A DNA stretch of 64,000 nucleotides from Paraspadella gotoi. Taxonomy: Eukaryota; Animalia; Chaetognatha. The notes under the pieces are model-generated. The model saw only the letters and a list, made by a program, of their open reading frames with translations, was not told the origin of the DNA and ran no database searches. Location: contig CM119266.1 in NCBI GenBank assembly GCA_051294375.1, positions 23,118,350-23,182,349 on the forward strand, in the 5' to 3' direction. The position numbers and the translations under genes are program-made. This document shows positions 1-64,000 of this stretch, piece by piece. Each line of letters opens with the position of its first letter. Position 1 is the first letter of the stretch.

Positions 1-1230
1 TGATTCGGGGAGCACTTTTGGGTGTCTTTAACCGTCGGCTGTATAGGACAGTTGGTCAATTTTTTAAATATGCCAATGAGTGAGACTCAGAGGAGTCAAA
101 GCGAGGAGGAATGTTTGAGTGCAATGTATGGTGAGAGCAAAAAATGGAGGTGTTGTTCTGATGATGATCCATCTTGATTATTTAATAGAACACACAGAGG
201 GAAGGAATTGTAATTACTTACGCTTTGAGTTTACTCACAATTAAGGTCAATATTCATTAGTTACTAAGACATTATGAGGAGAAATGGGACAGAGCTTTGG
301 GGTGAGTTTACAGGATCAGGGACAGGAATATGAGTGCGCTTAATGAGATGGAAAATTCTTATTATGTTAGGACTGCATGTGTGGCGACAGATTAATTTAA
401 TTTTTGGACTAGATACATTGGATCATGCATATTTGATTGTAGAGGTGATGGTGTATGTCAGTGTTGTGGTTTAGCAGACAAGAAGATGGATACTGTTAAT
501 GAGTGTGAAGTGGTAATTGATTGTGGGAAATTAGTGTGACTTTGTGAGATTGGATGGAAGGAGAGTTGACAAGACACGGAGATGGGACTAGGTTTATGGA
601 GAGGAGTTAAAGGTTAAACTAAGAATAAGTTAGGTTATATGTTAAGTCTATAGTAATGAAAATAGAGGGGAGAGATTGAGGAGCGCGTTGAAATAGCGTT
701 GGACAGTTATGGAATATGTTTTTTAAACACTTAAGCAAGGAATTAGAAGAGGAATATTGGGTTGCATTAAATGGGAGGTTAAGAGGTCGAGAAAATGTTT
801 TATTGGTGGGGGTATTTAGGTAGATAAACGGGGATGGTCAAATAGTGGGGTGGTAACTTGATTAAAAATGTTAGAGTTGGTTATTGGACTTTTATTTAGT
901 AACGTTTTTTTAATTGATTTAGATGAATAGATAGAGGGGTGATTGTGTTTAGAAGGGAAATATTGGTTGCAATTTAAATGGAGAGGTTAAGAGGTTTTGA
1001 GAAAAACTGTTTAATTGCGTGGGTATTTTAGTTAGATGAACGGGGATGGTCAAATAGAAATTGGGGTAACCTTGATGAAAATTGTTAGAGCTTGGTTATT
1101 GGCTTTATTTAGCTAAAGTTTTAAAATTTATTTAGCTAAAGTTTTAAAATTTGAATATTAGATTTGAATAAGTAAGGTATGTGTATTGTGTATTGTTTTG
1201 TAATTGTTATATATTTGATTAAAAAAAAAA
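1..1230 (-). mobile_element. Highly degraded retroelement remnant, possibly Penelope-like
   Basis: Composition resembles the other Penelope-like remnants here, with faint GIY-YIG-like peptide traces on the minus strand. Contains an indel-rich ~160-bp direct repeat (~745-900 vs ~950-1112). No intact ORF. Confidence 0.3.
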
Positions 1231-1723
1231 TAATAAATAAAAATAAATAAATAAATAAATAAAAAAACGCCATTTTAGCTCCTATGTTTTGACTATTTTA
1301 TTGGTCATTGTCTTAGTCATCTCGTTAAAAAAGAAAATATTTTAAAATTAATAGAATCAGTCTTTTTTACACTAATTAAACATAATTAAATATTTAACTA
1401 ATTAAATTGGCCTTTGCCACAAACATGACTTTTAACATAACCTTTAAACTTAACATTATCTTAAAATTAAATTAACTTAACCTTAATTTAAACTTTACCT
1501 TGTGTCCAATGCTTATGTTGGGTAATGTTAAGTATGTTTAATCTTTAGTCTTACATCGATAATGCATTTACGTCATTTTTACGTCTTTTTAAGAAATTCG
1601 GATACATACTATGTCATTTTCATTAAAAAAAAAAACTACGTTTCTTTTACGTCATTTTCGTCATTTATTCGGTCTATAATTCAGTAACTGTCATTGTGTC
1701 ATGCGTTGATGTCGTATATTCAT

Positions 1724-4700
1724 TGTTACGTAATAATGATCAATATATTAACGAGGAATTCCAGCTCTCTCTATATCTTTCCCAATGATCTTTTGTTCCC
1801 TTACTAACGCAAGGATGTTTTCGTTTCTGTGGCGATCAAAGCGCACCTGTAGTTTCCGTTGTGTATTAATAGATATACTTAAGTTACAAGTTTCCGAGGC
1901 AGTGCGTGCGGCGCTCTGATTGGTCATTAGTTGCCGCCGTTTCGATAAGATCTCAGTCTGATTTCTTCGACGTGTAGCTTCATAATTCACTTAGTCTCAC
2001 ACTTGCGTTTTGCTACTTTTTAATAAAGTTTCTACAATTCGCTATAGATATTTCGGAAACTTTTTTTATTAATAAGTTTTTGTAGACGTGGATTGGTGGA
2101 CTTCTTTGTGATAGAGGGCAACATCTTTACAATTCTGGCTTCAGAAACAAGTAAGAGAATTTCTCTTTAAAATTTTATATATTTACTGGAGTGTGTAGTT
2201 AAATTGTTTTGTTACTTTGTCCAGGATTTCTACTTTAGCTTAGAGAAGATCTGGATTTCGCAATCGACTGATCGTCACCTTGTCGTCGACTCATCTTTGC
2301 GAGACTTTGCGTCAGCATTTCTTGAGTAGTGGAACCGGTGCATACGTCTCTTCTGCGCCATCTTTCTCGAGATTCCATTACTTTTTGATTAGCGCAGAAT
2401 TAGTTCAGGAAGTTATGCGAATCAACGAATAGCACTCTACGACTTCAGTTCGTTTAACATTAGCGTTTTCTTGCGCCAGACAAGACGGGAAGAACAAAAC
2501 CTCTCTCGGGAGCGGGTGTTGCCACACCCACTGCAAGAAACATTTTATTCCCGTCCATTTTTTTGTATTTATTTCTGTTTGTATTTTGTATTTAGCTCAA
2601 GAGTAGGATGGCGCAATTTAGAGTAGGTAGAATAATATAAATTATCTCTCTTTGATCGGTTATATTATTCGTAGTTTGACCCTAAACGTTTTTCGCTTTT
2701 TTTAGAATTTTTCTGCATTCGACTTTCGAATGTCTCTAGACGGACGGTAGGCTTCGTGAGCCACGCTAAATATTACGGTTTTTTAGGCATTTCGAAGTGA
2801 CGGGTCTTCTTCTATCCAGACTGTCTCCCTGCGCGCGCTCGGGGGCGACTCTTCCTTTACGTATGCGATTCGCACAGAGTTGGTTGGGATGGAAAGTCGC
2901 GGGAAACTTCGAAATTTTTATCTATTCGTAACGATAAGTTGTTTTGTTGACTTCGCTTATCTCGGCGGCGAACACTTTCCGAACACCCTTATTTACTTCC
3001 TGATCGACGTTTTACGACAGCGGTTATTTGTGGAACTAATCGTTTCGTTCATTTGGTCTATTGTACGCCCACTTTTTTTGTATTTTTCTTACTTTATGGT
3101 TAGTTGCAGGGTGCTGGGTAGGGACAGCGACGAGGGTTTATCATGTATTGCTTTTCTTTACTTTTGGCAGGGTTCGAGGGTTCTCGCGCCCATCCAGTAG
3201 TCTTTTTGTTAGCCTTGCCGAATACTTATCTCGTTGCTTCGGCTTCGGATGCTTAAAGTAAGGTTAAACAATAAAGTAACTTCTTCAGCGTTTCCCTTAA
3301 GTTGATTACGTTTTAAAGTTATAGATTATTAGGTTTTCGTTTTTCGTTAGTATTTTGACAGGAATTGAATGATTTGTTTAGCGTCTTAGTCTATATTTTT
3401 ATTTGCCAACCTACTACGACATAGTAGATAAGGAACTCTAATTATTTTTTGCTTTCAGATGTTTCAGGTTTTCATTTCGAATGGTTTATTTACAAGATTC
3501 CAACGGCAGAAGATTAGTACAATTCGAATTGTTTCAATTTACTATTTTTCCCGTAGGAGTAAGTCTAAGCGTTTTTTGTGTCGTGTACGGTTGTGGTCTC
3601 TAATATTTTTTGGTTAAGGTCGATTATACGCAGTCTTCAAGATCTCGGGTCTTACGTATCGGGGTCCTCATCGAGACGTAGGGGAGTTTGAGATCTGTGA
3701 CATGACTGAGATTGTGACGTTTCTCTGATGCGGCCACCTGCGTGGTAAGGAAATTTGAATTTTGAGATTGTTGTTTTCGCTTCAGGTTGTTCGTGACCAT
3801 GAAGGCACTTTTTGCCTCGCATGTATCGATTGAAGTTTGAAGGTTGATTTCGTTTAGCCGGTCGCAAATTAACCTCGAAATTATTCGTTCTGCGGGGGCA
3901 GAGGTTGCATTTCGGTAAGCGTGTATATCGCTTTACAAGATCGACAACTTTATCATTTCTTTACCTTTTCGGTTCTTTTGATTCGTTTCGGCGGTTCCGT
4001 ATTGTCCTAACAATTCGGGCTTCCATTAATATCACGCTTCTTTCTTTAGTTGGCTACTTTCGGAGGTCGCGGGGTAACATATGTCGGGCACGGAGATCGG
4101 CCACCGGGGTCAGTTAATAACCGGTCTTCGCGCTTCGACTAAGAAATTTCAAACGGATAACAAGATTTGATAGTACATTTTTGATTATGCCCGAAGCTAG
4201 TTCGAAATCTAATGTTTTGTCAGTTAGTGTTAGTTGATAATTTAGCTCTGTCCCCTGGTGATGTCAATTTATTTCTTGGTCTTTTATTGTGTCTTTTCAG
4301 TTAAGCGGGCAAACGTTCTTAGGTTAAGACTTGAAGTCCCAGTTTTTAAGTGTTTTGTATTTTGACGGTTTGTTACGGGGTGTACTAACACACGCCGTAC
4401 AAGTTAGGATTACCTTTTTTTATTTTCGCAGTTCAGGTTCGTCGTTTCAGGTTAACGTTACACAGCGCCTTGCAACTAGCGGAGCTGATGAGCGATATTT
4501 TCGGCTTGTAGACTGACCCGTTCGTACAGTCGAACTTCGAAACCATTTAATTTGGACCAAGATTTACGAAATTAGATTTTTACGGACTTATGTATATATT
4601 GCGCATCATTTACAATTTTGAATCTTTTATTTCGATGTCTTTGTACTCAATTGTCTCGTCTTTCAACATCGTAACTTGAAGTACAACACGTGTGGAAGGG

Positions 4701-5009
4701 GTTAGCGCCGTCGTATTGCCTGTCCCCGTCTGTTCGTACTGCCGGTTTTTGGAAGTCGGTTCTGTTTTGATGGTTCGCAAGATGGTTTTGTTTTGGCTCG
4801 GTCGAGCATCTTTAGTTCTTCTATTCCATCCCTCTTTTCGGAATATTATTTTGATCTTTATTACTGGAATGCTCGTGGCCTATCCGGATTGCTTGAATAC
4901 CTGGGATTACGGGGTGGTTACGTGAATAATGATTCATATTTACGAGAAATTTCATGACTTTCTCATTTTTCCCCGAACTAGTTATTACTCCTGTTTCGTT
5001 ATCTCTCTT
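1724..5009 (+). mobile_element. Degenerate retroelement running into the gap (LINE-like; LTR type not excluded)
   Basis: GC/CpG-richer than the flanks. YWNARGL (4862-4882) matches the N-terminal motif of LINE APE endonucleases, and Cys/His traces around 3580-3850 may be zinc knuckles. Many frameshifts. Confidence 0.4.
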
Positions 5010-5109
5010 NNNNNNNNNNNNNNNNNNNNNNNNNNNNNNNNNNNNNNNNNNNNNNNNNNNNNNNNNNNNNNNNNNNNNNNNNNNNNNNNNNNNNNNNNNN
5101 NNNNNNNNN
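5010..5109. other. Assembly gap
   Basis: 100 N. Confidence 1.
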
Positions 5110-5753
5110 TCAGGCCTCTATAATGTTTTAGGGATGCTTCTTGTACGTAGTCGTTCGTCGTCGTCGTCGTCGTCGTCGCGTCCCGTCACGCTGTTTTCAA
5201 TATATAAAAGTTTGAGCAAACAATGTCGGATCTGCCTACGATAATAATTTAATAATTGATTAATTAATTAATTAATAGATTTAATTAATTAATTATAGAT
5301 TAATTAATTAATTAATAATAGATTAATTATAATTATATTCAGCTTGTCGATCATCGAATGTCCTTAAAATTGAGTCAGGACAGAAATTATTAAATGTTTT
5401 GTTTAATTTTATCAAAACAAACAAATATCCTCTATTATCGAGCCAGGCGGCAAAAGCCCGTCCTGTCTAGATTGTTTTTTCGGTTTAGCTTTACCGGTCT
5501 CGCTTTTTTGCAATCATGCGCTTCTGAAAGTGTGAGATCATAGGGAGTTTTGAATTTCATATATGGCTGTCTAATCATCAAGATCTTTAAAATTCTCACT
5601 GTTCATATCAATTGCGTATTTGTTATGTTTTATTACAAAACAAAAACGTTTTAATTATCTGTCCGCCTCCTCTCTCTCTCTTTCTCTCTTTTCTCCGTCA
5701 CTGCTTCTTCTAAAAACGAGTTCCGCTCTGCCAGCGTCCTGTCAGCTCTTTCT

Positions 5754-5793
<40 letters not shown>

Positions 5794-8776
5794 AAAAAAT
5801 TTTTTAGATATAAGTGGCGCTTCACTAATGTAAAAAAACGATGCCGCGAACAGGCGCGAACCGGGTTCCTTTGGCGTAAAGAATAGCACGCTACGTGCGG
5901 CCCATAAGTACTTGCTAAATAACTCTTGAACGAGTAAAGGGGCTGTAGAGGCTTCTCTCTCTCTCTCTCTTTAATTCAATATATCGCGTCTTTTTCCCTT
6001 TTTTTTCTCTGCAAGCGGCTGTCCTCTCTCTCTTTTTTCTCTCTCGCTCTCTGTCTCTCTGGTCTCTCTGTGCTGTTGTCTGTCCCTATCTGCTTCCGAT
6101 CTTTTGCGTTGATCGTTTGTTTTTGAAAAATTTCTGATTATTTTTTTCCTTCATAAAAACTTTTATTGATTGCCATTTATTCCGCGCTTTTTTTTCAATT
6201 ACAAAATCCCATATTTCATCCGAGATTTTCGTGGATTATCTACATATCATTTCTTTCTCATCTCATCTCTCTCTCATCTACAATTTCTCATCATCATCTC
6301 TCTATTCTTTAACTCTCTCTCTCTTTCTCTCTCTCGCTCTCTCTTTCACTCATACACGCCATTTGTTTGTTTTATTGACTATCATCGCATATCAATGATG
6401 ACATCATCGCATCAATGTAATGACAATCATCGCCATCACTGAGATGGACTATCATCACGAGCAGTGAATTGAACTATTCATCGCATCAATAAGTTGATTA
6501 TCATCGATATCAATTGAATCAATTCCTATTACATCAATAAATTCACTATTACATCAATCACATTAGGTATTTACCTCAATCAATTACTAGTACATCACAA
6601 TTTCGTTAATCGCATGATTCATTCGTTTTTTTTCCCGGTTTTTTCAATTAATTGCTGGCTCGATCTGATCTTTTAAGATTTTTTTATTTTATGTCTCCTT
6701 CTCTCTCTCTCTCTCTCACTCTCTCTCTTTCTCTCCACTCTCTCTCGCTCTCACTCTCTCTTTCTCTCTCTTCTCTCCTCTTTTTTATGCAATAGCGACG
6801 ATCCTTATTGCTTTTAAGATTTTTTTAAACTTGCCATCATTTTTCAACTTGCATAATTTGTTTCAAACTGCATTCCGTTCAAAACCTTTAATCTAGCTTC
6901 TTCACTCACTTTCCTACCGGCTCACAAAATTTCATCTCAATCTATCATGGGTTTAAAATAAATAAAAAGATCAAGTAAATGTGACTCATATTGTTGTTCA
7001 TTTTAAACTAATGTCCACTGGTTACGTTTCGCACTGAAAGCTTTATATCAAGCTTCGTCATTACGTTTTCCTACCCACCACACAAAATTTCAACTCAATC
7101 TAATCCATCCATATTATGATTAATTGAGTATTTATTGGTTTAAAATAAGTAAAAAGATTTTAGTAAATTCGACTTATGTTGTTTTCCATTTTAAACTAAT
7201 TTCACTCACACGATTCCATCGAAGATTTTATATCCAGCTTTATCACACACTTTTCCTACCCACACACAAAATTTAATTCCAATCCAACCAAGCCCAATCA
7301 CGAGTTATTGAGCTTTTTGCTAAATGCGGACGGATGGACGGATTGATTTGACTAATTAATTTAATTATTGATTACAATTTTATTTTACTAATTGATTAAT
7401 AACTGATTAATTATTTTATTTATTATACATCCTGTCAGATACATTTAATATTATTAAAGGCGAAAAAGAAGCATAATCAATTAGTAAAACAGGTTTTTTT
7501 GTTTTTTTTCCATTTTAAACTCATTTCCACTCCAAACTTATTCCATCGAACTTGATTTCCTGTGCAATTCACACACTTTCCTACCCAATACAAAATTCCA
7601 GGTCAAATCAGCCCATCCACTCATGGCAATTTGGTGTTCACAAATAGTGAATTATGTTTTTTTGTTTTTTTCCATTTTAAACTCATTTCACTCCGGACAA
7701 TTCCATCGAAACTTAATATCCAGCTCAACACACACTTACCTATCCACACACAAAATTTGCATTTAAATCCATCCAATCCAATCACGCAGTAATTGGTGTT
7801 TTTGCTAAGTGGACGGTTACGGTACGTGCGGCACGGTACGGCACGTACGCGACGGACTTGAGAAGACATGCACTTCCGAGTGACCGGGAGGAAGGGAAAA
7901 AGGAGGAAAGGGAGGAAGGAGGAAGAGAGGAAAGGAGAAAGAGGGAGGAGAGGGAAGGTGCGAGGGAGCCGGAGACAGGGGAGCAGACCGAGAGCGACCT
8001 CATTAGTGTTAATATGCATGAGAGATGGTGGTATCCATGAATTTCCGAATGTTACTTCTTCCTCTCTTCTGACCCGGCTTCGCCGGTCAAGGCTCGATAA
8101 AAATAGATTTCTGTCCGTCTGTCCGTCCGTCCTCCTTTAGCTTTGATTAAAATTTTGATTGACTTAAAATTTTGTGTGTGGGTGAGTAAATGTGTGATTG
8201 AGTTGGAATTAAAGTTTTGATGGAATCGTCCGAGTGGAAATGAATTTAAATGAAAAAAACAAAAAATAGGTTTCACTATTTGATTATGTTTTTTTCTTTT
8301 TATATAAACTGCAACAACTCTAAATAATTAAAAAATTAAATATTTAATTAATGAATTAATTATTTGTTATTTAATTATTTAATCATTTATTAATTAATTT
8401 TAACGGCGGAGGGAAAGGAGAATGGAAGAGTGAGAAAAAGGAAAGAGAGAGATATTAACTAAATACACTAAATTTTGATTCAAAACGACATATTTTGTTG
8501 TTGAATCGAAATATTTTCTCATCTAATTATCACACACAACAAATATAGAGAAACAATACAATGTTAAGACAATGTTAATAAGTTAATTGATTGGCTGCCT
8601 ATCGCCTAATGACCGTGAGCAGATCCGGCATTGTTTGCTCAAACGAGTTTTTATAATAAGTTGTAACAATGTGCCAAACAATTGGTTGTTACCTTGCTTT
8701 AAGTCGTTGTTACATACATTATAACGTTTAGTAATTTTTAAAACATTAATAATTTTGATTCTTATGTTTTATTTAG

Positions 8777-8914
8777 GCTCTAAACTTAATTCCAAAGGCT
8801 TTTTTTACATTAGAAAAGGAGAAGTTTACGTCATATGTTTTAATGGCACCATAGGGCATATGGCTCACCTTATAGAGGGTGATTACTTTGGAGAAACTAA
8901 CCTTCACAAAATTG
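8777..8914 (+). CDS. Exon of multi-repeat cyclic-nucleotide-gated (CNGK-like) channel: CNBD N-half
   Basis: tttag acceptor and gtaatc donor, phase 1->1. Translates SKLNSKGFFYIRKGEVYVICFNGTIGHMAHLIEGDYFGETNLHKI, matching the CNBD pattern Y-I-x-x-G-x-V ... G-x-Y-F-G-E. Confidence 0.88.
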
Positions 8915-9794
8915 GTAATCCACATTATAACTGAAAAAGCTATAACTCGTTTCATCTAATGAAAGTTCTTATTATAAAGTTTCAAAATGTTTTGACTTGT
9001 CCCATGAGCCAAATCAACAAATATAAAAGAAACTACTGACACGATTCACAGCAGAGATGTGGAAGCGATCGATTTTCCACCGCTGCAAATCCCCCGCTTC
9101 CCGAGACCCTTCCCGCTCCCGATTTCGAGTGCAATCCCTACTTTTTTTAGCCCGGATTGCTTTCGCTTTCGGGTGCACATCGCTTCCTTCCTTTAAAAAT
9201 TTTACACTTTGTTATTACATAGAAACAATACTTCTTAGATAATTTTAACACAATCTTTTTTTGTTTAAAAATAATAAGTAAAATTGTTTTAACTTCTTAA
9301 AATCTTTTACTATGTAATAGGGTGAAGTGAAAGTTTGGAATCAAAATTTAGCAGTTATATCTTGAAAACTATCATATTAGTGAATATTAATCTGTAGTTA
9401 TTTTCTTTTTTTACAAATATAGTAGCCCAGTCAGCTTATTTTGTATATAGTACTACCCTTATATAATGTGAAATACACGCATTTGTTTGTTTTATTGACT
9501 ATCATTGCATCAATGAATGACAATCATCGCATCAGTGAATGACTATCATCACAGCAGTGAATGACTATCATCGCATCAATAATTGATTATCATCGAATCA
9601 ATAATCAATTCCTATTACATCAATAAATTACTATTACATCAATCAATTAGTATTACCTCAATCAATTACTATTACATCAATAATTCGTTATCGCATGATT
9701 CATTCGTTTTTTTCCCTGGTTTTTTCATTAATTTTCTTTGATAGTGGGCTCTGGCTCGATCTTGAGTCTTTTAAGATTTTTTTATTTTATGTCT

Positions 9795-9833
<39 letters not shown>

Positions 9834-9870
9834 TCTCTTTCTTTCTCACTCTCTCTCTCTCTCTCACTCT

Positions 9871-9929
<59 letters not shown>

Positions 9930-10753
9930 ATGCAATAGCGACGATCCTTATGCTTTTAAGATTTTTTTAACTTGCATCATTTTTTCAACTTGCATCATTT
10001 TTTCAACTTGCATTCCGTCAAAACTTTATATCGAGCTTCTTCACTCACTTTCCTACCGGCTCACAAAATTTCATCTCAATCTATCATGGGTTAAAATAAA
10101 TAAAAAGATTCAAGTAAATGTGACTCATATTTTTTTCATTTAAACTCATTTCCACTGGTACGTTTCCACTGAAACTTTATATCAAGCTTCGTCACACATT
10201 TTCCTACCCACACACAAAATTTCAACTCAATCTATCCATCCAATTATGATTAATTAGAGTATTTATTGGTTAAAATAAGTAAAAAGATTTTAGTAAATTC
10301 GACTTATGTTTTTTCCATTTAAACTAATTTCCACTCACACGATTCCATCGAAACTTTATATCCAGCTTTATCACACACTTTCCTACTCACACACAAAATT
10401 TAATTCCAATCCAACCAGCCAATCACGAGGTATTGGAGCTTTTTGCTAAGATGGGACGGATGGACGGATTGATTGACTAATTAATTAATTATTGATTAAT
10501 TTATTTACTAATTGATTAATTAACTGATTAATTATTTGATTTATTAATACATCCTGCATATACATTTAATATAAAAGGAAAAAGAAGCATAATCAATTAG
10601 TAAAACAGGTTTTTTGTTTTTTCCATTTAAACTCATTTCCACTCAAACTATTCCATCGAAACTTGATTTCCTGTTCAATCACACACTTACCTATCCTCAC
10701 ACAAAATTTCATTTAAATCCATCCATCCATATTTGGTGTTTTTTGCTAAGGTG

Positions 10754-10832
10754 GGACGGAGGACGGACGGACGGACGGACGGACGGACGGACGGACGGAC
10801 GGACGGACGGACGGACGGACGGACGGACGGAC
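10754..10832. repeat. (GGAC)n microsatellite inside HINE
   Basis: Direct reading. Confidence 0.95.
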
Positions 10833-11040
10833 ATCATTTTTTTTGCATAATTTATCATAATTCGATGTTCTGACATGATATAAGTGTGTGCCCGACAATA
10901 TTGAGGGGGCGGACCGACGGACCGACAAAGTGAGTTATAGAGTCGGGATCTGCTGATAAGCAGATCCGACTAAAATTTTTTTTCTAAACTTTTTTTTAAG
11001 AACGGATTCAGATAGCGTTTTTTAATATTTTGATGATAAG

Positions 11041-12490
11041 TAGGGTTCCGTTAACCGTTAATTTTTCAGGAATTTTGCCTAACCGTTAAAACTAACATTT
11101 TTAACGGTTAACCGTTAAAATCGGTTAATTTTATAATTTAACTTTAAATTTAAAATATTATTATTTAAATCAAACTAAAGTATTTAATGGTATTTTATCT
11201 TTTACTCTTGCTCCTGAATCTTCTTTATCTTCTATTTTAGATAGATTAGGTACACATTTTAGTTGGTTAATGAAAAATAGGTTTTAGCAAACTATCTTGA
11301 ATCTACCTATGATAATTTAACTAATCAGATAATGCATACAAAACTTTTTCTTTTGCCTCATAGCATAATAAAAAATATACAAAAAGATAAAAAAAGAAAA
11401 AGCACAATGTAATTCTAATTCCATATTTTGTTTTCTTTCTCTTTCTGTCTCTCACTCTCTTTTTCTTTCGTTATTTCTCTTCATTATTTTTCGAGTTAGT
11501 TTCTTGAACGCTTGTTTTCTGTTTTTATTTTTTCATAAACCATGAACATAAATATAAATTATGAATATTAATTTATTGATTGAATGTTTAATTAATCGAT
11601 TGATCAAAAGATTTATTGATTATTGAATATTTTTTTCAGTTATATTAAAAAATATATCATGATTGAAGGATAGTTTTAGTTAGCCTTAATGTCCTTTTTA
11701 AGATTAGTTCCATCTATTATTATTTTTAAAATTTTTTATTACATTCATTTTTATTTGATTTTTCATTATTTTTTTATACATTTTGGTCTCATTTCATTTG
11801 CTTCTTTGTTCGTTTTAAAGAGTGAAATAAAAAATAGCAAAATAGAAAAATTTAAAAAATTATTCATTCATTTAATAAATAAGCTATTTTTATTATTATC
11901 TTCATTATTTCATATAAGAATTTAATTTGCAAGAAAATGTATATAACTATTTGCATGTGCATATATATTATATTTCAAAATAATCTTTGATGTAAATGCA
12001 TAAAATTAATTAAAAGGAAAAATGAAAAAAAATTGGGAGAAAAGTAAAAAAAAGTAAAAAACACTGGAAGGGCACAAAAAAAAAGGAAAAGGTAAAAGAA
12101 AATGAAGAAAAAAGGAGAGAAAAGAAAGGAGGGGAAAAGAAAAAAAGAAAAAGAAAGGTACAGAAGGAGATAAAGTGAGGGGAAGAAAGATTAAAAGAAA
12201 GATTAGGATAGAAAAAAGATGAAAAGGGTTGAAAATAACAAGGGAAAAAAATGGGAAAAAATTGAAAAGAGAGGTGAAAAATATGGTGAAAAAAAGAAGA
12301 GAAGAATAAGAGAGGACAGGAAAAAAATACTTTTCTTTTAAAAAATCTAAGATTTTATACCAAAAAAAAAAATCATATTTAAAAATTAACCGAATTTAAC
12401 CATTAAAATAAATATATTAACGGTTAGGTTAAAATTATTATTAATAACCGTTAACTGTTAACGGTTATCCAATAATGGAAAAACTCTTTA
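11041..12490. mobile_element. Non-autonomous DNA transposon (hAT-like TAGGG terminus)
   Basis: Begins TAGGGTTCCGTTAACCGTTAA with subterminal TTAACCG/CGGTTAA repeats at both ends. A second copy starts at 25116. Confidence 0.55.
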
Positions 12491-14132
12491 AAATCATCAT
12501 CATCATCATCGTACCATAATTTTTTTAGTTTTTGTTAATTTTAAGCAATAAAAAAAAAATTAGAAATCTTGTAGTAATATTTTTTATTTATTTTTTCAAT
12601 CTTTACCCGAATCCGTTTTTAAAAATTCTGATTTTGAAAAAAACATTTTTCATGAATTATAGTAATACTATAAACTTTAAATGCTTAAATGTTATTAACT
12701 ACATATAAAATCTTAAATTAATTTTAATTTCGTCATCCCACAGGGATGCTCTAACATTATTTATATTACAGAACTCTTAGTTTTTACTTTTTTCCGCCCT
12801 AATAAGTATGTATAATCTCAGTAAAAAAGTTAAAAAGGCATCGACTTGTTTCTTTTTTTATATTTTCCTTTTTATTATGCAATACTGCCAATAAGACAGA
12901 TCAATCATTTTTGCTCAAACTTGTATTTAACATGAAAAACCTTATGGATTTAAAAAAAAAGTAGATTTTTAAATGTGAAGAAAAACAAAAAATAATATAA
13001 GACATAACTTATTTAGTTCTATAGAACTAAAGAAGTTTAGTTTACATTTTAAAATTTAGTAGGGGAGAGTTAAACAATTAATCTTGTAACTCTGTTGGTT
13101 TTCCAGTCTTGAACAAAATCTTTAGTTAAATAGATGGTAAAGAAATTCGACCTACACTGAATCTACACTGAATCTACACTGAATTTAAAGAGTTGCAGCC
13201 TAAATGATTGCAATAATATTGATTTAAAAATTTGTGAAAATGTGATAGAAAGATATTTTGATAAACGTGTTCCAGTTAGAAAGAATTCAGGGTTAAAGTT
13301 TAAAAACGTTTCATTTTCAAGGATACAAGTTGAAATTTAAAAATGTCTCTCTATTACATTTTTATATTTCACTAATAAAAAATTCATAAAAAATATCAGA
13401 TGGATTGGCCTTTTCGTTTGACCTGCAATTCTTCAGATAGGTTTCTTTTATTTTATATTATAATTAAAAACGATATAAAATGGCGTAGAATGCATCAAAT
13501 GTTTTAAATGAATACATTTTTGGAATCGCCAGGAGCTCAGCTTTTTGAATCATTTTTGCCTATTTTCAAGTTGATTTGAATGACCCTTTTTCTTAAGCTT
13601 ATCTTAAATCGATTTTAAGCAATTTTTTTAAAACGTTTTTTAAAAGTCAATTAGTCTATCAAATGCTATAATATAATTTAGGTATTATTAATTTTTATTT
13701 TATATTAGTCGACTTGGCTCACAGGATATTTTAATCGGCCTTCTTTTCTAAAAGCACCCTATTTCGGCTTAAATTCAGAAATAAAATCGTTTTTAGTTTT
13801 AAAATTTAAGATAAGGGTTAGGAATAATTTTATGGATTTGGTTATAGTTTTGGTAATTGATTAGGGTTTGGGCTTTGGGTTTAAGGTTAGGAAAGTAAAA
13901 CTTTAAGGAAAGATATTATAGATAGAAATTAGGATTATGGATAAAGTTTAAGGAGTGGATGAAGCAATAAAAAGATAATACTTTATTAGGATTAATTAGT
14001 TAAGTTAAAAAATTATTTTTAAGGAATAGGAAAGAAAATTGAGCGCTTTCAGAAAATAGTGCCAACATAAAAAGGAAATTTGATTTTATAATTTTTATAT
14101 ATATTTTTAAACACTTGTATGTATTATTCAAG

Positions 14133-14317
14133 GTCTCAAGGGCGCTTCACATGTAACTAATTTACTTGTAATTGCTGCTTCTGACTGCGATATGCTTTTA
14201 TTAAAAAATGAAGATTATGCGGCTTGTTGCCGCTGTTTCCCAAAGGCAATAATTTCCAAACTTACCCAAAATTATAAAATGATCATGCGAGCCGAAAAAT
14301 TTCCGACAACAAGGAAG
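14133..14317 (+). CDS. Exon of CNGK-like channel: CNBD C-half
   Basis: ttcaag acceptor and gttaag donor, phase 1->0, in frame with the previous exon. GLKGASHVTNLLVIAASDCDMLLLKNEDYAACCRCFPK resembles the CNBD 'A..CDL..L...D....L..FP' segment. Confidence 0.85.
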
Positions 14318-14909
14318 GTTAAGTCTTAAGAATAAAAGAAATAAAAATCGTACTGTGTGTCCCAGTGGTACTGTCTGTTAATAAAAGCTTATTGCTCCAA
14401 TACCAGATCGAAAAACTTTAAAATTCATTATCATCAATTAGCGCAGATGTATAGACCATTTTATAGGATACCTAAATTTTAGAAAATTGAACCAATTAAA
14501 CTCCTGTAGTTATCACACAAAGTAAATGGATAAAAAAATTTTATCAGTAATTTTTAAAAAAAGATTTTTAAATTAAATATATTTTTTTTAATATTTAATA
14601 AATATATTTTATGAAATTGGTACAACCAATATAAAAATTATCCAATTATAAAAAACTTTTAATAACATTTTAAGAAATAAATAGCAATCTTTTGTTCTGG
14701 CTTTATGATTCAATCGCTCACAACTTAAAATAATGTAATTTAAATATCAAAATAATTAACATATTTTTATTCATTTTTTTATTATATGTTTTTTTCTTTT
14801 CATCGCCTAAGTACTTTTTTTTACAAAATTAAAATTTGAATAATTATATTTATTTATTTTAAAATATAAAATGTAATCTAAAAATTTAAAAAGTGAAAAA
14901 CTAGGACTC

Positions 14910-15562
14910 TGAAGAGATAGTAATTAATGTTATGAGTTAATGACAGAACCGTTCAATATAAGCAGTCCCTGAGCTTCGAATCAGGCTGTAACACTGTGTT
15001 ACAGGCGGGTTAAGCGCCCTGTCCCTCTTAACTGCAAGGTGGCCACCGGGCTAGAACCCCGGACCTTTGGGTTGGGAAGCGAATGACTTGCCTCCGGCAC
15101 CAATGGCCGCTGATGAACGGTTGGTGGATTTTAGTCCACCATACATCCCCCCCTCCCGTAGGGAGAAGTCTGTTGCGTCTCTTCAGTGAATTGTTGTTGT
15201 TGGTGGAAAGTGCGGCACCAAGTTGAGGCATGTCGCCTGATGTGTTGTTGGCGGAAAGTGCATCGCCAGGTTGAGGCATGTTGCCTGAAAGTGTTGTTGC
15301 TGTTGTGTTCGGAAGTCAGGCTCACCAATGAAGAGATAGTAATTAATGTTATGTGTTAGTGATAGAACAGTTCAATATAAGCAGTCCCTGAGCTTCGGAT
15401 CAGGCTGTAACACCGTGTTACAGGCCGGTTAAGCGCCCCGTCCCTCTTAACTGCTAGGCGGCCACCGGGCTAGAACCCCGGACCTTTGGGTTGGGAAGCG
15501 AATGACTTGCCTCCGGCACCAATGGCCGCTGATGAACGGTTGGTGGATTTTAGTTCACCATA
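14910..15562 (-). mobile_element. Complete TRIM with tRNA-like LTRs (Helenus-like)
   Basis: Two 234-bp LTRs (14910-15143, 15329-15562) around a 185-bp interior. PBS TGGTGAGCC next to the 5' LTR, PPT GGGAGGGGGGGA next to the 3' LTR, and TSD ACTC (14906-14909, 15563-15566). Confidence 0.92.
15041..15108 (-). ncRNA. tRNA-like Pol III module within TRIM LTR (also 15460-15527)
   Basis: Minus strand GGCCATTGGTGCCGGAGG...CCGGGGTTCTAGCCCGGTGGCC: terminal GGCCA/TGGCC stem, A-box-like TGGTGCCGGAGG, B-box-like GGTTCTAGCCC in a T-arm-like hairpin. Anticodon arm is broken. Confidence 0.65.
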
Positions 15563-15828
15563 ACTCCTTTAAATTAAATGTTATACAATTAAAAATTGAT
15601 AAAAAAATGAATTCGATATATAGTATCATAAATGGTAAAAACTTATCTTTTACACCGGTATTTCAGAAATAAGATTTAACAACACAGTTCTGCACGATAT
15701 GTAAAAGTACCATAGTAAAAGTAAATTGTGAAATAGTGAAATGTCTGTGTCCACAACGAATTAATCAAGTCAAATTGTATATCTGCTGTTTTTTAATTAC
15801 TTTCGTCTATAAACCAACTGTATTTAAC

Positions 15829-17509
15829 GGTTCAATTGGGATTCCTCCCAACAGGATTCCTCCCACACGGGATTCCTCCCACACGGGTTTCCTCCCACAC
15901 GGGATTCCTCCCCAAGGGATTCCTCCCAATGGAATTGCTCCCACACGGGATTCCTCCCAAAGTAATTCCTCCCACACGGGATTCCTCCCAAAGAAATTCC
16001 TCCCACGCGGGATTCCTCCCACACGGGGTTCCTCCCCACAGAATTCCTCCCCATGGAATTGCTCCCATGCGGGATTCCTCCCATGCGGGATTCCTCCCAC
16101 GCGGGATTCCTCCCACGCGGGATTCCTCCCACACGGGATTCCTTCCACGCGGGATTCCTCTCACGCAGGATTCTTCCCTCACGGGATTCCTCCCATGCGG
16201 GATTCCTCCCACACGGGATTCCTCCCACGTGGGATTCCTCCCACGCGGGATTCCTCCCACGCAGGATTCCTACCACACAGGATTCCTCCCACGCAGGATT
16301 CCTCTCACACGGGATTCCTCCCACGCGGGATTTCTCCCACGTCCAATAGAAAAAAAACAGATTTGAGCAAACAATGTCGGATCTGCCTATGATAATCAAG
16401 TGGTAATAAGCTAACTTGGTCAACTTGCATAATTTAATCAACTTGCATTATTTAGTCAACTGGCATAATTTGGTCAACTGACATAATTTTGTCAGCTGGT
16501 ATAATTTGGTCAACTGACAAAATTTGGTCAACTGGCATAATTTGGTTAACAGGCATAATTTGGTCAACTGGCATAATTTGGTCAACCTGCAGAATTTGGT
16601 CAACTGGCATATTTTTGTCAATTGGCATAATTTGGTCTATCAATCAATCAATCAATCAGAGAGAGATAGAGAGAGAGAAACTTTAAAAAATTAAAATAAA
16701 TGTGTCTTTTGGTTTTCTAATTTGAACTCTTTTCCACAACTACGATTACATCAAAAAATTTATATCCAGCTTTATCACATACTTTCCTACCCACACACAA
16801 AATTTTATTTTAATGAATCAATTTTTTTCCTTGCAACAAGAACATGCAACTAGAAAGATAATCACAATTTAAGGGGAGGAATCCCGTGTGGGAGGAATCG
16901 CGTGTGTGAGGAATCCTGTGTGGGAGGAATCCCGTGTGGGAGGAATCCCGTGTGGGAGGAAATCAGTGTGGAGGAATCCCGTGTGGGAGGAATCCCGTGT
17001 GGGAGGAATCCCGAGTGGGAGGAAACCCGTGTGGGAGGAATCCCGCGTGAGAGGAATCCCGTGTGGGAGGAATACGTGTGGGAGGAATCCCGTGTGGGAG
17101 GAATCCCGTGTGGGAGGAATACCGTGTGGGAGGAATCCCGTGTGGGAGGAATCCCGAGTGGGAGGAATCCCGTGTGGGAGGAATCCTGCATGGGAGGAAT
17201 CCCGTGTGGGAGGAATCCTGCATGGGAGGAATCCCGTGTGGGAGGAGTCCCGTGTGGGAGGAATCCCGCGTGAGAGGATTTCTTTGGGGAGGAATCCCGT
17301 GTGGGAGGAATCCCGTGTGGGAGGAATTCTATGGGGAGGAATTCCATGGGGTGGAATCCCGTGTGGGAGGAATTCCTTTGGGAGGAATTCCGTGTGGGAG
17401 TTATCCCGCGGGGAGGAATCTCGTGTGGGAGGAATCCCATGGGGAGGAATCCCGCGTGGGAGGAATCCAGTTGGGAGGAAACCCGTGTGGGAGGAATACC
17501 ACAGCCACC
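15829..17509. mobile_element. Foldback/Mutator-like element with TIRs made of 18-bp tandem arrays
   Basis: ~GGGATTCCTCCCACAC arrays in inverted orientation (15838-16340 and 16872-17500), GG...CC termini, and a 9-bp TSD GTATTTAAC (15820-15828, 17510-17518). Confidence 0.85.
16355..16830 (+). mobile_element. HINE fragment nested in the foldback spacer
   Basis: Same 5' end TTTGAGCAAACAATGTCGGATCTGCC, followed by an 18-bp array TGGTCAACTGGCATAATT (16455-16637). Confidence 0.7.
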
Positions 17510-17547
17510 GTATTTAACTCATAAAAAATTATTTTTCATTAATATAG

Positions 17548-17641
17548 ATCAAGACTTTTCAGCCAGAAAAATTTTATAATGCTGCTATATCTTACATGAA
17601 AACGAGAGATCCTAACGTTTGGATTGACGTGGTTGCAAGAA
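17548..17641 (+). CDS. Exon of CNGK-like channel: inter-repeat linker
   Basis: tatag/gtaagg splice sites, phase 0->1. Open frame IKTFQPEKFYNAAISYMKTRDPNVWIDVVAR in otherwise stop-rich DNA. Confidence 0.7.
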
Positions 17642-19307
17642 GTAAGGTTAATATTGATGTAAAGATGAAAGAAACTCGGCTTGAAAAGTGAGTTCGTTTT
17701 TCACCTTTTTTAAAAAGTTACTTTTTGTACTCCAACCATAACAGAGGCTATATTAAATGTATTTTCAAAAGTATTTCATAAATAATTAATTACTAATATT
17801 TTCTTTTAAAATTTTGTTTGTCATTTATTATGACATTTGGCCATATTTTCTCGTTTCATCTTCAATTCAGAATTAAAAATGACGTGAAGGGTTTGGGATA
17901 GGGGATAGGTTAGGTAATAGGGTTAGAGGTTTGTGATTAGATTTGGTTAAAGATTTTGTTAAGGATTAAGGTTAATGATTTGGGCTTGTTTACAAAAGTC
18001 GCGAAGAATTTTGTTACATTGGTTAGCGTTCTACGGTCGCGAATAATTTTTGAGACACCAGTTTTCTCATATACGGCCCAAGTTACTGACCTACCACATT
18101 AAGTGTCACATGGGTATACTTTAAGATTTTTTAGGTTTCAGAGCTGGCACTTTTTTGTTTCTTTCACATTCTCTCTGCCCTACCGTGTATTGCAATATAA
18201 TTTCCAAAAAAAATTTAGATATTTTAAGTTTTTTTAATTGATTCTGTTAGAGCTCAAAAAGTTAAGCAAAAAATGTAATTACAACTTTTTAAAATTTTAA
18301 TGTTTTATTACTGAAAATTAAAAAACTGCTAAAATTATCGGATGATAATAATGATGATAATTTTATAAGGTTTTCCTAATTTTAACCCACTTATCATCAA
18401 AATATTTTTAAAAAAATTATACTTTGTTTCCACAATTTCTTTTCGAATTTAAATATATACAAATTATACATTTACAATTATTGAACTTTCTAAATTTTAA
18501 AAATTTTATTGGAAAAATCATTAACGCCTCATATTTAAATAGAAAATAATACGTTTTGGCGTAGTTTTTACGCCACCAGCGCCAACAAAAATGTAAAAAA
18601 TAAGAAATCAAAGCTGAATGCAATACTTTTTTAATTAAAAAAAAAGCGTTTTTAAAAATTTTAGTTGAATTGACGTCATTCAGTTGGCGTAATTCCCATA
18701 TTTAAAAAACAAACTGCCAATTAATGATCAAAGTACACTTCGTAAGGTTTAAATCAATCGAATGAAGAAAAAAAGTATTTTTTAATTTTTTGTGCAATAC
18801 CTTAATTTTGACAGTTCTATTGTTTCTGCAAGCTGATTGGTCGGAGCCGATTTCATTTCGACCAATCATGATTCGGTGATTCCATTTCTGCGGCGATCGC
18901 CCGATCCTCCAATCCGGTTTCGTTTTAGGGAATGTTGATTCTCCTGCGATGATATCGAAGTATGATAAATTATGCCAAAAAAATGATGTCCATCCGTTCG
19001 TCCGTTGGTCCGTCTGTCTGTCTGAAGGTCCGTTCCATGCCAGATGAGCAAATTATGCCAGTTGACGAAATTTTTCCAGTTGACCGAATTATGCCAGTTG
19101 AACAATTTTTTTAGATTTTTTTGGAATAAGTTTCATAATTATCTGGAAGCGTTTTATGCATTAAGATGGATGAACTTTTATTTTTTATTCCTATTTTTTA
19201 GCAAAAATATAATGTTTTCAAACAGTACACGATAGATGATTTTTTTTACAATAGATGGTAATTTTTTTTTTTTATAATACCAAAAACAGTATTGCCTAAA
19301 TCAGATA

Positions 19308-19879
19308 CTATCTAGGAAAAAAGTATATAACATTTTTAACAAAGGATATCTATTTGAAAACTTGTTTGATTTTAAAAAAAATGTTTCCTAATCTACATTT
19401 AATTTCTTTTCAGTAGCTTCCTTCCAATTTTTTGTAGGTTAAATCGTTTAGAAGTTACAGCCCAAAAATATTGTTACTTGAAATAAAATATAGCAAAAAA
19501 AATTAAATATAATTTTTTTCCATTTTTAGAATTTAGTTATTTGTTTTTATTTTTAATAGAGTTAGTTATTTTTTTTTTTAAATTTGGCAATGCTAAAGGC
19601 CTTGCACCTTTTTTTGGTTCATAAAAGTGTTATTATACATTTTAGAAAATAAGTAAAGATATGCAACATCATCATCGGGGCTGAAAAAAAATTATGTTAA
19701 AGATGTGGAAAAAAATTTTACTGTCATACCTCAATTTGCTGTATGAGAGCATGCCCAGACTAATGCAGGTAGTAGTCGATGCCAAAAAGGGTATACCAAA
19801 TATTGAGAATGTTTTACCCATATTTTGTATACTTTTTATTGAATAAATGAATTATGTTATAAACTTTTTTCCTTGATAG
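19308..19879 (+). mobile_element. Internally deleted Tc1-like transposon
   Basis: TIRs CTATCTAGGAAAAAAGTATATAACAT / ATGTTATAAACTTTTTTCCTTGATAG flanked by TA. Transposase C-terminal remnant LYESMPRLMQVVVDAK..TKY* at ~19660-19806. The left part recurs at ~42848-43120. Confidence 0.82.
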
Positions 19880-20084
19880 TAGATGTTTATTTTAGGAAGG
19901 CTAGTATTTTTTTTAACGTTTTTACTTTTTTTTAATTTTTTTAAATTTTTAATACCAAAGACAGTATTAACATAATCAGAAACAATAACAGTGTAAAAGA
20001 CTGAAAAACAAGTAAAAACTAAACTGCATATTGAAATTCAATGAAAATAATCTTAAAAGAATAGGATCGAGACTACCTTCAATA

Positions 20085-20285
20085 TTGATGCGATGATAAT
20101 CAAATATTGATGCGATGATAACCAATAATTGATGCGATGATAACCAAATGATCGATGTGATGTTAACCAAATGATTGATGTGTTAATAACCAAATGATTG
20201 ATGCGATGATAGTCATTCATTGATGTGATGATAATCATTCATTGATACGATGATAGTCATTCATTGATGCGATGATAGTCATTCA
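20085..20285. repeat. 18-bp minisatellite (ATTGATGCGATGATAACC-like)
   Basis: Direct reading; related reverse-strand arrays at ~6375-6600 and ~9495-9690. Confidence 0.85.
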
Positions 20286-20529
20286 TTCATTCATAAATAA
20301 AACTGACAAATGCGTGTATGAGTGAAAGAGAGAGAGAAAGAAAGAGAGATAGAAAGAAAGAGAATAAATCCACGAAAATCTCGGATGTAAATTTGGGATT
20401 TTGCATTGAGGAAAAAGCACGGAATAAATAGCGATAATAAAAGTTTTTAAGGGAACATAATGATGGGGTGGGTGTTTTTATGAAATCATAACGTTTAAAG
20501 CTTGATCTTAAGTCCACTTCAAAAAGCTA

Positions 20530-23500
20530 CAGTACCGGAAACCTAGAATGTCGTAAGTCTGTACATGGGATAACTTTTCCATTTATAGGATTAATGGCTT
20601 TAGGATTTTATAGGAAGTTGCCTGGATGGCTGGCTATTGCCCATTTAAGCAATTTTTCAAAAAAATAATCTTAAACCACTTAAGAATTGGGTCAATTTTT
20701 TTTTTAAAAAACTTGCATAGCTCTAATATATTTTAAATTTTTTTCTTAAAATTTTGCCAACTTATACTCAAGAGGGTTTGTAAACTTCTGTAGAAATATT
20801 GTTACTTTCAAAAATTTTTTTTCCATATTTATTAGTGCTAATATTTTAGATGGGTCATTTTTTCAATGATGCATAACTTCCTTATTTGTGAATATTACGT
20901 TTTAAATTTTAGTAATAGGTGGGCCTTGGGTAGTCCTCAATACATATAAATTTCAATCATTTTGAAAAACTTTTTGACACAGGTCAATTTTTTATTTCAA
21001 ATTCAATTGTCAATCCTGCTAAAAATATTATTGCAAATAATGTTATTCTTTGCCTATAAATTAGTTAAAACATATTTAAAATAAGCCTAAAGCAAAAAAT
21101 TTTTCTCAACATTTTTAAAAACTCATTTGCATATTGTTGCATTTTATATTTTTTAATTTTTTTCACATAAAACTAAATCCATTTTTTACAAATTTTTGGT
21201 ACACAAATAATATATAATCAAACCTTTAACAAATATACCATCAAACGCTAATTTTTAAGAAATTTCAAATATTTTTAATTATTTTATATATTACTAAAAT
21301 TATGATTTTAATAAGCATTCTGCTAACTTTTTCAAAGTGGGGCATCATTGAAAAGAGGGCAACTCAAGAGATATCCAAATATATAATTTTTTTACACAAA
21401 TTTAATGTCCCAAAGCTAGAGATAATTCTTTCCAAAGTGCTCAAAAAATTGAAAAAAACACAACTTTTTAATTGTTAATAAAAAAATGCGACTATGATAG
21501 TTTTGTTTCAATACTTAGTAACTAGGTCAAGAATTGTTCATATTTTGTGGTGAAGTCATGTCCATGGAAGAAAATAAATATTATAGTAGATTCCTCAATC
21601 GATTTTTAAATTTGGCTGAACATTTTACTCTTTTTTACCAAGTTTTTAGAGTATGCTAAACGTTTCTCTGATTACGCAAAATAGAATTTGAGAAATAAAA
21701 AATTAATAGTATCAATAGTTGGTGTTATGTCTCAAATAGATGGGAAAAAAACCTTGTTTAAAAATTTGATCTGGAATAGGGGTAACTTAGGCGTACCAAT
21801 GGCATTGTCCATGCCAATCGTTCTTTCAAATAATTTTTTTTATTTAATACATTTGAAAGGGGAAAAAAGGAAATTCGAAATGCTGGTGGTATGAAAGTTA
21901 TAGAAAATCTGGCCATGGTGACTTGATAATCAAGACCTTTTATGTCTTGTGTAATGGGGGCAGTAAATAGACCCAAAAAATTCAATCAATAAGTCAGTCA
22001 ATCAACCCTTTCAAATAGACTGTTCTGCAAAATTTTTTCTCTTCACTCAAAAATTTATTTTCTTCACTAAAAAATTTCGCAGAACAACCTATTTGAAAGG
22101 GTTGATTGACTGACTTAATGATTACATTTTTTGGGTTTATTTACTGCCCTCATTACGCAAGACATAAAAGGTCATGATTTTCAAGTCACTATGCCCGGAT
22201 TTTTTATAACTTTCATGCCACCAGCATTTTGAATTTCCTTTTTTCGCCTTTCAAATGTATTAAATAAAAAAAATTATTTGAAAGAACGATTGGCATGGAC
22301 GATGCCATTGGTACGCCTAAGTTATCCCTATTCCAGATCAAATTTCTAAACAAGGTTTTTTTTTTCATCTATTTGAGACATAACACCAACTATTGGTACT
22401 ATTAATTTTTTATTTCTCAAATTCTATTTTGCGTAATCAGAGAAACATTTAGCATACTCTAAAAACTTGGTAAAAAAGAGTAAAATGTTCTGCCAAATTT
22501 AAAAATCGATTGAGGAATCTACTATAATATTTATTTTCTTCCCTGTACATGACATTACCACAAAATATGAACAATTCTTGACCTAGTTACCAAGTATTGA
22601 AACAAAACTATCATAGTCGCATTTTCGATTAACGATTAAAAAGTAATGTTTTTTTCAATTTTTGAGCACTTTGGAAAGAATTATGCCTCTGCTTTGGGAC
22701 ATTAAATTTGGTAAAAAAAATTATATATTTGGAAATCCTTGAGTTGCCCTCTTGTTCATGCATGCCACTTTGAAAAAGTTAGCAGAATGCTTATTAAAAT
22801 ATAATTTTAGTAATATATAAAATACATTAAAAATATTTGAAATTTCTTAAAAATTAGGTGTTTGATGCGTATATTTTTAAAGCGTTTGATTATATTACTT
22901 TCTGTGTACCAAAAATTTTAAAAAAATGATTAGTTTTATGTGAAAAAATTTAAAAATTATAAAATGCAACAATATGCAAATGAGTTTTTAAAAATGTTGA
23001 GAAAAATTTTTTGCTTTAGGCTTATTTTAAATATGTTTTTAACTTGATTTATGAGGCAAAGAATAACATTATTTGCCAATAATATTTTTAGCAGGATTGA
23101 CAATTGAAATTTGGAAAACAAAAAAAAATTGACCTGTGTCAAAAGTTTTTCAAAATGATTTGAAATTTATATGTATTGTAGGAGCTACCCAAGGCCGCAC
23201 CTATTACTAAAATTTAAAACCATAATATTCACAAATAAGGAAGTTATGCATCATTGAAAAATGACCCATCTAAAATATTAGCACTGATAAATATGGAAAA
23301 AAAAATTTTTTGATAGTAACAATATTTCTAAGCAGAAGTTTACAAACCCTCTTGAGTATAAGTTGGCAAAATTTTAAGAAAAAAATTTAAAATATATTAA
23401 GCTATGCAAGTTTTTAAAAAAAAAATTTTGACCCAATTTTTAAGTGGTTTTAAGATTATTTTTTTGAAAAATTGCTTAAATGGGCAATAGCCAGCCATCC

Positions 23501-23595
23501 AGGCAAACTTCCTATAAAATCTAAAGCTTTTTATCCTATAAATGGAAAAGTTTTCCAATGTACAGACCTTACGACATTCTTGGTTTCCGGTACTG
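20530..23595. mobile_element. ~3.07-kb palindromic Tc1/mariner-type non-autonomous element
   Basis: Ends CAGTACCGGAAACC / GGTTTCCGGTACTG, each flanked by TA. The arms align as inverted repeats up to a centre near 22050. Confidence 0.9.
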
Positions 23596-24289
23596 TAACT
23601 ATTTTTTATTACAAGAAATAAGATTTTAAAATTAGATTAAAGAAGAAAACTTCATGTAATAGGTGTTACTTCGGAAAAGGGCACGTAATAATAGAATTTA
23701 TATGTGAGGTTTTTGAATACAGAATGGTGATTAAAGAAAGAAGAAAAAACAAATACAAAACAAAAAAAAAAAAATATAAAAGTATAAGGATCTCGCCACA
23801 AAATCTAGATCAAGTAAGTTATTGTATTTTGGGATTTTGTATTGAGAAAAAAGCGCGGAATAAATGGCGATAATAAAAGCTTTTAGAAAGAAAAAAAATA
23901 ATCATAATTTTTCAAAAAACGAACGGTCACGCAAGAGATGGTACAGAGAGAGACAGACACACACGGAGAGAGAAGAAAGAGAGACGGAGAGAGACGGAGA
24001 GAGACGGAGAGAAGCGTAACATTTCTGCCGTTTAAGTTATTCTTCACTTTTTCTAAAATAAATCCACGAAAATCTCGGATGTAAATTTTGGATTTTGTAT
24101 TGAGAAAAAAGCGCGGAATAAATGGCGATAATAAAAGTTTTTAGAATGAAAAAAATAATCAGAATTTAAAAAAAAAGAACGATCACGCAAGAGATAGTAC
24201 AGAGAAAGAGAGAGAGAGAGAGAATATTGAATATTGAAAGCAAAAGTGAGGCCCTAGGCCAGTGTTTTACACTGCCTTTAAAAGCTACT

Positions 24290-24780
24290 TTTTTGAGAAA
24301 TTATTACTCATTTCATATAATAACGAGAACTGATGTATTCTACTATTCATCTAGGTTACAGATTGTGTGCGCTCTTTCTAATTCGCAATTTAAACATTTA
24401 CTCGTGTCAGAAACTCGGTCCCAACCCAGCAAAATTTCTATTGGAGAAATGTTAGTATAAACAGTGTTTGGAGCAATGCGATCAATGATACTATCAAATA
24501 ATGAGTTTGTAAAAATAATACGTTTTAATCTACGGGCTGAAATATTACGTATATAGTCAGAGAGTGGAATCATACTGGCCGCATCTAAAGCAATATCTTT
24601 ATCAATATGTACAGGAAGTTTATGAAATATTTTAATAGCATGTAGTTGTAATTTGTCAAATTTCTCCGTGGTATTTACCAGCAGTTAGAAAACAGGGAGA
24701 TGAGTATAAAAATAATGATACCACAAGAGATGAAAATAAATGGTGAACAAGATTAAAATTGTCTACGCCAAACCTATATA
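24290..24780 (-). mobile_element. LINE ORF2 C-terminal remnant
   Basis: Minus-strand peptide HLFSSLVVSLFLYSSPCF...KFDKLQLHAIKIFHKLP...IPLSDYIRN resembles the post-RT region of I/Jockey-type LINEs. Frameshifted. Confidence 0.7.
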
Positions 24781-25115
24781 AAAAAATCTTAAAAGCATAA
24801 GGATCGTCGCAATAGTTTAAGAAAAATCTGGATTGACGACAAATTTTGATACTAAAAAAATTCAAATTTAAAAAAAAAAATTATAAACAGAAAAAAAAGA
24901 AGAAAAGAATAAATAAAGAATAGAAAGGAAAGAAAAGATAGAAAAAAAAAAGAAATAGAAAGGAAAGAAATGAATAGAAAGGAAAGAAAAGAATAGAAAG
25001 GAAAGAAAGAATAGAAAGGAAAGAAAGGAAAGAAGAATAGAAAGGGGAAAAAAAGAAAATTAATTTATAAAACAGAAAGAAAAAATTCTATTTGTTGCGA
25101 TTGTCAATTTACAGT

Positions 25116-26310
25116 TAGGGTTCCGTTAACCATTAATTTTTAAGGAACTTCGCTTAACCGTTTAAAACTAACGTTTTTTATCGGTTAAACCGTTAAAATC
25201 GGTTAATTTTTATAATTTAACTTTAAATTTAAAATATTAATATTTAAAACTAAATTAAAGATTTAATGGTATTTTTCTCCTTATCTCCGGCTCCTCTCCT
25301 GAATCGTCTTTATCTTCTATTTCAGATGGATGAGGTACACATTATAGTTGATAAATGAGAAAATTGGTTTGAGAAAAACTATCTTGAATCTACCCATCAG
25401 CTAATCATATAAAGCATTATAATAAATCTTTTTTTTGACTCATAGCATAATAAAAATATGAAAAAAGACAATGAAATAAAAAGCCCAATGTTAATTCTAA
25501 TTCTGTATATTTTGTTTTCTCTTTCTCTCTTTCTCTTGTTTTCTTTTACTTTCACTTTTTCTATTTCTCTTCCTCATTATTTTTATAGTTGTTAGTTTCT
25601 TGAAAGCATGTTTCCTGTTATTAGTCTTCCATAAACCATGACTATAAATATAATTATGAATATTGTGTTAAGACTTTCTTTTCATTGCTTTTATATATAA
25701 GTAAAAGCAAAGTTTATTTGTTTACCAACAACGTGTTTTATTAAAAAAACGGACATGTTTCGACTCTCACGCGCTGATGTAGACTCAAAAAAACTAGAGT
25801 CAAAACATGTCCGTTTTTTGGAATAAAAACCCGTTATTTGTTAACAAATAAACTTTGTTTTCTTTTAATTATGAATGTCAATTTATTAATTGAATAGTTG
25901 AATGATCGATTGATCAAAAAAGTTATTAATTAATATTTTTTTTAAATTTTATTAAAGTAAAGTATATCATCATTGAAAGATAGTTTTAGTTAGCTTTAAT
26001 GTCTTTTCAAAGATTTATTCCTTCTATTGTTCATTTTTTAAATGTTTTCTAATAAATTTTAGTTTTTTTTAAATTTATTCGTTTTTATTTTATTTACTTC
26101 TTTGTTCATTTTAAAAAGCGAAAGAAAAAGTGAGAAAAAGTAAAATTAGAAAGATTATTTATTTTTTTATTAGCAAAATAGAATATTATTGCATGTAAGA
26201 ATTTTATTTGCAAAAAAATATATGCAGATGCATATTATATTTCAAAATATTCTTTGATGTAAATGTATAAAATTAACTGAAAGGAAAAACGAAAACAATT
26301 AAGAGAAAGT
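25116..26310. mobile_element. Second, truncated copy of the hAT-like element at 11041
   Basis: Collinear similarity with ~11041-12050, plus a ~205-bp insertion. Confidence 0.7.
25662..25865. mobile_element. Mini Penelope-like insertion with inverted ends and a decayed hammerhead
   Basis: Absent from the paralogous site at ~11560 and flanked by TAATTATGAAT duplicates. Internal inverted repeat ~25709-25767 / ~25795-25856. Contains CTGATGTA-GACTC..GAGTC-AAAACATGTC. Confidence 0.75.
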
Positions 26311-26477
26311 AAGTAATGATTTTCTTTCTTTTCGTTAATTTAGAGATTTTTAGGAATAACAGTTTGTGTTTTAACGAATTTTAATCATAGTTTATAGGAC
26401 ATGTTTCGACTCATGTTTTTAGAGTCTTCATCAGCGTTTTGATTTCAACAGAATTTTTATCAATAACATTGAGTTTC

Positions 26478-26513
<36 letters not shown>

Positions 26514-26780
26514 GACAGACATCGGAGTAAGATAGGCAGAACTAAGCCAGCAGAATGGTAGATTGAGGTATTGCGAGCAACGATGGGGCACGAGCGTGTC
26601 AAGCGAAGTGGAGTGAGGGAAAGGACAGGTGAAGGTAAGATCAGAAGAGAATTAGGATGAATGGTTGAAATGTGAAAATTGAAGGAGAGAGATAGAGAGA
26701 GTGAGAAATATATAATTACATTTGGTAATGTACAACAAAGATAAAATGAATAAATAGGCAAACTTAATATGTTTAAACTA
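26310..26780 (-). mobile_element. Penelope-like 3' remnant
   Basis: Hammerhead plus (AG)n tract and shared motif TACATT(T)G..AATGTACAAC, as in the other Penelope-like remnants. Confidence 0.65.
26393..26439 (-). ncRNA. Minimal type I hammerhead ribozyme (stem I decayed)
   Basis: Minus strand CG-CTGATGA-A-GACTC-loop-GAGTC-GAAA-CATGTC. Confidence 0.75.
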
Positions 26781-27386
26781 ATCAATTAATCAACATTTCG
26801 GATCAAATTAATTAATTAATTGCCTAATTAATTAAATAATTAACTTGAATAAATTAATTATTAATTAAATAATTAATTAACTCAAATTAATTATTAATTA
26901 ATTAAATAATAATTAATTAAATATAATTAATTAATTACCGATAATGATCGTGGGCAGATTTGACATTGTTTGCTCAAACTTGTTAATTCATCGGTCCTAC
27001 CGTAAAATATGGTTCATAATCCACATCGAAATATAATAAATTATGCAAAAAATTAATATCCGCTCGTCGGATTATTATTACTTTTAGTAATATTATTTAT
27101 TTTAAAAATTTTCTATGCTTGTCTATGCTGGCCGTGATTACACCGGTACCGTCACCCTTTTCCGACGCGTAAAAAATTTTACCAAAAATGGTATAAGGGT
27201 ATAAACGTCGCTTCAGGCGATGCTACTATTATTACGTTTTATTCAAAACTATACAAAGGCGCATTGAATTAATCAAGGAGACTGTTATCTATATAAATAT
27301 TTAATATCTATATATAATTATATTTAAAACAGGCCTCTGTCTTTGGTAATTTTTATTTGTCAATAAAACATTTTATTTGTGCTCAG

Positions 27387-27554
27387 TCATTCAAATCTTG
27401 AGAAAATATAAAATTTACAGACGATGGCAAGGATTTCATCTTTTTGCTGCTGTTGTGGGCGTTTTTTCGCCGTTTATTACTATTATGGATTTAATTCCTT
27501 TCGATTGGATAAATGTTATCTCACCTAATAATATTGGATCTGCTCTCTTTGTAT
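27387..27554 (+). CDS. Exon of CNGK-like channel: S1 of next repeat
   Basis: ctcag/gtaagt, phase 1->1. IQILRKYKIYRRWQGFHLFAAVVGVFSPFITIMDLIPFDWINVISPNNIGSALFV shows an S1-like 'Y..W..F.....PF' pattern. Confidence 0.78.
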
Positions 27555-27674
27555 GTAAGTAGAGGGTCAAGCTTACCATGAAATGAATAAAAAATATCTT
27601 TAATGTTACATATTAAAAATTATCACTCTCAATTTTTCCATATTAAATGCATTTATTTTTTTCTTTTTTTTTAG

Positions 27675-27733
27675 TCAATCGTTATCCCAAATTTAACGAT
27701 TCGGGATTTATATTTGCACTAGTACTTACACAG
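27675..27733 (+). CDS. Exon of CNGK-like channel: S1-S2 loop and start of S2
   Basis: Strong polypyrimidine tract+ag and cag/gtaaga donor, phase 1->0. FNRYPKFNDSGFIFALVLTQ. Confidence 0.8.
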
Positions 27734-28894
27734 GTAAGAAATGATGTTAACTATTATTATAATTAACTTTATTACCACATTTTTTAAACATAGCCTTAAT
27801 CTCCAATTAATTCTCTTCACCCGTTTTTGACTTGCCTGTTGTTTTTCTTGTTGTTATCGCCCCGACTCTATAATTCCCTTTGTCGGTCCGTCGGTCCGCA
27901 ACCTCAATATTGTCGGGCACTAAATTATATCATGTCAGAACATCGAATTTTGATAAATTATGCAAAAAAAATTATTTCCGTCCGTCCGTCCGTCCGTCCG
28001 CCCGGTTTAGGGTTAGGGTTGAGTGAGAGGCTTGCTAGCTGCAAAAGGGGCCAAGTCGCCTTCCATCTTATTTGCTACTTTATTTTTGCATCACTTGGGT
28101 AAACTTTTTAAAGGTCAATATCTTGGGTAAAGATTAAAGATTTTAAAATCCCTGACAGTTCTATTTGTTTAACCAGATAGTAAAAATTTTATTAAAATTA
28201 GTTGGAGTAGTTTGATTAGGGCAATTTGGCTTTAAAAAATTATGAATTTTTTTAACTTGAAGCCTTTTGTAATTATATTTTTATAACCTAATCTTTATAA
28301 ACCAAATCAAAAAAATGTAATATTAAGGTTATTTGTAACTTTAATTTTGATTAATTTAAGTATGCTGCTGAATAACAGCTCATTTTTTTTCCAAAAATCC
28401 TGAATTTTTAAAACCGGAAGTGGGTTCGACGCAAAAACATAGCGTGGAAAATCCATAATGAGCATCCAGAAATTTTTTTATTGTGATTTTCGTTTTCTCA
28501 CATAAATTTGACACAAAGAAACTTTGCAGGTATCAGGAACTTTCATAAATGTATGATATTTTGAGAAGTCTGGGCGTGTCCAAAACTTTCATAAATGTAT
28601 GATATTTTGGGAAGTCTGGGCGTGTCCAAAACCGATAATGACGCTCAAAAACTGATAAAATACCGCAATATTAATAGTTTTTAATCTACTATAAATATAA
28701 TGGTTTTTTTATTGTCATATGATAGTTGTATCACAAAGAATTATCATATATTATCATAAAAAAAATAATAATAGCTCTAATAGACAAAATAAATATTAGT
28801 TACAAAAGATTCGTTTCTTAGTAACTGTTAAAATTCAGAATTAATATTATTTCATTATTCGGTGTTGAAGAGACATATGCACTTTTTTTTTACA

Positions 28895-29200
28895 AGGAAT
28901 AAAAAAATATTTAGTATTAAGCAATTTCGTGGTGGGATTTATAAGTATAATTTTCTCACTTTTTTGCCAACATTTTGATTCTTAGGAACTAATCATTTTT
29001 AAAGGCAGTCCCAGAGTAAAAGTAAATGTTCCAGAAAAAGTCAGGTAGAGAGAGAGAGAGAAAGAGAGAGAAGTAAAATACAAAAGAACTGCCTTGAAAA
29101 ATGATTTGTCCATAAGAATCAAAATATTAGCATGAAAGTAATAAAAATGAACTTGTAAATTCTACTATGAGTTGCTTAATACTAAATATTTGTTATTCCA
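28895..29200. mobile_element. Old MITE-like inverted repeat
   Basis: Imperfect inverted arms ~28895-29010 and ~29087-29200. Confidence 0.5.
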
Positions 29201-29342
29201 TGTCAAAACAATAAAATATTTAATAAATTTATATTGCTGTATTATTTATTATAATGAAACTTGATATGATATACTCAAGGTTTGAATAAGAGTCGTCTTA
29301 CTTCTAAAACCCTTGGGACTAAAGTTAAATGAAACTAAAAAG

Positions 29343-30966
29343 AAACAAGTTTGAGCAAACAATGTCGGATCTGCCTATCTGATAATTAATTAATTAATTA
29401 ATTAATTATTAATTTTTAATTAATTAATTATTAATTAATTATTTAATTAATTAATAATTAATTATTAATTATTAATTAATAATTAATAAATAATTATTAA
29501 TAAATAATTAATTAATTAATTTTTAATTAATTAATTAATTATTAATTAATTATTAATTAATTAATTATTTATTAATTATTAAATATTAATAAATAATTAT
29601 TATTAATTTATTAATTAATTTTTAATTATGTAATAATAATTAATTAATTATATTTTATTTTATGTCTCTTCTCTCTCTCTCTCTCTCTCTCTTTTTTATG
29701 CAATTGCGACGATTGCTTTTAAGATTTTTTTAACTTGCATCAATTTTTCAACTTGCATCATTTTTTCATTTTGCATCATTTTTTCAATTTGCATCATTTT
29801 TTCAATTTGCATCATTTTTTCAACTTTCATCATTCTTTCAACTTGCATCATTTTTTCAACTTGCATCATTTTTTCAACTTGGATAATTTTTTTTAAAATT
29901 GCATCATTTTTTCACATTAATTAATTAATTAATTAAAACATTTATTAGTAATCATTAATTCCATTTAAACTCATTTCCACTTGCACAATTCCGTCAAAAC
30001 TTTATATCTGGCTTCTTCTCACACTTTCCTACCGGCTCACAAATTTCATCTCAATCTATCATGGGTTAAAATAAATAAAAAGATTCAAGTAAATGTGACT
30101 CATATTTTTTCATTTAAACTCATTTCCACTCGCACGATTCCATCGAAAAATTTATATCCAGCTTCATCTCACACTGTCCTACCCACAACACAAAATTTCA
30201 TTCCAATCCAACCAGCCAATCACGAGTTATTGGAGCTTTTTGCTAAGGTGGGACGGATGGACGGATTAATTGACTGATTAATTATTGATTAATTGACTAA
30301 TTTATTAATTAACTGATTAATTATTTGATTTATTAATACATTCCTGCATATACATTTAATATAAAAGGAAAAAGAAGCATAATCATTTTTTTGTTTTTTC
30401 CATTTAAACTCATTTCCACTCAAACGATTCCATCGAAACTTGTTTTCCTGTTCACATCACACACTTTCCTACCCACATACAAAATTCTAGGTCAATTGCC
30501 CCATCCACTCCATGAGCAATTAATTAGGCAATTAGTTAATTAATTTGATTTGAAATGTTTGTTTTAAGTATTTTCGTCACTAACCATGACAAAAGCAATG
30601 ACGACGATGAGAATAATGCGATAACGATTGACTTGATTGATTGATTGAATAATCAAATAATAGATAAATGAATTGATTGATTAAATAATTAATTAATAGA
30701 TAAATAAATTGATTGATTGAATAATTAATTGATTGATAAATTGACTGATTAATTAATTATTGATTAATTAACTGATTTTCTTTTTCTCTTTTAATTATAT
30801 GTAGCTATCTCTCTTCCTTTTTCCCAGTGCTGATTCATCGGAAAAAAAACGAGTATGCAGAAGGCTTTTTCTCATCTTTCTCCTGCTGCTTCTTGCTGCT
30901 GCTTTTGATTTCTTTCTTTTTTTCTGGCTGTCTCTGCTGCTGCCGGCTGCTGATTCGTCCGAAAAC

Positions 30967-31040
<74 letters not shown>

Positions 31041-32236
31041 GCGTTTTTTGTTAAAAAAAAATTGAATTTGGATTGAACTCGTAAATTATGCATCGCATTC
31101 GTGCATGTTATCATTTTGCTATTGCACATCAAGTTTTAATTTCTTTTTTTTCCCTCTTCTCTCTCTCTTCTTCTCTCTCTCTTCGCAATTATGCAATTGC
31201 GACGATCCTTATGCTTTTAAGATTTTTTCAACTTGCATCATTTTTTCAACTTGCATAATTTTATTAAATTGCAACATTTTTCCACATTAATTAATTAAAA
31301 CATTTATTAGTAATCATAAATCATAAAGATTCAAGTAAATGTGACTTATGTTTTTTCCATTTAAACTCATTTCCACTGGCACAATTCCGTCAAACTTTAT
31401 ATCTAGCTGATTAATGAATTATTGATTAATTAATTGACTAATTGATTAATTAACTGATTAATTATTTGATTTATTAATACATCCTGCATATACATTTAAT
31501 ATAAAGGAAAAAGAAGCATAATCAATTAGTGAAACAGGTTTTTTGTTTTTTTCCATTTAAACTCATTTCCACTGGCACAATTCCGTCAAAACTTTATATC
31601 TAGCTGATTAATGAATTATTGATTAATTAATTGACAATTGATTAATTACCTTATTAATTATTTGATTTATTAATAACATCCTGCATATACATTTAATATA
31701 AAAGGAAAAAGAAGCATAATCAATTAGTGAAACAGGTTTTTTGTTTTTTTCCATTTAAACTCATTTCCACTCAAACGATTCCATCGAAACTTGATTCCTG
31801 TTCAATCACACACTTTCCTACCCACATATAAAATTCCAGGCCAATCGCCCCATCCACTCATGAGCAATTGGTGTTCAAATAGTGAATTATATTTTTTTGT
31901 TTTTTCCATTTAAACCAATTTCCACTCGCACGATTCCCTCGAAACTTCATATACATCTCAATCACACACTTCCTACCCGCACACAAAATTTCATTCCAAT
32001 CCATCATGCAATCACGAGTAATTGGTGTTTTTTGCTAAGGTGGGACGGACCGGACGGACGGAGCGGACGGACGGACAGACGGACGGACGGACATCAATTT
32101 TTTTGCATAATTTATCATAATTCGATGTTCTGACATGATATAAGTTAGTGCCCGACAATATTGAGGGGGCGGACCGACGGACCGACAAAGTGAGTTATAG
32201 AGTCGGGATCTGCTGATAAGCAGATCCGACTAAAAA
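29343..32236 (+). mobile_element. Complete HINE/DINE-1-like element (~2.9 kb)
   Basis: AAACAAG start; 5' subTIR GTCGGATCTGC (29364-29374) inverted to GCAGATCCGAC (32220-32230); 3' hairpin; internal GGAC, CT, TAAT and 18-bp repeats. Confidence 0.82.
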
Positions 32237-32237
32237 C

Positions 32238-32550
32238 TAATTAATAAAGTTTATACAGCTTATTAAAACTGATCCTATATTTGTATCAGATTTTAACAGT
32301 GAACATGTTTCAACTTTTAATTCAGTCTTCATCCACATTTATGAATTGTCAACAGTTTTTAACTTCACAGGAAATATTTGGGAGAGAGAGGAGAGAAAGG
32401 AAGAGAGAGTGAGAATTAGGTGAGAGTTAGGGAAGAGAGAGAGAGAGAAAGAGAGAGAGAAAAAATTTTCAACAAAGATTTGAGAAAAGGATAGAGGTCG
32501 AGGTGAAGGTTTATGTCACAGAGAGAGAGAAATAGATATTGAAAAAAAAA
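32238..32550 (-). mobile_element. Penelope-like remnant with degenerate hammerhead
   Basis: ACATGTTTC...GTCTTCATC at 32303-32333 followed by an AG-rich tract like that at 43790-43880. Confidence 0.5.
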
Positions 32551-33120
32551 CATTTTCACTGTTTAAAAAAAATTGTTGCTTGAACTACTTCAAACTCTTT
32601 CTAATTCAAAAACGTGACGAAAGAAATGATTTCACATAATGGTATAAATGATAATTTTTTTATTGCTGGATTAAAAGTTTTTTTAAGGAAAAGAAAAGAA
32701 AATTATAAATCTGATTAACTTTTTGATGCATGGATATTGTTTATCTTCTCCTTCACCTGGAAAAACTTAAAAATAGGGTATTCCCTCTAAAGATTTACAT
32801 AAAACTTTATGAAAAAAGGGTCTAACTTCCGGCTATAGTTTTTGAGCAAAAAAATGGTATGCCGGTAAAAAAATTACTGATGAAAAAAAATTAAATTAGT
32901 AAAAGGTATTAAAAATTAAAACCAGGAATTGTTAAAATTAGCAAAGTCTCATTAATTGAATAAAATCGAAATAAAATTTTGAATATTTCAAGTTAAAGTT
33001 ATAAGTCCTTTGGCTATTAAAAAACGAATCTTTTTAAGATGTAATAATTGATAAATATGATAGGATTTTTTTATGATATGGATTGTGGATAAGGCGCTAA
33101 GTGGGCTGAAGATGACTATC

Positions 33121-33368
33121 CGTAACTCTATAACCCCCTTTAGTAGCCATGGAACGGGGTCTGGGCTTGGAACCAGGCTTGAGGGGTTGCCACGCCCCCA
33201 AGGCGGCTTACGGCCGTCCTCACGCTTCCCGAAGGGTAGGTACCAGGTTGGGATTGAACCCGGTACCTAGTGGTCATGAGCTTATGGCTTTACTCAATGA
33301 GCCACCGGGTAAGGACTGAAGGCGTCATGCTTATAGGCGGGGTGAACCTAGGCAATGCCCGACTACAG
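33121..33368 (-). mobile_element. ~250-bp tRNA-containing repeat, family 2
   Basis: Reverse complement of 61582-61831 with the same boundaries; internal A and B boxes. Confidence 0.8.
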
Positions 33369-34919
33369 GATGATAATCCTTTGTGATAAAGCTGTCATAT
33401 AACAGTAAAAAACCATTAGCAGTCAGAATAGATCAAAAACTTTTAATAATACATATTTAATTGATTATCAAGCACTATTTCCGGTTTGGGACACGCCCAC
33501 TATTGATGAAAATCATTTTTTGAACATTTTTTGTGTAAGTACTACTTATTAAATAATTATACTAATTGCAGGATAAGTAAAAAACAACTGCCTAACTTTT
33601 CATTTGTAGTAAAAAGAAAAATTCCATATTTTAGTCCACGCCAACTTCCGGTAAATTGTGCGTAGGTCTAATGCAAAATCTGATTGACGAAACCTTGTTA
33701 ATCGTTTTAAGCACTTAAAATTATACTAGAAACTGTACAGGATTGTGAAAATTTTCGACTGCATGGTTAAAAAAAAACAGTGTATTTTTTAAACAACAAT
33801 GAAGGATCACCATTTGGTGATGGCTCACCTATACCTGGATATTGGGATTAAAGAGCCAAAATCCATGAAGGGTATAGGTTCCCAACTGATGACCTTCCCA
33901 TTGTATAAACATAAAAAATAAAAAATATTCAAAAAATAAATAATTAAAAAGTAGAATAAAGGAAAAAAAATTTTAATTAAAATATTTTAAAATTATATTC
34001 ATAACATAACGGTGCCCCTATAGACCTTTCCCCAGTATGTATCCCTATCAGAACATACAATTCTACATGGTCGTCTTATCCCTATTGGTAAAAAAATCAT
34101 ATATAACGTTGGCCCCCCTAAAAAAATTATCCATTCCCACCCCTTTCTGTTCAGCCTTTTAGATATAATGATTTTTCATTAATGACTTTCTAACAGAAAT
34201 ATGTGATATCTATTAGAAAACTGGGACAGATAGTAATCTAACCTTGTGTTGTATAGATGCTCCCTCTATTTCCAGAAGACAACACTGACTTCCCCTTCCC
34301 AAATTGAATTATTAGATAAATAAAACATTTTTAAAAAAGAAAGCAATATATATTTGTTTAAATAATATAGATTAAATACTAAATCCTTCATAAAATATAA
34401 AAATAGAAAATACTGAAACAAGTAATTTGAAAATTTTCATATTTCACCCTCAACCCAACAGAATAGAAATCAGTACAAGACCGCTGCAAATATATTTGAC
34501 TTCTACAGTTAGAGAAAACGAAGTAAAAAACGCAAAATAAAAAAAAATTTCAAAAGAAATCCGATTGAAAGCCATGTTTTCTTTTTAGTATTTTTTGCAC
34601 AAGACGGTTATGGATTTTTTTTGTTCCGGCGGCGTTGGATAGCCTAAACGCTGTAGTTTCAAAAACCATCCATAGTTTTGTAATATTTACTGCGCTACTG
34701 GTGCAAAAATTGCTAGGAACCAAAATTATCAGAAACCGCTTTGTTCTTTCAGATTTTTTTCTTTGCGCGGAATGACACATCTATTTTATTGACTCGGAGT
34801 TTATTTTTACTGGTCTTTTGTTTGACCATAGTTTAAATTTAGAGAGACATGATATGCCTTTTTTTTGGGTATTTTATACTCAATCTTAAACGTTTCGCCC
34901 TGTCTTTTGTTATTTGTTT

Positions 34920-35117
34920 TTTCGATTTAAACTCATTTCCACTCAGACGATTCCATCGAAACTTGATTTCCAGCTTAATCACACACTTTCCTACTCACAT
35001 AAAAAATTTAAAGTCAATCGTCCTAAAAAATGCCCGAAAAATTGAGGGGGCGGACCGAAGGACCGACAAAGTGAATTATAGAGTCGGAATCTGCTTATAA
35101 GCAGATCCGACTAAAAA
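34920..35117 (+). mobile_element. HINE 3' fragment
   Basis: 3' hairpin GTCGGAATCTGC..GCAGATCCGACTAAAA. Confidence 0.7.
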
Positions 35118-35377
35118 TGATTTGTAGGTACCGTAGTAACAGTTCAGTTTAATTCCTTGCAAGCGATTTACATGTACATGCGCAGCCATTGGTATGGTAT
35201 GGTACGATCTGTTATGATCCCGAATTGAAAGAATTATCGTCATTTATTAGCTGATTACCGCTTAATTATTGTAGGCAAATCCGACGTTGTTTTAACATCT
35301 GCACAAGTTGTTTGAAAGTTGAGATGTCTATTTAAATTGCTTTTTTTAATGAGTCCCTTTCCTTTTTACTGTTTCAG

Positions 35378-35568
35378 ATAGTGGTGCTAGTTGCACTTAT
35401 TGATCTCATTATTTGGGTGTATACTCCTGTAAAAACTGACTTTGGTATGGTTCATGTGCCACTAAAAGAAAAATGCCTAAGTCGAGAATTTTTCATAAGA
35501 TTTTCTAAAATGTTGTTCATCGCTATTATGTGGAGAAAAGTTGTAAAAGTTTTGCATCCATTATTAAC
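35378..35568 (+). CDS. Exon of CNGK-like channel: S2 and following segment (3' boundary uncertain)
   Basis: tttcag acceptor, phase 0. IVVLVALIDLIIWVYTPVKTDFG matches the S2 'ID...F.T....G' pattern. The donor at 35569 (gtatat) is weak but gives the phase needed by the next exon; an alternative donor lies at 35445. Confidence 0.65.
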
Positions 35569-35636
35569 GTATATTAAGGGCTATGGTATCGCTTTCTAAA
35601 ATAAAATCAAAACTTACCATTTTTTTATTATCTTAG

Positions 35637-35794
35637 TCGGAAACAGCACCTTATGCTCTTTATAATAACTGTATTGTTTGGAACTGTAATATTATGCGTA
35701 TATTTGCCAAGATATTGTTTCATGAACATTTATACTGATTTTCCAAATATTTCTCTTTGCAACTTGGTTGAAAAAAACTACGGCTTTGAGAATG
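35637..35794 (+). CDS. Exon of CNGK-like channel: S5 and start of turret
   Basis: tcttag acceptor. Open frame RKQHLMLFIITVLFGTVILCVYLPRYCFMNIYTDFPNISLCNLVEKNYGFEN. Donor gtctga is weak. Confidence 0.6.
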
Positions 35795-35996
35795 GTCTGA
35801 TAAACATTTTAAGATTTACATGACTCTTCTATGTTTTTTTACAATAGAAACTTTTTTGTTAGACTTGTAATGATGGAAAAAAAAATTGGAAAAATTATTA
35901 ATTTTATTGTCAAATACGTTTTTTTTATGGTGGACTAAAATCGGATCTGCTTATCAGCAGATCCCGACTTTTGCTACTAATTAGTAAGAAATATAG

Positions 35997-36188
35997 CTGT
36001 AGTCAGGCATTGCCCAAGTTCACCCCGCTTATAAGCATGACACCTTCAGTTGTGACCCGGTGGCTCCTTGACCAGTTGGTACCGAGTTCAACCCCAACCC
36101 ACTACCTACCTTGCAGGAAGCATGTGGACGGCTGGAAACTGCTTTGGGGGCGTGAAAAACTCTCAAGACTGGCTGTTAGGAGGGGTTA
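35997..36188 (+). mobile_element. Diverged copy of tRNA-containing repeat family 2
   Basis: Aligns with 61582-61820 with deletions. Confidence 0.75.
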
Positions 36189-38199
36189 AAAAAATATAAA
36201 ATTCAGGCAATGATAAGAATGGTGATGAATTTTTATAGTTTTTCTATTTTTATTATCAAAATTTTAATACTAACTTTTATTTAACTTGTTAAGTTTTATA
36301 AGAATCCATTCTTAAAAAATAAGATTAAAAAAAAATTATCAATTGTCATATAATAATAAATATTTAAAAGCTTCAGTGCAACAACCTAATGAACTAATTC
36401 AAAAAGTTGCATTGAAAATCGATTTTGTAGTAGAAGGAAAAAAGAAATTTTTTTGAGAGAGCAAGATGTTAAAGTGTTCAATCTTGGCCCGCCTTAGGTT
36501 CCGCGTACAAACGTTGCATTTAGGAAAAAAACGCCTCTTTCCACTATTGTTCAGTTGTTACTTACAATGTTGATTAACTTTGTACCACAACACAAATTAG
36601 GCCGAAAGAAGGATTGGTTAAAAACATCTCCACCCATTTCTAATGATAAAATAGTACCATTTTGGCAACTTTTAGCCAAAAAAATTATGTCCATTTTTGT
36701 CCATTTTTACTTATGACTTCTGATTTGAATGCCAAGGAAAGTTGAGAAAAATTTTTTACTTTGGAAATCCGTTCTTTCTTATCTTCTTTACCTCTGGGTA
36801 AATTTATTAGCTTAAATCATTTATAGTTTGCCTATGAATTAATTTTAAAGTTAACAAGTCAAAAAGTTGGAGTTTCAGTCTTTATCATAATTTGTTAAAC
36901 AAAAATAAATCAAATTGGTTGAAATTAACAGAAAATATAACCTATTGAATAAGCTTTTAACACCTATAAAATTATCAAAAAAACTTTTCTGGTTTAGCCA
37001 CAAATAATTTTTAAAGACGTCTTTTAATTTGTGACTTTTTGTGACTTGCATTTATTTTTGATAAAGAGAATATTTTCAACTCATTTATTAGTTTTAAAAG
37101 ATGAGGTATATACTGACCCTGATTAATCAAAAAAAACCGCATCCTTTTAATCCACTGGAAAGCATCAGGACTTGTTTTTTCTCAAAATCGACAGATTTTG
37201 CGGAAAAATTTTCCGCAAAATCTGTCAATTTACTAAATTTGCTAGGCAACCAAAATTGAAAGAAAAATCATGCGCTATCGTTGATTTTCTTTCTTATAAT
37301 GCATTTTAAATTTTTTCTTTGATTTGGCTCAATGTAAACGTAGTGAGAGAAAATAGGAAAGGGAAAACAATAGAAGGAGAAGGGGAGAGAATGAAAGAGA
37401 GGGTGAAAGGCAAAAAAACGAAGGCAAATGGGGAAAAAATAGTGAAACAATTGTAAGGTAAGAAAAGAGGGGAAAAATGGAAAGAAAAAGAGGGGAAAAA
37501 AGGGAAAGAATGAAAATAAGAAAAAAAGGTGAGGAAAGTGCATGAGTGACCGAAAAAGGTAGGGGCCAAAAAAATGGTAAGTGACAGCGTGAGAAGTAAG
37601 GGAGGAAAGAGGAAGAGGAAAATATAAAGTAAGAGAAGAAAAGAGGTCAAGAAAAATTATCAGGAAAAGCGTGTGAAAGAAAAAAAATTGTATCAGATAA
37701 TGTGGCGTCTTACCTAAAATCTTTTGTGTAAGTAAAAGACATGAGGATTCTTATAAGGAATTCGATCTCTAAAAATCATCTGTACCATAAAAATTCAAGC
37801 ATACTTTTTTTAAAAAATTAAGCAGTTAATGAGATTAGATTGACAAGCATTGAAGAAATCATGTCTTACCGTATTTTTAACTCATAGAAATTTACATTGG
37901 AAGTTCTAAGTGATAAGAAGGAGATAACTTGAGACTACCGTTTTTTTAAATGAAGAAAGCTTCGTACTAACCAATGAGATCAAGAAATATGGTAATTATT
38001 GAAGTTCAGATTTCGTTGTCTAAAAGACACTGATTGTATGCGAAACCCTTAGTATTCACCTTTAATAATGGGGGAAGAGATTGTAAAATTTCCGCACTCT
38101 TATGTTGGGCGTATTTTGCGTATTTAAACTTTTAAAGTTTTGAAGATCACAGAGATGAAAATAACCAACAAAATGTGTTCAATAAATTTGTTAAAATCC

Positions 38200-38964
38200 A
38201 AACGCTGACACTCCCCAGCAAATTACTTCCGGTTCCAGCAACCGCCGCCGCCGCTCGCGCACAAATCCTCGACGACCGAGCAGACGTTGCCCTCATGCAG
38301 CCTCTGCCAGCCGCTTGGCACGCGGCGCCACCCTCTCACATCCTTGAAACGCTCGCCGACGCCGACCGCGTCTACATCAGACGCGACGGCCACTCAACGC
38401 CGCTCCAACCCACGTCCGATGGCCCTTATATCGTGCGCGAACGAAGTTATCTCCGTTGATCGATTGAAGCCGGCCGTTACCGATGAAGCCGCGCCCCCAG
38501 ATCCTAATCAAGCACGCCCACGCGGCCGACCGCGCCACCCTTTAGCACACGCGCCCCCGTTAACGGATGCGGCACAACTCGCGTCCACCACGACGCCGCA
38601 AGTTGCTCGTCGACAATCATCATCAATCCCCGATCTTTTAAATGTTCTTCCGACAATGCTTCAGCCGCCGGAAGATGACGAAAACGACGACGCAATCCTA
38701 TAACTCTCTCAAGCCTTCTCCCCATTCGGTCGAAGCCTTGGTGGGGGGATGTGTGGAGCAACAACAACGACAATACGCAACCTTGATATTAGTGACTGAA
38801 TGACCTTACCCTCGTTCATTACCCTCTTTCTCTTTATGGTCATTGGTCAAACTTTGACTTTGTAAATTACTATGTAATAGACTTAGCATTTGAGCCTTTT
38901 ATTGTTATCGTTATTAACCTTGAAGAATAAAATCATTCTTACTCTGAAACTTGTTGCGTCCACA
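38200..38964 (+). mobile_element. Gypsy 3' fragment: integrase GPY/F region, PPT and 3' LTR
   Basis: ADRVYIRRDGHSTPLQPTSDGPYIV. PPT GGTGGGGGGA at ~38740-38749. LTR 38752-38964 runs TGTGGA...TCCACA and contains AATAAA. Confidence 0.85.
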
Positions 38965-40755
38965 ATCCCCCTCAAAAATAATAGTAGTGATTCCCCAAAA
39001 CAGATAAAAAATATAGTTTTCGTAAACAGAAATAGGGAGCAGTTGAAACTGTCCCCTTACAGCCCGTTCAAACTGAGCCTTTTTAAACTGCGTACAATTT
39101 TTTTTCCGTCATACCTAGTAGATAGGCAAGTTACCTAGTCGTTTATAATGTTATTTTAAATATTTTTACAATTACTGATAGGAAATGATGTCAATATTTT
39201 TATATTGTTGATGTAACATTTCAAATCAATAGATCCACGCGTTGAAAAATAATCTACAAAAAATGGTCATTTTTCACGCCCAAATTTTTAAAACAAATCT
39301 GCGTTCGATAAATTTTCTTTTTGGTTCCACTTAAATTTTTAGCTTTAGCTTAATTGGTAATAAAAAAATTGATTTTCTTTGATATCTTTTGAATAAAAAA
39401 TGATAGAACGATGATACTGATATCATATTAAGCTATATGGCATCTTTTCCATATAATTTTTCTCAAATGTTTCAAAAAATTTTTTAAAAATCTGGATCTG
39501 AATCTTAGTCAAAAGTATAACAACTTTTGAAATTAAATTAAACACACTTGGCCATATTTAAAAAAATAAATAAATATAGATTCTGAAAGAGAAAAAATTG
39601 AATTATGTTTCTGATATAAACAAAATTTTTTTATACCTCAAATGTTTATATAATTACAAAGGATAATGAATTATCATTTTGTTGAAAACAAAAAAAATTA
39701 AAAAATCTATGTAGGAACCTTAAAAAACATGATTTAAATATGAACATTTAGGAGTTCAAACTTTGTTCCGGCTGATTTAAAAACTACTGACAAAGGGCTA
39801 AAAGTCGGTATTATCAGATTTTTAAATTTTTGTCATCTTCAGGTGCAAATTAAAACCTTTGCATAATGCCCATTAGCTATATTAATATAAAAAAAATTAT
39901 TAAAAAAAGCACTTCAATCTTTTAATAACATGCTAATGCATGTAGCTTAGCCCGAAGTATAAATAAAAGAAATGATAAAGGACATCTTGTGCCCTCCCAA
40001 TTTTTTGAAACATGTGTAAAACTATTGCCTGAGATCGAAAAATCAAAAATTCACTTGGCCAATTTTTCCGTTTTATTGATTTTATACTGCGATAAGATGC
40101 AAAAAAATCGAAAAAAATAACAAATTTAAAGATAAAATAAAAGTTGTTAGAATTATTAATTTTAGTAAAATATAGCTAAATCCAAGTATTTAAAACTGTT
40201 TTCAACTAAATAAATGTAAAAAACTTGTATTAATTAATGTTTAAATATTAAAAACATATTGCATTTTTTGTAAAAAAATATAAAAATTGTAAAAAATAGG
40301 AAAGATGGTTAATCAGAGAGTTTTAATCAAATATATATGAAATAAGTAGTTATATAACTGTTTTCATTTTTAAAAATTTACTTTATTTATTAATTTTTAA
40401 TTAATACATAAAGTTTTACATTTTTTAAACCACAAAAAATAAAGCAAAATAATAAATTAAGGCGATCAGGAAATTAATGAATTTATGTATATAGTTAAAG
40501 GGTATTTCAAACTCTCATAACATAAACAAAAAGAAAAATAAATTGTCCTGTTAAAAAAATTCTTCCAAGGCAAGAGAGGTTTTATTTATGATACAAAAGG
40601 CATCAGGCCCTTGCACCCTCGGTGGCTATCTTACACTATTGATGCCTCTAAGTCAAGTTTGATATTCTTTTTTTCTTCTATTTTATGGATTTTGAGATGA
40701 GAACAGTGAGGTTTATTTTTAATATTTACAGAATATATTGTTTATAAATGTTTTA

Positions 40756-41249
40756 GTGTTACAGGCGGGTTAAGCGCCCCATCCCTCTAAACTGCTTGGT
40801 GACCACCGGGCTAGAACCCCGGACACACATCCCCCCCTCCCGTAGGGAGAAGTCTGTTGTGTCTCTTCAGTGAATTGTTGTTATTGGTGGAAAATTCGTC
40901 ACCAAGTTGAGGCATGTCGCCTGATGTGCTGCGGGTGGAAAGTGCATCGCCAGGTTGAGGCATGTCAACTGAAAATGTTGTTGTTGCTGTTGTGTTCGGA
41001 AGTCGGGCTGACCAATGAAGAGACAGTAATTATTGATATGTGTTAATGACAGAACCGTTCAATGTAAGCAGTCCTTGCGCTTCGGATCAGGCTGTAACAC
41101 CGTGTTACAGGCGGGTTAAGCACCCCGTCCCTCTAAACTGCTAGGCGACTACCGGGCTAGAACCCCGGACCTTTGGGTTAGGAGGCGAATGACTTGCCTC
41201 CGGCACCAATGGCCGCTGATGAACGGTTGGTGGATTTTAGTCCACCATA
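40756..41249 (-). mobile_element. Truncated copy of the tRNA-LTR TRIM
   Basis: Full LTR 41016-41249 (234 bp), PBS, interior, PPT and a partial second LTR. Confidence 0.9.
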
Positions 41250-41905
41250 ACAATTATATTAAAATTATTTTTTTTTTTATAATTGTGGTATATAATCCTT
41301 TCTTTTGTTTTGATTAAGAAAAAGTTTGATTGGTTTTCAACAATGATTTGTTGTAAATAAATCAAACTTTTTCTTTATTTTTTTCATAAAATTATATTTT
41401 GATTTTGAGATAGTTTTAAAAAAATTGATTGTTTTCAATATTTATTATTAAAAGGCCATATTTGGCAGCAATTAAAAAATATTTTTTAAAAAAAGTAATA
41501 CAAATTTATTGCCAACCCTTTTATATGTTTAATTCCATTATGATTTTGTTAATTCTATATTGTAAACATCAGTCAGAAAAAGAAATATCAGCAATACTAA
41601 TCTTTGGAAATCACTTTTTCCCAATTCCATTTTGAGACTCTGACTTTAAAAAGTCTTGCTATATTTTACTTCCTGAACCAATTCAAATTTTTCTTGCACT
41701 AATCGATAGCTCTTTAAAACAGTTTTACTTTTCATATATATTTTCTCAAAATTAAAAAAAAGAGTGGTGTATTTAAAGCTACCTAGTATCCTTTTTTTTC
41801 CACCTCAGTGAAGCACTCTTTAAACCTTTTTGGGCCTTATCCACAAATCCTAACCCGATTTTTAGATTTAAAGATTTAACTTCTTATTCTTAATTCACTT
41901 AACAG

Positions 41906-42038
41906 AAAATGGATCAAGATTTCAGTTATTTTGTAATTCTATTTTTTCTCGGTTTAACTTGGATCCCATGGGATTCTTTTGCGAAATTGGGACTCGCACA
42001 CAAATGAGAGTCATGCCTATCAAGTTAATCAACTTTGA
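41906..42038 (+). CDS. Exon of CNGK-like channel: extracellular turret
   Basis: aacag/gtacgt, phase 1->2. Open frame NGSRFQLFCNSIFSRFNLDPMGFFCEIGTRTQMRVMPIKLINF. Confidence 0.6.
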
Positions 42039-42117
42039 GTACGTAACTTTAATATTATAGTTAATTAATATTAATTCTTCTAATACTGAATAAGTTCAGT
42101 GTATATTTAATATATAT

Positions 42118-42351
42118 TGAAGAAAGAGTAATTATTGTTATGTGTTAGTGACAAAACCGTTCAATATAAGCAGTTCCTGAGCTTTGGATAAGGCTGTAAC
42201 ACCGTGTTACAGGCGGGTTAAGCGCCTCGTCCCTCTTAACCGCTAGGCGACCACCGGGCTAGAACTCCAGACCTTTGGGTTGGAAGGCGAATGACTTGCT
42301 TCCAGCACCAATGGCCGCTGATGAACGGTTGGTGGAGTTTAGTCCACCATA
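42118..42351 (-). mobile_element. Solo LTR of the TRIM
   Basis: 234 bp with the same termini; TSD ATAT (42114-42117, 42352-42355). Confidence 0.9.
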
Positions 42352-42384
42352 ATATATGCAAAAAAACTTATTTTGGTAACACAG

Positions 42385-42486
42385 ATATGAATCACAGCTA
42401 CATCATGACTTTCATTATATATTGGAGCTTCAAAAACAATGCAATGAAGAGAAAATACATCTTCATTCATTACCATTTCACGATAA
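42385..42486 (+). CDS. Exon of CNGK-like channel: extracellular turret
   Basis: cacag/gtaagc, phase 2->2. YESQLHHDFHYILELQKQCNEEKIHLHSLPFHD. The preceding intron is short once the solo LTR is removed. Confidence 0.65.
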
Positions 42487-43710
42487 GTAAGCTCAATACA
42501 ATATTTATCCGGATCTACTTTCAGCAGATTCCGGCTCTATTATTTACTTAGTCGGTCCGTCGGTCCGCCCCCCTAATCCTGTCGGTAAGTCACTTTTGTC
42601 GAATTAGGATAAATTATGCAAAAAATTGATGTCCGTCTGTCCGTCTCTCTGGGCGTCCGACTGTCGGTACGTCCCCCCTTAGATTTGAACGCCAATTATT
42701 CATGAGTGGATGGATGGATTGAGATGAAATTTAGTGTGTGTGTAGGAAAGTGTGTAATTGAGTTGGACATAAAGTTTCGATAAAATCATCCAAGTTAAAA
42801 TGAAAAAAACAAAAACTTGTTGCACTATTGGATTATTTTTTTTCATATACTATCTAGGAAAAAAGTATATAACATTTTTAATAAATAATAACTATTCAAA
42901 AACTTGTTTGATTTTAAAATAATCAAAATGTTTCCGGATCGACATTAAATTTTTTTTCAGTAGCTTCCTTCCATTTTTTTGTTGGTCAAATCGTTTAGAA
43001 GTTACAGGCCAATAAATATTGTTACTTCAAATAACAAACGGCGAAAAAAATCAAATTTAGTTTTCCTCAATTTTTGGTATTTAGTTATTTATTTTTATTT
43101 CGTATAGAGTTATTTATTTTTAGTCCGGTCCGCCCCTTCAATCTTGTCGGGCATTAACTTATTTCATGTCAGAATATCAAATTATGATAAATTATATAAA
43201 AAAGATGATGTCCATCCATCCGTCTGTCTGTCTGTCCATCCATCCATCCATTAAAATTAAGTTTCGATGGAATCGTTTGAGTGGAAATGAGTTTAAATGA
43301 AAAAAAAACAAAAAAACTGTTTCACTAATTGATTATGCTTCTTTTTCTTTTTATATTAAATGTAAATGCAAAATGTATAATCAAATAATTAATCAGTTAA
43401 TTAATCAATTATTCAATTAATTAATTATTACATAATCAGTCCATTAATCAATTAATTAATCAATTAATCAAACCTTTTGGATTAAGTTAATTATTTAAAT
43501 GATTAATTAATTAATTAACTTGAATTAATTAATTAATAATTAAGAGAGAGCTCGTCTCACTTCTTTTCTACTTCTCTTACATCGTCACAATCCTTCACCT
43601 TTTTCCCTACATTTATTTTCACGTATTTTCGTCTTCTACATTTTTTTTTAATATTAAATAAAGAGAAAAACAAAGTTTTATTAGTTTCAACGAATTTGTT
43701 TTATTCAGGA

Positions 43711-43757
43711 AAACAGACATGTTTCGGCTTTGGTTTTTCAAGCCTTCTTCAGTGTTT
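43711..43757 (-). ncRNA. Minimal type I hammerhead ribozyme
   Basis: AAACA-CTGAAGA-A-GGCTT-loop-AAGCC-GAAA-CATGTC-TGTTT on the minus strand. Confidence 0.88.
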
Positions 43758-44608
43758 GTGAATTAGACAAAATATTGTGCAAAAGAAGAGTGAGAGGAGA
43801 GAGAGAGAGAGAGAGAGAGAAAGTTAAAGTTTCCAACAAAGTGGTGAGACAGAATAGTGGTCAGAGGTGAGGACAGGGTAAGTTGAACACAGATTGAGTG
43901 AGTTTTTTGAAAAGAAATGAAATTTGTTAGAGAGAAAGAGAGAAAGAGAGAGATAGACTTAACAAGGGATAAATATAATAATTAAAAATATACATTGTGC
44001 AATGTACAACAGTGATAAATGTTTAAAAACTGAAAAAGATTGGTGAGAATTTTTAACAATTGCAAAAGAGTGAATAAATAATTCAATATGTGTACTAATT
44101 AGCTAAAGAAATTTGGTGAAATGTGAAGTTGAAAAATGAAAGAAAGTTTAGTTTATATTTTTATTGCTATATAAGAGCCTAAGAAATTGAAATTTAAGGA
44201 GTAAGAAAGAGCTCAAAATGAGCTGGCCCCCCTTGGTTGTGCAAAGGAAGGACTTAGGGGATGGTGACGGGTCATTGGCGCGTCAGTGGCGTGAGAGGAG
44301 AGTGTGAACCGAACTTGTAAGTGTTGGACTGGGGACTGAGAGTTTTTTAAACATTTATCACTGTTGTACATTGCACAATGTATATTTTTAATTATTTATT
44401 TATCCCTGTTAAGTCTATCTCTCTCTTTCTCTCTTTCTCTCTAACAAATTTCATTTCTTTTCAAAAAACTCACTCAATCTGTGTTCAACTTACCCTGTCC
44501 TCACCTCTGACCACTATTCTGTCTCACCACTTTGTTGGAAACTTTAACTTTCTCTCTCTCTCTCTCTCTCTCTCACTCTTCTTTTGCACAATATTTTGTC
44601 TAATTCAC

Positions 44609-44654
44609 AAACACTGAAGAAGGCTTGAAAACCAAAGCCGAAACATGTCTGTTT
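44609..44654 (+). ncRNA. Minimal type I hammerhead ribozyme
   Basis: Stem I AAACA/TGTTT, core CTGAAGA, stem II GGCTT/AAGCC, GAAA, palindromic CATG in stem III, GTC cleavage triplet ending at 44649. Confidence 0.9.
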
Positions 44655-45589
44655 TCCAATAAAAACAAATTCGTTGAAACTAATAAAACTTTGTTTTTCT
44701 CTAAATCATTTACAACGAAAAGAAAGGATTATCATATAATATTAAATAAAAATGCAAGCTGCATTAATTTAACCAATTACTCAATCAATTAAATAATCAA
44801 ACAAGTGATTAATCCAATCAATTAATTTAACAATCAATTAACTTATCAATCAATCAATTAGTGATATTATCGTCGTCGATAATCCTCGGATACTCGCGGA
44901 GCAACTCTATAATTCACTTTTCGGTCGTTCTGCCGGTCGGTCCGTCGGTCTGTCCCACTTATGTTAAAATATATATAATTTGCTTATAGTTGGGTGCTCA
45001 TTTGTTGAAACAGAAAAAACCTCAAATCTAAGTGAATTTCAATGCAGTACGTGTCATAAATACACAGGCTGAGATAGTTATTATAGTTATGTAGTCATGT
45101 CATGTCGCGTCTTGTCATGTCATGAGAAATACACGTGATAAGGCAGTCACTGCGTCGCAACACATTTGAATTACCGTTCTTGTTTTATGGTCAATATCCT
45201 TACAAAAAGACCTAAAAACAAACAAGTTTGAGTTTGAGTTAAATTAATTAATGAATTAATTATTGCTAATGATCGTGGGCAGATCCGGCATTGTTTGCTC
45301 AAACTTATTCAATTTGTCGGTCACACCTTAATTTGGTTGGTCATCTTAGAACATCAAATTATGAAAAAAAAATCTTAAAAGTATAGTGATCTCGCCAGAC
45401 CTTACTATCAAAGAAAATTAATGAAAAAATATTTTAATCTAATTTGCATATTGCAGTTAATAATAATTAAATGGAAATACAAACAAAAAATATTTGAATC
45501 GATATAAAACAAATAAAATGGAAACACATTTAAACTTCCTCACTGCCTTACTAATGGAACTTGATAACTAGATAATTAAAAATGAAAAA

Positions 45590-46180
45590 ATGCTACAAGT
45601 TAAAAAAATTATGCAAGTTGAAAAAATTATACAAGTTGAAAAAATTATGCAAGTTGAAAATAATTATACAAGTTGAAAAAATTATATAAGTTGAAAAAAT
45701 TATGCAAATTAAAAAAAATATACAAGTTAAAAAAATTATGCAAGTTAAAAAAATTATGGAGGTTGAAAAAATTATACAAGTTGAAAAAATTATGCAAGTT
45801 AAAAAAATTATGGAAGTTGAAAAAATTATTCAAGTTGAAAAAATTATGCAAGTTGAAAAAATTATCCAAGTTGAAAAAATTATGCAAGTTGAAAAAAATA
45901 TACAAGTTGAAAAAAATATGCAAGTTTAAAAAATTATGCAAGTTGAAAAAATTTTGCCATGTTAAAAAAAATTATGCAAGTTGAAAAAATTATGGAAGTT
46001 GAAAAAAAATTATGCAAGTTGAAAAAATTATGCAAGTTGAAAAAATTATGCAAGTTGAAAAAATTATGCAAGTTGAAAAATTTACAAGTTGAAAAAAATT
46101 ATGCAAGTTGAAAAAATTATGCAAGTTGAAAAAATTATGCAAGTTGAAAAAATTATGTAAGTTAAAAAAATTATGCAAGT
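45590..46180. repeat. 18-bp tandem array AAGTTGAAAAAATTATGC
   Basis: About 30 units. The same motif occurs in the HINE copies and explains the 'LKKLCK' pseudo-ORFs. Confidence 0.95.
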
Positions 46181-47174
46181 TTAAATTTAAAACAAGTTTG
46201 AGCAAACAATGTCGGATCTGCCTACAATAATTAAACGGTAATCTGCTAATCAGATGATAAATCAAAATATTTTTTAAATTTTTTTAACTCGCATCATTTT
46301 TTTTAACTTGCATCATTTTTTCAACTTTCTTAATTTTTTAACTTGCATAATTTCTTCAACTTGCATAATTTTTTCAACTTGCATAATTTAATAAATAATA
46401 AAAATAAAAAATATAAAACCCCCTGTCGACCTAATCGACAGTTGGAGCTTCTCTCCCGGCAACCTCGGTCTTCCTCCCGTCTCCGCGCTCCAACTGTCAA
46501 TTGTACACTTATTATATAAAGTATTTTATGTATTTTGGTATTTTTTGAATTTTTGTAATTTTGGTATTTTTCATTTTGAAAACATTTTTGCATGTTTAAA
46601 CCGGTACAGAGACCTGGTTGTTAATATTATTATATTTCAATAGCATTACTATATTATTTATCAACATTCTGTTCAATCACTTAAGATAGACGACAACAAT
46701 TATTTTGTTCTAATATTTAAGACCATATATTATAACAGGGGGCATGGAGCGCTCGAGTGAATCAAATCTATTACAGAAATAATTCCTCCACTTATGGGAT
46801 TTGAACCATCGAACTCAAGCTCTGGACAACCTGAGTTACAACTCAGAGCCATCCAGATGGCCCTGATTCCTCAGAGAATCTAAACCTATTTTAAAACTTT
46901 AAAAACAAATGGCGCCAAGACATCTTTTGGTGAACAGAGCAAACTGTTTTAAAGAAAAACAAAAGATTTCTAAATCGAGATTTAAAGCTTTAAATGAAAA
47001 CAAAATTGCTGAGAAATCAGGGCCGTCTGAGTGGCCCAGAGCTGTAGCTCGAGTCACTCAGAACTTGAGTTTGACGGTTCAAATCCAAACAATGGATGAA
47101 TTATTTCTATAAAAGATCTGATTCGCTCAAGTGGCCGCATGCCCCCCGTTGTAATATATGGTTAAATATATTTA

Positions 47175-47930
47175 AGCAAAGTTCGAAAATAAGTTCTTCA
47201 ACAATTTTATTTTTGTACGGACCTGTTTCAACTCTTTTTCGAGCCTTCATCAGCGTTAATAAACATTTACAAATTTGTGCAAAAGAAGGGAAAGAGAGAG
47301 AGAGAGAGAGAAAGAAAGAGAGAAAGGGCAAAAAGTTTCCAACACAGAGATAGTGGTTTAAAGAATGAGTACAGTTTAAGTTGAGGACAGATCAGTTGTG
47401 AAGAGAAGTGAAATGGTCAATTGGTGAAAGAGAGAGAGACAGAGAGAGAGAGAGAAGGAGAGAGGGAGAGAGAGAGAAACAGAGAGAGACAAAATAATAC
47501 ATTGTGCAATGTACAACCAGGAATAAGTTTAAACTAATAGTGAATTTAACAATTAATCTAATAATATATGTGTTTTATTCGTTTACAACAATTAGTTGAA
47601 ACAGTACATTCAAAAGGGCATACAGCATTACAGATAAACGCATAAATTGTACAGTTTACAATTCAAGAAAATATAAATATTTAAATTAACAGAACGAAAA
47701 AAGAAAAAAAAATCAACAATAAGCTGACAAGATTTTTAGAATATTGTTTCTAGAGGAAAAAAGCTTGGATTCAAAGTTTTTTTTTTTTAAATAGATAGTA
47801 ATGAAAGGAAAGAAAGTTTTTAAATGTGAAATGATACATTTTTTTTGTGAGGGATAGATAAGTGACTGTTAAAGTGAAAAATTAAGAATTATGATAGAGC
47901 TCAAAATGAGCAGGCCCCCCTTGTAGCCAG
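47175..47930 (-). mobile_element. Penelope-like remnant (duplicated at ~54145-54907)
   Basis: Hammerhead at its 3' end and similarity to 43760-44235; ends at (ATT)n. Confidence 0.72.
47217..47256 (-). ncRNA. Minimal hammerhead ribozyme
   Basis: ACG-CTGATGA-A-GGCTC-loop-GAGTT-GAAA-CAGGTC-CGT. Confidence 0.75.
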
Positions 47931-47932
47931 GA

Positions 47933-47964
<32 letters not shown>

Positions 47965-47982
47965 GATTAATTGTTAAATTCA

Positions 47983-49978
47983 CGGTGTCGGGAAAAGGAT
48001 ATGGGTTTTTGATGAGGGGTGTCGCCGTCGGCTGGAGGCGTGCAACTTTGGACCTAGATTCGAAAGTTGACGCCGTCCACTGTTGTTGTAAGGCGGCCAG
48101 TTGTTCGACTTGAACAGTCGTCGAGGACGATGCATCCATGGGAATGCTTTAATGCCTTCCCCCCCCCCAAGACCATTGTCCGCCGCTGTACGCAGCCGAT
48201 TGTCTTCTTTTATCCGTTCGTTCTTATCGCCTAGGAAGAAGTTCATCCGGCAATTTCCAAAAACCATCTTGTCGTCGATTTTTCCTTTGCTAGGCGATGG
48301 AGTGATCATTTTTGAGTTCGGTTGCCTGTGAAAGCTGATCTTTATGATGCTTTTTCCCCCATTGTTATCAATCAGTATGTCTCCACCAAGCTGAGTTTTG
48401 GGATTGTGTTCCCCTGTCTTAATGTAGTGAATTGACAGCGGGGTATAACCGAATTACCACTTATTTCCACTCAAGGCTCAAAACTTCTTGAAAGATCGTT
48501 GAAGTGAGGTGTTGGGAGAATTGGGATGGGCCAGCCTGGGCCATCTTTGAGAGAAGTGGCGCCGTACTTTGCCCTCTGGGCAATTCAAGAACAGTCCTGG
48601 CCCACTTGAAACATCTTTAGAAACGCATGTTATTCCAAACGATTTCTTGTCGCGTTCCCATCGCCTGGGTGCCCTCAATCCACTGATAACGTTTAATATT
48701 TTTCCTTCGCCATGAACGCGGTACAATGACGGGCAGGTTCATTCGCGTTTGAAGTCTGCCGTGCTTCTTCCGCTGTTTCTCTGGTAATGGTTGAGAACAT
48801 TCTTGAGCCATGGACTCAAATTTTGGTTTCGAAACATAGTTAAGAGATGCAATTTACGCCTGAGTTGTGGCTCGAGTCAGATTTAGTTTTTATTGATTTT
48901 TCTTCGAGTTTTCCGATTTTTGAATTCGCGTTTTCATCGAGTCGTACTTCATTGCCGATGTTAAATCTCTTCTTTCGCGTTTGTCGATCGTCGTCACTTT
49001 GAGGCCCAATCACATGGGATTAATTGACGCTTGTCCTGTAGCTCTGCCACTGGCGCCGTCTGCTGCTGTGACAGATGGAATCTGTCGCTGTTAGTATGCT
49101 ATCCGTGCTGCTGCGCTGTGAGGCCTGCTGACGAGGCCAATCAATTTTGTCGCGCATTAGTCTCATTATCGACGTCGACAACGATTCTGGTGTTGATACG
49201 TGTATTTGACGGTTGTTGGCTCCGAATTTCATGTGAGTTGACCGCTAGGGGAGGGTATCTCGGCCCACAATGTTGGACCTTACTCTTATAACGCACATCT
49301 GTTCCTTAAACTCAGCGATCACTGAGAGTTGATTGAGGTACTGAAACGAACGGTCTGAACTCTGTTTCTTCGAATCGCCCGTCACCAGGACTTTGGTTAT
49401 CCCGTATACAAGGTAAATGATCTACCTTCGCCCAGTGCCTGATGGAGACAGCTTTGAGGCGTCAAAAGTTTCTTATGGAACGGAGGCCATAAGCGTGTGT
49501 GGCCAGAGAGGCTCCCATCCTTTTGGGCTCTTGCTTCCAGTACTGCTCCAACGGCAAAATCTGAGGACATCCGTTGTGATTGCAAAAGTTGTGCTCCGGT
49601 TTCTAGGTGATTAAGTCATGCCGCTATGTGTCTGAACGCTTGTTTAAGTCGATTTTGTCCAGTCCAGGTTTTTCTGGCTGCCCTGATGGCCTCGTACAAG
49701 GGAGCGCATCTGTGAGCGACTCTGGATTTAGCTGTAGTTGTAGAAAGACAAACTGAGTTATTAAAGAATAAAGATAGAAAACCAAAAAAAGAGATAACAA
49801 AAAAGCAAATAAAGAAAAACGAAAAAAAAATAAAAAGAATAAAAAAAAACACGAAAAATAAAAGATCAAAATTTATCATCCCAGAAATCTCTGCAGTTTC
49901 CTTTATCGTCGTGGGTCGAGCCATTTCCTGTAGCATTTGAACGCGTTTCTGGAAGCGGCCTCACTCCGATTCTTATCG
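47983..49978 (-). pseudogene. Gypsy pol fragment (RT connection, RNase H, integrase), frameshifted
   Basis: GVRPLPE.., LQEMARPTTIKE, GRSFTLYT peptides. Confidence 0.85.
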
Positions 49979-51769
49979 CCCGCTCCTTCTCTTTCTTCTC
50001 CTCTCTCTTCCTCCTCCTCACTGACCCAGCCCCAAGTCCCCACCCTGTCCCCCACCCACCATCCCCTTTACATGTTTTTTGTTCCCTCCTTCCTCTTCCT
50101 AGCAGCTTCCACGCAAGACGGGTCCCGAACGAAGAAGAAAAGAGAGCAAAAAGAACACAACAACAATGAAAAGATGGGAATGAGCCAACGAATGACCAAA
50201 CAAACAAGCCGCAAGTAGGATACCCAATAGTAATCGACCAGCCTGCCAGTCTCCTCAAAGAGATGCTGAAGAGACAAAAGAAGTTCAACGACAACACAAC
50301 ATTGAGAAAATAATAAAACCCCCTGTCGACCTAATCACGACAAGTGGGAGGCTTCTTCTCCCGGCATCCTCGGTCTTCCTCCCGTCTCCAGTGCTCCAAC
50401 TGTCAATGTGTACACTTATTATATAAAGTATTTTATGTATTTTGTATTTTTGGTTTTTTTGAATTTTTGTATTTGGTATTGTTTTCATTTTGGAAAACGT
50501 TTTTGCATGTATTAGAACCGGTAGCAGAGACCTAGAGTTGGTGAATTATTATTTGTATTTAGTATGGCATTATATTTATATTTATCAAAGTTCTGTTCAA
50601 TCACTCGAGATTAGACAGTAAACAGACAATATATTTTGTTCTAATATTTAAGGACCATAATAGTACAGGCCATGGAGCCGTCTGTAGTGAATCCCAAATC
50701 TATTACCAGAAATTAATTTCTACCTTCCACTTATTGGGATTCGACCATCGAACTCAAGCTCTGGAGCCTGAGTACAACTCAGAGCGCCATCCAGACGCCT
50801 GATTTTCCTCAAGAGAATCTAAACCTATGTTAAAACGAGTTAAAAAGGCGGCCAAATGGCGCCCAAGACATTCTTTGGTGCGATGTCATATCGCAGTTTT
50901 CAAGCTTGTTCTTAAGAGAAAAACAAAAGATTTCTCTAAATCAGAGATTTAAGCTTTAAATGAAAACCAATAATCTGAGAAATCAGGGCCATCTGAGTGG
51001 CCCAGAGCGTTGTAGCTCATCCTCAGAACTTGATTTGATAGGGTTTCGAAATCCAACCATGGAGAATTTTCTATAAAAGATCTGATTCGCTCAAGTGGCC
51101 ACCGGTGCCCCCTGTTGTTAAGTATGGTTAAATATATTAAACAAAAATGTGTCGTCCATCTTTTGTGGACTGAAGTATGTTGATAATAAGATATATCGAA
51201 TATATAGTAAATATCATAGTAAGAACCGGTATTTTAAAATGTTGCAACAGGAAAAAATAATTTGAAACTAGATCTAAAATTGAAAAATTTTAAAAATAAT
51301 AACAAAAATGAAAATACAAACACATGGGTAACATGTAATATGACAGTCTGGAGCGAAGAGACGGGAGTGAAAGACACGGGATGCTGGGACGAGCTCCTCC
51401 GATAGTCGATTAGGTCGAAGGGGGTTTTATTTTTTTATCTATCGCTTTTTTGTCGTCATTCTGTATTTTGACGTCCGAGCATCTCATTTTTTTTTTCTTG
51501 AGCTAGACAGATAAGTGGTCGATTAGTGATTGGCATTCCTGCTCGAAAAGTCATCTGGCCATTGGTTTTGAGTTATCTTTTGATCGTCTTGTTCGTTTTT
51601 CCTTTTTCTTTGTTGTTGTTGTGTTGTTCTCTCTTCGCTTCTGGGGATTGATCGTCTTCAGCGTGGAGGCTGAGGATAGAGGGAGGGAGGAAAGTAAGGT
51701 GGGAGTGGTGGGGAAGGTGGGGTTGAGTGAGAGGGGGAAGTGAGGAGGAGGGGAGGAACCAGTTCGGGC

Positions 51770-53392
51770 GACGCCTGCGGGTTGAATATTTGACCAAGTT
51801 GTCGCGAATTGTTTCTGCCGCGTCCTCGTTCGTAGGCCGGGCTGGCGCCTGCTGGCGTCGCTTGAGGATTGTCCGATCAACTCTCAACGTCTCGTCGAAA
51901 ACCCACCGCTGGTTTGCGACGGGCGATGGTTTTTAGACGTTCACGGCCTTATTGGTTTTGATTGTGACGTTATAAGGCCATTGCGATCACTACACGGGTA
52001 AGGTCGCTTCATATGGTGCTGTAGTGGAGGGTGAGACGCGTGCTCCCTGACGAAAAAGTGTTGATGAGGTCGGATGGTCGGGAAGTGGATAACGGTGGTT
52101 TTTGTGAGGATCGTGGGCTGACTTTGACAATCGGCAAAAGTTGACGCGCAGTCCACTGTTGGTTGTAAGGCTGGTTGGCGGTTGAAAGTCGTCGACGATG
52201 CATCCGGGGAGCTGATGCGTCCCCAAGACCAATGTCCGACCTGCGGACGCGCCGATTCTTCTTTTATCGTTGTTTCTATCGCTAGAAAGTCTCCGGCAAT
52301 TTCCAAACCATTAGATCTCGAATTTTCTTTCGCATAAGGCGAATGAGGATTCTTTGAGTTGCTGTGAAATTCTGCTGCTATATGCTTATCCCCTTGTTTC
52401 ATCAGTCTGTTCTCCACAAAGCTGGTTGATTGTGTTCCCTGTCATGTAGTGATTAAGACGGGTGACGGGATCCGAATACACTTATCCACTCAAGGCTCAA
52501 AGCGTCTAAGATCGCTTTGAAGTGAGGGTGTTGGGAATTGGCATGGGCACCGTCCATCTGAGGAAACATGGTGGCGGTTCTTTTGCCCTCTGGCATCTAG
52601 AAGTCCTGGCCCACTTTGAAACAGTCTTGACGCATGTTATGCCAACGATTTGCAGGAGATGGCTTTTCTTGTCAGCTGTCCACGCACTGGGTGCACTATC
52701 CATGTATCAACGCTTTATATTTTTCTTCCGCCATGACGCCGGTACGAATGCGGGCAGGTTCGTTTTGAAGGTCTGACCTTTGCTCTCTTCCGCGATCTTG
52801 GTAATCTGGGTCAGAACTTGTTCTTGAGCCATTTGCTCAAAATGGTTTTGAAACTACGTTTCCATGTTTTTCGATTTCTTTCGTTTCAGATTTTTGTCGT
52901 ATATAGTATTCTTGATATTGCGGCTGTACTTGCATTGGGCGCTGCTTTGCTGACGGGGAATCTGTCGCCGTTGAGGTGTTGCTATCGGCTCTGCTGGCGC
53001 TGCTGCAGGTGCTGACAAAAGGCATCAATATTTGTCGCTTCGGTCGATTATCGACGTCGTCGGATCTGGTTTTGATGACGTTATTGCGGTTTGTTGGCTC
53101 CGAATTTTCATGTTGAGTGTTGACCGCGAGAGGGCGTGCGGCACATGTTGGCCTCTCTTTAATAACGCACATTCTTGTCTTAATCAGCGATCACTGAGAG
53201 CTGTATGCTGACGACCGGTACTCTGAGACTTCTGCTTTTCTTTCGATCGCCGTCACCAGGCTCGTGGTTGGATCGTAATACAAGTAAATTTTGATTTTCT
53301 ACCTTGGACCCAGTGCCCTTTGAATGGGGACAGGTAGGTGTTGGTTTTTTGGCCAGAGGCTTCCATCTTTTGGGCCTCTTCTGCTTCCAACG
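51770..53392 (-). pseudogene. Gypsy pol fragment (RNase H, integrase, GPY/F)
   Basis: Collinear with 58485-60164. Confidence 0.82.
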
Positions 53393-54185
53393 GCACTAAT
53401 CGACAGTGGGAGCTTCTTCTCCCGGCATCCTCGGTCTTCTTCCCGTCTCCGTGCTCCAACTGTCAATTGTACACTTATTATATAAAGTATTTTATGTATT
53501 TTGATATTTTTGGTATTTTTTGAATTTTTGTAATTTTGGTATTCTTCATTTTGAAAACGTTTTTGCATGTTTAAACCGGTACAGAGACCTGGTTGTGAAT
53601 ATTATTGTATTTTAGTAGCATTTTTATATTATTTATCAACATTCTGTTCAATCACTTTAAGATAGACGACAACATTATTTTGTTCTAATATTTAAGACCA
53701 TATATTATAACAGGGGGGCATGAGCCGCTCGAGTGAATCAAATCTATTACAGAAATAATTCCTCCACTTATGGATTTGAACCATCGAACTCAAGCTCTGG
53801 ACAACCTGAGTTACACTCAGAGCCATCCAGATGGCCCTGATTCCTCAGAGAATCTAAACCTATTTAAAACTTTAAAAACAAATGGCGCCAAGACATCTTT
53901 TGGTGAACAGAGCAACTGTTTTAAGAAAACAAAAGATTTCTAAATCGAGATTTAAAGCTTTAAATGAAAACAAAATTGCTGAGAAATCAGGGCCGTCTGA
54001 GTGGCCCAGAGCTGTAGCTCGAGTCACTCAGAACTTGAGTTTGACGGTTCAAATCCAACCAATGGATGAATTATTTCTATAAAAGATCTGATTCGCTCAA
54101 GTGGCCGCATGCCCCCCGTTGTAATATATGGTTAAATATATTTAAGCAAAGTTCGAAAATAAGTTCTTCAACAATTTATTTTTGT

Positions 54186-54224
54186 ACGGACCGTTTCAAC
54201 TCTTTTTCGAGCCTTCATCAGCGT
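54186..54224 (-). ncRNA. Minimal hammerhead ribozyme (duplicate, 1-nt deletion in stem III)
   Basis: Same as 47217-47256. Confidence 0.6.
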
Positions 54225-54958
54225 TAATAAACATTTACAAATTTGTGCAAAAGAAGGGAAAGAGAGAGAGAGAGAGGAGAAAGAAGGAGAGAAAGGGCAA
54301 AAAGTTTCCAACACAGAGATAGTGGTTTAAAGAATGAGTCAGTTTAAGTTGAAGACAGATCAGTTGTTGAAGAGAAGTGAAATGGTCAATTGGTGAAAAG
54401 AGAGAGACAGAGAGAGAGAGAGAGGAGAGAGAGTAGGAGAGAGAAGAAACAGAGAGAGACAAAATAATACATTGTGCAATGTACAACCAGGAATAAGTTT
54501 AAACTAATAGTGAATTTAACAATTAATCTAATAATATATGTGTTTTATTCGTTACAACAATTAGTTGAAACAGTACATTCAAAAGGGCATACAGCATTAC
54601 AGATAAACGCATAAATTGTACAGTTTTACAATTCAAAAAAAATATAAATATTTAAATTAACAGAACGAAAAAAGAAAAAAAAATCAACAATAAGCTGACA
54701 AGATTTTTAGAATATTGTTTCTAGAGAAAAAAGCTTGGATTCAAAGTTTTTTTTTTTTTTAAATAGATAGTAATGAAAGGAAAGAAAGTTTTTAAATGTG
54801 AAATGATACATTTTTTGTGGAGGGATAGATAAGAGTGACTGTTAAAGTGAAAAATTAAGAATTATGATAGAGGCTCAAAAATGAGCAGGCCCCCTTGTAG
54901 CCAGGACATTATTATTATTATTATTATTCATTATTATTAGATTAATTGTTAAATAGTA

Positions 54959-56762
54959 CGTGTCGGGAAATGGATAATGGGTTTTTGATGAGCGGATTCT
55001 GTCGCGTCGGCTGGAGGCGTGCAACTTTGACTCTAAGCATTCGAGAAGTTGACGCCGTCACTGTTGTTGTAAGGGGCGTTGTCGAGTTGAAAGTCGTCGA
55101 CGCATGCATCCGGGGATGCTAATGCCTTCCCCCAACAGACCATGTCCCCGCTGAGCGCCGATGTCTTCTTTTACTCGTTGTTCTTATCGCTAGAAGAGTC
55201 ATCGGCAATTCCAAAACCATTTGGCTCGATTTTTCTTTGCTAAGGCGATGAGTGATTCTTTGAGTTGCCTGTGAAAGCTGATACTTTATGATGCTTTTAT
55301 CCCCATTGTTTCATCAGTTGTCTCCACAAAGCTGAGTTGAATTGTGTTCCCCTGTCTGTAGTGATTACAGAGCGGGTACCGAATACACTATCCACTCAAG
55401 GCTCAACGTCTAGATCGTTGAAGTGAGGGGTGTTGGGAATTGGGATGCAGCCGGCCATCTTGAGAAAAGTGGCGCGGTTACTTTTGCCCTCTGGCAATCT
55501 AGACAGTCCTGGCCCACTTTGAAACATCTTGACGCATGTTATTCCAAACGAATTTCTTGTCGCGTCCACGCCTGGGTGCCCTAATCCATGTATAACGTTT
55601 AATATTTTCTTCGCCATGAGCCGGTACGAATAGACGGGCAGGTTCGTTTGAAGGTCTGACCTTGCTTCTTCCGCGATTCTCTGGTAATCTGGGTCGAGAA
55701 CTTGTTCTTGAGCCATTTACTCAAAATTGGTTTCGAAACTAGTTAGAGATGCAATTACCGCCTGCGCATGTGTCTTCGAGTCGATTTAGTTTTATTGATT
55801 TTTCTTTCGAGTTTTCCAGATTTTTGAATTCGCGTTTTCCATCGAGTCTCGTACTCCATTGCGATGTAAATTCTCTTTCTTTCCGCGTTGTCATCGTCGT
55901 CATCTGAGGCATCATCATTGATATTGACGCTCTGTAGCTGCCACTGGCGCCGCTGCTGCTGCTGACAGGGAATCTGTCGCCGTTAGTGATGCGCTATCTG
56001 CTCTGCTGGCGCTGCTGAGGCTGCTGACGAGGCCATCAATTTTGTCGCTGTCGTCATTATCGACGTCGTCGACGATCTGGTGTTGATGACGTTATTGACG
56101 GTTTTGTTGGCTCCGAATTCATGTTGAGTGATTGACTTTCCGACCGCCGACGAGCCGCGAGCACGTGGCCACGAATGTTGCTCTATCTTATCTTCATTTA
56201 TAACTGCAGCCATCTGTCTTAAACTCAACGATCACTGAGAGCTGATATGACTGACGAACGGCTGAGACTCTGCTTTCTTTCGAATCGCCGTCACCAGGCT
56301 TTGGTGATCCGTATACAAGGTAAATGATCTACCTTCGACCCAGTGCCTGAATTGGCAGACAGCTTTGAAGGCGTCAAAAAGTTCTTCATGGAACGGAGGC
56401 CATAAAGCGTTGGTGTTTGGCCAGAGGCTTCCATCCTTTTGGGCCTCTTTGCTCCAGTACTGCTCCAACGGCCAAATCTGAGGCATCCGTTGTGATGCAA
56501 AGTTTTGCTCCGGTTCTAGGATGATGAAGTCATGCCGCTTGGATCTGAAACGCTTGTTCACAGTCGTTTGTCCAGTCACAGTTTTTGGCTTGCCACTGAG
56601 GGCCTCGTACAAGGAGCGCATCTGTGGGCGACTCTGGGGATAAAACGCCTGTAGTAATTTATCATCCCCTGAAATCTCTGCAGTTCCTTTATCATCGTGG
56701 TCGAGCAGTTTCCTGTAGCATTTGAACGCGTTCTGGAAGCGGCCTCACTCCGTTGTTATCGC
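54959..56762 (-). pseudogene. Gypsy pol fragment
   Basis: QRF.GMINYYRRFIP, FRHWVEGRSFTLYTDHQSLVTAI (RNase H) and IHGLGHPGVDAT (integrase zinc finger). Confidence 0.9.
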
Positions 56763-58490
56763 CCGCTCCTTCTCTTTCTTCTCCTCCTCCTCTTCCTCCT
56801 CCCTCACTGACCCAGCCCCAAGTCCCCCACCCTCTCCCCCACCCACCATCCCCCTTTTACGTTTTTTGCTCCCTCCTTCCTCTTCTCTACAGCTTCCACG
56901 CGAACGGGTCCGAACGAAGAAGAAAAGAGCAAAAAGAACAACAACAACAATGAAAAGATGGGAATGAGCCAACGATGACAAACAAGCCGACAATAGTAAT
57001 AGCCCAATAGTATTAACTCGACAGCCTCTCAGTCGACCTCAAAGAGATGTTGAAGAGACAAAAGAAGTTCAATGACAACAACAACATTGAAAAAAATAAA
57101 AAACCCCTGTCGACCTAATCGACAGTGGGACTTCTTCTCCCGGCATCCTCGGTCTTCTTCCCGTCTCCGTGCTCCAACTGTCAATTGTACACTTATTATA
57201 TAAAGTATTATTATGTATTTTGATATTTTTGGTATTTTTTGAATTTTTGTAATTTTGGATATCTTCATTTTGAAAAACGTTTTTGCATGTTTAAAACCGG
57301 TACAGAGGACCTGGTTGTGAATATTATTGTATTTTAGTAGCATTTTTATATTATTTATCAACATTCTGTTCAATCAGTCTCGAGATAGACAGACAACTTA
57401 TTTTGTTCTAATATTTAAGACCATATATGTATAACAGGGGGCCATGGAGCCGCTCGAGGAATCAAATCTATTACAGAATAATTCCTCCACTTATGGGATT
57501 CGAACCATCGAACTCAAGCTCTGGACGACCTGAGTTACAACTCAGAGCCATCCAGACGGCCCTGATTCCTCAGAGAATCTAAACCTATTTAAAACTTTAA
57601 AAACAAATGGCGCCAAGACATCTTTGGTGAACAGAGCAACTGTTTTTAAGAAAAACAAAAGATTTCTAAATCGAGATTTAAAGCTTTAAATGAAAAACAA
57701 TCACTGAGAAATCAGGGCCATCTGAGTGGCCCAGAGCTGTAGCTCGAGTCACTCAGAACTTGAGTTTGATGTTCAAATCCAACCATGGATGAATTTTCTA
57801 TAAAAGATCTGATTCGCTCAAGTGGCCACAGGGGGCCCCTGTTGTAATATATGGTTAAATATATTAAAACAAAAATGTTGTCGTCCATCTTGTGTGACTG
57901 AAAGTATGTTGATAATAATATATCGAAATATATAGTAATATATAACGTAAGACCGGTTTAAATGTGCAACGAAAAATAAATTTTCAAAATCTAAAAAATT
58001 GAAATACAATGAACATTCTTGGTGATATACGTAAGAATATGACAGTACATAGCGTGACGGTAGATATCCGGAAGCGAGGTACGACGGACACTGAGAGCGA
58101 TGGCGGTGAGGAAGACCGAGGACTGCCGAGATGCTCCGACTATCATTAGGTCGACAGGGGGTTTTATTTTTTGTTTCTTCGTCGTTGTTGTTGTTGTCAT
58201 TCTGTATTTTTGACGTCGAAGCATCTCCTTGAGCATGACAGAGTAAGTGGGTCGATTAGTGATTGGCATCCTGCTCGAAAAGTTCTCTGGCGTTGGTTTT
58301 GAGATTCTTTTGATCGTTTGTGTTCGTTTTTTCCTTTTTCGTTGTTGTTGTTGTTGTGATTCTCTCTTCTTGCTTCTGGGGATTGACTCGTCTCGCGTGG
58401 AGGCTGAGGAGAGAGGGAGGGTGGGTCGGGGGAAGGTGGGTGGTTGGGAGTGAGAGGGGGAAGGAGGAGGAGGAGGAACCAGTTCGGGCG
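56759..58490. mobile_element. Tail-to-tail pair of diverged Gypsy-like 3' ends (also 49976-51771; partial at 46400-47172, 53394-54142, 60165-61320)
   Basis: Diverged inverted arms, each with a C-rich tail, LKEML(R/K)RQK, an AT-rich UTR, PPT-like ACAGGGGG and a TG-starting ~160-bp LTR-like segment. The left LTR ends in CA followed by PBS-like TGGCGCC. Confidence 0.7.
57448..57561 (-). ncRNA. Putative structured Pol III-type RNA (variant L)
   Basis: Same fold with compensatory changes (TCTGGATGGC/GTCGTCCAGA, GAGT-TGTA-ACTC); B-box GGTTCGAATCCC. Confidence 0.55.
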
Positions 58491-60164
58491 ACGCTGCGCG
58501 TTGAATATTTGAACGAGTTGTCCGAGTTGTTTCTGCCGGCGTCCTCGTTCGTAGGCCGGGCTGGCGGCCTGCTGGGCGTCGCTGAGGATGCTCTGATCAA
58601 CCTCCAACGTCTCGTCGGAAACCCACGCTGGTTTGACGCGGGCGATGTTTAGCGTTTCGCGGCCTTACTTGGGATTTTGATGGTGACATTAAGGCCGTTG
58701 CGATTCACTACACGGTAAGGTCCTTCATATGGTGCTGTAAGTGGAGGGTGAACGCCTGCTCCCCTGACGAAAATGTGTTGAGCGGTGTCGGGGAAATGGA
58801 TAACGGGTTTTTGATGAGCGGATGTCGCCGTCGGCTGGAGGCGTGCCACTTTGACTCTAAGATTCGAAAGTTGACGCCGTCACTGTTGTTGTAAGGCTGC
58901 GTTGTCGAGTTGAAAGTCGTCGACGATGCATCGGGGACGCTAATGACTTCCCAAAGACCATGTCCGCCGCTGACGCGCCGATGTCTTTCTTTATCGTTTT
59001 TCTTATCGCTAGAAGAGTCATCGGCAATTTCCAAAACCATTAGTCTCGATTTTCTTTGCTAAGGCGATGAGTGATTCTTTGAGTTGCCTGTGAAAGCTGA
59101 TGCTTTATGATGCTTTATCCCCATTGTTTCATCAGTTGTCTCCACAAAGCTGAGTTGAATTGTGTTCCCCTGTCTGTAGTGATTACAGACGGGGTACCGA
59201 ATACACTTATCCACTCAAGGCTCAAAGCGTCTAAGATCGTTGAAGTGAGGGTGTTGGGAATTGGGATGCAGCCGGCCATCTTGAGAAACAGTGGCGCGTT
59301 ACTTTTGCCCTCTGGCAATCTAGACAGTCCCTGGCCCACTTTGAAACATCTTGACGCATGTTATTCCAAACGAATTTTGCGGAGATGGCTTTTCTTGTCG
59401 CGTCCACGCCTGGGTGCCCTAATCCATGTATAACGTTTAATATTTTTCTTCGCCATGACGCCGGTACGAATAGACGGGCAGGTTCGTTTGAAGGTCTGAC
59501 CTTGCTTCTTCCGCGATTCTCTGGTAATCTGGGTCGAGAACTTGTTCTTGAGCCATTTGCTCAAAATTGGTTTTGAAACTAGTTACGATGCAATTACCGC
59601 CTGAGTGTCTTCGAGTCGATTTAGTTTATCGATTTTCTTTCAAGTTTTCCAGATTTTTGAATTCGCGTCATCATCTGAGGCGTCATCATTGATATTGACG
59701 CTGCTGTAGCTGCCACTCGCCGCTGCTTCTGCTGACGGGAATCTGTCGCCGTTAGTGATGCTATCGCTGCTGCTGGCGCTGCTGAGGCTGCTGACAAGGC
59801 CATCAATTTTGTCGCTGTCGTCATATCGACGTCGTCGACGATCTGGTGTTTGATGACGTTATTGACGGTTTTGTTGGCTCCGAATTTCATGTTGAGTTTG
59901 ACCGCGAGAGGGCGTCGGCCACAATGTTGGCCTTACTCTAAAATAACGCACATCTGTCTTAAACTCAGCGATCACTGAGAGCTGATATGACTGACGAACG
60001 GTCTGAGACTCTGCTTTCTTTCGAATCGCCGTCACCAGGGCTTTGGTGATCCGTATACAAGGTAAATGATCTACCTTCGACCCAGTGCCTGAATTGGGGG
60101 ACAGTTTTGAAGGCGTTGGTTTGGCCAGAGGCTTCCATCCTTTTGGGCCTCTTTGCTCCAACGG
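58485..60164 (-). pseudogene. Gypsy pol fragment
   Basis: WISVFGTPSVITTDRGTQFNSALW (integrase core) and HPPLTAPYEGPYRV (GPY/F), with internal deletions. Confidence 0.92.
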
Positions 60165-60761
60165 CCTAATCGACAGTTGGAGCTTCTTCTCCCGGCATCC
60201 TCGGTCTTCCTCCCGTCTCTGTGCTCCAACTGTCAATTGTACACTTATTATATAAAGTATTTTATGTATTGGTATTTTTTGGTATTTTTTGAATTTTTGT
60301 AATTTTGGTATTTTTCATTTTGAAAACGTTTTTGCATGTTTAAACCGGTACAGAGACCTGGTTGTGAATATTATTGTATTTAGTAGCATTACTATATTAT
60401 TTATCAACATTCTGTTCAATCACTCGAGATAGACGACAACAATTATTTTGTTCTAATATTAAGACCATATATTATAACAGGGGCCATGGAGCCGCTCGAG
60501 TGAATCAAATCTATTACAGAAATAATTCCTCCACTTATGGGATTCGACCATCGAACTCAAGCTCTGGACGACCTGGGTTACAACTCAGAGCCATCCAGAC
60601 GGCCCTGATTCCTCAGAGAATCTAAACCTATTATTAAACTTTAAAAACAAATGGCGCCAAGACATCTTTTGGTGAACAGAGCCACTGTTTTAAGAAAAAC
60701 AAAAGATTTCTAAATCGAGATTTAAAGCTTTAAATGAAAACAAAAATCACTGAGAAATCAG

Positions 60762-60876
60762 GGCCGTCTGAGTGGCCCAGAGCTGTAGCTCGAGTCACTC
60801 AGAACTTGAGTTTGATGGTTCAAATCCAACCATGGATGAATTATTTCTATAAAAGATCTGATTCGCTCAAGTGGCC
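60762..60876 (+). ncRNA. Putative structured Pol III-type RNA, antisense within LTR-like segment (variant R)
   Basis: Stems GGCCG/TGGCC, TCTGAGTGGC/GTCACTCAGA, GAGC-TGTA-GCTC and CTTGAGT/GCTCAAG; B-box GGTTCAAATCC at 60817-60827. Confidence 0.55.
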
Positions 60877-61581
60877 ACATGCCCCCCTGTTGTAATATAT
60901 GGTTAAATATATTAAACAAAATGTCTGTCGTCCATCTTGTGTGACTGAAAGTATGTTGATGATAAATATATCAAAATATATAGTAATATATACGAAGACC
61001 GGTTTAAAATGTGTAACGAAAAATTAAATTTCACAAAATCTAAAATTAAAAAATTGAAAAATACAAAAACACTATGGGTAACGATGTAATATTGACAGTC
61101 GGAGCGAGGAGACGGGAGGAAGACCGAGGATGCCGGGACGAAGATGCTCCGTCTGTTGATTAGGTCGACAGGGGGGTTTTATTTTTGTTTTCTTCGTCGT
61201 TGTTGTTGTTGTCATTCTGTATTTTTGACGTCGAAGCATCTCCTTGAGCATGACAGAGTAAGTGGGTCGATTAGTGATTGGCATCCTGCAAGAAAAGTTC
61301 TCTGGCGTTGGTTTTGAGAATCTTTTTTTTTTGATCTCATTAAAAAGGTCTTTTGATTTCCCATGTTTATTAAAGATTTAAAAAAAAATTCAATATTATA
61401 TACTGCAATATGTAAATTAGATTAAAGCATTTCTATATACTAATTTGGATGTTATAATGAGTACTATAATCTCATTTGCATATTGCAGTAAATCATAATG
61501 AAGTGGAAATTCAAACAAAAAATAATTAAATCTAAATGTAATATGAAAATATCAAAGCTATTTCATGATGAGAAGCCATAT

Positions 61582-61831
61582 CTGCAGTCGGGCATTGCCT
61601 AGGTTCACCCCGCCTAGAATCATGACACTTTCAGTTGTTACCCGGTGGCTCATTGAGTAAAGCCATCAGCTCATGACCATTAGGTACCGGGTTCAATCCC
61701 AACCCGGTACCTACCCTGCGGGAAGCGTGAGGACGGCCGTAAGCCGCCTTGGGGGCATGGCAAACCCTCAAGCCTAGTTCCAAGCCCAGGTACCCGTTCC
61801 ATGGCTGCTAGAGGGGGTTATAGAAGTTACG
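61582..61831 (+). mobile_element. ~250-bp tRNA-containing repeat, family 2
   Basis: tRNA-like TACCCGGTGGCTCATTGAG...CTCATGA...GGGTTCAATCCCAACCCGGTA at ~61639-61709, starting ~57 bp inside the element. Confidence 0.8.
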
Positions 61832-61889
61832 TTATTTAAAAAAAAAACGGTAAGTCCCAGTCAAAACTATAAAAGCGTAGTAGTTTTTA

Positions 61890-62003
61890 TATAAAAACAG
61901 CGTGACGCCGACGACAATGACGACGCCGACGACGTCACAAAGAAGAAATCCTAAATCATTATAGAGCCAGGACCAGGCGAAGCCTGTCCTGGCTCGATAA
62001 AAA
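61890..62003 (+). mobile_element. 3' end of a second Helentron-like family
   Basis: (GAC)n-like tract and hairpin GAGCCAGGAC..GTCCTGGCTC. Related pieces at ~5110-5200 (inverted), ~5435-5470 and ~8070-8100. Confidence 0.5.
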
Positions 62004-62051
62004 CGTAAAAAAATATTTTTAGATTTAAAAAAATTTAATTTTCTTTACTAG

Positions 62052-62166
62052 CGCAAGACGAGTTGAAAATAGGCGAATGTTTTCTTTTATCTATTATTTA
62101 GTTACTATTACATTTGGTGTTGGAGATGAAAGTGCTGTTTATCCTGGAGATATCTTAAGCTTCGGT
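62052..62166 (+). CDS. Exon of CNGK-like channel: pore helix and selectivity filter
   Basis: ttactag/gtaaga, phase 2->0. ARRVENRRMFSFIYYLVTITFGVGDESAVYPGDILSFG resembles the K-channel/CNG pore loop (TxTVGYGD). Confidence 0.8.
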
Positions 62167-64000
62167 GTAAGAGATGTGTAATAAGCTTTTAAAATTTTTT
62201 TTAAAAATTTTTTTGAATCTTTATTAAAAAGTTAAAAGTAATAACTTTAAACTTTTTTTAAAGTTTTAAGTTGGTTCTCTGAAGAAAATAAATTTAATTT
62301 TAAAAACAAGAACGGGGATTCCAATGTGTTGCGCCGCAGTGAATTTATTTTCTTGTGTATTTCCCTTTAATCACATGATATGACGTGACATGACGAAAAC
62401 ACTTTTTAAGTCCTTGTATTTATGACATGCACTGCATCGAAATATCGTCTTTTATTCCTTAGTTTTAAAGATTTCCCGATGGCGGCGCGAGCAGTCCCTT
62501 AGTTTTGAAGTTTTTTTCCTGTCTTAACAAATGAGCCAACAACTATGGGCGAATTATATGCATTTTTGACAGACCAATGGACAGACATACAGACCGACCG
62601 ACATACGACACGATGAAAGTTAACATGGCGTAGTGTATGCAACCATAAAAAAAATCGGTGATTGAAATCATTATCTCTGAATAGGTTATATGAAACATCA
62701 TGGTTTTCTTCATATATGAAAAAAAAATCAATTCAAAATAATATCTGGTAGTTAGGATATGACTAAATATAGGATAATGAAAAATATGAATATATACAAT
62801 TTTTTTTATTATATTTTAACTTTTTTTTTGCTATTTGATAGTCTATTTCTATAAACCATTTTATCCGTTTATCTGTCCACCCCTCATATCTTGTTGGTAA
62901 ATTACTTGGTTCATCTTAGAATACTGATTTATAAAAAATTATCCAAAACAATTGAATCCTTCCCTCTTTCCATACATTTATTTGTTTGTCCATCCATCTA
63001 TAACTTTAACACTTGAATTAATTGATGGATTGATCTGAAATTATGTGTGTTGCCAGAAAAGAGGTTGATTGAGCTTAATCTTAAGTTTGGACAAAATAAT
63101 TCTGGTAAAAATTATTTTAAATAAAAAAAATAAAAAATAATTTGAATTATTAATTTTTTTATTTTAAAAAGTAAAAATATATAATTACAATAACAACAAT
63201 AATAAGTATAACTATAATAACAACAATGACTCTTTCTTTTTCTCACTCAATATCCTTCTTTATTTTTCTATCTTTCTCTCTCTCAATCTATTTCTCGTTT
63301 TCCTTTTTGATCTCATTCTTAACTTACCTTTTCTCCAAGCTCCTTACTTTTTAAACTTTTAATATTCCAATTCATCTCCTCTATCTTTATACATTCATGT
63401 GAGCTTTGTTTTATTCATAAAAGTATAAATATTACCTTTTAAAAAAAACTGACTTATGCTCATTGAAAATTTTATTTCTACTCTAAAATAAAAGATATCA
63501 AAAAAAAAATCAGATTATAGTAAAATCAAATAGCTAGAAGCTGATTTTTTTTTTAATTTAAAATTTGTTCTCTATTTCCAGATCTAAAATTTTCAATGCT
63601 CAAAATCTTTTTTTCCAAAATGTTTTTTTAAAATTTTTTTAAGAAATAAAAATGTTTATGGTACAGAAGTTATAGTACAAACTGTTTCAAAATATATATA
63701 TATATGATTGCAATAACATGACTTAACTCAAAATGTCTTCCTTATTCTTTGCCTCAACACTGAAGGAATACAGTAAAAAAAAGTCAAATCTTGAAAAAGT
63801 GAAAAAAAAAATTTGAAAATTTAATTTTTTTTTTTAAATTGATTGATCTAAAACTTATATTTTTTAAATTTAAAATTATGAAATAATGGATCAGAGAGTA
63901 AGATCTTTTTTTCAGCTATCATTTGGTATATAATTATAATCATTTTTAATATTTTTTGGCTATATAGTTTAACTGACAAATCAAGGAGTACAAAATTTTG

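What the first reader, a model, noticed from the sequence alone, without database searches (positions are those of the whole stretch)
14910..15562. Miniature LTR retrotransposon whose LTRs carry a tRNA-like Pol III module
Seen: a 653-bp non-coding element with two 234-bp LTRs (about 11 differences by eye), PBS, PPT and 4-bp TSD. Each LTR holds a sense-strand tRNA-like A/B-box unit flanked by several hairpins (GGTGGA..TCCACC, CTGTAACAC..GTGTTACAG, CTGA..TCAG). Three insertions lie in one gene. Known: Cassandra TRIMs carry 5S-derived LTRs, and Helenus TRIMs carry tRNA-like LTRs with 4-bp TSDs in animals. Inference: a probably unrecorded Helenus-like family transcribed by Pol III and mobilised by a Gypsy partner.
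Basis: partly seen in the sequence, partly recalled or inferred. Interest (0 to 1): 0.72.

Follow-up and report, generated by a model that had tools for sequence, protein, structure and literature searches.

The report
tRNA-bearing mini LTR retrotransposon, terminator-free
This is a real, very abundant 653-base gene-less jumping element whose two end repeats each carry a decayed tRNA-like piece, a new family of the 'Helenus' kind described in 2024, likely copied by a CsRn1-type Gypsy retrotransposon and unusual in having no stop signal for the polymerase that would read it.

Summary
Observation confirmed. The element reads on the minus strand: two 234-nt LTRs (11 differences), ends TA..CA, 185-nt interior, PBS, PPT, 4-bp TSD. 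A truncated copy and a solo LTR lie at 40.8-42.4 kb, and runs of the host hold many more insertions with the same ends. Each LTR has a tRNA-like unit (LTR 34-106): B box 10/11, but A box degenerate, no Rfam tRNA hit, and boxes no more conserved than the rest (3/24 vs 15/177 variable sites). New here: the PBS fits the published tRNA-Trp PBS of CsRn1-clade Gypsy elements, and a Gypsy 3' fragment in the window shares 13/14 nt at the PPT/LTR junction. The sense strand has no T4 Pol III terminator, unlike 53 of 55 published Helenus LTRs I read. The other two, also Trp-primed, show by eye a hammerhead ribozyme that the paper does not mention. Here a second folded domain (108-183) holds that position, but matches no known ribozyme. 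No published family has these lengths or motifs; Repbase/Dfam could not be searched. The scan found Helenus-type elements before in at least 21 other genomes. Verdict: new Helenus family; Pol III use, partner and RNA ends are inferred; host phylum undetermined.

The parts
14910..15562 (-). Full-length miniature LTR element (copy A), 653 nt, non-coding, no run of four T on its sense strand
15329..15562 (-). 5' LTR, 234 nt, ends TA..CA
   Evidence: loose ends of public contigs at 15329
14910..15143 (-). 3' LTR, 234 nt, 11 differences from the 5' LTR
   Evidence: loose ends at 14910 and 15143
14906..14909 (+). Target-site duplication ACTC, left
15563..15566 (+). Target-site duplication ACTC, right
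15316..15327 (-). Primer-binding site of tRNA-Trp type; 11 of 12 against the CsRn1-clade PBS printed in PMC2582038; at the one differing site 94-99% of family depth has the matching base
   Evidence: Fig. S2 of PMC10886601
15144..15328 (-). Interior, 185 nt, non-coding, CAA-rich
15146..15158 (-). Polypurine tract, followed by TG and the 3' LTR
15457..15529 (-). tRNA-like unit 1 of the 5' LTR (LTR 34-106): 7-bp acceptor stem and 5-bp T stem, broken D and anticodon arms
15510..15522 (-). Degenerate A-box region (LTR 41-53); 12% of X1 depth carries A at LTR 48, nearer the recalled consensus
15467..15477 (-). B box (LTR 86-96), 10 of 11 against the recalled consensus, GGTTC intact
15038..15110 (-). 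tRNA-like unit 1 of the 3' LTR
15380..15455 (-). Second folded domain of the 5' LTR (LTR 108-183): predicted closing stem plus three hairpins, resembling a tRNA without D arm; function unknown, no known ribozyme matched
   Evidence: Rfam negative
14961..15036 (-). Second folded domain of the 3' LTR
15122..15141 (-). 7-bp hairpin at the LTR start (LTR 3-22), directly behind the PPT; also at 15541-15560 with one mismatch
15366..15541 (-). Predicted 9-bp long-range stem, LTR 22-30 with 189-197, enclosing both folded units (9/9 pairs in three copies, 8/9 in this one)
40756..41249 (-). Copy B: intact 5' LTR 41016-41249 and interior; 3' LTR reduced to about LTR 80-148; no TSD left
42118..42351 (-). 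Solo LTR (copy C) with TSD ATAT at 42114-42117 and 42352-42355
38136..38964 (+). 3' fragment of a Gypsy element (integrase end with GPY motif, PPT, 213-nt TG..CA LTR at 38752-38964); its PPT/LTR junction 38743-38756 matches the TRIM's in 13 of 14 nt: candidate partner lineage, not part of the TRIM
14133..14317 (+). Host exon (second half of a cNMP-binding domain) just upstream of copy A, which lies antisense in the following intron (next exon candidate 17548-17687)

Best explanation
It is a high-copy, non-coding miniature LTR retrotransposon of the Helenus (TRIMp3) kind, likely transcribed by RNA polymerase III from the tRNA-like unit in its 5' LTR and likely copied and inserted in trans by a tRNA-Trp-primed, CsRn1-type Gypsy element. 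Shown: LTRs, PBS, PPT, 4-bp TSDs, solo LTR, many further insertions, tRNA-like unit on the sense strand, no T4 run. Inferred: transcription would start near LTR position 34 and, lacking a terminator, run through the interior and the whole 3' LTR to the first T run in the flank (10 nt downstream at this locus), so that U3 is about LTR 1-33 and nearly all the rest is repeated at both RNA ends. The RNA would be packaged by the partner, primed by host tRNA-Trp at the PBS and by the PPT, and integrated with a 4-bp duplication. The tRNA-like unit serves as a promoter, not as a tRNA and not as the primer.
For: LTR anatomy and two independent 4-bp TSDs. Identical ends in hundreds of public contigs: 817 of 14847 X1 contigs laid on one LTR run over its ends. 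PBS 11 of 12 in each of the two window copies and matching at the odd site in 94-99% of family depth, against the CsRn1-clade PBS, a clade also defined by 4-bp TSDs (PMC2582038 and PMC3630058, passages). PPT/LTR junction 13 of 14 identical to a Gypsy fragment in the window, 0.003 such matches expected by chance. tRNA-like unit on the same strand as PBS and PPT, beyond shuffles (6 of 1000 at -ps87), with intact GGTTC, acceptor and T stems. No T4 in 653 nt of sense strand; 90 of 2000 shuffles share that. 7 of 10 common variants at paired sites keep the pair, and sense C>T outnumbers G>A 11 to 3 (p 0.06). Helenus is defined by this anatomy, and animal families have 4-bp TSDs and Gypsy-type PBSs (PMC10886601).
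Against: The A box is degenerate and a spaced A+B pattern fails in 4 of 4 copies. Rfam tRNA is not hit, and relaxed ARAGORN is permissive (3 hits in 3 kb of unrelated bacterial DNA at -ps80). Boxes are not more conserved than the rest. The structure-keeping variants are mostly C>T at CpG sites, which keep G-U pairs by default. No RNA evidence: the one holder flagged as RNA of this organism is a guess and is kept as contigs. No intact partner with a 5' LTR and PBS was found in the window, the partner fragment's LTR is otherwise unlike the TRIM's, and the clade's CHCC gag motif could not be tested because the 57 long homologues fetched begin at the protease (0 of 57). Pol III use has not been validated for any Helenus (PMC10886601, section 4.1).
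Confidence: 0.6

Rival explanations
1. Same TRIM and partner, but the RNA is cut at one site in each LTR (by self-cleavage in domain 108-183, or by RNase P/Z acting on the tRNA-like folds) to give a 419-nt unit-length RNA that would circularise and be reverse-transcribed like a plant retrozyme; this would explain the missing terminator.
For: No T4 on the sense strand. The only two Trp-primed published Helenus LTRs (2_SyJa, 2_SyUm) also lack T4 in the LTR and, by eye, carry a full type III hammerhead right behind the tRNA-like unit, where this family has its second folded domain. Plant retrozymes share LTRs, PBS, PPT, 4-bp TSD and Gypsy dependence (PMC4918200 passages). Part of domain 108-183 resembles a recalled twister loop.
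Against: No Rfam ribozyme at E up to 10. No GAAA follows a hammerhead core within 60 nt on either strand. The twister descriptor fails in P2 (2-3 mismatches of 3) and gives partial matches in 1 of 4 LTRs only; an HDV-like descriptor gives loose hits in 1 of 4 only. The domain's folding z-scores are weak. The wasp elements have T4 runs in their interior, so the parallel is incomplete.
Confidence: 0.15
2. An ordinary TRIM whose RNA comes from polymerase II (own weak promoter or read-through from host genes); the tRNA-like unit is a decayed SINE or tRNA relic with no promoter role.
For: Degenerate A box, no Rfam tRNA hit, boxes not better conserved than the rest. Copies sit in introns.
Against: GGTTC and both stems are intact in most copies, the unit lies on the PBS/PPT strand, the sense strand is free of T4 (p about 0.045), and the length is in the range that PMC10886601 ties to Pol III. 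The three window copies are antisense to the host exons, so host read-through would give the wrong strand here.
Confidence: 0.2
3. The LTR's tRNA-like unit is the element's own primer for reverse transcription.
For: tRNA-like folds are present in the same RNA; an earlier scan note raised the idea for diatom TRIMs.
Against: The best match between the PBS complement and the LTR is 6 nt and lies at neither unit's 3' end; the PBS fits host tRNA-Trp.
Confidence: 0.02
4. Not an LTR element: two neighbouring tRNA-derived SINE copies or a local duplication.
For: tRNA-like head; the ends are TA..CA, not TG..CA.
Against: PBS and PPT in the canonical places, TSD around the pair and around a solo LTR, a second copy with the same interior, no poly-A or repeat tail; TA..CA ends also occur in published Helenus LTRs (1_MeDo start, 3_MeDo, 3_TheEle, 2_EuAn).
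Confidence: 0.02

Closest known systems
Helenus (TRIMp3), Kojima 2024, PMC10886601. Read: main text parts 1-4 and 6 of 6; supplement parts 1, 8, 9, 10, 11 of 11; parts 2-7 only searched for short motifs
   Same: Non-coding, under 1 kb, two LTRs each with a tRNA-like unit and GGTTC B box, PBS, PPT, 4-bp TSD as in animal families, solo LTRs, Gypsy-type PBS.
   Different: No family in Table S1 has LTR 234 with interior 185, and five of six diagnostic motifs are absent from DataS1 (the sixth hits unrelated mussel LTRs). A box weaker than the TRGCY..YGG described. The tRNA-like unit lies in the 5' half of the LTR and is followed by a second folded domain, not by a T run (53 of 55 published LTRs read in full have four or more T behind the unit; three LTR ends seen as snippets also seem to lack it).
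Helenus-2_SyJa and Helenus-2_SyUm (Synergus wasps; DataS1 and Fig. S2 of PMC10886601)
   Same: The only published families with a tRNA-Trp PBS; similar G-rich PPT and LTR start; no T4 in the LTR; tRNA-like unit followed by a structured RNA domain.
   Different: No shared sequence beyond the priming sites by eye; their downstream domain is, by eye, a type III hammerhead, which this family lacks; their interior is about 485 nt and has T4 runs.
CsRn1 clade of Ty3/Gypsy (PwRn1, AgCR; PMC2582038 and PMC3630058, passages read)
   Same: tRNA-Trp PBS of the same 12-nt pattern, 4-bp TSD, tolerated deviations from TG..CA ends.
   Different: Autonomous, several kb, encode Gag-Pol; this element encodes nothing and would be their passenger.
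Plant LTR retrozymes (PMC4918200, passages read)
   Same: Non-autonomous, LTR-bounded, PBS, PPT, 4-bp TSD, Gypsy-dependent, structured LTR RNA.
   Different: They carry a hammerhead in each LTR and a tRNA-Met PBS; no hammerhead here.
Cassandra and Ajax TRIMs (as described in PMC10886601; the original Cassandra paper was not held)
   Same: TRIM with a Pol III-type small-RNA unit in each LTR.
   Different: 5S-derived rather than tRNA-derived; Ajax has 5-bp TSDs.

Membership tests
Helenus (TRIMp3) | Two LTRs, non-coding, about 0.3-1.3 kb | tested here: met
   653 nt, LTRs 234 nt at 95.3% identity, no ORF of 100 aa in copy A
Helenus (TRIMp3) | PBS behind the 5' LTR and PPT before the 3' LTR | tested here: met
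   minus strand, 15327-15316 and 15158-15146
Helenus (TRIMp3) | 4-bp TSD (animal families) | tested here: met
   ACTC at copy A, ATAT at the solo LTR
Helenus (TRIMp3) | tRNA-like sequence in the LTR, sense to the element | tested here: met
   ARAGORN relaxed, 4 of 4 LTRs at 34-106, above shuffles; weak, since Rfam tRNA is not hit
Helenus (TRIMp3) | B box with GGTTC | tested here: met
   GGTTC in 4 of 5 LTR copies; the solo LTR has one change
Helenus (TRIMp3) | A box with TRGCY and YGG (most families) | tested here: inconclusive
   YGG present, TRGCY 3 of 5; spaced A+B pattern fails in 4 of 4 copies; a 12% variant is nearer the consensus
Helenus (TRIMp3) | Promoter boxes more conserved than the rest of the LTR | tested here: inconclusive
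   3 of 24 vs 15 of 177 polymorphic sites, p 0.46; only 18 polymorphic sites at 4% or more in one run
Helenus (TRIMp3) | Transcription by RNA polymerase III | not testable with these tools
   only contigs available; unvalidated for Helenus as a whole (PMC10886601)
A published Helenus family | Same lengths and sequence as a consensus in Table S1 / DataS1 | tested here: not met
   motif searches can miss hits across line ends; Repbase and Dfam not searchable
Passenger of the CsRn1 Gypsy clade | tRNA-Trp PBS of the clade pattern | tested here: met
   11 of 12 in both window copies; matching base in 94-99% of depth at copy A's odd site
Passenger of the CsRn1 Gypsy clade | Autonomous host element with the same PBS and ends and a CHCC gag motif | tested here: inconclusive
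   a 3' Gypsy fragment shares 13 of 14 nt at the PPT/LTR junction, but has no 5' end; gag absent from the 57 homologues checked; no genome held
LTR retrozyme | Hammerhead (or other known self-cleaving ribozyme) in each LTR | tested here: not met
   Rfam negative; hammerhead core, twister and HDV-like descriptors, all recalled, fail
LTR retrozyme | Unit-length linear and circular RNA | not testable with these tools
   no raw RNA reads
Cassandra / Ajax | 5S rRNA-derived unit in the LTR | tested here: not met
   no 5S hit in Rfam scans

The most novel reading that the evidence does not exclude
Trp-primed tRNA-bearing TRIMs are animal LTR retrozymes driven by Pol III: instead of a T-run terminator they cut their RNA once in each LTR and propagate through a unit-length, probably circular RNA. 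The wasp families use a hammerhead; this family uses its second folded domain (LTR 108-183), which would then be a self-cleaving ribozyme of an undescribed class or an RNase P/Z substrate.
Probability: 0.12. Interest if true: 0.85.

Novelty: new member of a known kind. Interest (0 to 1): 0.4.

Why it matters
As a new Helenus family it is a modest addition: an abundant, fairly young one with an unusually clear pointer to its partner clade, which is unknown for most tRNA- or 5S-bearing TRIMs. It bears on an open point of the class: how a Pol III transcript of an LTR element gets terminal repeats when most Helenus LTRs have a terminator right behind the promoter. This family has none, so its RNA ends are directly mappable and one in vitro assay decides whether the second LTR domain cleaves itself. 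If it does, it would join tRNA-promoter TRIMs to retrozymes in animals and may give a new ribozyme class.

Tried and rejected
No host genome is held, so no genome-wide copy set, tRNA-Trp gene or full-length partner could be sought. Metagenome pattern scans: 0 hits, then 1 hit that is a chance 25-nt hairpin in a bacterial contig (L001); viral contigs 0. Earlier scan notes by sequence and by place: none. The phylum is therefore undetermined. Single pieces of the family at 92-95% identity in organism B (2 contigs, depth 4-5), a biofilm metagenome (1) and a marine metatranscriptome (1) were laid; they hint at an aquatic host but may be carry-over and show neither strand nor expression. Laid depth (LTR up to 4.8 million, interior about 1 million, flank about 400 in X1) is not a copy number by the tool's own warning and is used only as 'very many'. 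Dating from the 4.7% LTR divergence was dropped: 3 of the 11 differences fall on sites polymorphic in the family (LTR 108, 200, 204). The Gypsy remnants at 46-61 kb have no matching PBS. Ribozyme readings (hammerhead, twister, HDV-like by script; twister-sister-like and pistol by eye only, against passages of PMC11620745 and recalled consensus) did not fit. RNAalifold on 5 copies gave no covariation support (covariation term +2.71). In one search one helix (LTR start) was entered in the wrong register and was corrected; exon ends were off by one or two bases and were corrected. The bacterial promoter scan is not relevant. Papers seen as search listings only: apart from those named; passages were read of PMC10085705, PMC11662667, PMC11620745, and the outline and part 1 of section 4 of PMC6154101.

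Full report
Observation. The window is AT-rich eukaryotic DNA (66% AT) with introns and many repeats. At 14910-15562 lie two 234-nt direct repeats with 11 substitutions and no gaps, 185 nt apart, flanked by ACTC on both sides. Read on the minus strand, the first repeat is followed after one base by a TGG-starting primer-binding site and the second is preceded by a G-rich polypurine tract, so the element is on the minus strand and its LTRs run TA..CA. The window holds two more insertions: copy B (40756-41249) with an intact 5' LTR and interior but a deleted, truncated 3' LTR, and a solo LTR (42118-42351) with an ATAT duplication.

Family. Nine runs of one coded organism hold 45-66% of the sampled words. 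Laid on the element, contigs of three runs break off into heterogeneous flanks exactly at the LTR ends (X1: 98 at 14909/14910, 202 at 15143/15144, 63 at 15329 among rows shown), and 817 of 14847 X1 contigs laid on one LTR run over its ends. The family is abundant and uniform: 23 variant rows at 4% or more, all shown, three of them private to this LTR. Depth is not a copy number.

tRNA-like unit. Default ARAGORN and Rfam find no tRNA. Relaxed ARAGORN calls LTR 34-106 on the sense strand in 4 of 4 LTRs up to -ps84 and in one up to -ps89; 6 of 1000 dinucleotide shuffles give any hit at -ps87. Acceptor and T stems pair (7/7 and 5/5 in the 5' LTR), the B box fits the recalled consensus in 10 of 11 places, the D and anticodon arms are broken and the A box is degenerate. 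Polymorphic sites are no rarer in the boxes (3 of 24) than outside (15 of 177; p 0.46). Of 10 variants at paired sites 7 keep the pair, and sense C>T outnumbers G>A 11 to 3 (p 0.06); this is suggestive only, because CpG decay gives G-U pairs by default. So the unit is more than chance but weak: a likely promoter remnant, not a tRNA gene. It is not the primer: the PBS complement matches the LTR over 6 nt at most.

Partner. PMC2582038 (passages) prints the PBS of CsRn1-clade Gypsy elements as a 12-nt tRNA-Trp pattern and gives 4-bp TSDs and modified LTR ends; PMC3630058 (passages) agrees. Copies A and B each match 11 of 12, at different places, and at A's odd site 94.5%, 99.2% and 99.3% of depth in three runs has the matching base. 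A Gypsy 3' fragment at 38136-38964 (integrase end, E down to 9e-8 against fetched polyproteins; 213-nt TG..CA LTR) shares 13 of 14 nt with the TRIM at the PPT/LTR junction, with 0.003 expected by chance; beyond that the LTRs are unlike. Its clade could not be confirmed, since it has no 5' end and the 57 long homologues lack gag. The partner is therefore inferred at clade level.

RNA ends. The sense strand has no run of four T in 653 nt (90 of 2000 shuffles do likewise); the first such run lies 10 nt into the flank. By eye, 53 of the 55 published Helenus LTRs that I read in full (26, 11 and 18, of about 230 families) have such a run behind the tRNA-like unit; three more LTR ends seen as snippets seem to lack it. 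The two exceptions among the 55 are the only Trp-primed families, Helenus-2_SyJa and -2_SyUm, and by eye they carry a complete type III hammerhead behind the unit (core, three stems, complementary loops). The paper's main text names hammerheads and ribozymes only in a reference title, and a four-term search found no other paper. In our family the same position holds a second folded domain, LTR 108-183, with a 7-bp closing stem and three hairpins, like a tRNA without D arm (ARAGORN only up to -ps76 in one copy). It matches no Rfam ribozyme, fails recalled hammerhead, twister and HDV-like descriptors and folds with z from -0.7 to -2.0. The simplest reading is Pol III read-through into the flank, with most of the LTR repeated at both RNA ends. 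Cleavage to a unit-length, retrozyme-like RNA (compare PMC4918200) rests on analogy and is given 0.15.

Setting. Exons at 8777-8914 and 14133-14317 encode one cNMP-binding domain, as a stored homologue holds both in one frame (P0084). Five exon candidates to 27.7 kb are phase-compatible and a sixth lies at 42385-42486. Copy A lies antisense in an intron; that B and C lie in the same gene is plausible but not shown. The host phylum was not determined.

Comparison and verdict. The element meets the structural definition of Helenus in PMC10886601. It is none of the families in Table S1 by length or by motif. Repbase and Dfam could not be searched, and parts 2-7 of the supplement were searched, not read. 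Searches for later work on the class returned only that paper and passing mentions. This scan has noted Helenus-type elements 119 times in at least 21 genomes, once with a Trp-class PBS in a flatworm (unchecked notes). Verdict: a real, new family of a known kind, with a well-supported partner clade and an untested, possibly informative lack of a terminator. Interest 0.4.

Noticed in passing
DataS1 of PMC10886601, Helenus-2_SyJa-LTR and Helenus-2_SyUm-LTR; not in the window: Both published Trp-primed wasp LTRs contain, by eye, a complete type III hammerhead ribozyme (core, stems I-III, GUC site, about 12 nt of loop I/loop II complementarity) behind the tRNA-like unit. The paper's text does not mention it. 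They may be animal LTR retrozymes with a Pol III promoter.
   Followed up: partly
flanks of family insertions in runs X1, X5, X9 (table 7); window 42114-42117: Loose-end consensus cells next to the LTR ends mostly read ATAT in register, as does the solo LTR's TSD: a possible target-site preference (overall agreement only 0.41-0.47, AT-rich genome).
   Followed up: no
window 8777-42486, plus strand: Divergent gene with a cNMP-binding domain followed by transmembrane-like exons and a later C-linker-like exon; by recall this order resembles multi-repeat cyclic-nucleotide-gated K+ channels (CNGK). Only unnamed metagenomic homologues were found.
   Followed up: partly
window 46400-61300: Tangle of about four frameshift-rich Gypsy pol fragments (RT, RNase H, integrase) alternating with a 770-nt repeat that has internal inverted repeats; may be a decayed tandem array or an assembly artefact.
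   Followed up: partly
window 35926-35942: 17-nt exact match, in the opposite orientation, to the LTR's start, at the end of another hairpin-bearing repeat (E 0.01).
   Followed up: no
window 33080-33380 and 36000-36200: Two related GC-rich stretches with a tRNA-like B-box word, in opposite orientations: possibly another SINE or TRIM family; 33161-33368 recurs inverted at 61582-61789.
   Followed up: no
window 15825-17520: Two arrays of a 16-nt GC-rich unit in inverted orientation, 260 nt from copy A: likely a foldback-type or MITE-like element.
   Followed up: no
window 21483-22625 and 43662-44702: Long inverted-repeat elements (arms of about 285-370 nt, 93-97% complementary), MITE or foldback-like.
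   Followed up: no
family variants: Most common variants are transitions at CpG sites, which suggests that the host methylates these repeats.
   Followed up: partly
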